This document shows positions 1 through 59,964 of a stretch of DNA of 59,964 nucleotides, piece after piece. Origin of the DNA: Aristaeellaceae bacterium (GTDB taxonomy: Bacteria; Bacillota; Clostridia; Christensenellales; Aristaeellaceae); NCBI GenBank assembly GCA_051878085.1, contig JBJEJN010000068.1, positions 1-59,964 of the forward strand, written 5' to 3'. The notes below the pieces were generated by a model. The model had not been told where the DNA came from and made no database searches. It saw only the letters and a list, made by a program, of their open reading frames with translations. Every line of letters starts with the position of its first letter. Positions within the stretch are counted from its first letter, which is position 1. The translations under genes were made by a program, and so were the position numbers.

Positions 1-41
1 TCGATGACCTCGTAATCCTTCCATTCGGAGGCAATATACAT
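1..41 (-). CDS. 5' end of an unidentified CDS running off the left edge (partial)
   Basis: ATG at 39-41 on the minus strand, with GAAAGG about 9 nt upstream. Only 13 codons (MYIASEWKDYEVI) are visible, so no family call is possible. Confidence 0.25.
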   Translation of the reverse strand, partial: MYIASEWKDYEVI

Positions 42-104
42 AGATACACACACCTTTCTAGTTTAGATTATAGCGCCTTTTCACGCCTGAATCAACGGAT
101 TTCA

Positions 105-158
105 TATAAAATACGGCGAATCCCCCGCACGTTGCAAAGAACGCACGGGAGATTCGCC
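105..158 (-). terminator. probable intrinsic terminator after the GNAT gene
   Basis: On the minus strand, a hairpin ggcgaatctcccg...cgggggattcgcc is followed by a U-rich tail (gtattttata). Confidence 0.45.
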
Positions 159-234
159 TGCGCAAGCACTGCTCACCGCAGCTTGCTTTCGATATGGCCC
201 GCCCAGAAGAGACTGCGGACGATTTCACAATCTG

Positions 235-708
235 TCATTCCACATCCACCCTTGAGCGCACAAACACGAATTCCTGCACCGGGCTTCCGAATTCCTCCGT
301 AAGTTTGCCCTCGACGAAGCCCAGATGGCGGTAGAACGCCCGGGCAGCGCGTCCCTCCGGCACGCCCTCGCGGTAGGTGGTGACGGTCACGTCCCTGTCC
401 GAATCCAGAAAGGTGAACATGTGGCGCACCAGCTTCTTCGCAATGTGCCGTCTGCGGAATCCAGGATCCACCGCCAGGAAGCACAGCATGCTGTTTTCCC
501 TCGAAAACAGCAGCGCACCGACGATTTTCCCGTCGCACTTTGCACAGAGCGCGGCATTTCTTTCCATGAAGCCGAGCACCGTGCGCCGGTGCTCCGCAAG
601 GGCCTCTTGGGTTTCCAGTCCGGGGAAGGCCTCCTTCACCTGATCCACCAGTGCCATCCAGCGGTCAATGTCGCAGGGATGGGCGAGGGAAATGTCCACG
701 TCATGCAT
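235..708 (-). CDS. GNAT family N-acetyltransferase
   Basis: 157-aa ORF with an ATG start. It has a GNAT motif-A-like segment (FLAVDPGFRRRHIAKKLV) and a C-terminal YRHLGF segment. Its start overlaps the stop of the upstream gene by 8 nt. Confidence 0.8.
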   Translation of the reverse strand: MHDVDISLAHPCDIDRWMALVDQVKEAFPGLETQEALAEHRRTVLGFMERNAALCAKCDGKIVGALLFSRENSMLCFLAVDPGFRRRHIAKKLVRHMFTFLDSDRDVTVTTYREGVPEGRAARAFYRHLGFVEGKLTEEFGSPVQEFVFVRSRVDVE

Positions 709-1600
709 CGCGCAGTTCCTCCGCTCCGGGAAACTGATGGCGGTTCCCCGGCTGGATTACCAGCTCCGCAGGGATTCCTGCCCTTTGCAGCAGGTCATAC
801 AATTGCTCCGCCATGGGCAGGCAGTCCTCGTCCTCTGAGCCGCAGCGGATTTTCAACGTGATCCCCTTCTGCCGAATGGCATCGATCAGCTCCCCGGCAT
901 GGTTTTCCAGCATGGGAAGCCACGGGCTCTGCAAAACCAGCGCATCGCAGCGCGCGGGGGAAAATGCGATTGCCCGCAGCAGCATGTCGCAGCCCGCAGA
1001 AAAGCCGCCGCAGACGATGCGCTCATAGCCTGCGCCCTGCATCCTTCCGATTGCGTCCGCCACGGGAACATAGGATTCCATGTCGTAGCTCCAACGGTAG
1101 GTGCCAAAGCCGTCCGGCTCGGCGCTCTGGATGGTCTCCAGCTGCCACGCGGGGTCGAGCAGCGGTTGCCAGTCCTCCCTTGCAACCTGCCCGTTCTGGG
1201 TATTTCCGTGCACGGCGAGGAACAATTGATCGGATTTCTTGCCTTCCCAGCTGAAAACCGCCCTTGATTCCGACGCAGCCTGCGCATAGCGCCCGTCGGA
1301 GAGAGCCTTCAGCGCATGGAACGTGGGATTGTCGCTCAGAGATGCGAGGTCGTCGTCCTCCAGCACCTCCGGGCGGTACCACCAGCCGTTTTCGCGGATG
1401 GCCAGATTCAGCCAATCCAGCGCGCGCGCAGGTTGACCGTCTCCGCCCGCCAGACAGGCGAGAAAGTACAGCGTCTGGGGGCCGAAGTCTCCGGGGTTTT
1501 GCTCGTATTTCTCCAGCAGGAAGCGGTAGGCAGCGGCATAGCCCTCCTCCGCGATGGACAGGGTTTCCTCCAGAATGTCATTCTCTCTTCTCAAATTCAA
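701..1600 (-). CDS. alpha/beta-hydrolase (esterase / dienelactone-hydrolase-like) with an N-terminal helical TPR-like region
   Basis: Nucleophile elbow G-F-S-A-G (CGGFSAGCDM) plus a C-terminal Asp/His region. The ORF track begins at 1660 with TTG and no SD. An in-frame TTG at 1598-1600 has AAGAGGAGA 6 nt upstream, so I prefer 1600. The stop at 701 is firm. Confidence 0.7.
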   Translation of the reverse strand: MNLRRENDILEETLSIAEEGYAAAYRFLLEKYEQNPGDFGPQTLYFLACLAGGDGQPARALDWLNLAIRENGWWYRPEVLEDDDLASLSDNPTFHALKALSDGRYAQAASESRAVFSWEGKKSDQLFLAVHGNTQNGQVAREDWQPLLDPAWQLETIQSAEPDGFGTYRWSYDMESYVPVADAIGRMQGAGYERIVCGGFSAGCDMLLRAIAFSPARCDALVLQSPWLPMLENHAGELIDAIRQKGITLKIRCGSEDEDCLPMAEQLYDLLQRAGIPAELVIQPGNRHQFPGAEELRDA

Positions 1601-1649
1601 TGCGTATCTCCTCTTCTTGGTCGTTCTGTCTGCAAGCCGGAACGCATTG

Positions 1650-2285
1650 TCAATCGACAAACACTTCGATATGACTGATTGTCTTCTTCAGGTCAACATT
1701 TTCCGCGCCAAAGAAGGAACCTTTATACCAAACGATAAAGCGATTGTCGTTGTTCACGATGCAGCACGGCGGTAACTGGCATGCGCCGCCCCTGGCATAG
1801 ACCGCCTTCGACGCATGGGATATTCCATAATAATCCAGCGCTTCCAGCATCTTTGACCACGATGCGTGCCCCTTTCCCATCAGGGCAACCACATCGGACA
1901 AGGGCACATCGGCAAGCATTGCGACGCAGCTATGCCCGCAGAATCCATTCTGGATCGGAATCGCTTCAATACCGTCAATCCTGCGTATGGGATGTTCCTT
2001 GGAATACGGGCTGTCATGATTGATCCTTGACAGCGCTTCAACCGGTTCCATTCCAACTTCATATTCTTCCCTGGAGGCAAGCTCTGACAGTATTTTTTTC
2101 GGTATCGGGATGAAGTAATGCCCATTCCCCTTGGGAATCAACTTGCATTCGAAGGAAAGGCCGGAGATGGACACCCTGCACGGAATGTTCCCCTTCTGCC
2201 CCGTCTCTTCCCACACATTGAATGGAATTCGGACAAATGCGCGGCTTCCCTCAAGAAACAGGCCCGCGCGGAATTGATAGATCAT
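1650..2285 (-). CDS. DUF1905-like N-terminal domain fused to a papain-like (peptidase C39-like) domain; hypothetical
   Basis: The N-terminus (FRAGLFLEGSRAFVRIPFNVWEETGQKGNIPCRVSISG) resembles DUF1905/YdeI. The C-terminus (IQNGFCGHSCVAMLADV) resembles the C39-like Q..CG..C motif. The ATG at 2285 has GGGTGG upstream; an alternative ATG lies at 2321. Confidence 0.55.
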   Translation of the reverse strand: MIYQFRAGLFLEGSRAFVRIPFNVWEETGQKGNIPCRVSISGLSFECKLIPKGNGHYFIPIPKKILSELASREEYEVGMEPVEALSRINHDSPYSKEHPIRRIDGIEAIPIQNGFCGHSCVAMLADVPLSDVVALMGKGHASWSKMLEALDYYGISHASKAVYARGGACQLPPCCIVNNDNRFIVWYKGSFFGAENVDLKKTISHIEVFVD

Positions 2286-2343
2286 CCAATAACCCACCCT
2301 ACATAATTCTTCTGGAACCATTCTTCGCAGCTTCGGGCCTTCC

Positions 2344-2832
2344 TTACATCATTTCGTCGAGCCTGCCCACCGTGCAGCCCTTCTTCGCGTAGTAGTCCAG
2401 CATCTCGTCGAGCTTCTTCAGATCGTAGCTGGTGATGCAGTCGGACAGCACGTGCACGGTGTAGCCGGATTTGACCATGTTGTAGCAGGTGGACTTGACG
2501 CAGGCGGTGGCGTCGGCCCCGACGACGTAGAACTCCGTAATGCCCTGGGCCTGGATGAAGGCGGCGAAGTCCTCGCTGGTCAGGGCGTTGCTCTTGGTCT
2601 TGGTGAAGATGCTTTCGGAGACGAGCTTCAGCTCCGGCACGAGCTCCGCGCCCCGGGTGTCGGGCTTGAAGGTTCGGGTCCCGGCGGACAGGTTGTGGTG
2701 GCGGATGTAGACGACCTCCATGCCCTGCTGAACCGCCCAATCGATGGCCCGGTTGACCGTCTCGATGATGCCTTTATAGTTCTTTGTGATGTCGTTCTGA
2801 AGGTCGATCACGACCAGCGCGCGCTTGTTCAT
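2344..2832 (-). CDS. isochorismatase-family cysteine hydrolase
   Basis: Motifs ALVVIDLQND and catalytic-Cys region VVGADATACV. The ORF track start at 2844 is GTG. The ATG at 2832 has GAGGTGGG 8 nt upstream. Confidence 0.85.
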   Translation of the reverse strand: MNKRALVVIDLQNDITKNYKGIIETVNRAIDWAVQQGMEVVYIRHHNLSAGTRTFKPDTRGAELVPELKLVSESIFTKTKSNALTSEDFAAFIQAQGITEFYVVGADATACVKSTCYNMVKSGYTVHVLSDCITSYDLKKLDEMLDYYAKKGCTVGRLDEMM

Positions 2833-2845
2833 CGCTTTTCCCACC

Positions 2846-3838
2846 TCACAGCATGAGCTCCAGCACCTGCATGTCCTGAAGATCCTCCTCGTCGAACTGC
2901 ACTCCGGCGTAGCCCTCGTCCAGGAAGAAGCCCTCGCGGGTGAAGCTGTATTTAAATCCGAAGCGCTCGTAGAAGGGCATCAGCTCCTTCGAGGTGCCCA
3001 CCAGCATGCGCTGGCAGCGGGGCTGGTACAGGCGGATCAGGTGGTTGACCAGCTTGCTGGCGTAGCCCTGACCCCGCAGGCCCGGCGCGGTGGCGAGGTT
3101 GTACAGCTCGCACACCTGCTCATCCACCTGGCCCACCACCGCCACAGATGCGGCCTGACCGTTGATCATCAGCACGTACATTTCGCTCTTTTCCAGGTAT
3201 TTGTCGATCATTTTCTCGCTGGGATCGGCCTCCAGCAGCAGCGGCAGGTAGGCCTTCTTGCCCGCAGAGATCTTGCGCACCTCCAGCGGGGCCAGTTCGC
3301 CCGTCTTCCAGTGCCTGCGGCACAGCGCCACGTAGCTCTCGTTGCCGCCCAGCACGATCTGTTCGCCCTCGCGCGCCACCTTGCCGTCCACCACGCGGGC
3401 GTTGCAGGTGGCCTTGCGGCCGCACCAGCACACCGTCTTGATCTCCTCGATGGTGTCCGCCCAGGCCATCAGCCAGGTGCTTCCCTCAAAAAGCTCGCCC
3501 CGGAAGTCCGCGCGCAGGCCGTAGCAGATCACCGGAATGTTCATTTCATCCACAATCTGCACCAGCTGCGCCACCTGCTCCTTCTTCAGGAACTGGGCCT
3601 CGTCCACGATGATGCAGTTGTAGGCGGAGAGATCCACATTTTCCAGCTCCTCCATGTAGATGCAGGGCGCGCTCAGGCCGCTGCGGGAGCCCACGATGCG
3701 CTCACCGTCGCGATTGTCCAGCCGGGGCTTCACCATCAGCGCGTTCTGACCGCGCTCGTGGTAGTTGTACTGCACCATGATGGCGTTCGCCGTCTTGGAG
3801 GAACCCATCGCGCCGTAGCGGAAGTAGAGCTTTGCCAT
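2846..3838 (-). CDS. tdk: thymidine kinase fused to a C-terminal GNAT acetyltransferase domain
   Basis: The start MAKLYFRYGAMGSSKT carries the P-loop, followed by VDEAQF and the Zn-ribbon cysteines CWCGRKATCNAR...ALCRRH, which together mark a type II TK (about 190 aa). The last roughly 135 aa carry the GNAT motif LATAPGLRGQGYASKLV...FYERFGF. The ATG at 3838 is preceded by AAAGGAG. Confidence 0.9.
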   Translation of the reverse strand: MAKLYFRYGAMGSSKTANAIMVQYNYHERGQNALMVKPRLDNRDGERIVGSRSGLSAPCIYMEELENVDLSAYNCIIVDEAQFLKKEQVAQLVQIVDEMNIPVICYGLRADFRGELFEGSTWLMAWADTIEEIKTVCWCGRKATCNARVVDGKVAREGEQIVLGGNESYVALCRRHWKTGELAPLEVRKISAGKKAYLPLLLEADPSEKMIDKYLEKSEMYVLMINGQAASVAVVGQVDEQVCELYNLATAPGLRGQGYASKLVNHLIRLYQPRCQRMLVGTSKELMPFYERFGFKYSFTREGFFLDEGYAGVQFDEEDLQDMQVLELML

Positions 3839-3918
3839 GTCAAATGTACTCCTTTTGCGAAAATACCTAACATATTCGCTGCACGGGGGGAAACTTCCTG
3901 CCGAACGCGGCGTTAATC

Positions 3919-3947
3919 TTGCCATGGAGCTGGATTTCGGGTAAAAT
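3919..3947 (+). promoter_or_regulatory. candidate promoter of tmcAL
   Basis: TTGCCA-17 nt-TAAAAT, 24 nt upstream of the ATG. Confidence 0.5.
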
Positions 3948-3970
3948 GGGTGCAGCAAGGGGGGATTTCC

Positions 3971-5140
3971 ATGAAAATCGCGGGCGTCATCGCCGAATAC
4001 AATCCCTTTCACAATGGACACGCCCACCACCTGAAGGAGACCCGGCGCAGGGGAAACTGCGATTTTGTCGTGGTTTGCATGGACGGCGGCTTCACCCAGC
4101 GCGGGGAGCCGGCCTGCATGGACAAGTGGGCCCGGGCGCGGATTGCGCTGAAATGCGGGGCGGACGCGGTGTTCGAGCTGCCCGCGCTGTGGGCCTTGCA
4201 GCCGGCGGACGGCTTCGCCCGGGGCGGCGTGGCGGTGCTGGGGGGCCTGGGCTGCGACGTGCTCTCCTTCGGAAGCGAGGAAACCGACATAAATCTACTG
4301 AAAACCCTTGCGGAAGTGGGAGAAAATGAGCCGCCGGAGCTGCGCGAGGCGCTGCGCAAGGGGCTGGAGGAGGGCAAATCCCACGCCCGGGCGCGGGGCG
4401 AGGCGCTGTCCAAGCTGCTGGGCGTGGACGCGGAGAGGCTGAATTCGCCGAATCTGATCCTTGCGGCGCAGTATTTGCGGGAAATTGGGGCACAAAATCT
4501 GAAAATGGAAGCCCTTCCGGTCGCGCGCATTGGAAATTATCACGATGAAAGCCTGAGTGCGTTCGCCTCGGCCACGGCCATCCGTGTCGCAATATCTGAT
4601 GGGAAAATGGACGAAGCACTGATTTGTGTGCCGGAGCCTGCCCGGTTGGAGCTGCGCTGTGCGGGGCATATGCACCCCATGGACGACCTGCTTTTGCACA
4701 CATTGCGGGGCATGTCGCCGGAGGAAATCGCGGAAATCCCCGGCGTGGGCGAGGGCCTGGAGCAGCGGATCGCGCGCTGCGCGGCGGAGGCTTCGGGCCG
4801 CGAGGAGCTGCTGGAAATGCTGAAATGCAAGCGCTACACCCGCGCCAGATTGAGCCGCATCTGCGCCTGCGCGCTGCTGAAGCTCACGAAATCCATGGTG
4901 GAAAGCCATGCAATGCCCGGATATGCCCGGCTGATCGGCATGCGGGAGGACGCGCGGCCGCTGCTGCGGGAGCTGAAGGCGCGATCACAACTGCCCATCG
5001 TCTCCGACGCGACGCAGCTGCGGGGCGATCCCATATTTGATCTGGAGCGCCGCGCCACCGACCTGCGCGCGCTGCTGTGCGACGAACCCGCCGAGAGATG
5101 TGCGGGGCAGGAGTTCACCCGGAAGTTCGTGCGGATTTAG
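3971..5140 (+). CDS. tmcAL: tRNA(Met) cytidine acetate ligase (TmcAL / UPF0348 nucleotidyltransferase)
   Basis: N-terminus MKIAGVIAEYNPFHNGHAHHL carries the HxGH-type nucleotidyltransferase motif, and the length of about 390 aa is typical of TmcAL. The ATG at 3971 follows GGGGGA. Confidence 0.85.
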   Translation: MKIAGVIAEYNPFHNGHAHHLKETRRRGNCDFVVVCMDGGFTQRGEPACMDKWARARIALKCGADAVFELPALWALQPADGFARGGVAVLGGLGCDVLSFGSEETDINLLKTLAEVGENEPPELREALRKGLEEGKSHARARGEALSKLLGVDAERLNSPNLILAAQYLREIGAQNLKMEALPVARIGNYHDESLSAFASATAIRVAISDGKMDEALICVPEPARLELRCAGHMHPMDDLLLHTLRGMSPEEIAEIPGVGEGLEQRIARCAAEASGREELLEMLKCKRYTRARLSRICACALLKLTKSMVESHAMPGYARLIGMREDARPLLRELKARSQLPIVSDATQLRGDPIFDLERRATDLRALLCDEPAERCAGQEFTRKFVRI

Positions 5141-5293
5141 GCGCTTTTCATCGTGATACGAAGCGGAGATTCGCCTGCAAAGCGGTGGATTTTTCGCAGA
5201 AATTTTGGAGAAATGGGTGAGAAATATCCCGGCCGTTGCGAGAAAAACGGCCGGGATTTCTATGGGATGGGGATTGTGCGGATTTCCCCGCCC

Positions 5294-5803
5294 TCACTTC
5301 TTTTTCACGCGCTGGGTGAGCGCGGCCTTCAGCTCGTCGTCGGCCTGGATCAGCGCCATGCGCGTACCGGCGGAGTTCTTGTACACCAGCGCGGTGCGCG
5401 CAAGCTTGCAGGAGGGATGGGTGGCCCGGGTGCAGCGGAGCTTGCCGTAGCGCTTCTGCGCGTCCTCGGGCGCGCCCACGAACAGCAGCTGGTTCAGGTA
5501 GATATCCTCGATGTGGCGCTCGCGCTTGCCGTAGAAGCGGCTCATGCGCAGCAGATCCTCGGTCAGCGTGTAGCTGATGCGGGCAACGTACACCCGCAGC
5601 ACCTGCAGGGCGATGAAGCCGCCGATGACCCAGAAGGCGATGAGTCCGGCGAGGCCGCCCGCGCGCTCGGAGATGCGGGAGAACCACGCGCCGAACAGGT
5701 CGATGGCGAGGTAGTTGACCAGGAACAGGATCGCCATCAGGCAGACGATCAGCAGGATGCCCTGCAGGGGATTGAGCTTCTTGTGTCCGATGCTTTGCTT
5801 CAT
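5294..5803 (-). CDS. hypothetical membrane protein (two predicted TM helices plus a soluble C-terminal domain)
   Basis: 169-aa ORF with two hydrophobic segments (ILLIVCLMAILFLV and LIAFWVIGGFIAL). It sits 1 nt downstream of the preceding gene on the same strand. Confidence 0.6.
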   Translation of the reverse strand: MKQSIGHKKLNPLQGILLIVCLMAILFLVNYLAIDLFGAWFSRISERAGGLAGLIAFWVIGGFIALQVLRVYVARISYTLTEDLLRMSRFYGKRERHIEDIYLNQLLFVGAPEDAQKRYGKLRCTRATHPSCKLARTALVYKNSAGTRMALIQADDELKAALTQRVKKK

Positions 5804-5804
5804 T

Positions 5805-6401
5805 TCAGTTCACTCCTGACGTAAGGTTTTGCAGGGCGGCAAGCGCGGCGGCGGGATTGTCCGCGCCTGCGGAGACGAAGAGGCAGACCTCCCCCTCCGC
5901 ATCCGAAAAGACCGCGCCCGCGTCGATCCGCACGGCGCAGGCTTCGCCCGTCTCGGGGTCAAAGGCAGGTTCTCCGTCGGGCAGGTTCTCCGTATCCAGC
6001 GCCGCGCAGTAGCCCCGCGCCGCCATGACCTCGTAGCTCACCGCGTCGGCGATGTAGAGATCCGCGCCGCCGGAGATGAAGCGCGTCGTCAGCAGGATGT
6101 TGGAGCCCGCGTCGCTTTCGCCAAGGTATTGCAGCGGCTCGATCTCCACCGCCCGCACCTCCGGCTCCGCAGCCTGGGCGGCGGTCAGCAGCCGAGCCTC
6201 CAGCCGTTCCAGCTCCGCTTCCGGCGCGTCCACGTTCACCAGCATCACGCGCAGCAGCGCGCGCTCCGGCGTGCGGGGGCGTGTGACGGTGAAGATCAGG
6301 TTGTTCAGAAAGCACAGGAGCACCGCACCGATCAGGTAGATGTACCATCGCTTGCGCAGGTGCTCCCGGATGCGGTTCGGGCTGAGTCCGGTTTCGGGCA
6401 T
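5805..6401 (-). CDS. hypothetical membrane-anchored protein
   Basis: 198-aa ORF with a single N-terminal TM segment (WYIYLIGAVLLCFLNNLIF) and an acidic, Ala-rich ectodomain. I recognised no family motif. Confidence 0.55.
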   Translation of the reverse strand: MPETGLSPNRIREHLRKRWYIYLIGAVLLCFLNNLIFTVTRPRTPERALLRVMLVNVDAPEAELERLEARLLTAAQAAEPEVRAVEIEPLQYLGESDAGSNILLTTRFISGGADLYIADAVSYEVMAARGYCAALDTENLPDGEPAFDPETGEACAVRIDAGAVFSDAEGEVCLFVSAGADNPAAALAALQNLTSGVN

Positions 6402-6483
6402 GGCGCGCCTCCGTGGAAGGGTTTTCTATCATTATAGACCGAAATTGCGGCGAAGGCAAGGCGCGCAGAAAAGTTCTTTGCGC

Positions 6484-6512
6484 TTGACAGAGAAGGGTTT
6501 GCGGTTTATCAT
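6484..6512 (+). promoter_or_regulatory. candidate promoter of yhaM
   Basis: TTGACA-17 nt-TATCAT. Confidence 0.6.
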
Positions 6513-6566
6513 GTATGGAGGATTTTTCAGGCCGGGCAAACCGGCCCCGAACGAGGAGGATACGAC

Positions 6567-7532
6567 ATGAAACAGCAGCCTCAGCTTGCGGCCATGATCA
6601 AGGGCCAGGTGTTCGACGGCTTTCTGCTGACCCGCAGCGCGGCGCAGAAGACCAGCTCCAACGGCAGCAAGTATCTGGATATGACGCTGTGCGATATTTC
6701 CACGGAAGTGAACGCGAAGATGTGGGACGGCCTGACCCCGCCGCCGGCAGTGGCCACGGTGCTGCGGGTGCGCGGCATGATGCTGGAGTACAACGGCCGG
6801 CCCCAGCTGCGCGTGGACAAGATGCGCCCGGCCACCGAGGCCGACGATTACGACATGCAGCTGCTCGCCCCCTGCGCGCCGGACTCCCCGGAGCAGATGC
6901 GGGGCGAGATCGACGCGCGCATCGCGCAGATGGCCGATCCCCAGCTTCAGGCGCTGGTTGCGCGGCGGCTGGAGGCGTGCGGCGATAAGCTGCGCTACTA
7001 TCCGGCGGCGTCCAAGCTGCACCACGCGGAGCGCAGCGGCCTTCTGCACCACACCAGCACCATGCTGCGCATGGCGGCGCACGTCTGCGAGGTCTATCCC
7101 CAGCTGGACGCGGATCTGCTGGCGGCGGGCGTGATCCTGCACGATCTGTGCAAGATCGACGAGATGTCCTCCGACGAGATCGGCATGGTGTCCGACTACA
7201 CCGCCGAGGGCCTGCTGATCGGCCATCTGGTGGCGGGCGTGGCGGAGATCGACCGTCTGGGCAAGGAGCTGGGCGTAAGGGCGGAGCTTCTGATGATGCT
7301 GGAGCACATGATCCTCTCCCACCACGACCTGCCGGAGTACGGCAGCCCCAAGCCGCCGATGTTCCCGGAGGCCGAGGTGCTGCACGTGCTGGACCTGCTG
7401 GACGCGCGCATGTTCGAGATGACCCGCGCCTTGAAGAACGCCCAGCCCGGCGGCTTCACCGAGCGCATCTGGTCGCTGGAGCGCAGGCTGTACCGCCGCA
7501 AGGAGACGCCGGTAAAGGACAATCAGGAATAA
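6567..7532 (+). CDS. yhaM: 3'-5' exoribonuclease YhaM-like (OB-fold plus HD domain)
   Basis: The N-terminal OB-fold region (GFLLTRSAAQKTSSNGSKYLDMTLCD) is followed by HD-domain motifs HHAERSGLLHHT and ILHDLCKI. AGGAGGA lies 7 nt upstream of the ATG. Confidence 0.85.
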   Translation: MKQQPQLAAMIKGQVFDGFLLTRSAAQKTSSNGSKYLDMTLCDISTEVNAKMWDGLTPPPAVATVLRVRGMMLEYNGRPQLRVDKMRPATEADDYDMQLLAPCAPDSPEQMRGEIDARIAQMADPQLQALVARRLEACGDKLRYYPAASKLHHAERSGLLHHTSTMLRMAAHVCEVYPQLDADLLAAGVILHDLCKIDEMSSDEIGMVSDYTAEGLLIGHLVAGVAEIDRLGKELGVRAELLMMLEHMILSHHDLPEYGSPKPPMFPEAEVLHVLDLLDARMFEMTRALKNAQPGGFTERIWSLERRLYRRKETPVKDNQE

Positions 7533-7536
7533 GACA

Positions 7537-7574
7537 GAAGGGCCGGAGGTGCGATTGAAACCCTCCGGCCCTTC
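7537..7574 (+). terminator. 13-bp GC stem-loop after yhaM (no U-tract)
   Basis: Left arm gaagggccggagg, a 12-nt loop, then right arm cctccggcccttc. Confidence 0.45.
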
Positions 7575-7617
7575 GATCTCCAGATGTGCCAAATCTGCGG
7601 TTTCGCTGTGTTTTCAC

Positions 7618-7646
7618 TTGCCAAATCGTTAATTTTGATGTACACT
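7618..7646 (+). promoter_or_regulatory. candidate promoter of the ferritin-like / pgcA genes
   Basis: TTGCCA-17 nt-TACACT. Confidence 0.4.
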
Positions 7647-7709
7647 TAAATGGGAATTCATAGAAACTCAAATTTTGCCGCCGGGCGTTTCCGGCGGGAG
7701 GAGCGCGCC

Positions 7710-8198
7710 ATGTTTCACGTTTTCAGCGATCTGGAGGGAATCCGCATCGCCATCGAGATGGAGCGCCGGGGGGAATCGTTCTACCGGCACGCCGCGAGGG
7801 TGAGCAAGTCGGAGGAGACGGTGGAGATGCTTTTGTCCCTGGCCAACGAGGAGCAGTATCACCGCGCGGAGTTTGAGCGCCTGCTGAGCGCGGAGTGCGC
7901 CCGGGGCATGTCCGACTGCGCCTACGACGACGAGACCAACGCCTATCTCACCGCCATTGCCGCAGAGGTGGTGTTCCCGAAGGGCCTGATGGCGCTCAGG
8001 GACGAGGGCTTTGAGAACCCCGAGGCGGTGCTCTTGCACGCCATCGCCTCGGAGAAGGATTCCATCCTGTTCTACACCGAGATGCAGCAGCGCACCGGCG
8101 ACGATCACGCCCGGGAGGTGTTCGGGGAGATCGTGCGTCAGGAGCGCGGCCATTTGTTCCGCCTGCAGCGCAGGCTTGCGCAGCTTTTGCAGGAATAA
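7710..8198 (+). CDS. ferritin-like di-iron protein (rubrerythrin family, no rubredoxin domain)
   Basis: Two E...ExxH pairs are present (EMERRGE / EEQYH and SEKDS / QERGH). The ATG at 7710 follows GGGAGGAG. Confidence 0.75.
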   Translation: MFHVFSDLEGIRIAIEMERRGESFYRHAARVSKSEETVEMLLSLANEEQYHRAEFERLLSAECARGMSDCAYDDETNAYLTAIAAEVVFPKGLMALRDEGFENPEAVLLHAIASEKDSILFYTEMQQRTGDDHAREVFGEIVRQERGHLFRLQRRLAQLLQE

Positions 8199-8257
8199 TG
8201 CGCGTGATTTTTTCATGAACCACATTCATGAATGGAACTAAAGGGGAGGATACGACC

Positions 8258-9985
8258 ATGGAAGCAATGAAGATTTACCAGCAGTGGCTCGCCGACTTCG
8301 CCGACGATCCGCAGACCATCGCCGATCTGAAGGCCATTGAGAACGATCCCGCAGAGATCGAGGATCGCTTTTACCGCGAACTGGAATTCGGCACCGCCGG
8401 CATGCGCGGCGTGCTGGGCGCCGGCACCAATCGCCTGAATATCTACAACGTGCGCCGCGTGACCCGCGCGCTTGCCAAGTACATCCTCACCACCCCCGAC
8501 GGCAAGGACAAGGGCGTGGCCATCGCCTACGACAGCCGCAACATGTCCGACGTGTTCGCCAAGCAGGCCGCGCTGGTGCTCTGCGCCGCGGGCGTGAAGG
8601 TGTTCCTGTTTGAATCCCTGCGCCCCGTGCCGGTGCTGTCCTTCACGATCCGCCACCTGAAGTGCATCGCGGGCATCGTGATCACCGCCAGCCACAACCC
8701 GAAGCAGTACAACGGCTACAAGGCCTACTGGACCGACGGCGGTCAGATGCCGCCCGAGTCCGTCAAGGGCATCACCGACCGCATCCCCGAGACCACCTAC
8801 GCCGAGTCCGTTCCCATGGACGAGCAGGCGGCCCTCGACGCGGGACTGCTCAACTACATCGGCAAGGATGTGGACGACGCGTACATCGCCGCCGTGAAGA
8901 AGCTCTCCGTCAATCCCGAGCTGGCCCGCGAGGTGGGCAAGGATCTGAAGATCGTCTACACCCCCCTGCACGGCTCCGGCAACATCCCGGTGCGCCGCAT
9001 CTTCGATGAGATCGGCATGAAGAACGTCTACGTGGTTCCTGAGCAGGAAAAACCGGACGGCAACTTCCCCACCGTGCGCGTGCCCAACCCCGAGGAGAGC
9101 GACGCGTTCCGCCTGGCACTCCAGATGCAGAAGGAGCTGGGCGCGGACCTGTGCGTGGGCACCGACCCCGACTGCGACCGCGTGGGCATCGCCTGCATGA
9201 CCGCCGACGGCACGCCCCGCCTGCTCAACGGCAACCAGATCGGCTGCGTGCTGCTGCACTACATCCTCTCCCAGAAGAAGGAGCGCGGTGAGCTGCCGGA
9301 GAACGCCGCCGCCGTCACCACCATCGTCTCCACCAACATGGCCGCAGCCATCGCCAAGTCCTTCGGCTGCAAGATGATCGAGGTGCTCACTGGCTTCAAG
9401 TACATCGCCGAGCAGATTCACCTGTTCGAGACCACCGGCTGCAACACCTTCATGTTCGGCTTTGAGGAGAGCTTCGGCTACCTCAGCGGCACCGACGTGC
9501 GCGACAAGGACGGCGTGAACGCCTGCATGCTCATCGCCGAGGCAGCCTGCTATTATAAGAAGAACTTCGGCAAGACCCTGGTGGACGCGATTGACATGCT
9601 CTACCAGCAGTACGGCTACTACGGCGACAAGGTCGTGTCCTTCGTCTGCCCGGGCAAGGACGGCCTCGAAACCATGCAGAACCTGATGGCCTCCCTGCGC
9701 GACAATCCGCCCACCGCCATCGGCGGCGCAAAGGTGGTTGCCCTGCGCGACTACCAGAAGTCCACCCGCGTGGAGGGCGACAAGGTGGAGACCCTGACCC
9801 TGCCCAAGAGCAACGTGCTCTACTTCGAGCTGGAGAACGACGCGTGGGTGTGCGTGCGCCCCTCCGGCACCGAGCCGAAGATCAAGCTCTATGTCAACGC
9901 CGTCTCCGATGCAGCCGAAAAGACCCAGGCGCTGCTGAAGGAGTACGCCGACGCGGCTGTGGAGATCCTCAACGGAAGAATGTAA
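8258..9985 (+). CDS. pgcA: phospho-sugar mutase (alpha-phosphoglucomutase, PgcA-like)
   Basis: Contains the active-site serine loop TASHNPKQYNGYK and the metal loop GTDPDCDR. At about 575 aa it matches Firmicute PgcA in length. The ATG at 8258 follows AAAGGGGAGGA. Confidence 0.9.
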   Translation: MEAMKIYQQWLADFADDPQTIADLKAIENDPAEIEDRFYRELEFGTAGMRGVLGAGTNRLNIYNVRRVTRALAKYILTTPDGKDKGVAIAYDSRNMSDVFAKQAALVLCAAGVKVFLFESLRPVPVLSFTIRHLKCIAGIVITASHNPKQYNGYKAYWTDGGQMPPESVKGITDRIPETTYAESVPMDEQAALDAGLLNYIGKDVDDAYIAAVKKLSVNPELAREVGKDLKIVYTPLHGSGNIPVRRIFDEIGMKNVYVVPEQEKPDGNFPTVRVPNPEESDAFRLALQMQKELGADLCVGTDPDCDRVGIACMTADGTPRLLNGNQIGCVLLHYILSQKKERGELPENAAAVTTIVSTNMAAAIAKSFGCKMIEVLTGFKYIAEQIHLFETTGCNTFMFGFEESFGYLSGTDVRDKDGVNACMLIAEAACYYKKNFGKTLVDAIDMLYQQYGYYGDKVVSFVCPGKDGLETMQNLMASLRDNPPTAIGGAKVVALRDYQKSTRVEGDKVETLTLPKSNVLYFELENDAWVCVRPSGTEPKIKLYVNAVSDAAEKTQALLKEYADAAVEILNGRM

Positions 9986-9986
9986 G

Positions 9987-10259
9987 ATGCCGCTTTCCCT
10001 GAAGCCCACGCCTGCGCCGGAGATCCCCATCGAGGGCGCGGAGATGATCGTTCCGCTGGTCTGCATCGGAATCTTCTTTCTGATCGTGCTCGGCCTGCTG
10101 GCATGGTTCTTCATCGCAATGAACCGCAACGATGCGAGGAGTCAGGAGCGACAGGAGAAGATGTACCGATCCCCGGCCCTGCGCAGGACGGCAAAAATTA
10201 TGGATGCGAGCTGCTTCCGTCCCGGAACACCGGGCTGGAAGCGCTGGTTCCATGGATAA
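9987..10259 (+). CDS. small hypothetical membrane protein
   Basis: 90-aa ORF starting 2 nt after the pgcA stop, with one strong TM segment (IVPLVCIGIFFLIVLGLLAWFFIA). An internal ATG at 10044 is an alternative start. There is no homology evidence. Confidence 0.3.
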   Translation: MPLSLKPTPAPEIPIEGAEMIVPLVCIGIFFLIVLGLLAWFFIAMNRNDARSQERQEKMYRSPALRRTAKIMDASCFRPGTPGWKRWFHG

Positions 10260-10275
10260 GTGAAAGACAGATGAA

Positions 10276-10299
10276 GCCCCCGACCGCACGGCCGGGGGC
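10276..10299. terminator. stem-loop between convergent genes (pgcA/small ORF versus the ATC-hydrolase gene)
   Basis: The arms gcccccg and cgggggc form a hairpin in the 59-nt convergent gap. The T/A tracts are weak. Confidence 0.4.
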
Positions 10300-10318
10300 C
10301 TGTTGTATGAAAGCTGAA

Positions 10319-10819
10319 TTACTTCTTGGAGATGCGGATCTGGCAGACGTCGTCGCCCTTGGCCAGGGTCTTGCCCAGCTCGAAGGAGAAGCCCTCGTTG
10401 GCGTAGGTGGAGATGATGCCGCGGTCGCCGTCCATGGCGATGTCGCACAGCTCCGGCATGTCCTCCTCGGGCAGGCCCAGCTTGCGCCAGGCAGCCAGCA
10501 GCGGGCAGTAGTGGAAGTCGATGTTCAGGGCCTTCTCGCTCTGCTCCAGGATCTCCATCTCGAAGATGTCGACCACGTCGGGATTGGCGAACTCGGGGGC
10601 GAACACGGTCAGATCGTCGGTGCGGGAATACTTGTTGTTGCCGTGGAAGCAGCCGCAGCGCAGGATGGCCTTGTGGGCGAACTCGGTGCTCAGGCCGGCC
10701 TTCTTGGCCTCGTCGATCAGCAGACCCATCCAGGTGGCGCGATGCTCGATGAAGCCGCGCATCTTCTGGGTGTTGGCATCGGTCTTGGTGGGCACGTTGT
10801 TGTTCTTAATCTCGCTCAT
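10319..10819 (-). CDS. L-2-amino-thiazoline-4-carboxylic acid hydrolase (ATC hydrolase) family protein
   Basis: 166-aa ORF. The segments RCGCFHG...FHYCPLLAAWRKLG...CDIAMDGD match my memory of this small family. It lies 27 nt downstream of the dihydroxyacetone kinase gene. Confidence 0.6.
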   Translation of the reverse strand: MSEIKNNNVPTKTDANTQKMRGFIEHRATWMGLLIDEAKKAGLSTEFAHKAILRCGCFHGNNKYSRTDDLTVFAPEFANPDVVDIFEMEILEQSEKALNIDFHYCPLLAAWRKLGLPEEDMPELCDIAMDGDRGIISTYANEGFSFELGKTLAKGDDVCQIRISKK

Positions 10820-10846
10820 TTTCTTCTCTTCTCCTTTTTATGCGGC

Positions 10847-12604
10847 TCAAATGAGGTTGGCCGCAATGTAATCGCAAAGGCATTCGATCTGGTAGCTCAT
10901 GGTGACAGCACCCGCGTCCAGATGACCAACGCCCTTGTTGGTCTGGTAGCTGGCGCGGCCCTTCACGGCTTCCATGCCGCGGGTGGCCTCCGCGCCGTCG
11001 ACGGCGGCCTTCTTGACCTCCGCCAGGGTCTCCGCCGCGCCCTTGCCGGACTCGATGGCGGCCTTGTAGGCCTGCACCGCCGGATACAGCGCATCGATCA
11101 TGGTCTTCATGCCCGGCTCCGCCTTGCCGCGCGCCATCATGTCGCTGACCATGGCCTCCAGCGCGTTGCACAGGCCGCGATTGGTCAGCTCCGCCTTGCC
11201 GGCGCAGCTGCGGGCCGCAGCCATGTACGCGCCGCCGTAGAGGATGCCGGAGGAGCCGCCGATCTTGCTCATCATCAGCATGCCGATCTTCTTGAACACG
11301 TCGCAGATGGGCATGGCGCGCATCTCGTCGCTGGCGGCAACCAGGTTCTCAAAGCCCATGTTGATGTTGGCCCAGTGGTCGCCGTCGCCGGTGGCCGCGT
11401 CCAGGGAGGTGACGTAGTCACCGTTCTCGTAGATCTTCCTGGCTGTGATGTTGATGTAGTTGACGTAGTCCTGCGCGCTCAGGGTAAAGGGCGTGCTGTC
11501 CTCGTCGCCGAAGGGCGCTGCGGCCTGCACGGGCGCATCGTCGCTCTGCACGGCGTGGGTGGGAGCCTCGACGGTCTCGGCAGCGGCGGTCTCGCCCGCA
11601 GCAATCGCGCCTGCAACCTGGAAGGCGGGAGCCTCGCTGGGATAGTCCAGGCAGGCCTTCAGCTCGTCGTCCAGCTTGAGCAGGGTCACGGATGCGCCGG
11701 CCATCTCCAGGGAGGTCATGTAGTTGCCCACGAAGGTCTTGTAGGCCTTGATTCCCTTGGCTTCGAGGATCTGCTGCACCTCGTTGTTGAGGATGTAGAG
11801 CTCCATCAGCGGCGTGCCGCCCAGGCCGTTGACCATCACGGCGACCTCGCTGCCCTCGAAGATGTCGGTGTCGGCGAAGATCTTGCCCAGGAGCTTATTG
11901 GCGATGTCCTTCGCGGAGGAGATGGGCTCGCGGTTGATGCCGGGCTCGCCGTGGATGCCCATGCCGATCTCGATCTCGTCCTCGGCGAGGGTGAAGCCGG
12001 GCTTGCCCACGCCGGGCAGGATGCAGGGGGACATGGCCATGCCCATGGTGCGCACGTTGGCGATGGTCTTTTCCGCCACGGCCTTGACCTCGGCAAGGCT
12101 CTTGCCCATCTCGGCGGCTGCGCCCGCGATCTTGTGCACAAACACGGTGCCCGCGATGCCGCGACGGCCGGTGGAATAGGTGCTGTCCTCCACGGCCACA
12201 TCGTCCTTGACCACCACGTAGTCGGTCTTGATGCCGTCCAGAGCGGCCATCTCGCCGGACATGGTGAAGTTCATGATGTCGCCGGAGTAGTTCTTGATAA
12301 TCATCAGCACGCCCGCGCCGGAGTCCGCCGCCTTGATGCCCTCCACGATGCGATCCGGGGACGGGGAGGCGAACACGTTGCCGGCCACCGCTGCGTCCAG
12401 CATGCCCTTGCCCACGTAGCCCGCGTGCGCAGGCTCGTGACCGCTGCCGCCGCCGGAGACCAGGCCGACCTTGCCCTGCTTCTTCTCCCGGCGGGCGATG
12501 ACCTCAACGCCCTCGCCCAGGTAGACCACTGCGGGGTTCGCCCTGGCGAGGCCCTGCAGCATCTCGCTGACCACATTGTTGGGATTGTTGATAATCTTCT
12601 TCAT
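10847..12604 (-). CDS. dihydroxyacetone (glycerone) kinase, fused DhaK-DhaL type
   Basis: The Dak1 motif VSGGGSGHEPAHAGYVG and the Dak2 motif ATGDGDHW occur in one 585-aa protein, joined by an Ala/Pro-rich linker. AAAGGAGAAG precedes the ATG. Confidence 0.9.
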   Translation of the reverse strand: MKKIINNPNNVVSEMLQGLARANPAVVYLGEGVEVIARREKKQGKVGLVSGGGSGHEPAHAGYVGKGMLDAAVAGNVFASPSPDRIVEGIKAADSGAGVLMIIKNYSGDIMNFTMSGEMAALDGIKTDYVVVKDDVAVEDSTYSTGRRGIAGTVFVHKIAGAAAEMGKSLAEVKAVAEKTIANVRTMGMAMSPCILPGVGKPGFTLAEDEIEIGMGIHGEPGINREPISSAKDIANKLLGKIFADTDIFEGSEVAVMVNGLGGTPLMELYILNNEVQQILEAKGIKAYKTFVGNYMTSLEMAGASVTLLKLDDELKACLDYPSEAPAFQVAGAIAAGETAAAETVEAPTHAVQSDDAPVQAAAPFGDEDSTPFTLSAQDYVNYINITARKIYENGDYVTSLDAATGDGDHWANINMGFENLVAASDEMRAMPICDVFKKIGMLMMSKIGGSSGILYGGAYMAAARSCAGKAELTNRGLCNALEAMVSDMMARGKAEPGMKTMIDALYPAVQAYKAAIESGKGAAETLAEVKKAAVDGAEATRGMEAVKGRASYQTNKGVGHLDAGAVTMSYQIECLCDYIAANLI

Positions 12605-12724
12605 GCTTGCTTCTCCTTTGAATATTGTTGATGATTCTTCGGAAGCCGCCGGATTCGGGCGGCGCTGCCGGAACCCCCGCCGCGCGGAGGTTTACGTAAA
12701 TGCATGTTCAGTTGATGGGCCGGT

Positions 12725-13442
<718 letters not shown>

Positions 13443-13456
<14 letters not shown>

Positions 13457-14222
13457 TCTTCTTGCGCTCCTCTCCCAGATAGGCGTGGATGACCTGCTCG
13501 TTGTTGGCGATCTCCTCCGGCAGGCCGTCGGCGATCAGCTTGCCGTGGTCCAGCACGTAGATGCGGTCGGAGATGTTCATGACCACGTTCATGTCGTGCT
13601 CGATCAGCAACACCGTGTAGCCGATCTCCTTCAGGTGGCGGATGAAGCGCAGCAGCTCCACGCTCTCCGCAGGGTTCATGCCGGCGGCGGGCTCGTCCAG
13701 CAGCAAAAGCTTTGCATCCGTGGCCATCGCGCGGGCGATCTCCACCTTGCGCTGCTCACCGTAGGGCAGGCTCTCGGCGTAGCTGTTGATGTACTTGTCC
13801 AGGCCGATGGAGTTGAGAATCTCGATGGCCTTGACGGTCTTGTCGCTCTCCTCCCTGCGGAAGGCGGGGGTGCGGAACAGACTCTGGAAGAAGTTGTACT
13901 TCGTGTTGATGTGGGTGCCCACCAGAACGTTCTCGATGACGCGCATCTTGGGGAAGAGGCGCAGGTTCTGGAAGGTGCGGGAGATGCCGCGGGTGACGAT
14001 CTCCTGGGGCGTCTTGCCGTCGATGCGCTCGTCCTGGAAGGAGATCGCGCCCTCGGTGATCTGATAAACGCCGGTGAGCATGTTGAACACGGTGGTCTTG
14101 CCCGCGCCGTTGGGGCCGATCAGCGAGACGATCTCGCCCTGATCCACGTGGAAGCTGACGTTGTCCACGGCGCGCAGGCCGCCGAACTGGATCGTGATGT
14201 TTTCAACGTTCAGAAAGCTCAT
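13443..14222 (-). CDS. livG: branched-chain amino-acid ABC transporter ATP-binding protein (LivG-type)
   Basis: Walker A GPNGAGKTT, signature LPYGEQR and Walker B LLLLDEPAAG. Overlaps livM by 4 nt. Confidence 0.9.
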
Positions 14223-15304
14223 GCCTGCGCTCCTTTCTCCTCGACCACGATGGCGTCGGTGGGTTCAATGCCCTGCTCCTTCAGCTTTGCGCGGGTGCGC
14301 CTGGAGAGCTTGTAGGGCAGCGTGGACTGCCAGCCCAGCGCGCCCTGGGGACGGAACTGCATCATGACCACCAGCAGCACGCCGTAGATGACGAAGCGCC
14401 ACTCGTTCAGGAAGCGGAACACCTGGGGGAACAGCTGCAGCAGCGCCGCGCCGAAGAACATGCCGCGGATCGTGCCCAGACCGCCGACAACCACCACGGA
14501 GATGATCAGCACGGAGACGTTGAACACGAAGTTGGTGGGCTCGATGTAGCCGTTGTTGATGACGGAGTAGAAGCCGCCCGCGATGCCCGTGATGAACGCC
14601 GAGATGACGAAGGACAGGATCTTGTAGCGGGAGGTCTTGATGCCCATCATGGTTGCCGCCAGCTCGTCGTCCTTGATGGCGAGGAAGGCGCGGCCGGACT
14701 TGGACTTCTTGATGGCCATGCAGCCCAGCGCCGTGAGCGTCACCAGCACCAGTATAATGAAGTAGAAGCCGCCATTCTGGAGCTTGAATTCAAAGCCGAA
14801 GAGCTCCGGTTTGGGGATGTTGCGGATGCCGTAGTTGCCGTTGGTCACGCTCTCCCACTGCTTGAGGATCATCTGCACGATCTCGCAGAAGCCCAGGGTG
14901 ACGATGGAGAGGTAGGTGCCCGACAGGCGCAGCGTGGGCAGGCCCAGCAGGAAGCCGATGAGGGCCGTAAAGCAGCCGCCCGCCAGCAGCGCCGGCCAGA
15001 ACGACCAGCCCAGCTTGGTGGTCAGCAGCGCGCAGCAGTACGCGCCGATGCCGTAGAAGCCCGCGTGGCCCAGGGAGACCAGGCCCGTGTAGCCGGTGAG
15101 CACGTTGAGGCCCATGCCCAGCATCGCGTAGAGCAGGATCATGGTCACGATGCGCTGGTTGGAGCGGCTCGCCAGCGGCGTGAAGGGGAAGGCGATCGCG
15201 ATGGCCGCGACCAGGAGGATGAAGACCGGCTTGTACGCGTCGATGAAGTGCTCAAAAACGTACAAGAAGCCGTTCTTTTTGATGCTGCCGATATTCTTCT
15301 TCAT
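14219..15304 (-). CDS. livM: branched-chain amino-acid ABC transporter permease (LivM-type)
   Basis: 361-aa polytopic membrane protein in the conserved liv operon position. Confidence 0.85.
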   Translation of the reverse strand: MKKNIGSIKKNGFLYVFEHFIDAYKPVFILLVAAIAIAFPFTPLASRSNQRIVTMILLYAMLGMGLNVLTGYTGLVSLGHAGFYGIGAYCCALLTTKLGWSFWPALLAGGCFTALIGFLLGLPTLRLSGTYLSIVTLGFCEIVQMILKQWESVTNGNYGIRNIPKPELFGFEFKLQNGGFYFIILVLVTLTALGCMAIKKSKSGRAFLAIKDDELAATMMGIKTSRYKILSFVISAFITGIAGGFYSVINNGYIEPTNFVFNVSVLIISVVVVGGLGTIRGMFFGAALLQLFPQVFRFLNEWRFVIYGVLLVVMMQFRPQGALGWQSTLPYKLSRRTRAKLKEQGIEPTDAIVVEEKGAQA

Positions 15305-15307
15305 ACG

Positions 15308-16195
15308 TTATACCTTTGTTACGCCTTTCTTGCCGAACAGACCGGTCGGCTTGATGATGAGGATCAGGATCAGAATCACGAAGGCCATGGGGTCGCGCAC
15401 GTTGCTGCCCAGGTACTGAGCCGCGAGGCACTCCGCCACGCCGACCACCAGGCCGCCGACCACGGAGCCGTGCAGGATGCCGATGCCGCCCACGACCGCC
15501 GCCGCGAAGGCCTTCAGGCCGATGGTGGAGCCCATGGTGGGCGAGATGACCTGATAGTAGCCGCCGATCAGCGCGCCGGCGATGGCCGCGCAGGCGCCGC
15601 CGATGAAGAAGGTGAAGGAGATGACGAAGTTGACGTTGATGCCCATGAGGTTGGCCGCCTTGGTGTTCTGCTCGGTGGCGCGCATCGCCAGGCCGATCTT
15701 CGTCTTCTGCACCAGGAAGGTCAGGATCAGAAGCAGGATCACCGCCACGATCAGCATGATGATCTGGCTGGACTGGATGGTGATGTTGCCGATGGAGATG
15801 TTGCCGAAGAGGTTCATGGACGGGAAGGAACGCTTCTCACTGCCGAATACATACTCGATGGAGAGCACGTTCTGAATTATGAAGGACATACCGATGGTGG
15901 TGATGAGGGTCGCGATCGGTATGGATTTTTTCTTGCGGAGGGGTTCCAGCGCGACCTTGTCGATGGTCAGCGCCAGCAGGCCGGAGAGCACCACCGCGAT
16001 GATGACGGCGGGCAGCAGGCCGAAGTTGAGGGATACGAAGAAGTAAACCATGTACGCACCAAAGGCATACACTGCGCTGTGCGAGAAATTGATGAGTCGG
16101 AGAACACCGAACACCATCGAATAGCCAACGGCAATCAGCGCGTATGCCATACCAAGTGCAAGACCGTTTATCAGGGTTCCGATGAGTGTCTGCAT
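15308..16195 (-). CDS. livH: branched-chain amino-acid ABC transporter permease (LivH-type)
   Basis: 295-aa polytopic membrane protein with N-terminus LINGLALGMAYALIAVGYSMVFGVL, which is typical of LivH. Confidence 0.85.
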   Translation of the reverse strand: MQTLIGTLINGLALGMAYALIAVGYSMVFGVLRLINFSHSAVYAFGAYMVYFFVSLNFGLLPAVIIAVVLSGLLALTIDKVALEPLRKKKSIPIATLITTIGMSFIIQNVLSIEYVFGSEKRSFPSMNLFGNISIGNITIQSSQIIMLIVAVILLLILTFLVQKTKIGLAMRATEQNTKAANLMGINVNFVISFTFFIGGACAAIAGALIGGYYQVISPTMGSTIGLKAFAAAVVGGIGILHGSVVGGLVVGVAECLAAQYLGSNVRDPMAFVILILILIIKPTGLFGKKGVTKV

Positions 16196-16293
16196 AGTAC
16201 ATCATGTCGCCGCCTGAGGGTGTCGGCAACATTCCCCTTTCTGCTTGTGTTGTGGACGAATCGTTCCAATGCGGGTTTTGCGCCTTTAAGATG

Positions 16294-16320
16294 GTCGGGG
16301 AGGATGACATCCTCCCCGAC
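16294..16320 (-). other. intercistronic stem-loop after the livJ-type binding-protein gene
   Basis: An 11-bp perfect stem, gtcggggagga-tgaca-tcctccccgac, with no U-tract. Confidence 0.6.
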
Positions 16321-16341
16321 CCAAAGCTCCGTTGCTCTGAA

Positions 16342-17460
16342 TTAGAACTCAGCCAGCGTGAAAGCGCCGTCCTTGACCATGATCTTGGTGAACACCTTCT
16401 GGGCGTCGCCGATCTCGTCGAAGGTGGTGTAGCCGGACATGCCGTCGTACTCGGTCTCGTACATTGCGTCCTTGACCGCCTCGCGATCCAGCACGCCAGC
16501 GCGCTCGATGGCCTCCAGCAGGATGCCGGTGGAGTCGTAGGCCTGGGTGGTCAGCGCGGAGGGCGCGGAGCCGTAAGCCTCGGTGTAGGCGGCGACGTAG
16601 GCCTGGATGCGCTCGTCGGTGCTGCCCGCGAAGAAGGAGACGGGAGCGTAGATGCCCTCGGCGGCCTCGCCGGCGATCTCGATCAGGTTGTTGGTGTAGG
16701 CGTTGGAGCAGCCGACCAGCTTCACGTCGTAGTCGCTGTTGTTGCAGGCGACGGCGAAGGGAGCCAGGGTGCCGTACATGCCGGCGACCATGATCACGTC
16801 GCAGCCGGCAGCCTTGAAGTTGGCGATCTCGGTGGCGAAGTCAACCGCGTCGGTGGAGACTTCCTGGCGCAGCACGAAGTTGCCGCCGATGTCCTGGATG
16901 TTGGCTTCCATGGCGTTGCCGGCGGACTGGCCCCACTCGGAGTCGATGGACAGCACGCCGATGGCCTGGCCGCCCAGATCGTTCACGGCCATCTCCGCGC
17001 CCGTGCGGGTCTCAACGGTGATGACGGTGTTGTTGCGGAAGATGTAATCGCCGATGCCGGAGTAGTCGGCATGGGAGGAGGTGGGGCTGATGTTGACGTA
17101 CTCAGCGTCCTGATAGGTCGGAGCAGCGACCATGCAGATGCCGGAGGCGAAGTGGCCGATGACGCCCCAGATGTCCTCATCGGAAACGATGTTCTCGGCG
17201 ATGATGGCAGCCTCGTCGGAGTCGGACTTGTCGTCGTACTCCACGATCTCAACGGTATAGGTCTCGTCGCCGACGGTCACGCCGCCCTTGGCATTCCACT
17301 CGGAGGCCATGAGCTTTGCAGCGTTGGCAAAGCCGATGCCGTACTCCGCGTTGTCACCGGTCATGGGGCCGGCGACCGCGATCTTGATGGTGCCCTCGGC
17401 AAAGGCGCCGCAGCTCAGGATCAGAGCCAGAGTCAGGACGATTGCAAAAATCTTCTTCAT
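16342..17460 (-). CDS. livJ: branched-chain amino-acid ABC transporter substrate-binding lipoprotein (LivJ/K-type)
   Basis: Signal peptide with lipobox LILSCG, followed by a type-I periplasmic-binding fold (IKIAVAGPMTGDNAEYG). It is the first gene of the operon. Confidence 0.85.
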   Translation of the reverse strand: MKKIFAIVLTLALILSCGAFAEGTIKIAVAGPMTGDNAEYGIGFANAAKLMASEWNAKGGVTVGDETYTVEIVEYDDKSDSDEAAIIAENIVSDEDIWGVIGHFASGICMVAAPTYQDAEYVNISPTSSHADYSGIGDYIFRNNTVITVETRTGAEMAVNDLGGQAIGVLSIDSEWGQSAGNAMEANIQDIGGNFVLRQEVSTDAVDFATEIANFKAAGCDVIMVAGMYGTLAPFAVACNNSDYDVKLVGCSNAYTNNLIEIAGEAAEGIYAPVSFFAGSTDERIQAYVAAYTEAYGSAPSALTTQAYDSTGILLEAIERAGVLDREAVKDAMYETEYDGMSGYTTFDEIGDAQKVFTKIMVKDGAFTLAEF

Positions 17461-17607
17461 TATTGTTGCGCTCCTTTTTTCTTTTTATTTCAAAGGCGGC
17501 GTGCCGCGCGCCTTTAAAACCGGGCTCGTGCTTCGTGGTATGACCAGGATTTCGGCAGTTCCGACGACGATCTTTCGATTGAATATGTATTGTGAACTTT
17601 ATGAGAT

Positions 17608-17636
17608 ATTATAGCATGCAGTTTACCCGCTGTCAA
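17608..17636 (-). promoter_or_regulatory. sigma-70-type promoter of the liv operon
   Basis: Minus strand reads TTGACA-17 nt-TATAAT, which is consensus. It leaves a leader of about 140 nt before the livJ ATG. Confidence 0.7.
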
Positions 17637-17760
17637 CGCAAAAAAGTCTGTGCACGCAAATATTCCCGGCGAAGTAAAATACTTCCCTGTTATTTAACAC
17701 AGGGCGCATCCGCGCCGCCGGCCTGGTCATATTAAATTGCGAAGATGGGCCCGCAACGCA

Positions 17761-17789
17761 TTGACAAAAGCATCAAAATGGAATAATAT
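17761..17789 (+). promoter_or_regulatory. sigma-70-type promoter of the GntR / cysteine-desulfidase pair
   Basis: TTGACA-17 nt-TAATAT. Confidence 0.65.
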
Positions 17790-17884
17790 TAAGTGGAGTC
17801 ATGAGCAGAATTCATCGAAAATGCCTGCAAAGACAGCCATTTCGCCGGATGAATTCAAGTACGATGCAATGGGGCTTGACTGAT

Positions 17885-18553
17885 ATGACCAGTTTGAACG
17901 GAGCGACGTTGAAGGAGCAGGTCTACACCACGGTGATGCACAACCTGATCGACGGTTCCTACAACGTGGAGAGCGTTCTCAGCGAGAAAAAGCTCTCCGA
18001 ACAGCTGAATGTGTCCAAGGCGCCGGTGCGCGAGGCGCTGGTGGAGCTGTGCGCGCAGGGCGTGCTGCGCAGCATTCCCCGCCAGGGCTACATGGTCGTG
18101 CGCTACACCGAGCGCGAGGTGCAGGAGATCCTCCAGTACCGGATCCTGCTGGAATGCGGCGCGCTGGAGAGCTGCTTTGATCAGATCACGCCGGTGCAGC
18201 TGCGGCATCTGGAGAGCGCCTCGGAGAGCGAGATCCTCTACCACTCCATGCGGGACGCCAAGGATTACTGGAACCGCACGGCAAATTTCCACCTGACGCT
18301 GATCTCCTTTTCGGGCAACGAATACCTGTTCAACAGCCTGAAAACGGCGCTGGAGACCTGCATGCGCGCCTATCAGCAGCTGTACTTCAGCAAGGCGCAG
18401 GACGATCTGCCGGAGCTTCCGCTGAATCACATGGAAATCGTGGACAGCATACGCAAGGGCGACAAGGAGCGCGCGGTGGCAACGCTGCGCAGGGATATCT
18501 GCACGTTCTTTTCGCCGGAAGATATTATGAAGGGGAGCCAGAACAATGGATAG
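17885..18553 (+). CDS. GntR-family transcriptional regulator (FadR/FCD subfamily)
   Basis: Winged-HTH segment LSEKKLSEQLNVSKAPVREALVELCAQGVLRSIPRQGYMV, followed by an all-helical C-terminal domain. Alternative upstream ATGs lie at 17801 and 17864; the stop is firm. Confidence 0.8.
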   Translation: MTSLNGATLKEQVYTTVMHNLIDGSYNVESVLSEKKLSEQLNVSKAPVREALVELCAQGVLRSIPRQGYMVVRYTEREVQEILQYRILLECGALESCFDQITPVQLRHLESASESEILYHSMRDAKDYWNRTANFHLTLISFSGNEYLFNSLKTALETCMRAYQQLYFSKAQDDLPELPLNHMEIVDSIRKGDKERAVATLRRDICTFFSPEDIMKGSQNNG

Positions 18554-19820
18554 CAAGGTTTACAACGGATACATTGCAATTCTCAAGCATGAGCTGGTGC
18601 CGGCGATGGGTTGCACCGAACCGATCGCCGTCGCGTTTGCTGCGGCGAAGGCCCGGGATGTCCTGGGCAGGTTCCCGGAGCACATCACCGCCTACCTCAG
18701 CGGCAACATCATCAAAAACGTCAAGGGCGTGACCGTGCCCAATTCCGGCGGACAGCGCGGCATCGACGTGGCCGCGACCCTGGGCTGCGTGGCGGGCGAC
18801 GCAGCTCTGGAGCTGGAGGTCATCAAAAACGCCACCCCGGAGCAGATCGAGCGCACCACCCAGCTGGTAAAGGACGGCTTCTGTGACGCGCAGCTGGTGG
18901 AGGGCAAGGACAACCTCTACATCCGCATCCTGGCAACCGCCGGCGAGGACAGCGCCGCGGTCACCGTGGAGCACGAGCACACGAACATCACCCGCATCGA
19001 AAGGAACGGAGAGGTGCTGCTCTCCAGGGAGGACGAGCGCGCCGCCAGCGACGAGGTGGTGGTGGACAAGAGCCTGCTGAACGTGCGCCAGATCGTGGAG
19101 TTCGCCAACGAGGTGCGGCTGGAGGACGTGAAGCCCATGCTGGAGCGCCAGATCGCCATGAACACCGCCATCTCCCAGGAGGGCCTGACGGGCAAGTACG
19201 GCGCGGCGGTGGGCAAGACCATGATGGAGATCAACGGCGACCACGTGGAGGGCCGCGCCGCCGCACGCGCCGCCGCAGGCTCCGACGCGCGCATGAACGG
19301 CTGCAGCATGCCGGTGGTCATCAACTCCGGCAGCGGCAACCAGGGCATGACCATCACCCTGCCCATCTGCGAGTACGCAAAGACCTGGAACAAGGACGAG
19401 GAGACCACGCTGCGCGCGCTGGCGCTGGCGAACCTGATCTCCGTACATATCAAGCGCCACATCGGCAACCTCTCCGCCTTCTGCGGCGCGGTCAGCGCGG
19501 GCTGCGGCACTGCCTGCGGCATCGCCTACATGGACGGCTGCACCTACGACCAGATCTGCATGACCATCACCAACACGCTGTGCAACGTGGGCGGTATCGT
19601 CTGCGACGGCGCGAAGAGCTCCTGCGCGGCAAAGATCGCCTCCGCCGTCAGCGCGGGCCTGCTCTCCTACCGCATGGCCAAGGAGGACAAGTGCTTCCAG
19701 GACGGCGAGGGCCTGGCCGGCGGCGACATCGAGGAGACCATCCGGAACATCGGCCGCATGGGCCGCGACGGCATGAAGTCCACCGACGTGGAGATCCTGA
19801 ACATCATGGTGGGCAACTGA
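18546..19820 (+). CDS. L-cysteine desulfidase family protein (UPF0597 / serine dehydratase alpha-like, CyuA/CdsB-like)
   Basis: Hallmark N-terminus LVPAMGCTEPIAVAFAAA and a length of about 424 aa. Overlaps the GntR gene by 8 nt. Confidence 0.8.
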   Translation: MDSKVYNGYIAILKHELVPAMGCTEPIAVAFAAAKARDVLGRFPEHITAYLSGNIIKNVKGVTVPNSGGQRGIDVAATLGCVAGDAALELEVIKNATPEQIERTTQLVKDGFCDAQLVEGKDNLYIRILATAGEDSAAVTVEHEHTNITRIERNGEVLLSREDERAASDEVVVDKSLLNVRQIVEFANEVRLEDVKPMLERQIAMNTAISQEGLTGKYGAAVGKTMMEINGDHVEGRAAARAAAGSDARMNGCSMPVVINSGSGNQGMTITLPICEYAKTWNKDEETTLRALALANLISVHIKRHIGNLSAFCGAVSAGCGTACGIAYMDGCTYDQICMTITNTLCNVGGIVCDGAKSSCAAKIASAVSAGLLSYRMAKEDKCFQDGEGLAGGDIEETIRNIGRMGRDGMKSTDVEILNIMVGN

Positions 19821-19836
19821 CAAATGTATTCATATG

Positions 19837-19864
19837 CTGCGCTCCGCACGGGGCGCAGTTTTTA
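19837..19864 (+). terminator. intrinsic terminator after the cysteine-desulfidase-family gene
   Basis: Stem ctgcgc-N10-gcgcag followed by ttttta. Confidence 0.55.
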
Positions 19865-19950
19865 TTGGAAATGGATGAGCGGCGGAATGCCGCCGTGCGC
19901 CCGCCGGGGAAACCCCGCAGGGATTTCCGCAGCGGCATGCGCACAGACAA

Positions 19951-20000
19951 GACGGGCGAACGGAGATCACATCGATCCGTTCGCCCGTCATTTTTGGTTT
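19951..20000. terminator. strong, probably bidirectional terminator in the convergent gap before guaA
   Basis: A 14-bp stem (gacgggcgaacgga...tccgttcgcccgtc) is followed by atttttggtttt on the plus strand and by ttgtctgt on the minus strand. Confidence 0.7.
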
Positions 20001-20060
20001 TGATAGTATCGTTCAGCGCCCGAAAGCCCCTGCAATCACAGGATTTTCAGAGCTTCCCCA

Positions 20061-21602
20061 TCATTCCCACTCGATGGTTCCCGGGGGTTTTCCGGTGATG
20101 TCGTACACGACGCGGTTGACCCCGCGCACCTCGTTGATGATGCGGCTGGTGGTCTTCTTCAGCACGGCATAGGGGATCTCGGCGGCCTCGACGGTCATGG
20201 CGTCGTCGGACACCACCGCGCGCAGGGCCACGCAGCCGGTGTAGCTGCGGCCGTCGCCCATGCAGCCCACCGTGCGCACGCCGGTCCACACCGCGAAGGA
20301 CTGCCAGATCTGTTCGCTCAGGCCCGCCTTCTCCAGCTCGTCCAGGAAGATGGCGTCGCACTCCCGCAGGGAATCCAGCTTCTCGCGGGTCAGCTCACCG
20401 ATGCAGCGCACCGCCAGGCCCGGGCCCGGGAAGGGCTGCCGCCAGACCATCTTGTGCGGAATGCCCAGCGCCTCGCCCACCGCGCGCACCTCGTCCTTGA
20501 ACAGGTTTGCCAGCGGCTCCACGATGTGATCCTTCGTAAACAGGCTGTCCTTGGGCAGACCGCCCACGTTGTGGTGGCTCTTGATGGTGGCGCTGCCGCC
20601 CATGCCGCTCTCGATGCGGTCGGGGTAGATGGTTCCCTGGAGCAGGAAGTCCGCGCCGGTCTTGCGGGCCTCCTCCTCGAACACGCGCACGAACAGCTCA
20701 CCGATGATCTTGCGCTTGCGCTCGGGATCGGTCACGCCCTTCAGCGCCTCCAGGAAGCGCTCGGACGCGTCCACATGGATGATGTCCAGGCCAAGGTTGT
20801 GCTTGTAGGTCTCGATCACCTGCTTGGCCTCGTCCTTGCGCAGCAGGCCGTGATCCACGAACACGCAGGTCAACTGGCCGGGCTTGAGCGCGCGGTTTGC
20901 CAGCACGCAGGCCACGGAGGAATCCACGCCGCCGGAGATGCCGCCGACGACCCGGCCCTCGCCCACCTGTTCGCGGATGCCGCGCAGCATGATCTCAATC
21001 TGATCCTCCGCCTTGTAGGTCTCCTTGCAGCCGCACACGCCGCGCACGAAGTTCTTGAGCATCGTCGTGCCCTCGACGGAGTGCTTCACCTCGGGGTGGA
21101 ACTGCACGCCGTACAGGCCGCGCACCTCGTCGGCAAACTCCGCGTAGGGGCAGTTGTCGGTGTGGGCATAGGATGCGAAGCCCTCCGGCAGGCGGGAGAC
21201 CCGGTCGTTGTGGTTCATGAACACGTGGGTTGCACGCTGCACGCCGTGGAACAGCGCGGAGTCCTCGGTATAGAGCAGCGTATCGCCGTACTCGCTGACG
21301 TTCGCGCTCTCCACCTCGCCGCCGTAGAGGTAGTTCAGCAGCTGCATGCCGTAGCAGATGCCCAGCACCGGAACATGCAGGGAATCGATCAGCGCCCGGT
21401 CGATCCTCGGCGCGCCGTCCTCGTAGACGCTGGCCGGGCCGCCGGTGAGGATCACGCCCCGCAGCGAATCGTCCTTCCAGGCGGAAGCGTCCGTGGCGTA
21501 GGGCAGAATTTCACAGTATACGCCCATCTCGCGCACGCGCCTGGCTATCAGTTGGTTGTATTGGCCGCCGAAATCGAGAATGATGATCTTCTCGCTGTAC
21601 AC
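20061..21602 (-). CDS. guaA: GMP synthase (glutamine-hydrolysing)
   Basis: GATase region ILDFGGQYNQLIARR, PP-loop SGGVDSSV, and a C-terminus ending PPGTIEWE. The start codon is GTG at 21600-21602, with AGGAGG 10 nt upstream. Confidence 0.95.
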   Translation of the reverse strand: MYSEKIIILDFGGQYNQLIARRVREMGVYCEILPYATDASAWKDDSLRGVILTGGPASVYEDGAPRIDRALIDSLHVPVLGICYGMQLLNYLYGGEVESANVSEYGDTLLYTEDSALFHGVQRATHVFMNHNDRVSRLPEGFASYAHTDNCPYAEFADEVRGLYGVQFHPEVKHSVEGTTMLKNFVRGVCGCKETYKAEDQIEIMLRGIREQVGEGRVVGGISGGVDSSVACVLANRALKPGQLTCVFVDHGLLRKDEAKQVIETYKHNLGLDIIHVDASERFLEALKGVTDPERKRKIIGELFVRVFEEEARKTGADFLLQGTIYPDRIESGMGGSATIKSHHNVGGLPKDSLFTKDHIVEPLANLFKDEVRAVGEALGIPHKMVWRQPFPGPGLAVRCIGELTREKLDSLRECDAIFLDELEKAGLSEQIWQSFAVWTGVRTVGCMGDGRSYTGCVALRAVVSDDAMTVEAAEIPYAVLKKTTSRIINEVRGVNRVVYDITGKPPGTIEWE

Positions 21603-21638
21603 GCAGCAACCGCCTCCTGTTTACTCAGATTTGCAATT

Positions 21639-21667
21639 ATTATAACCGCGCGCGGATGCTTTGTCAT
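21639..21667 (-). promoter_or_regulatory. candidate promoter of guaA
   Basis: Minus strand reads ATGACA-17 nt-TATAAT, leaving a short leader of about 30 nt. Confidence 0.55.
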
Positions 21668-21885
21668 TGCGATCCCGTTAACCTGAACAATAAAATTTTT
21701 ATCATACATATTGTTCGTTATTTTGATGAATAAATCGCGGATTTATGTTAATTCTGCACAAGATCGCAGGAATTCACGGAGGAATATCGAATGTTATAGA
21801 AAGTGTGCGCGGCAGAGCGGCCGCGCGGACGGGCGTGCCCGTTCCAAGACAGGCTTTATTGATCGAACAACGGAGGAATGTTTCA

Positions 21886-23160
21886 ATGAGCAATTGTGCA
21901 ATCGTGGGCATCAACTGGGGCGACGAGGGCAAGGGCCGCATGGTGGACTACTTCGCGGATCAGTTCCAGGTGGTTGTGCGCTATCAGGGCGGCAACAACG
22001 CCGGCCACACGGTCATCAACGAGTACGGCAAATTCGCGCTGAACCTGCTGCCCTCCGGCATCTTCCATCCGGAGACCATCAACCTGCTGGGTGCGGGCGC
22101 TGTGGTTGATCTGAAGCACCTGTGCGGCGAGATCGACCGCCTGCGCGCGGCCGGTGTGAAGATCACCCCCGACAACCTGAAGATTTCCGACCGCGCCATG
22201 ATGGTGCTGCCGATCCATCCCGCGCAGGACCAGTGGGAGGAGGAGCGCCTGGGCAAGAACGCCTACGGCTCCACCCGCCGCGGCATCAGCCCCATCTACG
22301 GCGACAAGTACATGAAGAAGGCCATCCAGATGGGCGATCTGCTCCATCCGGAATCCCTGCGGGAGCACCTGCGCCGCCTGATCGACTGGAAGAACACCGT
22401 GTTCGTGGCGGGCTACGGCCAGAAGCCGGTGTCCTACGACGAGGTGCTTGCCTGGATCGAGCAGTACGGCGAGATCCTCAAGCCCCACATCTGCGACGCC
22501 TTCGAGCTGCTGGAGAGCGCACAGGCCGCAGGCAAGAGCATCATGTTCGAGGCCCAGCTGGGCGCGCTGCGCGACATCGACTACGGCATCTATCCCTTCA
22601 CCTCCTCCTCCAACCCCATCTCGGCCTACGCGCCGGTGGGCAGCGGTTGCCCCTTCCTGAAGGTGGATGAAGTCGTGGGCGTGACCAAGGCCTACTCCAC
22701 CTGCGTGGGCGAGGGCCCGTTCGTGGGCGAGCTGGACGGCGACGCGGCCCATGACCTGCGCGAGGCCGGTGCGGAGTACGGTGCGGCCACCGGCAGACCC
22801 CGCCGCGTGGCGTGGTTCGACGTGCCCGCCACCAGGTACGGCACCAAGCTCCAGGCGACCACTGCGCTGGCGCTGACCAAGATCGACGTGCTGTCCTACC
22901 TGAAGGAGATCCCGGTGTGCGTCGCCTACCGCAAGGACGGCGAGCAGACCACCCGCTTCCCCTACACCGCCGAGCTGTACAACTGCGAACCCGTGTACGA
23001 GACGCTGCCCGGCTGGAACTGCGACATCTCCAAGTGCCGCAAGTGGGAGGAGCTGCCCAAGGCTGCGCAGGACTACGTTCTCTTCCTCGAAGAGAAGGTC
23101 GGCTGCCCGATCAAGTACGTGTCCGTCGGCCCGGAGCGCGAGGCGCTGATCATTCGATAA
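21886..23160 (+). CDS. purA: adenylosuccinate synthase
   Basis: N-terminus VGINWGDEGKGRMVDY, then GNNAGHTV. GGAGGAA precedes the ATG at 21886. Confidence 0.95.
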   Translation: MSNCAIVGINWGDEGKGRMVDYFADQFQVVVRYQGGNNAGHTVINEYGKFALNLLPSGIFHPETINLLGAGAVVDLKHLCGEIDRLRAAGVKITPDNLKISDRAMMVLPIHPAQDQWEEERLGKNAYGSTRRGISPIYGDKYMKKAIQMGDLLHPESLREHLRRLIDWKNTVFVAGYGQKPVSYDEVLAWIEQYGEILKPHICDAFELLESAQAAGKSIMFEAQLGALRDIDYGIYPFTSSSNPISAYAPVGSGCPFLKVDEVVGVTKAYSTCVGEGPFVGELDGDAAHDLREAGAEYGAATGRPRRVAWFDVPATRYGTKLQATTALALTKIDVLSYLKEIPVCVAYRKDGEQTTRFPYTAELYNCEPVYETLPGWNCDISKCRKWEELPKAAQDYVLFLEEKVGCPIKYVSVGPEREALIIR

Positions 23161-23220
23161 ATTCTGTGGCGGGGGAGCTTGCTCCCCCGTTCATGTGCGA
23201 ATCCCGATGGAGGAATATTG

Positions 23221-24645
23221 ATGAAGAATACCTATGAAAGCCCGCTGAACAGCCGCTACGCAAGCAAGGAGATGCAGTACATCTTCTCCCCCGACCGCAA
23301 GTTCACCACCTGGCGCAAGCTGTGGGTGGCGCTGGCGGAGTCCGAGATGGAGCTGGGACTGCCCATCACCCAGGCGCAGGTGGACGAGCTGAAGGCGCAC
23401 ATCGACGACATCGACTACGATGCGGCCCGCCGCCACGAGGAGCGCGTGCGCCACGACGTGATGGCCCACGTGCATGCCTACGGCGACGTGTGCCCGAATG
23501 CCAAGGGCATCATTCACCTGGGCGCGACCAGCTGCTACGTCACCGACAACGCCGACATCCTGATGCTGCGCGACGCGATGCGGCTGATCCGTGCAAAGCT
23601 GATCGAGGTCATGCGCCGCCTGTCGAAGTTCGCGCTGGAGTACAAGGATCTGCCCTGCCTGGGCTACACTCACCTGCAGCCCGCGCAGCTGACCACCGTG
23701 GGCAAGCGCGCCTGCCTGTGGCTCCAGGATCTGTACATGGATCTGGACGAGCTGGACGACGCGATGGACGCGCTGAAGCTGCTGGGCAACCGCGGCGCGA
23801 CCGGCACCCAGGTGAGCTTCATGGAGCTGTTCGACGGCGACGGCGAGAAGGTGGACGAGCTGGAGAGGCGCATCGCGGACAAGATGGGCATGAAGGCCGT
23901 GTTCGACGTGTCCGGCCAGACCTATCCGCGCAAGCTGGACAGCCGCGTGCTGAGCGCCCTGTCCTCCATCGCCCAGAGCGCCTACAAGTTCGCCCAGGAT
24001 CTGCGCCTGCTGCAGTCCTTCCGCGAAATCGAGGAGCCCTTTGAGAAGAACCAGATCGGCTCCTCCGCCATGGCCTACAAGCGCAATCCCATGCGCAGCG
24101 AGCGCATCTGCGCCCTGAGCCGCCACGTGATGGCGCTGGTGCAGGACGCGCAGATGACCGCCTCCACCCAGTGGTTCGAGCGCACGCTGGACGACAGCGC
24201 CAACCGCCGCCTGTCCCTGCCCGAGGCCTTCCTCTCCACCGACGCGGTGCTGGAGCTCTACGCCAACGTGGCCGACGGCATGGTGGTGTACCCCAAGATG
24301 ATCGGCAAGCGCGTGAACGAGAACCTGCCCTTCATGGCCACCGAGGACGTGATCATGGCCTGCGTCAAGAACGGCGCGGATCGCCAGGAGATTCACGAGC
24401 GCATCCGCGTGCACTCCCAGGCCGCCGCAGCCCGCATGAAGCAGGAGGGTCTGGAGAGCGACCTGATGCAGCGCATCGCCGCCGACCCCGCCTTCCCCAT
24501 GGATCACGAGCAGCTCTCCACGCTGCTGGCCCCGGAGAAGTACACCGGACGCGCAGGCGAGCAGGCCGAGCGCTTCGTGACGAAGGTCATCCAGCCCATT
24601 CTGGACGGCGCGCAGCCCTTCGACATGGGCGAGATCAAGATCTGA
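23221..24645 (+). CDS. purB: adenylosuccinate lyase
   Basis: N-terminus YESPLNSRYASKEM plus the fumarate-lyase signature GSSAMAYKRNP. The ATG at 23221 follows GGAGGAA. Confidence 0.95.
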   Translation: MKNTYESPLNSRYASKEMQYIFSPDRKFTTWRKLWVALAESEMELGLPITQAQVDELKAHIDDIDYDAARRHEERVRHDVMAHVHAYGDVCPNAKGIIHLGATSCYVTDNADILMLRDAMRLIRAKLIEVMRRLSKFALEYKDLPCLGYTHLQPAQLTTVGKRACLWLQDLYMDLDELDDAMDALKLLGNRGATGTQVSFMELFDGDGEKVDELERRIADKMGMKAVFDVSGQTYPRKLDSRVLSALSSIAQSAYKFAQDLRLLQSFREIEEPFEKNQIGSSAMAYKRNPMRSERICALSRHVMALVQDAQMTASTQWFERTLDDSANRRLSLPEAFLSTDAVLELYANVADGMVVYPKMIGKRVNENLPFMATEDVIMACVKNGADRQEIHERIRVHSQAAAARMKQEGLESDLMQRIAADPAFPMDHEQLSTLLAPEKYTGRAGEQAERFVTKVIQPILDGAQPFDMGEIKI

Positions 24646-24659
24646 AACGCACAATTGCC

Positions 24660-24688
24660 CGGCGGGGTGAAGGCACCCCGCCCTACGG
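24660..24688 (+). repeat. REP-like GC hairpin repeat, copy 1
   Basis: Sequence cGGCGGGGTGaaggCACCCCGCCctacgg: 9-bp stem, 4-nt loop and a conserved CTACGG tail. Confidence 0.85.
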
Positions 24689-24747
24689 CTTTAAAGGGAC
24701 TGCCTCAAAACGTTTTCATCGCTTTGAGGCAGCCTGATAATGTTATT

Positions 24748-24774
24748 CGGCGGGGTGAGGGCACCCCGCCCTAC
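24748..24774 (+). repeat. REP-like GC hairpin repeat, copy 2 (followed by a T6 run)
   Basis: Sequence cGGCGGGGTGagggCACCCCGCCctac followed by tttttt. It could double as the purB terminator. Confidence 0.85.
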
Positions 24775-24803
24775 TTTTTTGTCGTTTTGAGACAGTCCCT
24801 TGT

Positions 24804-27800
24804 TTATGTCTCGTCCTCCAGCGCGATCTGGTCAAAGACCTCGTTCCACTTCATGTTCTTCATGCGGCGCTGCCGCTTCGCGTCGATTCTGGGATCGAAA
24901 AGGCAGGCCGGGCGGCAGTTGCAGTAGGTGCAGGGCGTCCAGCCGTCGAAGCTGGCGGGGCTGACCGCTGCCTCGCCGCCGCGAATCGCGTCGATCTGAG
25001 CCTGGGCCTTGCGCAGCACGTGGCGGATCAGGCGCGCAAAGTTCACATCGTCCGCGCAGGGCACGTTGGAATAGAGCTTGTTTTCCCTTGTCATGCGCGC
25101 CTGAAACACCCTTTCGGGGTTCGGGGTCTGGGCCGCGAGCAGCTCCGGGTCCTCCGGCAACAGTCCGCTCATGCGGAAGCTCTTCGCGCGCTCCTCCTCC
25201 ACCTGCTTCGGGTCGGTGCTCTGGGTGTTCACCACGCCCTCGTCCAGCGCGAAGTAGTACACCCCGGCGCTGCGGGCCTGCTTCTGCTTCAGCGCGGCTC
25301 CCAGGTACACCGGGAGCTGCAATTGCAGGCCGTGATACGCCCCCGCCAGATTCAGCGGCTTGCCGCCCAGCTTGAAGTCGATCACCCGCAGGCTGTTGCC
25401 CGCCGCCCAGCCGTCCACGCGGTCGATGCGGCCCTCCAGGATCGTGTCGCCCACCTGAAGCCGTGCGGGGCCGTCCTCCCGACCGAAGCTGCGCTCCAGC
25501 TGCTCCGTGCGGAAGGCGCTGCCCTGCATCTGCTCCGCCAGCACCCGCGCACAGCGGCAGGCCGTGGCCCGAAGCGACCGTGACTCCGCCCGGGCGCTTG
25601 CGCTGTCCTCCATGGGCGTGCCCGTGCGCATGCTCTCCAGCAGCGTATCTGCGATGCGGCCCATGCGCGCCTCGGCCTGCGCAGCGTCCATCTCGTTCAG
25701 CTCTGTGCCGCACACGCGCAGGAATTCGTACACCGCCTCGTGCAGGAAGGTGCCCATCTGGCGGCGATCCAGCTCAAAGGGCTCCACCCGATCCGGTCGC
25801 AGTCCGTAGGTCGCAAAATAGGAAAAGGGACAGCCCGCGAAGCGCTCCAGACGCGTGATGCTCTGGGACTGAAGCCTGCCGTAGAGGGATCGCGCCGCCG
25901 CCGGGTCGATGCTCTCGCGACCCGCATTGCTCCGCAGCATGCCCTCCAGGCGCTCCATGCGCGCCCGGGCCTCGGGCAGCTCCCGCCCAGCCTCCCGCAG
26001 CGCCGCAGCGGCAGAGAGATCCACCTCGCGGGCAGCGCCGCCGTCCCGGCCCTCGGCAATCGCACGGGCCGCAAGGGACGCGGCTGATCGGGGCGAGGTT
26101 GCCAGCAGGCGATACAGCTGCGCATCTCCGGACACGCTGCCGATGGGGTGCAGCCCGGGGAAGATGCCCCGCACCAGCTCCATGGTCATGCCCGGTCGCT
26201 GGGCAGAGCCGTCGCTCCCCCGCAGCGCACAGGAGAACCAGACCTCCCCGGTGGCCATGCCCAGGGCGGCCTTTAAATAGAAGCGACGCAGGAGCGCCTC
26301 GCTGCGCTCGTCCGGCCCAAGATAGGCCTTCGTCTGCCTGGACACCGCCTGACGCTGGGCCTCGGTGAGCAGTCCCTCCTCCCCGGAGCTCTTTCCGTCG
26401 GACAGTCCCAGCACGAACAGCGCCCCGGCGCGCTGCATCAGCATCCGGTTCATGCTCTGGGCGTACACCGCGTCGCCCGACTGGGGCAGCGGCTTCACCA
26501 CCGCCGCATCCAGCGACTCCGTGAGCGTCTGCCGCAGCTCCCGCAGGCTCAGCTTTCCCTCGCCCATCAGCGCCGCCATCTGATCCAGCGCGCCGATGAT
26601 GCGGTTCCAGGCCTGGGACAGCGTGCCCGCCGCCTCGCGCATGCCCTTTTCAATCAATTCCTGCTGCAATTTAAGGCTCTTTTCGTAGGCGCGCACCTCC
26701 GTCAGAAAGCCGAACAGTGCCGCCAGCTGTCCCTTCAGATCCTTCGCGTCCTTCAATTCGGCCTTCAGCTTTGCCAGCGGCTCCATCAGCCGCTTGCGCA
26801 GCGGCTCCAGCTCCGCGATCTCCGCGTCCACGCCCCGTGTGAAGGGCCGCAGCCAGCGCCCGCCGTCCACGCCCCGACGAATCGCGTAGTTCGCCAGTCG
26901 GTCGGCCTCGTCGCGGGTCAGATCCATGTAGCCGGTGCGCATCAGCGTGAACACGTCCTCCCGGCGGAAGTTCTTCTCGATCAATTGCAGCGCCGTGAGC
27001 AGGCACTCCGCCGTCGCCATGCGCGACACCGGGCGGCTGTTGTCCAGAAACAGCGGCACCTCATAGATCTGGAAGGCCTCGATCAGCGCCGGCCGGTAGG
27101 CATCCAGATCGGCGCAGATCAGCTGCATGTCGCCGTAGCGCATGCCCTGCATCGCAAGCTTTCGCGCCGTCGCCGCCGCCAGCATGCACTCCTCCCGCAC
27201 GTCCCGGGCGCAGCTCATTTGAATGTGCTCCGGCTCCCCGGCAAGCGGCTCCACGCGGTCGGCGTACAGCTCCCGGGCGAGGTGGCCGATCTCGCCGCAC
27301 GGGTGAGGCTCGTCCGGCAGCGCGTCCCTCTCCATCGCCACGCCCTGAATCTCGCAGACGTCCCGCATGCGCGCCAGCGCGTCCAGCAGCGGATCGCAGC
27401 AGTCCGCGCCCCGGGCCGAGGGATCGTTGGCCATCGGATAAAACAGCTCCGCAGCCGCAGTCTGCGCCGCCACCCCCGCGATGAGCTGCATCAGCGTGGG
27501 CGGAATCAGGTCGAAGCCAAAGAACCAGAAGTGGCCCTCCCTAAGAAACGCTGCCGACTCAAGCCGCAGCGCAGCCTCGATCAGCTCGCTCTCGCCGTCC
27601 TGATACCGTCCGCCCATGAGGGAAAGGTACGCCTCGTAGATCGCCGCAAGATCGGTCAGCTTCATGCGGGTCATGCCCGCGCTCCTTCCGGCGCAGTCAC
27701 GCAGCATCTCGGGCGTGACCCCGCCCTGCACGAAGATCTCCAGCTGCCGCGCGCAGCGGTCGGCAAAGCCCCGGCGGCGGTCGGCATTGCGGTAGACGGT

Positions 27801-28106
27801 CAGCTCCCCGGCGCTGCGGATCGCCTGGCGCACCAGCATCACGCGGCCGCGCTCGTCCACCCGCACGCCGTCGGGATGGCCCGCCGCCTCGAACACCAGC
27901 GCGCACAGCCTCGCGGGGCTGAGCACGCGCAGCTGAAAGGAGCCCGGCAGCTTCAGTTCGCGCAGCAGCAGGCGTTCGGTCAGCAGCGTGAGCTGCTTCG
28001 GCACCACGATGTACTGGGTCGCGTCCTCCGCATCCAGCGCCGCGCCGATTTTCTGCACCAGCGCGCCGGAGAGCAGGCGGTTCTCCCCCGTGTGCACCTT
28101 CAGCAT
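24804..28106 (-). CDS. addB: helicase-nuclease complex subunit B (AddB/RexB-type PD-(D/E)XK nuclease with an Fe-S cluster)
   Basis: About 1100 aa. The C-terminus carries the RecB-type nuclease motif GRIDRVD...VIDFKLG and four cysteines (GCPF...PCTYCNCRPAC) in the AddB Fe-S staple arrangement. The N-terminus (MLKVHTGENRLLSG) lacks a GxGK[ST] Walker A. The ATG at 28106 follows GGGAGG. Confidence 0.85.
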   Translation of the reverse strand: MLKVHTGENRLLSGALVQKIGAALDAEDATQYIVVPKQLTLLTERLLLRELKLPGSFQLRVLSPARLCALVFEAAGHPDGVRVDERGRVMLVRQAIRSAGELTVYRNADRRRGFADRCARQLEIFVQGGVTPEMLRDCAGRSAGMTRMKLTDLAAIYEAYLSLMGGRYQDGESELIEAALRLESAAFLREGHFWFFGFDLIPPTLMQLIAGVAAQTAAAELFYPMANDPSARGADCCDPLLDALARMRDVCEIQGVAMERDALPDEPHPCGEIGHLARELYADRVEPLAGEPEHIQMSCARDVREECMLAAATARKLAMQGMRYGDMQLICADLDAYRPALIEAFQIYEVPLFLDNSRPVSRMATAECLLTALQLIEKNFRREDVFTLMRTGYMDLTRDEADRLANYAIRRGVDGGRWLRPFTRGVDAEIAELEPLRKRLMEPLAKLKAELKDAKDLKGQLAALFGFLTEVRAYEKSLKLQQELIEKGMREAAGTLSQAWNRIIGALDQMAALMGEGKLSLRELRQTLTESLDAAVVKPLPQSGDAVYAQSMNRMLMQRAGALFVLGLSDGKSSGEEGLLTEAQRQAVSRQTKAYLGPDERSEALLRRFYLKAALGMATGEVWFSCALRGSDGSAQRPGMTMELVRGIFPGLHPIGSVSGDAQLYRLLATSPRSAASLAARAIAEGRDGGAAREVDLSAAAALREAGRELPEARARMERLEGMLRSNAGRESIDPAAARSLYGRLQSQSITRLERFAGCPFSYFATYGLRPDRVEPFELDRRQMGTFLHEAVYEFLRVCGTELNEMDAAQAEARMGRIADTLLESMRTGTPMEDSASARAESRSLRATACRCARVLAEQMQGSAFRTEQLERSFGREDGPARLQVGDTILEGRIDRVDGWAAGNSLRVIDFKLGGKPLNLAGAYHGLQLQLPVYLGAALKQKQARSAGVYYFALDEGVVNTQSTDPKQVEEERAKSFRMSGLLPEDPELLAAQTPNPERVFQARMTRENKLYSNVPCADDVNFARLIRHVLRKAQAQIDAIRGGEAAVSPASFDGWTPCTYCNCRPACLFDPRIDAKRQRRMKNMKWNEVFDQIALEDET

Positions 28107-28136
28107 GCCAAAGCACCTCCCTTGTGAAATGGGGCT

Positions 28137-28166
28137 GCGGCGGGATGTGGGCATCCCGCCCTACGG
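28137..28166 (+). repeat. REP-like GC hairpin repeat, copy 3 (compensated variant)
   Basis: Sequence gcGGCGGGATGtgggCATCCCGCCctacgg. A G-to-A change in the left arm is matched by a C-to-T change in the right arm. Confidence 0.85.
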
Positions 28167-28193
28167 CCATGCGTTTCAGCCTCACAATGCGAT

Positions 28194-28223
28194 GCGGCGG
28201 GGTGTGGGCACCCCGCCCTACGG
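28194..28223 (+). repeat. REP-like GC hairpin repeat, copy 4
   Basis: Sequence gcGGCGGGGTGtgggCACCCCGCCctacgg. Confidence 0.85.
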
Positions 28224-28255
28224 TTTTCGTTTTGGGGCAGCCCCACCATTGTTAT

Positions 28256-28285
28256 GCGGCGGGGTGTGGGCACCCCGCCCTACGG
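28256..28285 (+). repeat. REP-like GC hairpin repeat, copy 5
   Basis: Identical 30-mer to copy 4, preceded by the conserved module tttggggcagcc-N-attgttat. Confidence 0.85.
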
Positions 28286-28323
28286 TATGCGTTTCAGTTC
28301 CACATTCTATAGGAAACCGGAAA

Positions 28324-28908
28324 TCAGAAGAAAGAGCTCACGCCCATGGTGGCGAACAGCGTGATGGCGCATGCGGTGAAGTTGCCCAGCAGGATGACGA
28401 TGGCCGACTTGAGGCGGGGCATCTCAAACAGCGTTGCGATGGCGCTGCCCGTCCAACAGCCGGTGCCCGGCAGCGGAAGCGCCACGAAGATGTACAGGCC
28501 GAGCAATTCGATGGTCTCCTGGGAGACCCTGCCCTGCAGCCAGCCGCGAATGCCGCTGCTCTTCTTGGCGTGCATCTTTTCCCGCTTGCGGGCGCTGCGC
28601 TTCTCCAGCCAGGCGGCGAACCTGCGCACCGGCTTGATGGGCAGGGTGTAGAACCAGTCCAGCACCGGGCGCAGCAGCAGCAGGATGAAGGGCATGGGGA
28701 TCGTGGAGCACACCGCTGCCAGCAGATAGGCAAACAGCGGCGGCATGCCCAGACCCAGCATCACAGGCACTGCGTAGCGGCCCTCGTAGGTGGGCACCAT
28801 GCTCAACAGCGCGGTGCTGAGCACCTTGGCCAGGTTTTCCGATACGACGAAGCTGTTCTCGGCGGCCGACAGCAGGCGCAGGCCACCCAGGGAAAGCCGA
28901 TTCAGCAT
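28324..28908 (-). CDS. small multidrug-export family membrane protein (COG2426-like)
   Basis: Motifs TYEGRYAVPVMLGLG and LPLPGTGCWTGS. The ATG at 28908 follows GGAGG; the ORF track start at 28929 lacks an SD. Confidence 0.7.
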   Translation of the reverse strand: MLNRLSLGGLRLLSAAENSFVVSENLAKVLSTALLSMVPTYEGRYAVPVMLGLGMPPLFAYLLAAVCSTIPMPFILLLLRPVLDWFYTLPIKPVRRFAAWLEKRSARKREKMHAKKSSGIRGWLQGRVSQETIELLGLYIFVALPLPGTGCWTGSAIATLFEMPRLKSAIVILLGNFTACAITLFATMGVSSFF

Positions 28909-29069
28909 ATTGAACCTCCAAAATCGCATTTCTTCGATTATATATTCCTGGATAGGCTACTCCCTCCGGGGCGTGCGCGGCCCATCCATTCAATATTCTA
29001 TTTTAGCATATCCTGCCGCATGAATCAATCGTGAGACCGGAAAGCCCATTCGTTTTCATGCCGCTTTGC

Positions 29070-29097
29070 TTGAAATGTCACAATTGACTGCTACAAT
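29070..29097 (+). promoter_or_regulatory. candidate promoter of the HAD-tmk gene
   Basis: TTGAAA-16 nt-TACAAT. Confidence 0.45.
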
Positions 29098-29127
29098 GGA
29101 ACATGGATAAGCTTACGATAGAATAGG

Positions 29128-30411
29128 ATGGGACTGATACATTTGAAATACAACACGATCCTCTTTGACCTGGACGGCACCCTGACGGAGTCCGGCATCG
29201 GCATCACCCGCAGCGTGGCCTATGCCTATGAGAAGCTGGGCCTGCCCGTGCCGGAGCAGGCGGTGCTGGACCGCTTCGTGGGGCCTCCGCTGGTGGCGGC
29301 GTTCATGGAGTACGCCGGACTGAGCGAAGCGGAAGCGCGCCACGCCGCCGACGTGTACCGGGAGCGCTTCTCCGAAATCGGCTGGCGGGAGAACCGGCTC
29401 TACACCGGCATCGCGCCGCTTCTGAAGGAATTGAAGGCGCAGGGCTGCTACCTGGGCATCGCCAGCGGCAAGCCCGAGGTCTTTGTGCGCCGCATCGCCG
29501 ATTACTTCGGCTTCGCGCAGTACTTTGACGCCATCGTGGGCATCCACATGGAGACCACCCACGCGGACAAGCACGAGCTGATCACCCAGGCCCTGAACGG
29601 CCGCAGCATTGCGGGCGCGGCGATGGTGGGCGACCGGAAGTTCGACATGGCCGCCGCACGGGACATGGGCCTGCGCGCCATCGGCGTGAGCTACGGCTAC
29701 GGCTCCCACGCGGAGCTCGCCGAGTCCGGCGCGGACGAGATCGCCGACAGCGTTGCCGAGCTGCGCGAGATCTTGTTGCCGGGCGTGCCGGTGGCTCCGG
29801 GGCGCTTCATTACCTTCGAGGGCGCGGACGGCTGCGGCAAGAGCACCCAGATGAAGCTGCTTGCCGAGCGCCTGCGCGAGCGCGGCTACGACGTGCTCTG
29901 CACCCGGGAGCCCGGCGGCTGCGAGATCTCCGAGCGCATCCGCGAAGTGGTCCTGGACATCCGCCACAAGGGCATGTCCTCCGAGTGCGAGGCCCTGCTC
30001 TACGCCGCATCCCGCGCGGAGCACGTGCGTCAGGTGCTGGTTCCGGCGGTAAAAAATGGCAAAATTGTGCTCTGCGATCGATTTTTGGATTCAAGTTTTG
30101 CATATCAGGCCCGTGGGCGTGAACTTGGAGACGAGTTTATACGTCAAATAAACGCACCGGCAAGGGCGATCACCCCCGACCGCACGCTGCTGTTCGTGGG
30201 GGATCGGGAGGCCGTATCGCGGCGGCTGCGCTCGGGGACGCAGCTCGACCGCATCGAGGTGGAGGGCGACAGCTTCGTCCGCCGCGTCTATCAGGCCTAC
30301 GAGGAGATTCACGCCGCCGAGCCGGAGCGCGTGCACCTCATCGATTCCAACCGCACGATTGAAGAGATCTTCGCGGACGTGTGCGCCGACGTCGACGGCC
30401 TGATCGGCTGA
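29128..30411 (+). CDS. tmk: fusion protein: HAD-superfamily phosphatase (Gph/PpaX-like) plus dTMP kinase
   Basis: The N-terminal roughly 215 aa carry HAD motifs I (ILFDLDGTL), II (GIASGK) and IV (MVGDRKFD). The C-terminal roughly 205 aa carry the Tmk P-loop FEGADGCGKSTQ, TREPGG and DRFLDSSFAYQ. It is a single uninterrupted ORF. Confidence 0.9.
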   Translation: MGLIHLKYNTILFDLDGTLTESGIGITRSVAYAYEKLGLPVPEQAVLDRFVGPPLVAAFMEYAGLSEAEARHAADVYRERFSEIGWRENRLYTGIAPLLKELKAQGCYLGIASGKPEVFVRRIADYFGFAQYFDAIVGIHMETTHADKHELITQALNGRSIAGAAMVGDRKFDMAAARDMGLRAIGVSYGYGSHAELAESGADEIADSVAELREILLPGVPVAPGRFITFEGADGCGKSTQMKLLAERLRERGYDVLCTREPGGCEISERIREVVLDIRHKGMSSECEALLYAASRAEHVRQVLVPAVKNGKIVLCDRFLDSSFAYQARGRELGDEFIRQINAPARAITPDRTLLFVGDREAVSRRLRSGTQLDRIEVEGDSFVRRVYQAYEEIHAAEPERVHLIDSNRTIEEIFADVCADVDGLIG

Positions 30412-30447
30412 TCCTTTCCCTGACTTCCCGCCAAAGGAGTTGAAAAT

Positions 30448-33400
30448 ATGGCATACGAAAATCTGTGCATGTACTGCTTTCAGGACCTGAACGGCGAGAG
30501 CATCTGCCCGCACTGCGGCAAGGACGCCCGCGCCGCGGTTCCGCAGATCCAGATGCTGCCGGGCAGCCTGGTGTACCGCGACCGCTTTCTGGTGGGACGC
30601 GCGCTGGGCCAGGATTCGGGCGGCATCGTGTACACCGCGCTGGACACCAAGCGCGGCGGCACCATCCGCATCCGCGAATACCTGCCCCGCAACTGCGCCG
30701 AGCGCCTGAACGACGGCACGGTCGTGCCCGTCGCCGGCATGGAGGACGCCTTCGACGCGGGCATGAAAAAGCTGCGCGCCAGCGTGGAGAGCGTGGAGGA
30801 CCCCAAGAAGCGCCACTTCTATTTTGAAGAAAACGGCACGGCTTACATCGCCCAGCGCAAAAACGGCGCATCCGCCGCCCACGAAAACGAGAGCGACGAC
30901 GACGACATGGACGAGGCCGATCATCGCAAGAAGATCGCGCTCTACATCTGCATCGCGGCCGCCGTGGTGCTGGTGATCGCCCTGGGCCTGGTGCTGTTCC
31001 TCAACTCCATGAGCGACCCGGACGACGTGACGCTGGACAATCCGCTCACCACCGTGGCTGCCGACACCACCTGGATGCCGCTGGCCACGCCCACCCCCAC
31101 GCCCTACGCCACCGCCACCTTTGCGGCGCTGGTGGATCCAGAGCTTTCGTGGATGGACTACACCTACGACGGCGACGTGGAGAAGGAGTACAACCAGCAG
31201 CAGCAACAGGCCGCCTCTCCCACGAAGATGCCCACCATCATCACCGAGGAGAAGCACGATACCGTAAGCGGCTCCTCCAGCACCACCGACGTCACCTCGC
31301 TGCAGAAGACGCTGGTGCAGCTGGGCTGGCTGAGCAGCGCCAACGTGACCGGCAGGTACGACTCCGCCACCAAGCAGGCCGTGAAGGACTTCCAGACCTA
31401 CGTCAACGAGCACTGCTCCCCGGCGAAGAAGCTGGCCGTGGACGGCATTGCGGGCGAAAAGACCCTGCAGTGGCTGTACAATTCCTCGGTTTCGCTGACC
31501 AAGCCCACGCCCACCCCGAAGCCGCTGGTGACCGCCGCCCCCGACAAGGGCATTATCAACGCAGGCTCCTCCAAGGCCCTGATCCGCGGCCTTCAGCAGC
31601 AGCTGATCGCGCTGGGCCTGCTGCCGGAGGGCAGCGCCGACGGCATCTTTGGCTCCAGCACCACCACCGCGGTGAAGAACTTCCAGATCCGCGTGAACCA
31701 GCTGCAGGGCTACAGCGCCCTGAACGTGGACGGTGTGGTGGACGAGCTGACCCAGTCCTACCTGGATTACTACGTCGACTGGTGGCTCGAGCAGCAGGTG
31801 GCGACGCCCACGCCCAAGCCCCTGAACACCGCGACCGCCAAGCCCACCGCCACCGCTACGGCCACCCCCAAGCCCATGAACACGCCCGATAACGGCGGCA
31901 CCATCAACTCCTCCTCCTCGAAGGCGCAGATCACCGAGATGCAGGAGCTGCTGGAGAAGGTCGGCCTGCTCAAGAGCAGCGACGTGGACGGCAAGTACGG
32001 CAGCGGCACCGCAACTGCGGTCAAGAACTTCCAGAAGTTCGTCAACAACAACCTCGGCACGGAGACCCTGGCCGTCACCGGCGAGTGCGACCTGCTGACC
32101 CAGCAGTACCTGCGCTACTGCGTGGAGAAGGGCATCAAGGTTGAGAGCGCGACTGCAGCTCCCACCGCCGAACCCACCGCAGTTCCCACTGCCGTGCCCA
32201 CCGCCGAGCCCACCGTGCCTCCGGAGGAGGATCCGGATTACAGCGAGGGCGATATCGTCGTCGACGCAGACTCCCCGAGGGAGTCCATCAGCTACGTGCA
32301 GGAGATGCTCTCCGCCGTCGGCCTGCTGAAGAGCAGCGACGTGGACGGCAAGTACGGCGCCAAGACCATCAACGCCGTCATCCTGTTCCAGCAGTGGGTC
32401 AACCAGGAGAAGGGCAGTGAGGTGCTGGAGGTCAGCGGCGTGTGCGACGCGCTGACGCTGCAGTACCTGGAGTACTGCTCCGACAAGGGCTACGACATCG
32501 GCGGCGCAAAGGCCACCGAGGTCCCCACCGCTGTGCCTACCGTCGAACCCACCGTCGAGCCGACCATTGAACCCACTGCCGTGCCCACCGAGGCTCCCGG
32601 CGTCGGCGTCGTGACCGACTTCCGCATCGCTGTGGATGGCGTACTCAGCGACGGCAGTCCGATTGAAGTGCCCGAGGGCGGCAAGGTGACCGTCCAGTGG
32701 GCTGCGGACGGCGCGGAGAGCTACTACGTCTACCTCTACGACGGCGACAACAATCTCATCAACAGCGCGGACGCGGTGCACAACACCGAGATGACCGTCA
32801 GCAGCAAGACCATGACCCCCGGCGTGACCTACTCCCTGCACGTGGGCGCGATGCCCGTGAACGGCGGCAAGGAGGACGTGCTCTGGGAGACGGTGCAGCT
32901 GATCCGCCCGGTTATGGCGACCGCTGAACCCACCGCCGAACCCACCGAAGCGCCCACCCGCGCGCCCAGTGTCTCAACGCCCGTGCTCAACATCGGCTCC
33001 TCGGTCTACCAGGAGAACGGCGTGACCTACGTCAGCGGCGAATCCATCATCTTCAGCTGGACCGCCGACGGCGACGTGGACCACTACATCGCCACCCTGC
33101 GCTACGAGGACGGCACCAGCTACTCCCTCGGCTCCACCCACGACACCAGCAAGACCGTGGAGACGGACTACCTGCGCTCGCTGAAGCCTGCCGGCATGTG
33201 GCGGCTGGAGGTCGGCGCGGTGGCGGTCGGAGCCAGCGACGAGGACGCGGTGTGGAACATGCTGACCTTCGGCGTGCCCGGTGCGGCGGCTCCAGAGACC
33301 CCGGACGAGCCCGTCGAGACGGAAGCGCCCGCCGATCCCGACAGCGAGAAGATCACCTACATCGACGCTGCCAGCGATGCGAACGACATCCAGACCATGC

Positions 33401-33615
33401 AGGTTGCGCTGTACAAGTACGGCCTGATCAACTCCGAAGTCGCAGAGCTTGGCGTGCTGGATACCGCCACGCTGGAGGCCGTTGCCGCCTTCCAGATGAA
33501 GGTGAACGAGCTCTACGGCGCGGAGCTGTACGTGATCGATCCCACGACGGACGCATTTGTGGACGAGGCGACGCTGAATCTGCTGCTGTATCAGGAGCTG
33601 GATCTGAACCCCTGA
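30448..33615 (+). CDS. large single-pass membrane protein: N-terminal zinc ribbon plus kinase-N-lobe-like module, TM helix, five peptidoglycan-binding (PG_binding_1-like) repeats, two beta-sandwich repeats, and Pro/Thr linkers
   Basis: Zinc ribbon CMYC...CPHC at aa 7-23 and a TM helix at aa 163-185. PG-binding-like repeats lie at about aa 280-345, 375-440, 493-558, 612-677 and 978-1047 (for example LLEKVGLLKSSDVDGKYGSGTATAVKNFQ). Paralogous roughly 100-aa modules lie at aa 720-822 and 843-945. Linkers are of EPT/TPTPKP type. AAAGGAG precedes the ATG. Confidence 0.85.
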   Translation: MAYENLCMYCFQDLNGESICPHCGKDARAAVPQIQMLPGSLVYRDRFLVGRALGQDSGGIVYTALDTKRGGTIRIREYLPRNCAERLNDGTVVPVAGMEDAFDAGMKKLRASVESVEDPKKRHFYFEENGTAYIAQRKNGASAAHENESDDDDMDEADHRKKIALYICIAAAVVLVIALGLVLFLNSMSDPDDVTLDNPLTTVAADTTWMPLATPTPTPYATATFAALVDPELSWMDYTYDGDVEKEYNQQQQQAASPTKMPTIITEEKHDTVSGSSSTTDVTSLQKTLVQLGWLSSANVTGRYDSATKQAVKDFQTYVNEHCSPAKKLAVDGIAGEKTLQWLYNSSVSLTKPTPTPKPLVTAAPDKGIINAGSSKALIRGLQQQLIALGLLPEGSADGIFGSSTTTAVKNFQIRVNQLQGYSALNVDGVVDELTQSYLDYYVDWWLEQQVATPTPKPLNTATAKPTATATATPKPMNTPDNGGTINSSSSKAQITEMQELLEKVGLLKSSDVDGKYGSGTATAVKNFQKFVNNNLGTETLAVTGECDLLTQQYLRYCVEKGIKVESATAAPTAEPTAVPTAVPTAEPTVPPEEDPDYSEGDIVVDADSPRESISYVQEMLSAVGLLKSSDVDGKYGAKTINAVILFQQWVNQEKGSEVLEVSGVCDALTLQYLEYCSDKGYDIGGAKATEVPTAVPTVEPTVEPTIEPTAVPTEAPGVGVVTDFRIAVDGVLSDGSPIEVPEGGKVTVQWAADGAESYYVYLYDGDNNLINSADAVHNTEMTVSSKTMTPGVTYSLHVGAMPVNGGKEDVLWETVQLIRPVMATAEPTAEPTEAPTRAPSVSTPVLNIGSSVYQENGVTYVSGESIIFSWTADGDVDHYIATLRYEDGTSYSLGSTHDTSKTVETDYLRSLKPAGMWRLEVGAVAVGASDEDAVWNMLTFGVPGAAAPETPDEPVETEAPADPDSEKITYIDAASDANDIQTMQVALYKYGLINSEVAELGVLDTATLEAVAAFQMKVNELYGAELYVIDPTTDAFVDEATLNLLLYQELDLNP

Positions 33616-33645
33616 TTTCCACAAATTAAATCTTCAGAAACCTAT

Positions 33646-33676
33646 GGGCCGGGAAGGATTTCGATCCTCCCGGCCC
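33646..33676 (+). terminator. GC stem-loop after the large surface-protein gene (no U-tract)
   Basis: Sequence gggccgggaagga-tttcga-tcctcccggccc. Confidence 0.45.
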
Positions 33677-33713
33677 GAATTCTATATACATTACAAATTA
33701 CTTTTCAGACGAC

Positions 33714-33739
33714 CCCCATGTGCAGCCGCATGGGGTTTT
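33714..33739 (+). terminator. small hairpin plus U4 in the hydrogenase leader (terminator / attenuator-like)
   Basis: Sequence ccccatg-tgcagccg-catgggg-tttt, ending 25 nt before the hydrogenase ATG and immediately before its SD. Confidence 0.35.
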
Positions 33740-33763
33740 CACGATGTAAGGAGGGGTTCCAAC

Positions 33764-35203
33764 ATGCCGTTCTTTGAGACTTCCGTGCAGGAAATCAAGT
33801 ACAAGGTGCTCAAAAAGGTTGCCGAGCTGGCCTACGAGGATCAGCTGCTGCCCGAAAACATGCTCAGCATCCCCGAGGAGATCATCCCCGAGGGGAAGCC
33901 CACCATGCGCTGCTGCATCTACAAGGAGCGCGCCATCATCAACCAGCGCGTCTCGGCAGCCATCGGCGGCGGCGGACACAGTCGCCGCAACGTGCGCGTG
34001 CTGCCCATCGCCTGCGATGAATGCCCCATCGACGGCATCCAGGTGACCCACTCCTGCCACGGCTGCATCGCACGCTACTGCGCAAACACCTGCCCCAAGG
34101 GCGCGATCTCCATCGTCAACCTGCGCGCCCAGATCGACAAAACCAAGTGCGTGGAGTGCGGAGCGTGCCTGTCCGCCTGCTCCTACTCCGCCATCGTGCG
34201 CGTGGTGCGCCCCTGCGTGGAGGCCTGCAAGACCCGCGCCATCGAGATCGATCCCGACTCCCGCAAGGCCCGCATCAATGAGGAAAAGTGCGTCTCCTGC
34301 GGCGCGTGCGTGTACCGCTGCCCCTTCGGCGCGATCACCGACGAGTCCTACATCACCGACGTGATCCGCCTGATCCGCGAGTCCGATGACAACCGCAGGT
34401 ACCACGTCTACGCCATCATCGCACCGTCGGTGGCCACCCAGTATCCCAAGCTGCAGGTGGGCCAGCTGGTCACCGCGCTGGTGAAGCTGGGCTTCTACTT
34501 CGTGGCCGAGGCCGCTGAGGGCGCGGATCTCACCGCCTGGCAGGAGTCCGGCGAGCTTGCCGAGAAGGGCTTCCTCACCTCCAGCTGCTGCCCCGCCTTC
34601 GTAAGCTTCGTGGAGCAGGAGTTCCCGAACCTGAAGAACTATGTCTCCCACACCCTCTCCCCCATGGCTGCCATCGCCCAGCGCCTGAAGGAGCGCGATC
34701 CCAGCGCCAAGGTCGTGTTCATCGGCCCCTGCATCGCCAAGAAGAGCGAGGCCATGAACACCCGCGCCGGCGAATTCGTGGATTACAGCCTGACCTTCGA
34801 GGAGATGCAGGCCATGTTCGGCGCAAAGGGCGTGGATCCCGCCGCGTGTGAGAATGCCGACATGCGCAGCGTCTCCCCCTACGGGCGCGGCTTCGCCCGC
34901 TGCGGCGGTCTGGCCGAGGCCGTGCGCGAGGCCCTGAACGAGCGTGGCGTGACCGAGGAGCAGTTCAAACTGGATCCCGCCATCGGCGACGGCCTGGCGG
35001 AGTGCAGGAAGCTCCTGACCATCACCCGCTCCGGCAAGCTCAAGCAGAATTTCATCGAGGGCATGGCCTGCGTGGGCGGCTGCGTGGGCGGTCCGGCAAG
35101 TCTGACGCACAATCCCCGGGCGCTGGCACAGCTGGATCGCCACAAGAAGGAGGCCACCGGAACCATCCAGGCCACGGTGGAGGATCACAGCGGCAACAGC
35201 TGA
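33764..35203 (+). CDS. monomeric [FeFe]-hydrogenase-like protein (H-cluster domain plus N-terminal ferredoxin-type clusters)
   Basis: H-cluster motifs L1 TSSCCPAF, L2 GPCIAKKSEA and L3 EGMACVGGCVGGP. Upstream 4Fe-4S motifs are CVECGACLSAC and CVSCGACVYRCP. The ATG at 33764 follows TAAGGAGGGG. Confidence 0.85.
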   Translation: MPFFETSVQEIKYKVLKKVAELAYEDQLLPENMLSIPEEIIPEGKPTMRCCIYKERAIINQRVSAAIGGGGHSRRNVRVLPIACDECPIDGIQVTHSCHGCIARYCANTCPKGAISIVNLRAQIDKTKCVECGACLSACSYSAIVRVVRPCVEACKTRAIEIDPDSRKARINEEKCVSCGACVYRCPFGAITDESYITDVIRLIRESDDNRRYHVYAIIAPSVATQYPKLQVGQLVTALVKLGFYFVAEAAEGADLTAWQESGELAEKGFLTSSCCPAFVSFVEQEFPNLKNYVSHTLSPMAAIAQRLKERDPSAKVVFIGPCIAKKSEAMNTRAGEFVDYSLTFEEMQAMFGAKGVDPAACENADMRSVSPYGRGFARCGGLAEAVREALNERGVTEEQFKLDPAIGDGLAECRKLLTITRSGKLKQNFIEGMACVGGCVGGPASLTHNPRALAQLDRHKKEATGTIQATVEDHSGNS

Positions 35204-35246
35204 GCAAAAATTTGTACAGTCATCCTCAATTTGCAGCAATTTCCCG

Positions 35247-35275
35247 TTGACAAATTGGGCAGTTCGCGCTAAAAT
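35247..35275 (+). promoter_or_regulatory. sigma-70-type promoter of the CUT1 sugar ABC operon
   Basis: TTGACA-17 nt-TAAAAT. Confidence 0.7.
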
Positions 35276-35337
35276 TACGTTATGGGAATTTCGCCATTCC
35301 CAACAGACATGGCAATTCTGAAAGGAGAACCCCAAGC

Positions 35338-36603
35338 ATGAAGAAGTTCACTTCCCTGATTCTGGCTCTGGCCCTGGTGCTGTCCCTGGCATCCGTCGCC
35401 TGCGCCGAGGAGACCGGCTCCATCTACTACCTCAACTTCAAGCCCGAGGTCGCTGAGGCCTGGGAGGCCCTTGCCGCCGCCTACACCGCTGAGACCGGCG
35501 TCGAGATGACCGTCATCACCGCCGCCTCCGGCACCTACGAGGATACCCTGAAGTCCGAGATCGCCAAGACCGAAGCTCCCACCCTGTTCCATGTCAACGG
35601 CCCCGTGGGTCTGAAGACCTGGAAGGACTACTGCTACGACATGTCCGGCTCCGCCTTCTACGGCGAGCTGACCAGCGACGCATATGCTCTGAAGGACGGC
35701 GACGCTGTTAAGGCTGTTGCTCTGATGGCTGAGAACTACGGCCTGATCACCAACACCGCTCTGCTGGAAAAGGCCGGCTACTCTGTGGCTGACATCACCA
35801 ACTTCGAGACCCTGAAGGCCGTCGCCGAGGACATCACCGCCCGCAAGGACGAGCTGGGCTTCTCTGCCTTCACCTCCGCCGGCATGGATTCCTCCTCTGA
35901 CTGGCGCTTCAAGACCCACCTGGCCAACATGCCCATCTACTACGAGTATCAGGCGGACGGCATCACCTCCACCGATGCCATCAAGGGCACCTATCTGGAC
36001 AACTACAAGGCCATCTGGGATCTGTATATCAACAACGCCACCTGCGAGCCCACCACGCTGGCCGCCAAGACCGGCTCCGACGCCGAGGCTGAGTTCCAGC
36101 TCGAGGAGGCCGTGTTCTTCCAGAACGGCGACTGGGAGTACGGTGCGATCTCCGAGTACATCCCGGACGAGAACCTGACCATGCTGCCCATCTACATCGG
36201 CGTTGAGGGCGAGGAGAACCAGGGCCTGTGCTCCGGCACCGAGAACTTCCTGTGCGTCAACGCCCAGGCTTCCGAGGCCGACATCCAGGCTTCTCTGGAC
36301 TTCCTGTACTGGCTCGTGACCTCCGAGACCGGCACCACCACCCTGGCGGACACCATGGGCTTCGACATCCCCTTCAAGGCCGCCAAGGAATCCACCAACT
36401 ACTTCAAGAAGGTCGCCGCCGAGTCCGTTGCCGCCGGCAAGACCCCTGTGTCTTGGGATTTCACCACCATTCCCTCTGAGACCTGGAAGAACGGCGTTGG
36501 CGCTGCTCTGACCGACTATGCGCAGGGCACCGGTGAGTGGGACGCTGTCGTCACCGCTTTCGTTGACGGCTGGGCGGCCGAGATCGCTGCTGCAAATTCC
36601 TGA
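35338..36603 (+). CDS. carbohydrate ABC transporter substrate-binding lipoprotein (CUT1 family)
   Basis: Signal peptide with lipobox LASVAC and a roughly 420-aa SBP_bac_1-like protein. It is the first gene of a three-gene operon. AAAGGAGAA precedes the ATG. Confidence 0.85.
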   Translation: MKKFTSLILALALVLSLASVACAEETGSIYYLNFKPEVAEAWEALAAAYTAETGVEMTVITAASGTYEDTLKSEIAKTEAPTLFHVNGPVGLKTWKDYCYDMSGSAFYGELTSDAYALKDGDAVKAVALMAENYGLITNTALLEKAGYSVADITNFETLKAVAEDITARKDELGFSAFTSAGMDSSSDWRFKTHLANMPIYYEYQADGITSTDAIKGTYLDNYKAIWDLYINNATCEPTTLAAKTGSDAEAEFQLEEAVFFQNGDWEYGAISEYIPDENLTMLPIYIGVEGEENQGLCSGTENFLCVNAQASEADIQASLDFLYWLVTSETGTTTLADTMGFDIPFKAAKESTNYFKKVAAESVAAGKTPVSWDFTTIPSETWKNGVGAALTDYAQGTGEWDAVVTAFVDGWAAEIAAANS

Positions 36604-36647
36604 TCCACGATCCACGCAGGAACGGTTGATCCCATGAAGGGTTGACC

Positions 36648-36690
36648 GGCAGCGGGATGCGGCGTAAACCGCGCCGCATCCCGCTCTGCC
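36648..36690 (+). other. intercistronic stem-loop after the CUT1 binding-protein gene
   Basis: Sequence ggcagcgggatgcggcg-taaaccg-cgccgcatcccgctctgcc, with no U-tract. Confidence 0.6.
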
Positions 36691-36786
36691 ATTGCTTCAA
36701 CGGCATGCGATATGCGTCCCCGGGTTCATCGGAGGCGGATATGGCCTGCCGGACAAGTGCAGATTGCCACACAGGAGGTTGGTTCT

Positions 36787-37635
36787 ATGGAGAAATCCAT
36801 GCGCAAGTATTGGCCGATTTTCGTGCTGCCAACCATGCTTGCATTCCTGATCGGGTTTTTGATTCCCTTCATCATGGGCATCTATCTCTCGTTCTGCAAT
36901 TTCACAACGGTCACGGACGCGCAGTTTGTGGGACTGGCGAACTACATTCGCATCTTCACCGATCCCAGCTCCAATTTCCTGCATTCGCTGTGGCTCACCT
37001 CGCTGTTCACGGTGGTCAACGTGGTTCTGATCAACGTATTCGGCTTTGTGCTGGCGCTGCTGCTGGTGCGCGGCTTCCGGGGCACCAACCTCTTCCGCAC
37101 GGTGTTCTTCATGCCGAACCTGATCGGCGGCATCGTGCTGGGCTGGATCTGGAACCTGCTGCTGACCGGCATTCTGGACAAGTTCGGGCGCACGCTGGTC
37201 TACTCCGAGGCCTACGGCTTCTGGGGCCTGACGGTGCTGATGCTGTGGCAGCAGGCGGGCTACATGATGATCATCTACATCGCCGGTCTGCAGAGCATCC
37301 CGGACGATCTGATCGAGGCCGCGTCCATCGACGGCGCAACGCCGCTGCAGACGCTGTTCAAGATCAAGATTCCGATGGTCATGCCCTCCATCACCATCTG
37401 CACCTTCCTGACGCTGACCAACTCCTTCAAGCTCTTCGACCAAAACCTGGCGCTGCTGAGCGCGGAGTCCAGCGGCAAGCTCAAGCTGTTGGCGCTGGAC
37501 ATCTATGAGACCTTCTACGGCCGCAACGGCTGGGAGGGCGCAGGTCAGGCGAAGGCCGTGGTCTTTACCATCATCGTGGCCCTGATTGCCATGGTGCAGA
37601 TGCGTCTCACCAATCGCAAGGAGGTGCAGCAGTAA
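36787..37635 (+). CDS. carbohydrate ABC transporter permease (MalF/UgpA-like)
   Basis: Six-TM permease containing an EAA-loop-like segment (IEAASIDGATPLQTLFKIKIPM). The ATG at 36787 follows CAGGAGG. Confidence 0.85.
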   Translation: MEKSMRKYWPIFVLPTMLAFLIGFLIPFIMGIYLSFCNFTTVTDAQFVGLANYIRIFTDPSSNFLHSLWLTSLFTVVNVVLINVFGFVLALLLVRGFRGTNLFRTVFFMPNLIGGIVLGWIWNLLLTGILDKFGRTLVYSEAYGFWGLTVLMLWQQAGYMMIIYIAGLQSIPDDLIEAASIDGATPLQTLFKIKIPMVMPSITICTFLTLTNSFKLFDQNLALLSAESSGKLKLLALDIYETFYGRNGWEGAGQAKAVVFTIIVALIAMVQMRLTNRKEVQQ

Positions 37636-38493
37636 ATGGCCCGCGAAAAGAAAGTGAAAGTCCCGCAGAAGAAGGGCAGCTGGATCCTGACCCTCATCTT
37701 CTCCGTGATCTCCATTGCCTATATCTATCCGCTGCTGCTGGTGCTGATCAACTCCTTCAAGAAGAAGGCCTTCATCAGCCGCATGCCCTTCGCCCTGCCG
37801 AACGCAAAGACCTTCGTCGGCTGGGAGAACTACACCACCGGCCTCACGAAGATCAATTTCTTCGATTCCTTCTTAAACAGCCTGATCATCACGATCCTTT
37901 CCGTGATTCTGATCCTGCTGTGCACCTCCATGTGCGCCTGGTTCATCTGCCGCGTGCGCACGAAGCTCACCCGCGCCGTGTACTACCTCTGCCTGTTCTC
38001 CATGGTCGTGCCCTTCCAGATGGTGATGTTCACCCTCTCCAAGACCGCCGACTACCTGAAGCTGAGCACCCCGTTCACGATCCCGATCGTGTACCTGGGC
38101 TTCGGTGCGGGTCTGGCAGTGTTCATGTTCTGCGGATATATGAAGTCCTGCCCGATTGAAATCGAGGAGAGCGCCATGGTGGACGGCTGCACGCCCCTGC
38201 GCACCTTCTTCTCCATCGTGCTCCCCATCCTCCAGCCCACCTACGTCACCACCGCCATTCTCGAGACCATGTGGATCTGGAACGACTACCTGCTGCCCTA
38301 CCTTGTGCTGAACCTGAAGAAGTACAAGACCATCCCGATCGCCATTCAGTATCTGAAGGGCGGCTACGGCTCGGTGGACATGGGCGCAATGATGGCCATG
38401 CTGGTGCTCTCGATCCTGCCCATCATCTTCCTGTACCTCTTCCTGCAGAAGTACATCATCAAGGGCATGGTCGCCGGCGCGGTCAAGGGCTGA
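37636..38493 (+). CDS. carbohydrate ABC transporter permease (MalG/UgpE-like)
   Basis: EAA loop IEESAMVDGCTPLRTFFSIVLPI. It starts 1 nt after the stop of the preceding permease gene. Confidence 0.85.
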   Translation: MAREKKVKVPQKKGSWILTLIFSVISIAYIYPLLLVLINSFKKKAFISRMPFALPNAKTFVGWENYTTGLTKINFFDSFLNSLIITILSVILILLCTSMCAWFICRVRTKLTRAVYYLCLFSMVVPFQMVMFTLSKTADYLKLSTPFTIPIVYLGFGAGLAVFMFCGYMKSCPIEIEESAMVDGCTPLRTFFSIVLPILQPTYVTTAILETMWIWNDYLLPYLVLNLKKYKTIPIAIQYLKGGYGSVDMGAMMAMLVLSILPIIFLYLFLQKYIIKGMVAGAVKG

Positions 38494-38508
38494 TTCGTAC
38501 AGAATATT

Positions 38509-38543
38509 GGAGCTGCATCATTGCGATGCAGCTCCTTTCTTTG
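38509..38543 (+). terminator. intrinsic terminator of the CUT1 sugar ABC operon
   Basis: An 11-bp perfect stem (ggagctgcatc-attgc-gatgcagctcc) is followed by tttctttg. Confidence 0.8.
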
Positions 38544-38614
38544 TGCCGTTGGGCACAGAAGAGGGGCTGTCTCAATGGGTTTTCCCCCTTTTGAAACAGC
38601 CCCGCAATTGCTAT

Positions 38615-38644
38615 GCGGCGGGGTGAGGGCACCCCGCCCTACGG
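38615..38644 (+). repeat. REP-like GC hairpin repeat, copy 6
   Basis: Sequence gcGGCGGGGTGagggCACCCCGCCctacgg, preceded by a second hairpin (ggggctgtctcaa...ttgaaacagcccc, 38563-38603). Confidence 0.85.
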
Positions 38645-38659
38645 CTTAATAAAAGTTGC

Positions 38660-39202
38660 TTACTTTAGCGCCTTGCCGAAGTCGCAGGCCCGTTCCAGCG
38701 CGTCGATGCTGGCTGCGGCCTCGCCGGGGGCGTTCAGTCCGCCGCAGAACAGTGCGCCGCCGAATTCCGCTCTCTCGAAGCAGTCGATCCAGCCCTGCAG
38801 GCCGCTGACGGCGCGATCGTCGGTGCCCGGCGCGTCCTCTGCCGCCACGGAGAGCAGGTACACCCTGCGGAAGCGGTAGTCCGTGCCGTAGAGCGGGTTC
38901 ATGCGATCCAGCAGGGTCTTCATCTGACCGCTCATCTCGTAGTAATAGATCGGCGTGGCGAACACCAGGATGTCCGCCTGCTTCAGCTTTTCCGCGATTT
39001 CGGCAGCGTCGTCCCTCTGCACGCAGCGCTGGGTTTTGATGCAGCTCAGGCAGCCGATGCAGTATCTGATCTCCTTGCCCTTCAGGCTGATGTGCTCCAC
39101 CGAATGCCCTGCATCCTGTGCACCGGCGATGAGCCGCTCCGTCAGGATATCCGAATTGCTTTTCACGCGCAGGCTGGTGGAGATGACAAGTACGTTACTC
39201 AT
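38660..39202 (-). CDS. iron-sulfur flavoprotein (Isf-like; NADPH-dependent FMN reductase fold)
   Basis: Flavodoxin-like N-terminus VLVISTSLR and a compact cysteine motif CIGCLSCIKTQRC (Cx2Cx2Cx5C), which is characteristic of Isf proteins. Confidence 0.75.
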   Translation of the reverse strand: MSNVLVISTSLRVKSNSDILTERLIAGAQDAGHSVEHISLKGKEIRYCIGCLSCIKTQRCVQRDDAAEIAEKLKQADILVFATPIYYYEMSGQMKTLLDRMNPLYGTDYRFRRVYLLSVAAEDAPGTDDRAVSGLQGWIDCFERAEFGGALFCGGLNAPGEAAASIDALERACDFGKALK

Positions 39203-39226
39203 GGTTTTCCCTCGCTTCCGTGTGTT

Positions 39227-40363
39227 TTACTGTCCCATCCGCCGGGCGAAGTCCGCCAGCGCGTCGGGGATGTGAATCTGCTGCGGACAGACCTGCTCAC
39301 AGCTGTGGCAGCCGATGCAGGCGGAGGGCTGCTGCTCCGCCGGGAGTGCCGACAGGCCCATCGAGGAGATGAACGCGCCGGAGCCCGCCGCCATGGCCTC
39401 GTTGTAGAGGTGCAGCAGGTCGGGGATGGGCAGCTGCTGCGGGCAGTGGCTGACGCAGTAGTGGCAGGCCGTGCAGGGCACCGTGGTGCGGCGGATCATG
39501 TCGTCCGCCACCGAGAGGATCAGCTCCATCTCCTGCGCGCTCAGGGGCTTGCGCTCCGCGAAGGTGGCGAGGTTCTCCTGAAGTTGCTGGAGGTTGCTCA
39601 TGCCGGACAGCGTGACCGTTACCCCCGGCAGGCTCTGCAAAAAGCGGAACGCCCAGGCCGGAGCGCCTTTCTCCGGACGTGCGGCGCGCAGCCGCGCCTC
39701 GTCGGCGGGCTCCAGGCGCGCCAGCTGACCGCCGCGCACCGGCTCCATGACCCACACCGGGATCCCCCACTCCCGCAGCAGCTCCAGCTTGCCCTGCGCA
39801 TTCTGGAACCTCCAGTCGAAGTAGTTCAGCTCGATCTGGCAGAACTCCATGTCCCTGCCGTAGGCCTCCAGGAAGCGGCGCATGGTGGGGATGTCGCCGT
39901 GGGCGGAGAAGCCCAGGTGGCGGATGCGCCCGCTGCGCTTCTGCGCCATCAGGTAGTCGTAGGTGCCGTACTTCGGGTCGAGGTACGCGTCGATGTTCAT
40001 CTCGCAGACGTTGTGGAAGAGGTAGAAGTCGAAGTATTCCACCCGGCAGCGCGCAAGCTGTTCCTCAAGGATCTCCTCGACCTTGCCCATGTTGCCCAGA
40101 TCGTAGCCGGGGAACTTGGACGCGAGATAGAAGCGCTCACGGGGGTACTTTTGCAGCGCCTTGCCCACGACGCGCTCGGAATTGCCGCTGTGATAGCCCC
40201 AGGCGGTGTCGTAGTAATTCACGCCCCGGGCCATGCAGAGATCCAGCATCTCCTCCGCCGCAGCCTCGTCGATCACAGCGTCGTTTCCGTCCACCACGGG
40301 CAGGCGCATGCAGCCCATGCCCAGCGCGGACAGCTTCAAATCCTGAAAGTCATTGTAAATCAC
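39227..40363 (-). CDS. aldo/keto reductase with a C-terminal 2x[4Fe-4S] ferredoxin domain
   Basis: AKR N-terminus LSALGMGCMRLP...YYDTAWGY. C-terminal cluster motifs are CTACHYCVSHCP and CIGCHSCEQVCP. The GTG at 40361-40363 has AAAGGAGGA 7 nt upstream and is preferred over the GTG at 40390 in the ORF track. Confidence 0.8.
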   Translation of the reverse strand: MIYNDFQDLKLSALGMGCMRLPVVDGNDAVIDEAAAEEMLDLCMARGVNYYDTAWGYHSGNSERVVGKALQKYPRERFYLASKFPGYDLGNMGKVEEILEEQLARCRVEYFDFYLFHNVCEMNIDAYLDPKYGTYDYLMAQKRSGRIRHLGFSAHGDIPTMRRFLEAYGRDMEFCQIELNYFDWRFQNAQGKLELLREWGIPVWVMEPVRGGQLARLEPADEARLRAARPEKGAPAWAFRFLQSLPGVTVTLSGMSNLQQLQENLATFAERKPLSAQEMELILSVADDMIRRTTVPCTACHYCVSHCPQQLPIPDLLHLYNEAMAAGSGAFISSMGLSALPAEQQPSACIGCHSCEQVCPQQIHIPDALADFARRMGQ

Positions 40364-40420
40364 GGTTTCGTCCTCCTTTGTGCAGGGCACATGCCCATTC
40401 CTGCGGCCCGCAGCCGGGCG

Positions 40421-40819
40421 TCAGCCCTCCAAATCATCCGCATCCACGTCCCAGCGCAGCACGCCGGTGCGCACCGCCGCGTCGTAGCGGCTGATCTTGA
40501 AGGAGAGCCGGTCGATCTCCGCATCCAGCTGGCGGCGCTGCTCCAGCAGGCCCTCGCGCACCCCCGCAAGCAGGTCGCGCCGCGCGGCCAGCGTTCCATC
40601 TCCGGCCTGATACAGCTGCACATACTCCGCGATGCGCTCCACCGGAACGCCCGCGCTGCGCATGCAGACGGCGTTCTCCACCCAGCCGAGATCCTCCGCA
40701 TCATAGTCCCGAACGCCGCTGGCCGAGCGGTGCACCCGGGGAAGCACGCCGATCTTCTCGTAGTAGCGCAGCGTGTCCGGCGTAAGCCCATAGCGCGCGC
40801 ACACCTGTCGAATGGTCAT
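40421..40819 (-). CDS. MerR-family transcriptional regulator
   Basis: N-terminus MTIRQVCARYGLTPDTLRYYEKIGVLP carries the HTH, followed by a coiled-coil dimerisation helix. The ATG at 40819 follows GAGGAGG. A MerR-type promoter lies immediately upstream. Confidence 0.85.
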   Translation of the reverse strand: MTIRQVCARYGLTPDTLRYYEKIGVLPRVHRSASGVRDYDAEDLGWVENAVCMRSAGVPVERIAEYVQLYQAGDGTLAARRDLLAGVREGLLEQRRQLDAEIDRLSFKISRYDAAVRTGVLRWDVDADDLEG

Positions 40820-40839
40820 GTCCTCGCCTCCTCGAAACC

Positions 40840-40870
40840 AGTATACAGCATGGAGTTCACTCCATGTCAA
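40840..40870 (-). promoter_or_regulatory. MerR-type promoter (19-bp spacer containing a dyad operator)
   Basis: Minus strand reads TTGACA-tggagtgaactccatgctg-TATACT. The spacer is exactly 19 bp. The dyad catggagt-ga-actccatg spans the spacer and the edge of the -35 element. It sits about 20 nt upstream of the merR-family ATG. Confidence 0.75.
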
Positions 40871-40894
40871 GAATAAAGCGTCAAAAAATCACAC

Positions 40895-40922
40895 AAAAGG
40901 GCCGGCAAGTGCCGACCCTTTT
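40895..40922 (-). terminator. intrinsic terminator after deoC (A/T tracts on both sides)
   Basis: Plus strand reads aaaa-gggccggc-aagt-gccgaccc-tttt. On the minus strand the hairpin is followed by ttttgtgtg. Confidence 0.7.
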
Positions 40923-40935
40923 CAGTCTTTCCGCA

Positions 40936-41607
40936 TCAGAACTCCGCGCTCAGATCCTCGATGGACTTCGCCTGCGCGACGAGGCGGCTGGTGCCGAGGC
41001 GCTGCGCGCCCAGCTCGATGAACTTCTTGCCGTCCTCGAAGCCGGAGATGCCGCCCGCTGCCTTGACCTTCTTGCCGCCCGTCATGTGCTTCACCACCAG
41101 CTCCACGTCCTCGAAGGTCGCGCCTGCGGTGGAGAAGCCGGTGGAGGTCTTGATGAAGTCCGCGTCGGAGCGGCTGACCACGTCGCAGAGGGACACGATC
41201 TCGTCCCTGGTCAGCAGGCAGGTCTCGATGATGACCTTCAGCAGCTTGCCGTCGCAGGCCTCCTTCAGGCAGTTGATCTCGCGCAGCACGTCCTCATACT
41301 TGCCGTCCTTCACCCAGCCGATGTTGACGACCATGTCCAGTTCCTCCGCGCCGTTCTTCACCGCGTCGCGAACCTCGAAGGCCTTGCACTCGGTGGTGTT
41401 GGAGCCGTTCGGGAAGCCGATGACGGTGCAGACCGGGATGCGGCCGTTCAGATATTCGGCAGCCTGCTTCACATACGCCGGGGGAATGCAGATGGATGCG
41501 GTGTGATACTTCACCGCGTCGTCGCACAGCTTCTGAATGTCGGCCCAGGTCGCCGTCTGCTTGAGCACGGTGTGGTCAACCTTTGAAAGTACGTCCTGAT
41601 AGGTCAT
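40936..41607 (-). CDS. deoC: deoxyribose-phosphate aldolase
   Basis: Motifs VCTVIGFPNG, Schiff-base lysine region DFIKTSTGF, and KAAGGI. The ATG at 41607 follows GGGAG. Confidence 0.9.
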   Translation of the reverse strand: MTYQDVLSKVDHTVLKQTATWADIQKLCDDAVKYHTASICIPPAYVKQAAEYLNGRIPVCTVIGFPNGSNTTECKAFEVRDAVKNGAEELDMVVNIGWVKDGKYEDVLREINCLKEACDGKLLKVIIETCLLTRDEIVSLCDVVSRSDADFIKTSTGFSTAGATFEDVELVVKHMTGGKKVKAAGGISGFEDGKKFIELGAQRLGTSRLVAQAKSIEDLSAEF

Positions 41608-41679
41608 TTGAATCAATCTCCCTTCCGTTTCTGTCACGGTTTTTCACATCAATCGGCGTGCGCACCGCCGCACAGAAAC

Positions 41680-41708
41680 ATCATAATTCATTCGCCCGCC
41701 GCTGTCAA
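41680..41708 (-). promoter_or_regulatory. sigma-70-type promoter of deoC
   Basis: Minus strand reads TTGACA-17 nt-TATGAT, just downstream of the terminator of the preceding operon. Confidence 0.6.
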
Positions 41709-41731
41709 GCCGGACGGGCACATGCAAATCC

Positions 41732-41792
41732 AAAAAAAGACCAACCGCCGTCCGGAGGTTCGACGACTTTCCTCCGGGATTGCGGCGGTTGG
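41732..41792 (-). terminator. strong intrinsic terminator ending the corrinoid-methyltransferase / ABC operon
   Basis: On the minus strand, a long bipartite stem (ccaaccgccg...cggcggttgg plus ccggagg...cctccgg) is followed by tcttttttt. Confidence 0.8.
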
Positions 41793-41812
41793 CGGAATCA
41801 TTCAAACTGGAA

Positions 41813-42445
41813 TCAGCCCACGAGCTCCTTGGCCTTGATGGCGGCGGAGGCGGCGTCGGGGGTGTAGGCGTCCGCGCCGATCTCGTCGGCGAAGGCCTGG
41901 GTGATGGGAGCGCCGCCGACCATGACCTTGATGTCCTTGCGGAAATCCTGCTGGTTCAGGAGGGCAACTGCGTCGCGCAGCGCGGGCATGGTGGTGGTGA
42001 GCAGCGCGCTCAGGCCCACGATCTTCACGCCGGGGTTCTCCTGCACGGCCTGCACAAACTTCTCGTGGGGAACGTCCACGCCCAGGTCGATGACCTCGAA
42101 GCCGGCGGATTCGATCATCATGGCCACCAGGTTCTTGCCGATGTCGTGCAGGTCGCCCGCGACGGTGCCGATGATCATCTTGCCCATGGCGCCGACCTCG
42201 CCCGCTGCCAGATGGGGCTTGAGCACCTCGACGCCGCGCTTCATGGCCTTGGCAGCCACCAGCATCTCCGGCACGAAGATTTCGTTGTTCTTGAACTTAT
42301 CGCCAACCACGCCCATGGCGTCGATCATGCCGCCCAGGATCTCGTTGGGATCGCAGCCCTCGTCCAGCGCGGCCTGAACTGCGCCCGCTGCCAGCTTTGC
42401 GCGTCCTGCGATGACGATGTTTGCAACTTCCTGAATCTTGCTCAT
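41813..42445 (-). CDS. corrinoid (B12-binding) protein of a methyltransferase system
   Basis: 210 aa with a helical cap domain followed by a Rossmann B12 domain. It carries DxHxxG (GDLHDIGKN), SxL (LSALLTTT) and GG (VMVGGAP) motifs. Confidence 0.9.
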   Translation of the reverse strand: MSKIQEVANIVIAGRAKLAAGAVQAALDEGCDPNEILGGMIDAMGVVGDKFKNNEIFVPEMLVAAKAMKRGVEVLKPHLAAGEVGAMGKMIIGTVAGDLHDIGKNLVAMMIESAGFEVIDLGVDVPHEKFVQAVQENPGVKIVGLSALLTTTMPALRDAVALLNQQDFRKDIKVMVGGAPITQAFADEIGADAYTPDAASAAIKAKELVG

Positions 42446-42498
42446 TTTATGTTCCTCCTTAGCTGAAGTCCTCTGTCAATTTTCTTCCTGCTTCGTTC

Positions 42499-43311
42499 TT
42501 ACTTGACCGGCCCGAACAGACCCTCGCGATAGGCGCTGATGTACTCCATGCAGTAGTCGTCCATGCCCAGCAGCGCCTCGGTGGCATAGATCAGACCCAT
42601 CATGTCGCGGTTGGTGGGATCGAGAATCGCGCTGTCCAGACCCGCGTTCATCGCCAGCACCGTAAAGCCCAGGTTGATCATCTTGCGCACCGGCAGGTTG
42701 AAGGAGATGTTGCTGACCGCCGCGGTGATGTGGATCGTCGGGTACTTTTCGCGCACCGTGGAGATGACCTCGGTGTTGGTCTCGATGCCGTTTTCAGAGG
42801 TGCAGAGCATCTCCACCAGCGGATCGATGTGGATGCGGTCCGGGCTGATGCCGTACTCCTTCGCCTTGGCCATGATCTTGTCGAACACGCGCAGGCGGTC
42901 GGCGGCGCACTTCGGGATGCCGGTGTCGTCGCTCAGCAGCGCGATCACCTGCCAGCCCTTGTTCTCGGGCTTGGCCATCTCCGGGAAGATCTTGTCGATC
43001 TTGTCGCCCTCGCCGGACACGGAATTGAACAGGCCGGGGCGCTTGCAGAACTTGTAGGCCTGCACCAGCACGTCCGGGCTGGGGCTGTCCACGCTGATGG
43101 GCAGGTCGGTGGCCTCCTGGATGCAGTCGATCATCCACTTGAGGGTCTCCACCTCCTCCGCTTCCGGCACGGAGGCGCAGCAGTCGATGAAGCTTGCTCC
43201 GGCCTCGGCCTGCATGCGCGCGCGGTTCCTGATGAATTCGCTGTCGCGCTTTGCGATGGCTTCCGCGACCACCGGAATGGAGCCGTTGATCTTTTCGCCG
43301 ATGATAATCAT
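42499..43311 (-). CDS. pterin-binding methyltransferase (methyl-tetrahydrofolate:corrinoid methyltransferase, MeTr/MtvA/MtrH-like)
   Basis: 270-aa TIM-barrel pterin-binding motifs: IIGEKING, DSPSPDV, FNSVSGEG and VSNISFNLP. Confidence 0.8.
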   Translation of the reverse strand: MIIIGEKINGSIPVVAEAIAKRDSEFIRNRARMQAEAGASFIDCCASVPEAEEVETLKWMIDCIQEATDLPISVDSPSPDVLVQAYKFCKRPGLFNSVSGEGDKIDKIFPEMAKPENKGWQVIALLSDDTGIPKCAADRLRVFDKIMAKAKEYGISPDRIHIDPLVEMLCTSENGIETNTEVISTVREKYPTIHITAAVSNISFNLPVRKMINLGFTVLAMNAGLDSAILDPTNRDMMGLIYATEALLGMDDYCMEYISAYREGLFGPVK

Positions 43312-43336
43312 AGTTCTTTCCTCCGTATCTGAAAAA

Positions 43337-44857
43337 TCACTGCTTCTGGCCGGACATCAGCGCCATGACGCTCTTCTCGTTCGCCTGCTCATGGCGGATC
43401 GTGCCGGTGATCTTGCCCTCGTAGAGCACCACGATGCGGTCGCACAGGCTGATGTTTTCCTGCATCTCGCTGGAGACCATCACGACGCTCACGCCGGAGG
43501 CTGCCAGCTCGTCAATGATTTCGTAGATTTCGTTCTTCGCACCCACGTCGATGCCCTGGGTGGGCTCGTCCAGGAACAGGATCTTCGGCTCGTTCATCAG
43601 CCAGCGGGCGATGATCGCCTTCTGCTGGTTGCCGCCGGAGAGGTTCACGATGCGCTGCTCCAGGGACGGGGTCTTGACGCGCAGGCGCTCACGGTAGGCC
43701 TGGGCGTGCTCCGCCTCGCTCTTGCTGTTGATGAGTCCCAGGCTCTTGAGCGTGCTGTTGAGCCAGACGATGGTCATGTTGTCCTCGACGGAGAACTTCA
43801 GGTACAGGCCCTGGGTCTTTCGGCCCTCGGGCACCAGACCAAGGCCGTGCTTGATGGCCTCGCTGGTGTTCTTGCGGGTGAGTTCCTCGCCGTTGACGAA
43901 CACCTGGCCGCTGACGCGGGGATCCGCGCCGAACACCGCCTGCAGCACCTCGCTGCGGCCCGCGCCGACCAGGCCCGCCAGGCCCAGCACCTCGCCCTCG
44001 TAGAGGGTGAAGGACACGTCCTCCACCTTGCCCTTGACGCTCAGGTTCTTGACCTCCATCAGCGGCTTGGCCTTGGCGTAGTCATTGTCGTCCATGTAGT
44101 GCGCGCGGGTGTAGCCGCCGCTGTACTCGCGGCCGACCATCATGGAGATCATGTCGGTGATGGTGGTCTCCTTCGTGACCAGCGTGCCGATGTACTTGCC
44201 GTCGCGCAGCACGGTGATGCGGTCGCTGATGCTCATGATCTCGTCCAGCTTGTGGGAGATGTAGAGCATGGTGAAGCCCTTCCTCTTGAGATCGGCCATG
44301 ATCTCGAAGAGCACCTTCGTCTCGTTGGGGGTGAGCGCGCTGGTGGGCTCGTCCAGAATCAGGAAGCGCGCGTTCTGGGAAAGCGCCTTGGCGATTTCCA
44401 CCTGCTGCTGCTGGGAGACGTTGATGTTGCGCACCAGCGTGGAGGGATCCATGTCCTTCAGACCCACCTGGTCCAGCAGCGCGCGGCTGTCGGCGTAGAG
44501 CTTCTTCTTGTCGATCAGGCCGAACCTGCCTTTGGGCTGGCGCGCCTGGAAGATGTTCTCCGCCACGGACAGCGTGTGCGACAGGGACAGCTCCTGGTGG
44601 ATCATGGCGATACCCAGCGCGCTGGCCTCGATGGGCGCGTTGGGGGAAACCTCCTTGCCGTCGAAGATGATCTTGCCGGAGGTGGGCTTGTACACGCCGG
44701 AGAGTATGTTCATCAGCGTGGACTTGCCAGCGCCGTTTTCGCCCACGATCGCGTGGATCTCGCCCTCGCGCACGTCAAAGTTCACATCATCGAGCGCCTT
44801 TACGCCGGGGAATTCCTTGCAAACATGGGAAATACTGCAAATTATCTTTTCGCTCAT
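43337..44857 (-). CDS. monosaccharide-type (CUT2) ABC transporter ATP-binding protein with tandem ABC domains
   Basis: First domain has Walker A GENGAGKST. The second domain has a degenerate Walker A (GLVGAGRSE), signature LSGGNQQK and FLDEPTQG, which is the RbsA/MglA/XylG architecture. Confidence 0.9.
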   Translation of the reverse strand: MSEKIICSISHVCKEFPGVKALDDVNFDVREGEIHAIVGENGAGKSTLMNILSGVYKPTSGKIIFDGKEVSPNAPIEASALGIAMIHQELSLSHTLSVAENIFQARQPKGRFGLIDKKKLYADSRALLDQVGLKDMDPSTLVRNINVSQQQQVEIAKALSQNARFLILDEPTSALTPNETKVLFEIMADLKRKGFTMLYISHKLDEIMSISDRITVLRDGKYIGTLVTKETTITDMISMMVGREYSGGYTRAHYMDDNDYAKAKPLMEVKNLSVKGKVEDVSFTLYEGEVLGLAGLVGAGRSEVLQAVFGADPRVSGQVFVNGEELTRKNTSEAIKHGLGLVPEGRKTQGLYLKFSVEDNMTIVWLNSTLKSLGLINSKSEAEHAQAYRERLRVKTPSLEQRIVNLSGGNQQKAIIARWLMNEPKILFLDEPTQGIDVGAKNEIYEIIDELAASGVSVVMVSSEMQENISLCDRIVVLYEGKITGTIRHEQANEKSVMALMSGQKQ

Positions 44858-44878
44858 CGCTCTTTCCTCCCTATTGTT

Positions 44879-44933
44879 TTGCGCCTCTACCGACGCACGC
44901 GAAGCGCGTCCGCGTGCATTGGTGGAGGCGCAA
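44879..44933 (-). other. intercistronic stem-loop after the CUT2 binding-protein gene
   Basis: Outer stem ttgcgcctc...gaggcgcaa encloses an inner stem gcacgc...gcgtgc. Confidence 0.55.
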
Positions 44934-44960
44934 GGCCTCCATTGGACGTATCGTCCGGTC

Positions 44961-45941
44961 TTAGCGAGGATAGTACTCGGCGACGTTGTCGGGAGTGACG
45001 ACGTCCATCTTGGTCCACTCGTTGCCGGTGACAGCCTCTTCGCCGGTGATCACAGCGTTGTAGGCGAAGATGACCGGGTCAGCGCCCTGGCCGAAGGGAT
45101 CCTGGCCGATGGTCGCGCCGACGATGCCGTCGTACAGAGCGTCCACGATCTCATCCATGAAGTCGAAGCAGACGTACTGGACCTGGCCCGCCATGCCCAT
45201 GTCCTTGATGGCCTCGATGACGCCCAGCTGGCCGCCGGCGGTCTGATAGATGCCCTTCAGGTCGGGGTTGGCAGTCAGGAAGTCCTTGACCTGGGTGTAG
45301 GCCTCGTCGCCGGAGTCGTGGCACTCGGTCTCGCCGACGATCTCGATGCCCTCGTACTTCTCCAGGGAAGCCAGGCCGCCGGTGCGGCGCAGCTCATGCG
45401 CGGGAACGGAGAACAGGCCGGTGATGACGGCAACCTTGCCCTCGCCGCCCATCAGCTGAGCCAGGGTTTCGCCGGCCAGCTCGCCAGCGCCGTACAGATC
45501 CTGGCCATGGAAGGCGATGCGGCTGCACTCTTCGCTGGTGTCGGAGTTGAAGGTGTAAACCTTGATGCCGGCCTCAGTGGCGCGATCCACTGCGGGGATG
45601 ATGGCGTCGGAAACGCCGACGGTGCAGATTGCGTCATACTCCATGATGATGCAGTTGTCGATGGCGTCCGCGAACTGCTGGGCGTCGAAGTCCTCGATGG
45701 TCTGGATGTCGACGGTGCAGTTGTACTTCTTCATGGTCTCCTGGATGGCCTTCGCGCCGGACTCAACGTCGACCCAGAAGGGGTTGTTGTTGACCATCAG
45801 AACAGCGATGCGGACTTCCTTGCCCTCGGTGTTCTCAGCGATTTCATAGTTGAAACCTTCGTCGACATAGGTCACTTCTGCAACGGCGATGCAGCCGAGC
45901 ATCAGAACCAGGGCTACCAACAGGGACAGGATCTTCTTCAT
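44961..45941 (-). CDS. monosaccharide-type (CUT2) ABC substrate-binding lipoprotein (RbsB-like, type I PBP)
   Basis: Lipobox LMLGC, then IAVLMVNNNPFW, typical of ribose/inositol-type binding proteins. The ATG at 45941 follows AAAGGAGGAAAA. Confidence 0.85.
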   Translation of the reverse strand: MKKILSLLVALVLMLGCIAVAEVTYVDEGFNYEIAENTEGKEVRIAVLMVNNNPFWVDVESGAKAIQETMKKYNCTVDIQTIEDFDAQQFADAIDNCIIMEYDAICTVGVSDAIIPAVDRATEAGIKVYTFNSDTSEECSRIAFHGQDLYGAGELAGETLAQLMGGEGKVAVITGLFSVPAHELRRTGGLASLEKYEGIEIVGETECHDSGDEAYTQVKDFLTANPDLKGIYQTAGGQLGVIEAIKDMGMAGQVQYVCFDFMDEIVDALYDGIVGATIGQDPFGQGADPVIFAYNAVITGEEAVTGNEWTKMDVVTPDNVAEYYPR

Positions 45942-45990
45942 GGTTTTTTCCTCCTTTTTATGTGCAGGGGGCGCTTTCTCCCCCGGCAAA

Positions 45991-46959
45991 TCAGGCTTTG
46001 CGGGTGCCGGTGCGCACCTTGTCGATGGTGACGGCGGCGATGATGACGATACCGATGACGATGGACTGCCAGTAGGCGGAGATGCGCAGCAGCACGAAGG
46101 CGTTCTTCAGGATGCCGATGATTGCGGCGCCCAGCAGGGAGCCCCAGATCGTGCCTTCGCCGCCGGACATTGCCACGCCGCCGATGACGACCGCCGCGAT
46201 GGTGTCGGTCTCATAGCCGGTACCCAGCGTGGCGTCCGCGCTGGACAGGTTGCCCGCGACGATCACGCCGCACAGCGCGCACAGCGTGCTGGTGATGACG
46301 TAGGTCAGGGTCTTGAGCGCCTTGACGTTGATGCCCGACAGCTGGGCGGTGCGCTCGTTGTTGCCGATCGCGTAGATGTTGCGGCCGGTGAGGGTCTTCT
46401 GGGCGAAGATGCTGCCCAGAAGAATGGTCAGGAGCATCACAATGACCGCGACCGGGATCGGGCCGATGTAGCCCTTGCCCAGCCAGGACAGGCTGGACTG
46501 GAACTTGATCGGGCGACCCTGGGTCAGCAGCAGCGTGCAGCCGCTGAGGATCTTACCCATGGCCATGGTGACGATGAAGGGAACCAGATTGACCCGGGTG
46601 ACCAGCAGGCCGTTCACCAGGCCGATCACGGCGCCGATGAGCAGGGTCAGCGGCAGCACCACGAACCACGGCAGCGCCATCGCAGAGGAGAAGTAGGCGC
46701 ACAGGCTGGCGGTGAGACCGACCACATAGCCGACGGAGAGGTCGATGCCGCCGGCGATGATGACCAGCGCCATGCCCACGGACACGATGCCGTAGCGCGA
46801 AATCTGGTTGAGAATGTTGAAGATGTTGCTTACCTTCAGGAAGTACTCGCTCAGGAAGCTCATCAGCACGCAGAGCACAACCAGACCAACAAAGATGCTG
46901 AACTCGCTTCTGCTGGTGATCCGCTTCCAAAGCGACCTGTTCGCGGTGTTTTCTTTCAT
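45991..46959 (-). CDS. monosaccharide-type (CUT2) ABC permease (RbsC-like)
   Basis: 322-aa polytopic protein of the BPD_transp_2 type (GGIDLSVGY motif). Confidence 0.85.
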   Translation of the reverse strand: MKENTANRSLWKRITSRSEFSIFVGLVVLCVLMSFLSEYFLKVSNIFNILNQISRYGIVSVGMALVIIAGGIDLSVGYVVGLTASLCAYFSSAMALPWFVVLPLTLLIGAVIGLVNGLLVTRVNLVPFIVTMAMGKILSGCTLLLTQGRPIKFQSSLSWLGKGYIGPIPVAVIVMLLTILLGSIFAQKTLTGRNIYAIGNNERTAQLSGINVKALKTLTYVITSTLCALCGVIVAGNLSSADATLGTGYETDTIAAVVIGGVAMSGGEGTIWGSLLGAAIIGILKNAFVLLRISAYWQSIVIGIVIIAAVTIDKVRTGTRKA

Positions 46960-46971
46960 GCTTACAGCCCC

Positions 46972-48252
46972 TTATTTCGCAATCTTTGCGTTGTAGTCCT
47001 TCACGGCCTGGAACATGGCCAGCATGTTCTCCATGGGCGTCTGGCCCTGGATGTTGTGCACGGTGTTGAACACGAAGCCGCCGCCGGGCGCGAAGATCTC
47101 CAGGCGCTCCATGGCCTCGTTGTAGCACTCCTCGGGCGTGCCGAAGGGCAGCGTCTGCTGGGTGTTGATTCCGCCGCCCCAGAATACAAACTTGTCGCCC
47201 CACTGCTCCTTGAGCATGTGCGGATCCATGCCGGCAGCGGTGGTCTGCACGGGGTTGAGGATGTCGATGCCGCACTCGTGGAAGTCCTTCAGGAAGGTGA
47301 CGATGGAGCCGCAGGAATGGAAGAAGGTCTTCCACTCGGTGTGCTCGTGGATCCAGCCGTTGATCCTGGCGTAGACCGGCTTGTAGAACTCCTGGAAGGC
47401 CTCGAGCGCCATGTACGGGCCGCGCTGCAGGCCGAAGTCGGTGCCGGAGATGTACACGGCCTGAATCTTGTTGCCCACGGCCTGGTACAGCAGCTCGGCG
47501 TTCTTCAGGGCAACCTCCAGCTGCATCTCGTAGATCTCGTGGATGTAGTCGGGATCCAGGTGGTGCACCATCATGAACTCCTGCAGGTCGCGGATGCCCT
47601 TGGGATCGCAGACGTGCGGGCCGGGAACCAGCGCGAAGTCGCCGATGCCGCACAGCGCGCCGTTGTAGATCATGCCGTAGCCGGTGTTCTCGTAGATGTT
47701 GTTGACGTCGTCCTGGATGAAGCGCAGCTCCTCGTCGGTGAAGACCTTGAAGTCGTCCTTGTAGTCCTCGCGGGCGTTCAGGTCGTCATCCTCGGCGGTG
47801 GCGTTGCTGCGGGTGATGTTGTCAAAGAAGAAGCCGTCCTTGGGCATCTTGCCCGCCGGGGGATAGTTGGTGTTGCCCTGGGCGTAGATGTAGGTGTTGC
47901 CGCGCTCGTCGGTGGTGGTGCGGAACTCCTCGGAGACCAGCATCTTAAGTCCGTTGTGCAGCGTCCATTCCTTCCAGTCGCGGTTCTTGTAGCCGAAGAT
48001 GGTGTAGCCGTTGTTGACGCCGATCACGCCCGCGCCAACCGCCTGGCGCAGATCCTCGTCCACGCGGCCCAGCAGCTGCAGCGGCTCGTCCATGACCGGG
48101 GTGATGTCCTCCAGGCCCAGGCCCTTGCGCAGCTTCACCAGGGCGTTGATGTTGATGCCGGTGATGGAAGTGGAACCCAGATCGACCACGACCTGGCCGG
48201 GATCACGGTGGTTGAGCGTATCGATCAGGCGCTCCCGATAAGTCTTACCCAT
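46972..48252 (-). CDS. uroporphyrinogen-decarboxylase (URO-D) family methyltransferase (MtaA/CmuA/MtvB-like)
   Basis: 426 aa. The C-terminal half carries FFHSCGSI (H-x-C Zn motif of the family), ILNPVQ, FWGGGI and FVFNTVHNIQ. It is the first structural gene of the operon. AGGAGGAGGAG precedes the ATG. Confidence 0.75.
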   Translation of the reverse strand: MGKTYRERLIDTLNHRDPGQVVVDLGSTSITGININALVKLRKGLGLEDITPVMDEPLQLLGRVDEDLRQAVGAGVIGVNNGYTIFGYKNRDWKEWTLHNGLKMLVSEEFRTTTDERGNTYIYAQGNTNYPPAGKMPKDGFFFDNITRSNATAEDDDLNAREDYKDDFKVFTDEELRFIQDDVNNIYENTGYGMIYNGALCGIGDFALVPGPHVCDPKGIRDLQEFMMVHHLDPDYIHEIYEMQLEVALKNAELLYQAVGNKIQAVYISGTDFGLQRGPYMALEAFQEFYKPVYARINGWIHEHTEWKTFFHSCGSIVTFLKDFHECGIDILNPVQTTAAGMDPHMLKEQWGDKFVFWGGGINTQQTLPFGTPEECYNEAMERLEIFAPGGGFVFNTVHNIQGQTPMENMLAMFQAVKDYNAKIAK

Positions 48253-48276
48253 TTAAATCTCCTCCTCCTGACGGAT

Positions 48277-48294
48277 TCCGTGCTCGTGCACGAA
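48277..48294. promoter_or_regulatory. candidate LacI-family operator, site 1 (between promoter region and the URO-D methyltransferase start)
   Basis: Sequence tccgtgctcgtgcacgaa. It is an 18-bp near-palindrome with a central CG. The 14-nt core cgtgcacgagcacg is shared with sites 2 and 3 (inverted here). It lies 25-42 nt upstream of the ATG at 48252. Confidence 0.6.
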
Positions 48295-48330
48295 TTTGAT
48301 TTAGCATTGCGCAGCTATGTAAAGGGCAAA

Positions 48331-48359
48331 ATTAAGATTTTTGCCTCAACGCTGTTCAA
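48331..48359 (-). promoter_or_regulatory. weak candidate sigma-70-type promoter for the methyltransferase/ABC operon
   Basis: Minus strand reads TTGAAC-17 nt-CTTAAT. Operator site 1 would lie in the leader. Read-through from the lacI gene is an alternative. Confidence 0.3.
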
Positions 48360-48439
48360 AAAAGCGGAATTTGTCAGAATTTCTGCTCGTGCCTTGTGAA
48401 CCGGCACAAATTTGTGTCGTGCACTTTGCTTGCACATCT

Positions 48440-48457
48440 TCCGTGCACGAGCACGAA
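48440..48457. promoter_or_regulatory. candidate LacI-family operator, site 2
   Basis: Sequence tccgtgcacgagcacgaa, located 44 nt downstream of the lacI-family gene stop. Confidence 0.55.
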
Positions 48458-48500
48458 TCTGACCCGGAAAAAATCGCACAGTCAGCTGTTGCGATCCTTT

Positions 48501-49577
48501 CTATCCCCGGTTCATGGAGTACATGCCTGTGAACACCTCGTAGCCCTTCAGGGAGATGTTCTCCCGGGAGCGGATGTCGATGCCGGTAAACAGGCGGTTG
48601 AGCTTCGGCTTTTTGCCGAACATGTGATAATCACGGAAAATTTCAATGGGCATGTAGCCCTGGACAAAGGCCTCCTGGCCGATGGTGAAGTCCACCACGC
48701 GCTCCTTGACGTAGCGGATGGTCTCGGGCAGCGTATCGTGGCAGATCATGTGGATTTTGCCCGCCTGCCCGGACTGCGCCAGTGCGCGCGCCGCCGCCTG
48801 CTGACCGCCGCCGGCCGTGTAGATGCCGACCAGCTCCTTCTCCCGATGAATCAGATCCCTCACGATATCGTAGGCCTTTTCCTCGGATTCATAGGTCATG
48901 TACGGCCCGATCATCTCGATGTCGCTGCGGCGCTCCTCGTCGAACACCTGGCAGAAGCCCCGGACGCGCTCGATGTGCGCCAGAAAGTCCATCTGGCTGA
49001 TGAGCAGCGCCATTTTTCCGCTCTCCCGGGCGACCATCGACATCAGCTGTCCCGCCGTGCGGCCCGCCATGATGTGGTCGTTGCCCACGAAGCACATGCG
49101 CTTCGTGCCGGAGATGTCGCTGTTGAATGTGATGACGGGGATGCTCTCCGGCAGCCGGTTGATGCGCTCGCGGATGCGCTGGTCCTCGATGGGCACCAGC
49201 ATGATGCCGCAGACGTTCATGTCCTCCAGCCGGTCGATGCAGCCGAGCTGCTCCTCCACCGTCACGTGCTCCATCGTCAGCTTGACGACCTCCATGCCGT
49301 AGGTGGCGGCCATCTTGGAGGCCTCATCGATGCCGGAGTTGACGTCGATGTAGAAGGGGTTCGCCTCGCTGGGCACGATCGCGCCGATGCGGAATGCGTT
49401 CTGCATGCCGCGCAGCGCCTGCGCCATGGCGTTGGGCTTGTAGTCCAGCTCCTGCATCACGGCAAGCACGCGCGCGCGCGTTTTCGGGTCCACGCCATAG
49501 CGACCGTGAATCACGCGGTCAACCGTGCCCCGGGAAACATTTGCGACTTCTGCAATCTGCTTGAGCGTACTCGCCAT
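48501..49577 (-). CDS. LacI-family transcriptional regulator
   Basis: N-terminal HTH LKQIAEVANVSRGTVDRVIHG...YKPNAMAQALRG, plus a periplasmic-binding-protein-like sugar-sensor domain. Confidence 0.9.
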   Translation of the reverse strand: MASTLKQIAEVANVSRGTVDRVIHGRYGVDPKTRARVLAVMQELDYKPNAMAQALRGMQNAFRIGAIVPSEANPFYIDVNSGIDEASKMAATYGMEVVKLTMEHVTVEEQLGCIDRLEDMNVCGIMLVPIEDQRIRERINRLPESIPVITFNSDISGTKRMCFVGNDHIMAGRTAGQLMSMVARESGKMALLISQMDFLAHIERVRGFCQVFDEERRSDIEMIGPYMTYESEEKAYDIVRDLIHREKELVGIYTAGGGQQAAARALAQSGQAGKIHMICHDTLPETIRYVKERVVDFTIGQEAFVQGYMPIEIFRDYHMFGKKPKLNRLFTGIDIRSRENISLKGYEVFTGMYSMNRG

Positions 49578-49599
49578 TCTATCACCGTAACATTTGCGA

Positions 49600-49617
49600 T
49601 CCGTGCACGAGCACGGA
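49600..49617. promoter_or_regulatory. candidate LacI-family operator, site 3 (autoregulatory position)
   Basis: Sequence tccgtgcacgagcacgga, with 16 of 18 positions symmetric about the central CG. It lies between the predicted lacI promoter (49647-49675) and the lacI ATG (49577). Confidence 0.6.
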
Positions 49618-49646
49618 ATGAAATAAACAATTCATTTTGTACACAA

Positions 49647-49675
49647 ATATTACCACACACATAACGGTATGTCAA
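49647..49675 (-). promoter_or_regulatory. sigma-70-type promoter of the LacI-family regulator gene
   Basis: Minus strand reads TTGACA-17 nt-TAATAT. Confidence 0.65.
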
Positions 49676-49900
49676 GCACAATTTTAACCTTTTTTCAGAT
49701 TTTTTCCAATTCATGCATGATTTGGTCGCATAACGGGCCGAAATCGCGAAAAATGCGCTTCCGAAACCCGCCTTGCAGCATCTTTTCTTAACATTCCAGC
49801 AGGAAAAACGCGCGTCCACGGCGAAGCTATGATGAACGTGAACATCCGGCCAAGGCACGAGGCACGGAAAAAACTGCACGGAAAACGGAGGGACAGAAGC

Positions 49901-50908
49901 ATGATCGGAGGAAACCGGCGCGGAATATTTGGTGTGCACGGGCGGTTGCGACGCATGATCTGCGGCGCGCTGGCGGCGACGCTGCTGGCTGCGGCGTGCG
50001 TTGCGGAGCCGGAGCTGCGCCCGGAGAACATCCGCGCGACGGCGGAATATCTGTGCAACGAAATCGGCTGTCGGCCGGCGGGCTCGGCGGCGGAGCGCAG
50101 CGCCTGCGACCATCTGGCGCTTCAATTGGAGGCGCTGGGCTTCTCCCCGGCGGATGGCACGCTGCTGCGCAGCGCGTTTGATGGCCTGCAGGGCATGCGG
50201 AGCGAAAACCTGACGGCGGTCTGCAACGGCGGGCGCGACGAGCTGCCGCTGGTCAGCATCGTGGCCCACTACGACAGCGTCGCAACGTCTCCGGGCGCGC
50301 GGGACAACGCCGCCGCCGTGGGCATCCTGCTGGAGCTCGCCCGGGTGCTGGGCCGGGAGGCAGCGCTGCCCTGCGAGATCCGCATGGTCTTTCTCGGCTC
50401 GGAGGAGAACGGCTACCACGGCGCGAAGGCCTACGTGCAGAGCCTGACGGAACAGGATCGGGCGCGGCACATCGCGGCGTTCAACATGGACATCAGCGCG
50501 GCCTCGCCCTCTGACGCTGCGGAGCCGGTGATCTTCATCCTGGGCGGACAGCTGCCGGACGGGCGCTATGCCGACGCGGAGTTTCTGCCCGCGTGCACCA
50601 ACTCGGTCGCCGATGCTGCGGCCCAGGCCTGGGCTGCGGCCCATGGGGAGACGCTCCCCATCTTCGTCTACGGCGAGAGCGACCACGTCCGCTTTCATGA
50701 GGCGGAGCTGGAGGCCGTGAACCTGTGCATGCGGCGGCTGGAGGATGGGCTGCCCCGCCTGCCGGAGAGCTATCATCAGATGCACGATCTGCCGGAGGAG
50801 CTGGATTACGACGGGGCGGCGCAGCTCGGCGCGTGCATACTGGACGCGATCGCTCTGCTGTGCGCGCCGGCGGAGGTGGACGGAACAGAATCCAGCAGCG
50901 GCACTTGA
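49901..50908 (+). CDS. M28-family metallopeptidase (aminopeptidase-like), probable lipoprotein
   Basis: Signal/lipobox LLAAAC, then metal-ligand regions VAHYDS, ARDNAAAVG and FLGSEENGYHGAKAY. The ATG at 49901 follows GGAGGGA; alternative starts lie at 49829 and 49955. Confidence 0.75.
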   Translation: MIGGNRRGIFGVHGRLRRMICGALAATLLAAACVAEPELRPENIRATAEYLCNEIGCRPAGSAAERSACDHLALQLEALGFSPADGTLLRSAFDGLQGMRSENLTAVCNGGRDELPLVSIVAHYDSVATSPGARDNAAAVGILLELARVLGREAALPCEIRMVFLGSEENGYHGAKAYVQSLTEQDRARHIAAFNMDISAASPSDAAEPVIFILGGQLPDGRYADAEFLPACTNSVADAAAQAWAAAHGETLPIFVYGESDHVRFHEAELEAVNLCMRRLEDGLPRLPESYHQMHDLPEELDYDGAAQLGACILDAIALLCAPAEVDGTESSSGT

Positions 50909-50953
50909 TTTTCCTTCAACCCTGATCTATAATAGGTTTAGGGGGCGATACAC

Positions 50954-51385
50954 ATGATGATTTCGACTCGCGGCCGCTACGCGCTGCGCGTGATGATTGA
51001 TCTGGCCGAACAGCAGACCAGCAGCTTCACGCCGCTGAAGGAGATCGCCGCGCGGCAGGAAATTTCGGAAAAATATCTGGAGAGCATTGTCAAGAATCTG
51101 GTTCAGAACGGCTTTTTGGAGGGCCTGCGCGGCAAGGGCGGCGGCTATCGCCTGGTGCGCGCTCCGGAGGAGTACAGCGTCGGCAGCATCCTGCGGCTGA
51201 TGGAGGGCAGCCTAGCCCCCGTCGCCTGTCTGGAGCAGCGCGCTCTGCCCTGCAATCGGGAGGAAAAGTGCCGCACGCTTCCCATGTGGAAGAAGCTGTA
51301 CGCGCTGCTGAACGACTTCTTCGACGGCATCACCCTGGCCGATCTGATCGATTCCGAGCGCTCGGGCGATAATTACGTGATCTGA
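50954..51385 (+). CDS. Rrf2-family transcriptional regulator (three-Cys, IscR/CymR-like)
   Basis: N-terminus MISTRGRYALRVMIDLA, wing GKGGGYRL, and a Cys cluster VACLEQRALPCNREEKC. Confidence 0.9.
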   Translation: MMISTRGRYALRVMIDLAEQQTSSFTPLKEIAARQEISEKYLESIVKNLVQNGFLEGLRGKGGGYRLVRAPEEYSVGSILRLMEGSLAPVACLEQRALPCNREEKCRTLPMWKKLYALLNDFFDGITLADLIDSERSGDNYVI

Positions 51386-51498
51386 GCGCGTCCGGCGCAG
51401 GGAATTGCCGCGCAGGGCAAAGGGATATTGCATGGCAAGCGGATTGAAAAGGCCGCTTTGAAACAGGCTCTGTTTTGAGGCAACCCCATAATTATTGT

Positions 51499-51528
51499 GC
51501 GGCGGGGTGAGGGCACCCCGCCCTACGG
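51499..51528 (+). repeat. REP-like GC hairpin repeat, copy 7
   Basis: Sequence gcGGCGGGGTGagggCACCCCGCCctacgg, preceded by tttgaggcaacc-N-attattgt. Confidence 0.85.
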
Positions 51529-51566
51529 CTGTGCAGGAGCCATTCAAAAACGGACATAAGAAATCT

Positions 51567-51596
51567 GCGGCGGGGTGTGGGCACCCCGCCCTACGG
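51567..51596 (+). repeat. REP-like GC hairpin repeat, copy 8
   Basis: Sequence gcGGCGGGGTGtgggCACCCCGCCctacgg, 68 nt after copy 7. The flanks are also duplicated (caggaRccattcaaaa(a)cggacataag). Confidence 0.85.
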
Positions 51597-51671
51597 CGAT
51601 ACAGGAACCATTCAAAACGGACATAAGTATCTGCCGCCGACCCACACAATTCTCCTAAAAACACCATTCCC

Positions 51672-51720
51672 CAAAAACCAAACACAAGAAATCCGGCTCA
51701 TTGCCGCCGAGCCGGATTTC
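51672..51720 (-). terminator. intrinsic terminator downstream of xylB (second of two)
   Basis: A 12-bp stem (gaaatccggctc...gagccggatttc) is followed on the minus strand by ttgtgtttggttttt. Confidence 0.6.
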
Positions 51721-51740
51721 GTTATGCCACCAAACCTGCC

Positions 51741-51794
51741 AACAGAAAAGAAGCACAGAATCCCTGCCCCTCTGATCTATGGGGGCAGGGATTC
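51741..51794 (-). terminator. intrinsic terminator downstream of xylB (first of two)
   Basis: A 13-bp stem (gaatccctgcccc...ggggcagggattc) is followed on the minus strand by tgtgcttcttttctgtt. Confidence 0.6.
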
Positions 51795-51807
51795 GTTCAT
51801 TCAAACA

Positions 51808-51883
51808 CGGCAGTATGTGGCTGCAGGCCCAGCCTGCCGGCAGTATGCGGCTGCAGGCCCAGCCTGCCGGCAGTATGCGGCTG
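51808..51883 (+). repeat. 30-bp tandem repeat, about 2.5 copies
   Basis: Unit cggcagtatgYggctgcaggcccagcctgc occurs twice, followed by a partial third copy, immediately 3' of the xylB stop codon (minus-strand gene). Confidence 0.9.
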
Positions 51884-51896
51884 TCGTGTCACACGA

Positions 51897-53426
51897 CTAG
51901 AAGCCGAGGGATGCGCCGAAATCGTAGACCGGCTTCAGCGCGGGATAGATCTTCTTGTAGATCTCGTAGCTCTTCTTGTAGCCCTCCTGGTTCTCGGCGA
52001 TGGGCGTGCACTCGGTCTCGGGCCTGATGACCTGCACGGCCTCGGTCAGGTTCTTCCACAGGCCCGCGCCCACGCCTGCGACCAGCACTGCGCCGTATGC
52101 GCCGCCCTCGCTGGCAGCGGACATGGTGTAGACGGGCAGGTTGAAGATGTCGGCCTGCATCTGCCGCCACAGCGGGCTGAACGCGCCGCCGCCGGAGGTG
52201 TAGACCTTTTCATTCTTCGTCATGGAGCCGAAGATGTCCACCAGCTGGCAGAGGGAGTAGGTCACGCCCTCCATCACGGCGCGGGTGATGTCGCCGCGGG
52301 TGGTGGTCAGGCTCATGCCGTAGAAGCTGCCGCGGCAGTTGGGATCCGGATAGGGACAGCGCTCGCCGGACAGGTAGGGGGTGAACACCACGCCGTTGGC
52401 TCCGGGCACGGAGGATTCCGCGTCCCTGCCCATGATGTCGTACACGTTCTCACCGGTCTCGGCGGACTGCTGCTTCGCGCCCTCACAGAGGGTGTCGCGG
52501 TACCAGCGGTAGCTGCCGCCGGCGGACAGGGTGCAGCCGAAGTCCGTCCACAGGCCGGGCTCGTTGCCGCAGAACATCTGAAGATCGCCGTGGGGGTTGT
52601 CCTCGTAGTGATCCAGGCCCATCGTCACGTTGCCGCTGGTGCCGATGACCACGCCCAGAATGCCCGGACGCACCAGGCCGCTGCCCACCGCCTGAATGAC
52701 CGCGTCGCCGCCGCCCGCGTAGCAGGGCAGACCCTCGGGCAGCCCGGTGAGCTGCGCCACATCGCAGGTGACGTGGCCCGCCAGCGTGGTGGACTCCACA
52801 GCCTTCGGGAAGATGGACTTGTCAAGGCCCGCGATCTCGATCAGCGCGTCGCTCCACACGCGGTTCTTGGTGTCGAAGAAGCCCGTGCCGGAGGCGTCGG
52901 ACACGTCGATCATGATCTCGCCGGTCATGCGGAAGCGGATGTAATCCTTCGGGCAGACGAACACCTTCATCTTCGCGAAGTTGTCCGGCTCCTCGTCGCG
53001 CAGCCAGAGGATCTTGCCGCCGGTGTAGCCGGTGAGCATGCGGTTGTTGGTGTAGGTCAGCAGCTTTTCCAGACCGCCGGCCTTCTCGGTGATCCAGTCG
53101 CACTGCTTCTGGGTGCGCTGGTCGCACCACAGGATGGCGGGGCGGATGACCTGGTTGTCCTCGTCCAGCGCCACCAGGCCGTGCATCTGGCCGGAGTAGC
53201 TCAGGCCGAGGATGTCGGAGGGATCAACATTGGCCTTCTTCAGGATCACCTGCAGGCCCTTGACCACGCCCTGCCACCAGTCCTCGGGGTTCTGCTCCGC
53301 CCAGCCCGGACGGGGCGTGGACAGCGGATACTCCTGGGTGGAGGAGGCGACGACCTTGCCGGTTTCGTCGATCATGATGCATTTGGCGCCGGAGGTGCCG
53401 ACGTCCAGACCGATCAGATACTTCAT
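51897..53426 (-). CDS. xylB: xylulokinase (FGGY carbohydrate kinase)
   Basis: N-terminus YLIGLDVGTSGAKC...PGWAEQNPEDWW and a length of about 509 aa. It starts 18 nt after the plsY stop. Confidence 0.85.
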   Translation of the reverse strand: MKYLIGLDVGTSGAKCIMIDETGKVVASSTQEYPLSTPRPGWAEQNPEDWWQGVVKGLQVILKKANVDPSDILGLSYSGQMHGLVALDEDNQVIRPAILWCDQRTQKQCDWITEKAGGLEKLLTYTNNRMLTGYTGGKILWLRDEEPDNFAKMKVFVCPKDYIRFRMTGEIMIDVSDASGTGFFDTKNRVWSDALIEIAGLDKSIFPKAVESTTLAGHVTCDVAQLTGLPEGLPCYAGGGDAVIQAVGSGLVRPGILGVVIGTSGNVTMGLDHYEDNPHGDLQMFCGNEPGLWTDFGCTLSAGGSYRWYRDTLCEGAKQQSAETGENVYDIMGRDAESSVPGANGVVFTPYLSGERCPYPDPNCRGSFYGMSLTTTRGDITRAVMEGVTYSLCQLVDIFGSMTKNEKVYTSGGGAFSPLWRQMQADIFNLPVYTMSAASEGGAYGAVLVAGVGAGLWKNLTEAVQVIRPETECTPIAENQEGYKKSYEIYKKIYPALKPVYDFGASLGF

Positions 53427-53444
53427 GGGATGACACTCCTTAAA

Positions 53445-54080
53445 TCATTTTTTCTTTGAAAGCCTGGAAATCTTCTTGAAGTCCAGCTTATTTTCCTCGT
53501 GATGGAGCAGCCGCTGGATGTTCTTGCGGTGGCAGAACAGCGACAAGAGCGCCTGCAGGATGGAGAAGATGATGTAAGCCGTGTAGTGGGCGTTGCCCCG
53601 CAGCAGGATGGCGATGCAGATGGGATAGAGGAAGGACACGGTGATGGAGCCGAGGGATACGTAGCCGGTGAGGGCCGCGATGAGCACCACCACGCCGGTC
53701 AGTCCGATGCCCAGCCAGGGATTGATGGTCAGGATCATACCCAAGGAGGCTGCGATGCCCTTGCCGCCCTTGAACTTGAAGAACACCGGGAAATCGTGGC
53801 CCAGGATGGCCGCGGTGCCACCGATCAGCAGGCCCACGTCCCCTGCCAGATACCGGCCCAGCTGCGCCGCGATGAAGGACTTCAGGCAGTCGCCCACCAG
53901 CGTCAGCACGCTGGGCAGCCAGCCCAGGTTGCGCAGCACGTTGGTGGAGCCTGCGTTGCCGCTGCCCACCTTGCGGATGTCCTTGATGCCGTAGAGCTTC
54001 GCAACCAGGATGCCCACGGAGATGTTGCCCAGCAGATAGCCCACCACGGCGATGAGCACATATTTCAGCCAGAGAGCCAT
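53445..54080 (-). CDS. plsY: glycerol-3-phosphate acyltransferase PlsY
   Basis: Motif GSGNAGSTNVLR and a polytopic membrane protein of about 211 aa. Confidence 0.9.
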   Translation of the reverse strand: MALWLKYVLIAVVGYLLGNISVGILVAKLYGIKDIRKVGSGNAGSTNVLRNLGWLPSVLTLVGDCLKSFIAAQLGRYLAGDVGLLIGGTAAILGHDFPVFFKFKGGKGIAASLGMILTINPWLGIGLTGVVVLIAALTGYVSLGSITVSFLYPICIAILLRGNAHYTAYIIFSILQALLSLFCHRKNIQRLLHHEENKLDFKKISRLSKKK

Positions 54081-54125
54081 TTCTCTTCCTTCTTTCGGAT
54101 GAAGTTATTTGGGAGAAGGCCGCGC

Positions 54126-55457
54126 TTACTGCTCGTCCTTCTTCTTTTCCCGCAGAATGAACCTGAGCGGCGTGCCGTCAAAGCCGAAGGACTTGCGGAA
54201 CTGCTTCTCCAGATAGCGCTCGTAGGAGAAGTGCATCAGGGTCTGGTCGTTGACGAACATCACGAAGGTCGGCGGCTGCACGCCCTGCTGGGTGGCATAG
54301 TAGATCTTCAGCCTGCGGCCCGAGGTGGCCGGGGGCTGGAGCGCCGCCTGTGCGTCGGCGAGGATGTCGTTGAGCAGGCCGGTGGTGATGCGGCGGCGGG
54401 ACTCGGCGTAGGCGGCCTTCACCGCCTCCAGCACCTTGTTCACCCGCTGGCCGGTGAGCGCAGAGATGTACAGCACCGGCGCGTAGGCCATGAACTTCAG
54501 GTTCTCACGCACCTGCGCGGTGAACTCGTTCATCGTCCTGGTGTCCTTCTCGATGGCGTCCCACTTGTTGATGACGATGATCGCCGCCTTGCCCTGCTCG
54601 TCGATGTAGCCCGCGATCTTCGCGTCCTGCTCGGTCACGCCCTGCGTCGCGTCGATCACCAGCAGCGCCACGTCGCAGCGGTCGATGGCCGCCAGCGCAC
54701 GCACGATGGAGAAGCGCTCCAGCGTCTGGTAGCCGATGGCGCGCTTGCGCCGGATGCCCGCCGTGTCGATGATGACGAAGTCGTCGCCCTCCTCGTCGGT
54801 GAAGCGGGTGTCGATGGCGTCGCGGGTGGTGCCCGCGATGTCCGAGACCATCACGCGCTCCTGGCCGAGGATGCGGTTCGTCAGCGAGGACTTGCCCACG
54901 TTGGGCTTGCCGCAGATCGCCAGCTGGATCGCCGTGCTCTCCTCTTCCTCCCCGTCCGGATCCGGGAAGAACTTGCACAGCTCCTCCAACAAATCGCCCA
55001 GGTTCAGCAGGTTCACGCTGGAAATGCCGATGGGATCGCCCAGGCCGAGGTTGTAGAACTCGTAGACGTCGTTCAGCGCCTTCACGTTGTCGATCTTGTT
55101 CACCACCAGCAGGATCGGCTTGCGGGCCTTGCGCAGCATGTCCGCCACGCTCTGATCGTCCGCCGTCATGCCCGTCTTGCCATCCACGAAGAACAGGATC
55201 ACGTCGCAGGTCTCGATGGCGATCTCCGCCTGACGGCGCATCTGCTGCAGCAGCGGATCCTCGCTGGTCGGGTCGATTCCGCCCGTGTCGATCAGCGTGA
55301 ACTTGTAGTTCTGCCACTCGCAGTCCAGATACACACGGTCGCGGGTCACGCCCGGCGTGTTCTCCACAATGGATACCCGCCGTCCCGCCATCGTATTGAA
55401 AAAGGTAGATTTTCCCACGTTCGGTCTGCCCACAATGGCGACCAGAGGCTTTGCCAT
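54126..55457 (-). CDS. der: ribosome-biogenesis GTPase Der (EngA)
   Basis: Two GTPase domains (GRPNVGKST and GKPNVGKSS, each with DTGG/DTAG) plus a C-terminal KH-like domain. Confidence 0.95.
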   Translation of the reverse strand: MAKPLVAIVGRPNVGKSTFFNTMAGRRVSIVENTPGVTRDRVYLDCEWQNYKFTLIDTGGIDPTSEDPLLQQMRRQAEIAIETCDVILFFVDGKTGMTADDQSVADMLRKARKPILLVVNKIDNVKALNDVYEFYNLGLGDPIGISSVNLLNLGDLLEELCKFFPDPDGEEEESTAIQLAICGKPNVGKSSLTNRILGQERVMVSDIAGTTRDAIDTRFTDEEGDDFVIIDTAGIRRKRAIGYQTLERFSIVRALAAIDRCDVALLVIDATQGVTEQDAKIAGYIDEQGKAAIIVINKWDAIEKDTRTMNEFTAQVRENLKFMAYAPVLYISALTGQRVNKVLEAVKAAYAESRRRITTGLLNDILADAQAALQPPATSGRRLKIYYATQQGVQPPTFVMFVNDQTLMHFSYERYLEKQFRKSFGFDGTPLRFILREKKKDEQ

Positions 55458-55490
55458 GCTCGTTCCTCCTGTTCGTTGCCGCGGATACGG

Positions 55491-55725
55491 TCAGGGGCGC
55501 CGCCCCTGAAACCCCGCTTAAGGGCGTGACGCCCTTAAGAATCCCCAGTATGGCGCGCAATGCGCGCCTGAAGAATTATTATTTGATATCGGTATTCTGT
55601 CGTTGCTGGAACGACGGTTGTTTCTTTTAATTATTTTTCCTGGCGCGCATTGCGCGCCATATTGAGGGGTCCAGGGGAAATCATTTCCCCGGGCAGGGGT
55701 TTTAGGGGACAGCGTCCCCTAAGCG
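55491..55725. repeat. imperfect foldback / MITE-like element: two roughly 80-nt inverted arms around a roughly 72-nt AT-rich core
   Basis: A perfect 20-nt inverted repeat, tatggcgcgcaatgcgcgcc (55549-55568), pairs with its reverse complement at 55642-55661. The outer arm parts are also related (aggggcgccgcccctgaaacccc versus the reverse complement of ggggttttaggggacagcgtcccct). Each arm is itself three short GGGG...CCCC hairpins. Confidence 0.75.
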
Positions 55726-57026
55726 TTCCCCCTCAGCGCACACAGCAGGTCGTCGCCGCTGCGGCCCACCGGGATGATGGGCTTGCCGAGGATGCGCCGT
55801 GCCTCGTCGAGGGTCATGTCGTCGAGGAAGCGGTCGCCCTCGCTGCGCAGCATGCATTCGGTGATGAACACGGCCTCGCCGTCCTCATCCTTCAGGCGGT
55901 CGGTGAGATCGCCGCCGGTGATCAGCCCGGACACGGTCACGCTCTCGCCGAAGAAGCGGTTCTTCACGGGAACCACCCGCATTTCGATCCCTGTGAGGGG
56001 ATGCCGGGCGAACAGATCCTTAAGGAACGCCGCTGCAGACACGCCGCAGGCGCAGATGAACGTCCGCTTCGCACCGTCCGCGCGGCGCTCGGATTCCGGC
56101 AGCTCCTCCCACGCCGCGTGGAATTCGGTCTCCAGCGCGCGCAGCAGTCCCACGCCGTCGTCAATCTGGCCGTAGTCCTCGTATTCCTCGTCCCCCGGCA
56201 GCTCCATGCCCGCCTGGAGGTAGAATTCGTCCGAGGGAAACACGAAGCGCGTGCCGCGCTCTTTAAGCAGCTTCTCCCGCCAGCGGTTCGCGATTTCGAT
56301 TACCGCGCGGGCCTCGTCGCGGGTGTAGGTGTGCAGCGGATGCAGGCCCTCGCGATGCCCGGTCAGGCCCACCGGAACCAGCGCCAGCGACAGCGTGCCG
56401 GGGATGTTCGCCAGGGTTTCGATGGTCTGCTCCAGCGCGGGGCCGTCGTTGATGCCGGGACAGAGCACCGCCTGGGTGTGAAACTCCACGCCGCCATCGG
56501 AGAGCCGACGGAGCTGATCCAGCAGCCGCCTTCCGCGCTCCTGGCCCAGGATGTGGCTGCGCAGTTCAGGGTCGACCGCGTGCACGGAGATGTACAGCGG
56601 CGACGCGTGGCGCGCGATCATCCGATCCAGTTCGCGGTCAGAGACGTTGGTCAGGGTCACATAGTTGCCCATCATCAGGCTCATGCGCCAGTCGTCGTCC
56701 TTGACGCGCATGCTGGGCCGCACGTTTTCGGGCAGCTGGTCCACGAAGCAGAACAGGCACTTGTTGCAGCACAGCCGCATGCCGCTCATCATGGGCCGCT
56801 CGAACTCCAGGCCCAGGGGATCGTACTCGCCCTTGCGGATGCTGAGCTGTTTGATCTGTCCCTCCCGGCGGACGACCAGCTCCACGCGGTGTTCAGCGGT
56901 CAGCGCCTGGTAATCCAGAAAGTCGATCACCGGCTCGCCGCCGATGGAGAGCAGCTCGTCGCCGGGGCGCAGGCCTGCGCGCGCGGCGGGACTGCGGGGA
57001 TCGACGGCGGAAATTTTCTGTGCCAT
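55719..57026 (-). CDS. PDZ-domain / radical-SAM-like DUF512 protein
   Basis: PDZ segment GLRPGDELLSIGGEPV, then CCNKCLFC (CxxxCxxC) and the DUF512-type C-terminus. The ATG at 57026 follows GGAGG. The position upstream of der is typical of Clostridia. Confidence 0.8.
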   Translation of the reverse strand: MAQKISAVDPRSPAARAGLRPGDELLSIGGEPVIDFLDYQALTAEHRVELVVRREGQIKQLSIRKGEYDPLGLEFERPMMSGMRLCCNKCLFCFVDQLPENVRPSMRVKDDDWRMSLMMGNYVTLTNVSDRELDRMIARHASPLYISVHAVDPELRSHILGQERGRRLLDQLRRLSDGGVEFHTQAVLCPGINDGPALEQTIETLANIPGTLSLALVPVGLTGHREGLHPLHTYTRDEARAVIEIANRWREKLLKERGTRFVFPSDEFYLQAGMELPGDEEYEDYGQIDDGVGLLRALETEFHAAWEELPESERRADGAKRTFICACGVSAAAFLKDLFARHPLTGIEMRVVPVKNRFFGESVTVSGLITGGDLTDRLKDEDGEAVFITECMLRSEGDRFLDDMTLDEARRILGKPIIPVGRSGDDLLCALRGNA

Positions 57027-57186
57027 GCAACCTCCGAAAAATGCGAGAAATCGATATATCCATACCCATTCTATTATGGCGCAAAAAATGTAAACCGTCA
57101 ACAACAAAAGCGCGAACTTCCATCGGGAATTTTCAAAATATTATATTTAAATCAAGCGATTTTGGTACAAGTTAACAAAAAAATGC

Positions 57187-57216
57187 TTGCTTTCGGGAGC
57201 AAAAACTTACTATAAT
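57187..57216 (+). promoter_or_regulatory. candidate promoter of ppdK
   Basis: TTGCTT-18 nt-TATAAT, within an AT-rich region. Confidence 0.5.
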
Positions 57217-57271
57217 GAAGTGCTATTCGAGATTTGGCCAGAGAATTTGAATTTTTGGTAGGAGGATCAAC

Positions 57272-59905
<2,634 letters not shown>

Positions 59906-59964
59906 GCAATCGATGTTCTGAGGCAACCATCTTTATCCTATTTGGGGCAAAAATTACTGTCCTC

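Follow-up and report, generated by a model that had tools for sequence, protein, structure and literature searches.

A LacI-regulated CUT2 importer operon with a putative corrinoid-dependent demethylation system for methylated carbohydrates

Introduction

Which methyl donor is served by corrinoid methyltransferase genes that lie in the operon of a monosaccharide-type importer? The question is raised by a locus in the window, by which we mean the whole 59,964-nucleotide stretch of Aristaeellaceae DNA analysed here. Bacterial corrinoid O-demethylases with three or four components (MtvABC of Moorella thermoacetica, OdmABCD/Vdm of Acetobacterium dehalogenans, Dhaf_4610-4612 of Desulfitobacterium hafniense and MtoABCD of Methermicoccus) combine a methyltransferase I (MT I) of the URO-D superfamily, a DxHxxG corrinoid protein and a pterin-binding methyltransferase II (MT II) that methylates tetrahydrofolate (THF). 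Their known donors are aryl methyl ethers, whereas the genes described here sit in a CUT2 importer operon with a LacI regulator, a context that points to a carbohydrate. A sequence-only reading of the locus had proposed a demethylase for a methylated sugar or cyclitol. We followed up this proposal by profile searches, structure comparison and a census of gene neighbourhoods, and we consider it probable, at roughly 60%, that the locus serves the LacI-repressed catabolism of a methylated carbohydrate of monosaccharide size, in which zinc- and Co(I)-dependent demethylation would yield methyl-THF.

Results

Gene content and regulation of the locus

Gene calls together with Pfam and NCBIfam profile searches recovered all seven minus-strand genes (Table 1), and each of the motifs FFHSCGS, IIGEKING, SNISFNLP, GDLHDIGKN, SALLTTT and VGGAP was located in the translations.

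Table 1 Coordinates of genes and putative regulatory elements of the locus
Feature	Position	Strand	Details
Sigma-70-type promoter 5' of lacI	49647..49675	-	TTGACA-17-TAATAT, TG extension; 10/12 matches
Putative operator O1	49600..49617	.	Palindrome TCCGTGC-TCGT-GCACGGA; between promoter and lacI start
LacI-family regulator	48501..49577	-	358 aa; LacI HTH and Peripla_BP_4 effector domain
Terminator-like hairpin and U-tract directly 3' of lacI	48467..48501	-	-17.1 kcal/mol, z = -4.25
Putative operator O2	48440..48457	.	CCGTGC-N4-GCACGG palindrome as in O1
Putative operator O3	48277..48294	.	CCGTGC-N4-GCACGG palindrome; ~12 nt 5' of URO-D ribosome-binding site
URO-D-superfamily protein	46972..48252	-	426 aa; PF01208; putative substrate-specific zinc-dependent MT I; invariant H312, C314, H399
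CUT2 ABC permease	45991..46959	-	RbsC-like; BPD_transp_2; RbsC model 245 bits
CUT2 substrate-binding lipoprotein	44961..45941	-	Peripla_BP_4; 326 aa, counting from MKKIL
CUT2 tandem-domain ABC ATPase	43337..44857	-	506 aa; profile matches
Pterin-binding methylcorrinoid:THF methyltransferase (MT II)	42499..43311	-	NF005719 329 bits (cut-off 259); PDB 4o0q E = 3e-81
Corrinoid protein	41813..42445	-	B12-binding and B12-binding_2; DxHxxG motif (GDLHDIG); PDB 1y80 E = 4e-54
Intrinsic terminator	about 41732..41796	-	Long GC-rich hairpin then U-run; folds at -34 kcal/mol

The regulatory elements proposed for the ends of the unit were likewise recovered: the consensus promoter upstream of lacI, the strong terminator behind the corrinoid-protein gene, and a separate promoter (TTGACA-17-TATGAT) for deoC. 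The palindrome CCGTGC-N4-GCACGG is present in three identical copies, equal to six strand-matches where 0.47 are expected by chance (0 of 100 shuffles reached six), and the orthologues of this locus, L091 and L093, have it at corresponding sites. The palindromes are putative operators of a LacI-family repressor (PF00356 and PF13407), placed near the promoter that it would regulate, and their half-site CCGTGC is unlike the usual LacI-family consensus. The sequence-only reading regarded all seven genes as a single unit. The genes stand, but need not form one common transcript: a terminator-like hairpin follows lacI and a 248-bp spacer separates it from the URO-D gene, so the unit may consist of lacI plus a six-gene operon rather than one seven-gene transcript. 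The spacer itself showed no consensus sigma-70 promoter. Further downstream, the MT II gene starts 25 bp after the ATPase gene both in the window and in L091, with no terminator until the corrinoid-protein gene ends.

With one BPD_transp_2 permease, a tandem ATPase in a single chain and a Peripla_BP_4 binding protein, the importer is by domain content of the CUT2 type. The binding protein probably starts at MKKILSLLVALVLMLGC, a lipoprotein signal, and the 326-aa gene call also appears in L001. Since all scores against NCBIfam named-sugar equivalogs lie far below their cut-offs, the ligand is not assigned to a named sugar. The binding protein of the operon and the effector domain of LacI share 29% identity. 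Single permease, tandem ATPase, Peripla_BP_4 protein and palindromic operators are shared with the RbsABC, AlsABC and MglABC importers and their LacI repressors; unlike in these systems, a methyltransferase gene comes first in the transporter operon and stays with the transporter across phyla. The operon contains no downstream catabolic gene, which counts against a sugar demethylase.

The URO-D protein belongs to a separate clade

The sequence-only reading had asked for a classification of the 426-aa protein, and the result places it outside both the decarboxylase type and the MtaA/CmuA type. Membership in the MtaA/CmuA family is rejected by scores far under the curated cut-offs (TIGR01463, 43.6 against 235.4 bits; NF004889, 45.4 against 244; NF040654, 40.4 against 400). 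Identity with uroporphyrinogen decarboxylase (HemE) is rejected as well: the PF01208 match (53 bits, cut-off 23.9) is confined to the C-terminal half, residues 219-420, the sequence match to UroD in the PDB has E = 0.22, and both a conserved zinc-type triad and gene contexts of sugar and corrinoid metabolism, not haem biosynthesis, oppose it.

In an AF2 model (pLDDT 91), the nearest folds are MtaA (4ay8/4ay7), followed by UroD and MetE, and the protein, a putative MT I, belongs to the URO-D (TIM-barrel) superfamily, like the MT I of corrinoid O-demethylase systems. In the alignment, H312, C314 and H399 fall on the MtaA zinc ligands His, Cys and Cys, the third putative ligand here being His. 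All 91 family members compared, drawn from many phyla, keep these three residues (100%), and many polar residues and tryptophans are invariant too. The methylcobamide:coenzyme M methyltransferases MtaA and MtbA offer the nearest solved fold and three zinc-ligand positions that align, but the URO-D protein is only 15% identical to MtaA, ~80 aa larger and without a link to coenzyme M. It differs from MT I of the known O-demethylases by its separate ~420-aa clade, the His-x-Cys...His triad and a beta-rich insertion. These comparisons indicate membership in a large, distinct and uncharacterised clade that keeps the zinc-ligand positions of MtaA. Clade members are also present in Lactonifactor, a lignan-transforming genus.

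Sugar and corrinoid genes surround the clade

Of its two putative partners in methyl transfer, MT II has its nearest solved relative in the D. hafniense O-demethylase, namely the MT II of that system (4o0q, 276 bits), and the corrinoid protein (PF02607 and PF02310) has as its best solved match a cobalamin-binding protein of Moorella (1y80) and scores under the cut-offs of all substrate-specific NCBIfam models. By motif and profile, the two proteins correspond to the small corrinoid protein (DxHxxG) and the pterin-binding MT II of O-demethylase systems. No RACE/RamA-type activase occurs among the 28 window proteins scanned, and no Rfam family, a cobalamin riboswitch included, matched anywhere in the window, both in agreement with the sequence-only reading. 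The lack of an activase gene beside the system departs from the known O-demethylases and counts against a demethylase.

Outside the window, 15 of the 80 genome loci have a corrinoid protein within 10 kb of the clade member. The two genes often adjoin, and in at least eight loci (Acidobacteriota, Bacteroidota and others) they stand directly side by side. L094 combines corrinoid protein, RACE activase, LacI and URO-D protein; L044 combines URO-D and corrinoid proteins with MtaA-like methyltransferases and a MetH-activation-like domain. The clade is linked to corrinoid proteins and RACE activase independently of the window. It is equally linked to glycosidases and to sugar transporters other than CUT2: Sugar_tr MFS porters follow the URO-D gene in three phyla, and further neighbours include CUT1 transporters and enzymes of families GH2, GH38, GH53, GH30 and GH3. 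At 10 loci, a conserved partner resembling GH115, GH67 and GH138 lies near the URO-D gene and forms a new putative uronidase family; an extracellular form of this GH115/GH67-like glycosidase shares one locus (L097) with a CUT2 importer and a URO-D protein.

These neighbourhoods bear on whether the donor is, as in the classical systems, a methoxylated aromatic, perhaps taken up or sensed as a glycoside (lignan, flavonoid, monolignol) whose sugar moiety the LacI and ABC proteins would handle. Aryl methyl ethers are the substrates of all characterised bacterial systems of URO-D MT I, corrinoid protein and pterin MT II (PMC8630106, PMC10989822), and the closeness of MT II to the D. hafniense enzyme, the Lactonifactor members and the CUT1 transporters of oligosaccharide or glycoside type at some loci fit such a donor. 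CUT2 and Sugar_tr porters, however, take monosaccharide-sized polar solutes, and the census found plant-polysaccharide-type glycosidases and the GH115-like enzyme among the clade neighbours, with no aromatic-catabolism genes and no MarR/TetR-type regulators. Together with the distance of the clade from MtaA/CmuA-type models and its many invariant polar residues and tryptophans, this makes an aryl donor unlikely.

The importer cassette is conserved and its corrinoid genes vary

The cassette of LacI, URO-D protein, CUT2 permease, binding protein and ATPase is found at eight loci in Firmicutes and Spirochaetia. It occurs in this order with co-varying partners at L091, L093, L090, L096 and L095 (Spirochaetia) and in another order at L006 and L097; L002 and L005 retain the LacI-UROD pair alone. 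This eight-locus conservation contradicts a possibility that the earlier reading had named against itself, namely that the ABC genes had been inserted in one lineage only. That reading had placed the methyltransferase triad as a whole together with the importer. It is indeed the link between URO-D, CUT2 and LacI that is conserved, not the set of three components: only the window and its relative L091 (90% identical) have MT II and the corrinoid protein joined to the cassette, as a variable add-on. Neither lies within 10 kb of the cassette at L093, L090, L095 or L096, and corrinoid dependence of these four members is an assumption.

It is conceivable, with low probability, that the URO-D protein is a B12-independent zinc enzyme acting on a sugar (decarboxylase-, MetE- or isomerase-like) and that MT II and the corrinoid protein are unrelated neighbours. 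The four cassettes just named, the presence of a corrinoid protein near only 15 of the 80 loci and the B12 independence of UroD and MetE, members of the same superfamily, speak for it. Direct adjacency of a corrinoid protein in at least eight loci, the additional RACE activase at L094, the 25-bp gap between ATPase and MT II with no intervening terminator in the window and L091, and conserved residues that correspond to the zinc triad of MtaA, not to the decarboxylase catalytic residues of UroD, speak against it.

Proposed mechanism and substrate

From gene content, motifs, operators, synteny and associations, all observed, we infer the following direction of methyl transfer, role of zinc and substrate. 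The methyl sugar would be imported by the lipoprotein binding protein and the CUT2 transporter. The imported ligand or its product would then free the three palindromic operators from LacI, whose sensor domain is a paralogue of the binding protein. The URO-D-fold enzyme would act as MT I, its His-Cys-His zinc site polarising the methyl-bearing sugar oxygen, and the 210-aa corrinoid protein, in its Co(I) state, would attack the methyl group to give methyl-Co(III) and the free sugar. MT II would pass the methyl group to THF. The demethylated sugar would enter ordinary catabolism through genes elsewhere, and reductive reactivation of the corrinoid protein by a RACE enzyme would necessarily be encoded elsewhere in the genome.

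The chemistry proposed here is that of methanol:corrinoid methyltransferase MtaB (with MtaC), in which Co(I), assisted by zinc, breaks an aliphatic methyl C-O bond, that of methanol; that zinc and Co(I) can cleave such a bond counts for the demethylase. MtaB itself is not a URO-D-fold protein: it is unrelated in fold and family, and it acts on free methanol. Two chemical points count against the demethylase: a phenolate leaves more readily than a sugar alkoxide, and thiols (MtaA, MetE), rather than ethers, are what the His-x-Cys zinc sites of this superfamily are chiefly known to activate.

The latter point leads to an S-methyl or Se-methyl sugar such as 5-methylthioribose, which the ribose-type transporter would bring in and a thiol-binding zinc site would demethylate. 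The zinc sites of MtaA, MtsA, MtpA and MetE bind thiols or thiolates (MtpA: 10.1101/548461), the transporter is RbsABC-like, and methionine or selenium salvage has been proposed for related MtaA-like clusters (PMC10418091). We nevertheless regard this donor as very improbable: glycosidases, CBM-bearing extracellular enzymes and oligosaccharide transporters fit polysaccharide-derived O-methyl sugars rather than a salvage metabolite, and no mtn-type salvage genes lie nearby among the window proteins scanned. Reverse, biosynthetic flow, in which methyl-THF would supply the corrinoid protein and the URO-D enzyme would methylate an imported sugar or thiol, can be set aside almost entirely: both half-reactions are reversible in principle and methyl-Co(III) is the usual methyl source of MtaA-type enzymes, but a high-affinity importer in a LacI-repressed operon is a signature of catabolism, bacterial sugar O-methylation uses SAM, and the glycosidases associated with the clade are degradative.

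For the substrate of the proposed demethylase, our leading guess, held with low confidence, is a uronate-related methyl sugar from plant glycans, with 4-O-methyl-glucuronate and methyl-esterified uronates as candidates; the donor may also be another O-methyl hexose, pentose or deoxyhexose, or an O-methyl-inositol. Because the partner glycosidase resembles GH115, GH67 and GH138, the comparative data favour uronate-related or polysaccharide-derived methyl sugars over the pinitol-type cyclitols included in the sequence-only reading. The substrate picture is not coherent, since CUT2 and Sugar_tr porters suggest a neutral solute and the partner glycosidase suggests a uronate.

Discussion

The demethylase interpretation emerges partly supported: classification, synteny and the links to corrinoid and sugar genes sustain it, whereas a fixed three-component set is not borne out and pinitol-type cyclitols are less favoured as donors. 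That carbohydrates are an undescribed substrate class for corrinoid methyltransferases agrees with the literature searched, in which we found no precedent and, among sugar demethylases, only an O2-dependent P450. The P450 6-O-methyl-D-galactose demethylases of marine Bacteroidetes, encoded within polysaccharide-utilisation loci, likewise take a methyl ether off a polysaccharide-derived monosaccharide for catabolism (PMC6292453, PMC10033563). They belong to an unrelated protein family, depend on O2 and release formaldehyde, whereas the system proposed here would be oxygen-free and keep the methyl group as methyl-THF.

It is possible, though on present evidence doubtful, that the ~420-aa URO-D clade as a whole comprises pan-bacterial (and bathyarchaeal) zinc/corrinoid carbohydrate O-demethylases, which would partner new GH115/GH67-like glycosidases and interchangeable sugar transporters, unlock methylated plant-glycan sugars without oxygen and feed the methyl group into the folate C1 pool. 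Possible sugars would be 4-O-methyl-glucuronate or methyl-esterified uronates of xylan, arabinogalactan and pectin. If true, the clade would hold the first corrinoid methyltransferase to use an aliphatic methyl group of a sugar, and the C1 metabolism of gut, peat and sediment would have a previously unseen methyl source. The pairing of sugar importers with B12-dependent methyl transfer across many bacterial phyla points to an undescribed, oxygen-free demethylation of plant sugars.

The operon and its control elements

The seven minus-strand genes that the sequence-only reading had joined into a candidate methyl-sugar demethylation operon are all present by ORF listing and profile searches (see table), and every sequence motif quoted for them was recovered in the translations. 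For the binding lipoprotein (SBP), a start at MKKILSLLVALVLMLGC gives a 326-aa call, the same as in the identical metagenomic contig L001. The pterin-binding methylcorrinoid:tetrahydrofolate (THF) methyltransferase (MT II) has a close homologue in the solved D. hafniense O-demethylase MT II (4o0q, E = 3e-81), and the corrinoid protein has a Moorella cobalamin-binding protein (1y80) as its nearest solved relative. Among solved structures the SBP comes nearest to CUT2 binding proteins of a generic kind, with glucose, xylose, fucose or ribose as ligand (≤97 bits), and these do not discriminate between ligands. A match to a rhizopine-SBP model (50.7 bits, cut-off 420) was rejected as evidence for O-methyl-inositols, being no better than the matches to allose and rhamnose models; no specific support was found for these substrates, which the sequence-only reading had suggested. 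The LacI effector domain is 29% identical to the operon's own SBP (114 bits, exceeding the SBP's best solved-structure match), a resemblance consistent with recognition of one common ligand by the two proteins.

Features of the window operon and of related loci (L numbers) with members of the URO-D clade
Locus	Feature	Position	Strand	Basis or remarks
window	lacI promoter, TTGACA-17-TAATAT	49675-49647	minus	sequence match
window	operator O1	49600-49617		palindrome
window	lacI	48501-49577	minus	LacI HTH, Peripla_BP_4 effector domain; ORF listing, profile searches
window	operator O2	48440-48457		palindrome
window	operator O3	48277-48294		palindrome
window	URO-D-family protein, 426 aa	46972-48252	minus	ORF listing, profile searches
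window	CUT2 permease	45991-46959	minus	ORF listing, profile searches
window	Peripla_BP_4 binding lipoprotein (SBP)	44961-45941	minus	ORF listing, profile searches
window	tandem ABC ATPase	43337-44857	minus	ORF listing, profile searches
window	pterin-binding methyl-THF:corrinoid methyltransferase (MT II)	42499-43311	minus	NF005719, 329 bits, cut-off 259
window	corrinoid protein	41813-42445	minus	ORF listing, profile searches
L091	LacI-UROD-permease-SBP-ATPase	5180-9784		URO-D 90% identical to window; MT II next, at contig end
L093	LacI-UROD-permease-SBP-ATPase			URO-D 65% identical to window
L090	LacI-UROD-permease-SBP-ATPase	8903-14983		URO-D 63% identical
L090	ATPase-permease-UROD(420 aa)-SBP-esterase	1765-7370		just upstream of the preceding set
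L096	LacI-UROD-permease-SBP-ATPase			URO-D 63% identical to window
L095	LacI-UROD-permease-SBP-ATPase			URO-D 60% identical; Spirochaetia genome; lacI divergent
L094	putative glycosidase family	14434-17283
L087	putative glycosidase family	5151-8045		CAZyme locus with GH30 and GH3
L077	putative glycosidase family	7145-9874		Pirellulales
L070	putative glycosidase family	7457-9952		Acidobacteriaceae
L097	putative glycosidase family	11474-16855
L014	GH2-UROD-GH38
L033	UROD-GH2
L049	AXE1-like esterase-ADH-UROD-corrinoid protein
L062	UROD, then GH141-like beta-helix protein
L022	GH53 upstream of UROD
L061, L064, L069	UROD, then Sugar_tr porter			three phyla
L053	corrinoid protein-UROD-ROK
L085	neighbours GH28-like, enolase-superfamily, DHDPS-like

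The consensus promoter claimed for the operon is there, deoC has its own (TTGACA-17-TATGAT), and the strong terminator consists of a terminal hairpin followed by a U-run (-34 kcal/mol). The palindromic operators are likewise borne out as three copies of CCGTGC-N4-GCACGG, located (i) upstream of lacI, (ii) just after lacI and (iii) 12 nt before the URO-D ribosome-binding site; this match count was reached by 0 of 100 shuffles of the sequence, and the orthologous loci L091 and L093 carry the motif at the three equivalent positions. The half-site CCGTGC with its 4-bp spacer is unlike the common LacI-family consensus. A search across the window for additional copies marking other regulon members or a downstream pathway returned only the three local sites. 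The centres of O2 and O3 are separated by 163 bp, a distance that would allow repression through DNA looping.

All seven genes had been assigned to one unit, and it is the single transcript that is now in doubt: the 248-bp spacer between lacI and URO-D holds a terminator-like hairpin (-17.1 kcal/mol, z = -4.25), so lacI may be transcribed apart from an operon of six genes. A consensus promoter was not detected in this spacer. Rfam searches over window positions 1-59964 gave no family at gathering score, and thus no riboswitch, tRNA or other curated RNA; a cobalamin riboswitch was accordingly not detected, and no reductive activase (RACE) was found by profile searches among the 28 window proteins scanned, both as the sequence-only reading had stated.

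Elsewhere in the window, a minus-strand trio just downstream of deoC (38660-40870), encoding a MerR regulator, a fusion of aldo/keto reductase to a 4Fe-4S ferredoxin-like domain and an FMN reductase, is not obviously tied to the operon. At 30424-33615 lies the gene for a 1,063-aa protein that contains repeated PG_binding_1 domains along with a PT repeat; a homologue of this protein adjoins the cassette in L091.

The URO-D protein and its family

The Pfam URO-D match is confined to the C-terminal half of the 426-aa protein, and profile classification places it far below the MtaA/CmuA cut-off (43.6 versus 235 bits). Since a PDB sequence search gave only marginal matches (MtaA, E = 0.14) and no close solved relative, fold comparison was needed to place the protein. 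Its AF2 model (pLDDT 91) is nearest in fold to the corrinoid:CoM methyltransferase MtaA (4ay8/4ay7), followed by UroD and MetE. In the HMMER alignment, H312, C314 and H399 coincide with the His, Cys and Cys zinc ligands of MtaA, and all three are invariant across 91 family members from many phyla. Invariant in the same 91 members are D24, Q59, D144, R148, D205, R221, D272, Q276, H302, N333, Q336 and K348 and the tryptophans W93, W307 and W358.

The family is large, with >7,900 word-sharing homologues and 1,230 matches at E ≤ 1e-30 in a search of 50%-identity cluster representatives, annotated at source merely as 'uroporphyrinogen decarboxylase family protein' or 'methyltransferase'. The closest named relatives come from Eubacteriales/Aristaeellaceae MAGs; cultured carriers include Lactonifactor, Robinsoniella and Faecalicatena, and a Fusicatenibacter MAG (L005) also has a member. 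In that MAG, ORF calls place a CobW/COG0523-type metallochaperone GTPase (L005:6680-7624) in the same co-directional run as URO-D, three genes upstream of it, where it could bear on how the enzyme acquires its zinc.

Conservation of the sugar-importer cassette

The genome-neighbourhood survey, the main test proposed with the sequence-only reading, showed the link between URO-D, the CUT2 importer and LacI to be conserved. Five loci (L091, L093, L090, L096 and L095) share the window's gene order, with permease, SBP and ATPase each nearer to the window's proteins than to generic CUT2 proteins, and L006 and L097 have the reordered form LacI-permease-SBP-ATPase-UROD. The LacI-UROD pair alone occurs in L002 (Robinsoniella) and L005, and CUT2-type permease and ATPase genes flank remoter members in Synergistota, Spirochaetota, Chloroflexota and Clostridia (L018, L037, L040, L065, L073, L084). 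This recurrence shows that the ABC genes are not a lineage-specific insertion.

Two URO-D-containing CUT2 cassettes stand side by side in the single genome of L090, which suggests duplication and diverged substrate specificity. The cassette of L091 directly follows addB; in the window, addB (24804-28160) is ~13 kb from the operon (41732-49675) with genes between, so that the cassette or its surroundings have been rearranged between these close relatives.

Corrinoid partners at related loci

Full co-occurrence of all components was upheld only in part: MT II and the corrinoid protein are joined to the conserved URO-D-CUT2-LacI core only in the window and L091, and are its variable part. One reading of this pattern, which we regard as unlikely, would make URO-D a zinc enzyme that needs no B12 and put MT II and the corrinoid protein beside it by chance. 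Of the 80 top-ranking genome loci (about 42-65% identity), 15 encode a corrinoid protein ≤10 kb from the URO-D member, several of them as its immediate neighbour, and three loci also have a pterin-type MT II; the 15 are spread over Acidobacteriota, Planctomycetota, Chloroflexota, Bacteroidota, Bathyarchaeia, Atribacterota, Aminicenantes and further phyla.

Two loci illustrate other arrangements. Besides its 423-aa family member, L094 (Lachnospiraceae lineage, 222 index blocks) has genes for LacI, an MtaA-like URO-D protein, an AraC/PocR regulator, a corrinoid protein and a RACE activase, as well as for a CUT1 ABC transporter and a protein of 949 aa; a search for motifs that would connect the genes for the corrinoid protein and RACE with the LacI regulon gave nothing convincing. 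L044, a Bacteroidetes MAG, has the order family member, corrinoid protein, 336-aa URO-D protein, MetH-activation-like domain and second 336-aa URO-D protein; immediately upstream, this cluster is preceded by genes for a radical-SAM activase and for a glycyl-radical enzyme of the PFL-like type (L044:6741-14827). Across loci the ~420-aa protein is constant and the second methyltransferase alternates between pterin-type and MtaA-like, the pattern expected if the former is the substrate-specific methyltransferase I (MT I).

Carbohydrate-related neighbours and a putative glycosidase family

In a census of 147 putative operon partners, the main families were Peripla_BP_4/BP_1, URO-D paralogues, Sugar_tr/MFS, B12-binding and BPD_transp_2, together with BPD_transp_1, ABC_tran, LacI, AraC and GH2. 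The beta-helix proteins adjoining URO-D in L087 and L062 are not clearly one family (E = 0.018).

Large unannotated proteins adjoining URO-D in L087, L094, L077, L070 and L097 are mutually homologous, and further copies lie ≤10 kb from URO-D in L029, L036, L039, L058 and L069. These proteins of ~830-1,800 aa, which neighbour the clade in at least five phyla, combine a GH67N-like N-domain and a TIM barrel with a malectin domain, a helical bundle and a beta-sandwich; profile search found no Pfam catalytic domain, and source names are 'alpha-glucuronidase family glycosyl hydrolase' or 'malectin domain-containing'. An AF2 model (pLDDT 86.7) is nearest to GH115 alpha-glucuronidases, including a 4-O-methyl-alpha-glucuronidase, then to a GH138 alpha-galacturonidase of RG-II degradation and to GH67 alpha-glucuronidases. 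Judged from this model, they are putative glycosidases resembling GH115/GH138/GH67 uronidases. In L097, an extracellular form bearing CBM6 and CBM35 comes immediately after LacI-permease-SBP-ATPase-UROD, and this single locus can be read as a unit for release, import and demethylation. In a neighbour-joining tree, CUT2-linked and glycosidase-linked members are intermixed within a Firmicutes/Spirochaete clade, which suggests a single substrate class for both.

Proposed route, candidate substrates and alternatives

Building on the observed gene identities and conserved associations, we infer that the CUT2 system would import a methyl sugar and LacI would be released from O1-O3; the URO-D enzyme would bind the sugar, its zinc (H312, C314, H399) polarising the oxygen that carries the methyl group; the corrinoid protein would accept this group on its Co(I) and MT II pass it to THF; and the free sugar would enter central catabolism. 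The activase would be encoded elsewhere. In MtaB, zinc and Co(I) act on methanol, which is a chemical precedent for the proposed demethylation.

We tentatively favour a uronate-derived methyl sugar as substrate, with 4-O-methyl-glucuronate or a neutral methyl-esterified uronate as candidates, because of the GH115/GH67/GH138-like partner, the xylan/pectin-type neighbours and the sugar-acid genes of L085. The neutral ester would be the better fit to the neutral-sugar transporter types. Neutral O-methyl sugars are kept as candidates as well, given the transporters of Sugar_tr and CUT2 type and the presence of GH2, GH38 and GH53 enzymes nearby.

Bacterial corrinoid O-demethylases have the same architecture as the window system, which would also suit a classical aryl O-demethylase with glycosides of methoxylated aromatics as its substrates; we consider this improbable. 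The window system differs from them in being wired into a sugar importer and regulator, in lacking an adjacent activase, and in drawing its MT I from a separate uncharacterised clade, set apart by MtaA/CmuA profile scores. An S-methyl sugar such as methylthioribose is a still more doubtful substrate, and reverse, biosynthetic methylation is very improbable.

Discussion

A methyl ether on a sugar blocks its usual breakdown by glycolytic and isomerase pathways. In both gut and ocean, methylated sugars seem recalcitrant, and their accumulation in sea water has been reported (PMC6292453). Full-text searches of literature available without subscription turned up no account of sugars or cyclitols being demethylated by a corrinoid- or cobalamin-dependent enzyme, and the only sugar demethylase they yielded was an O2-dependent P450; this 6-O-methyl-galactose demethylase is a functional analogue of the window system. 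Two described systems were compared and rejected as equivalents: the bathyarchaeal 'novel MT1' MtgB is ~300 aa long and lacks homology to the MT1s already known (PMC10989822), and the MtaA-like mlp clusters exclude THF methylases by definition, in a paper that never mentions sugars or ABC transporters (PMC10418091).

A corrinoid-dependent sugar demethylase, if true, would be a new substrate class for B12-dependent methyltransferases and would explain the spread of about 1,200 sequence clusters of this family (50% identity) over polysaccharide-degrading phyla. It would also provide a route for hemicellulose and pectin methyl groups into acetogenesis, methionine synthesis or, by cross-feeding, methanogenesis. 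The operon is small, and the binding protein and LacI offer two independent ligand reporters; with few proteins and cultured carriers, the anoxic fate of methylated plant sugars becomes directly testable.
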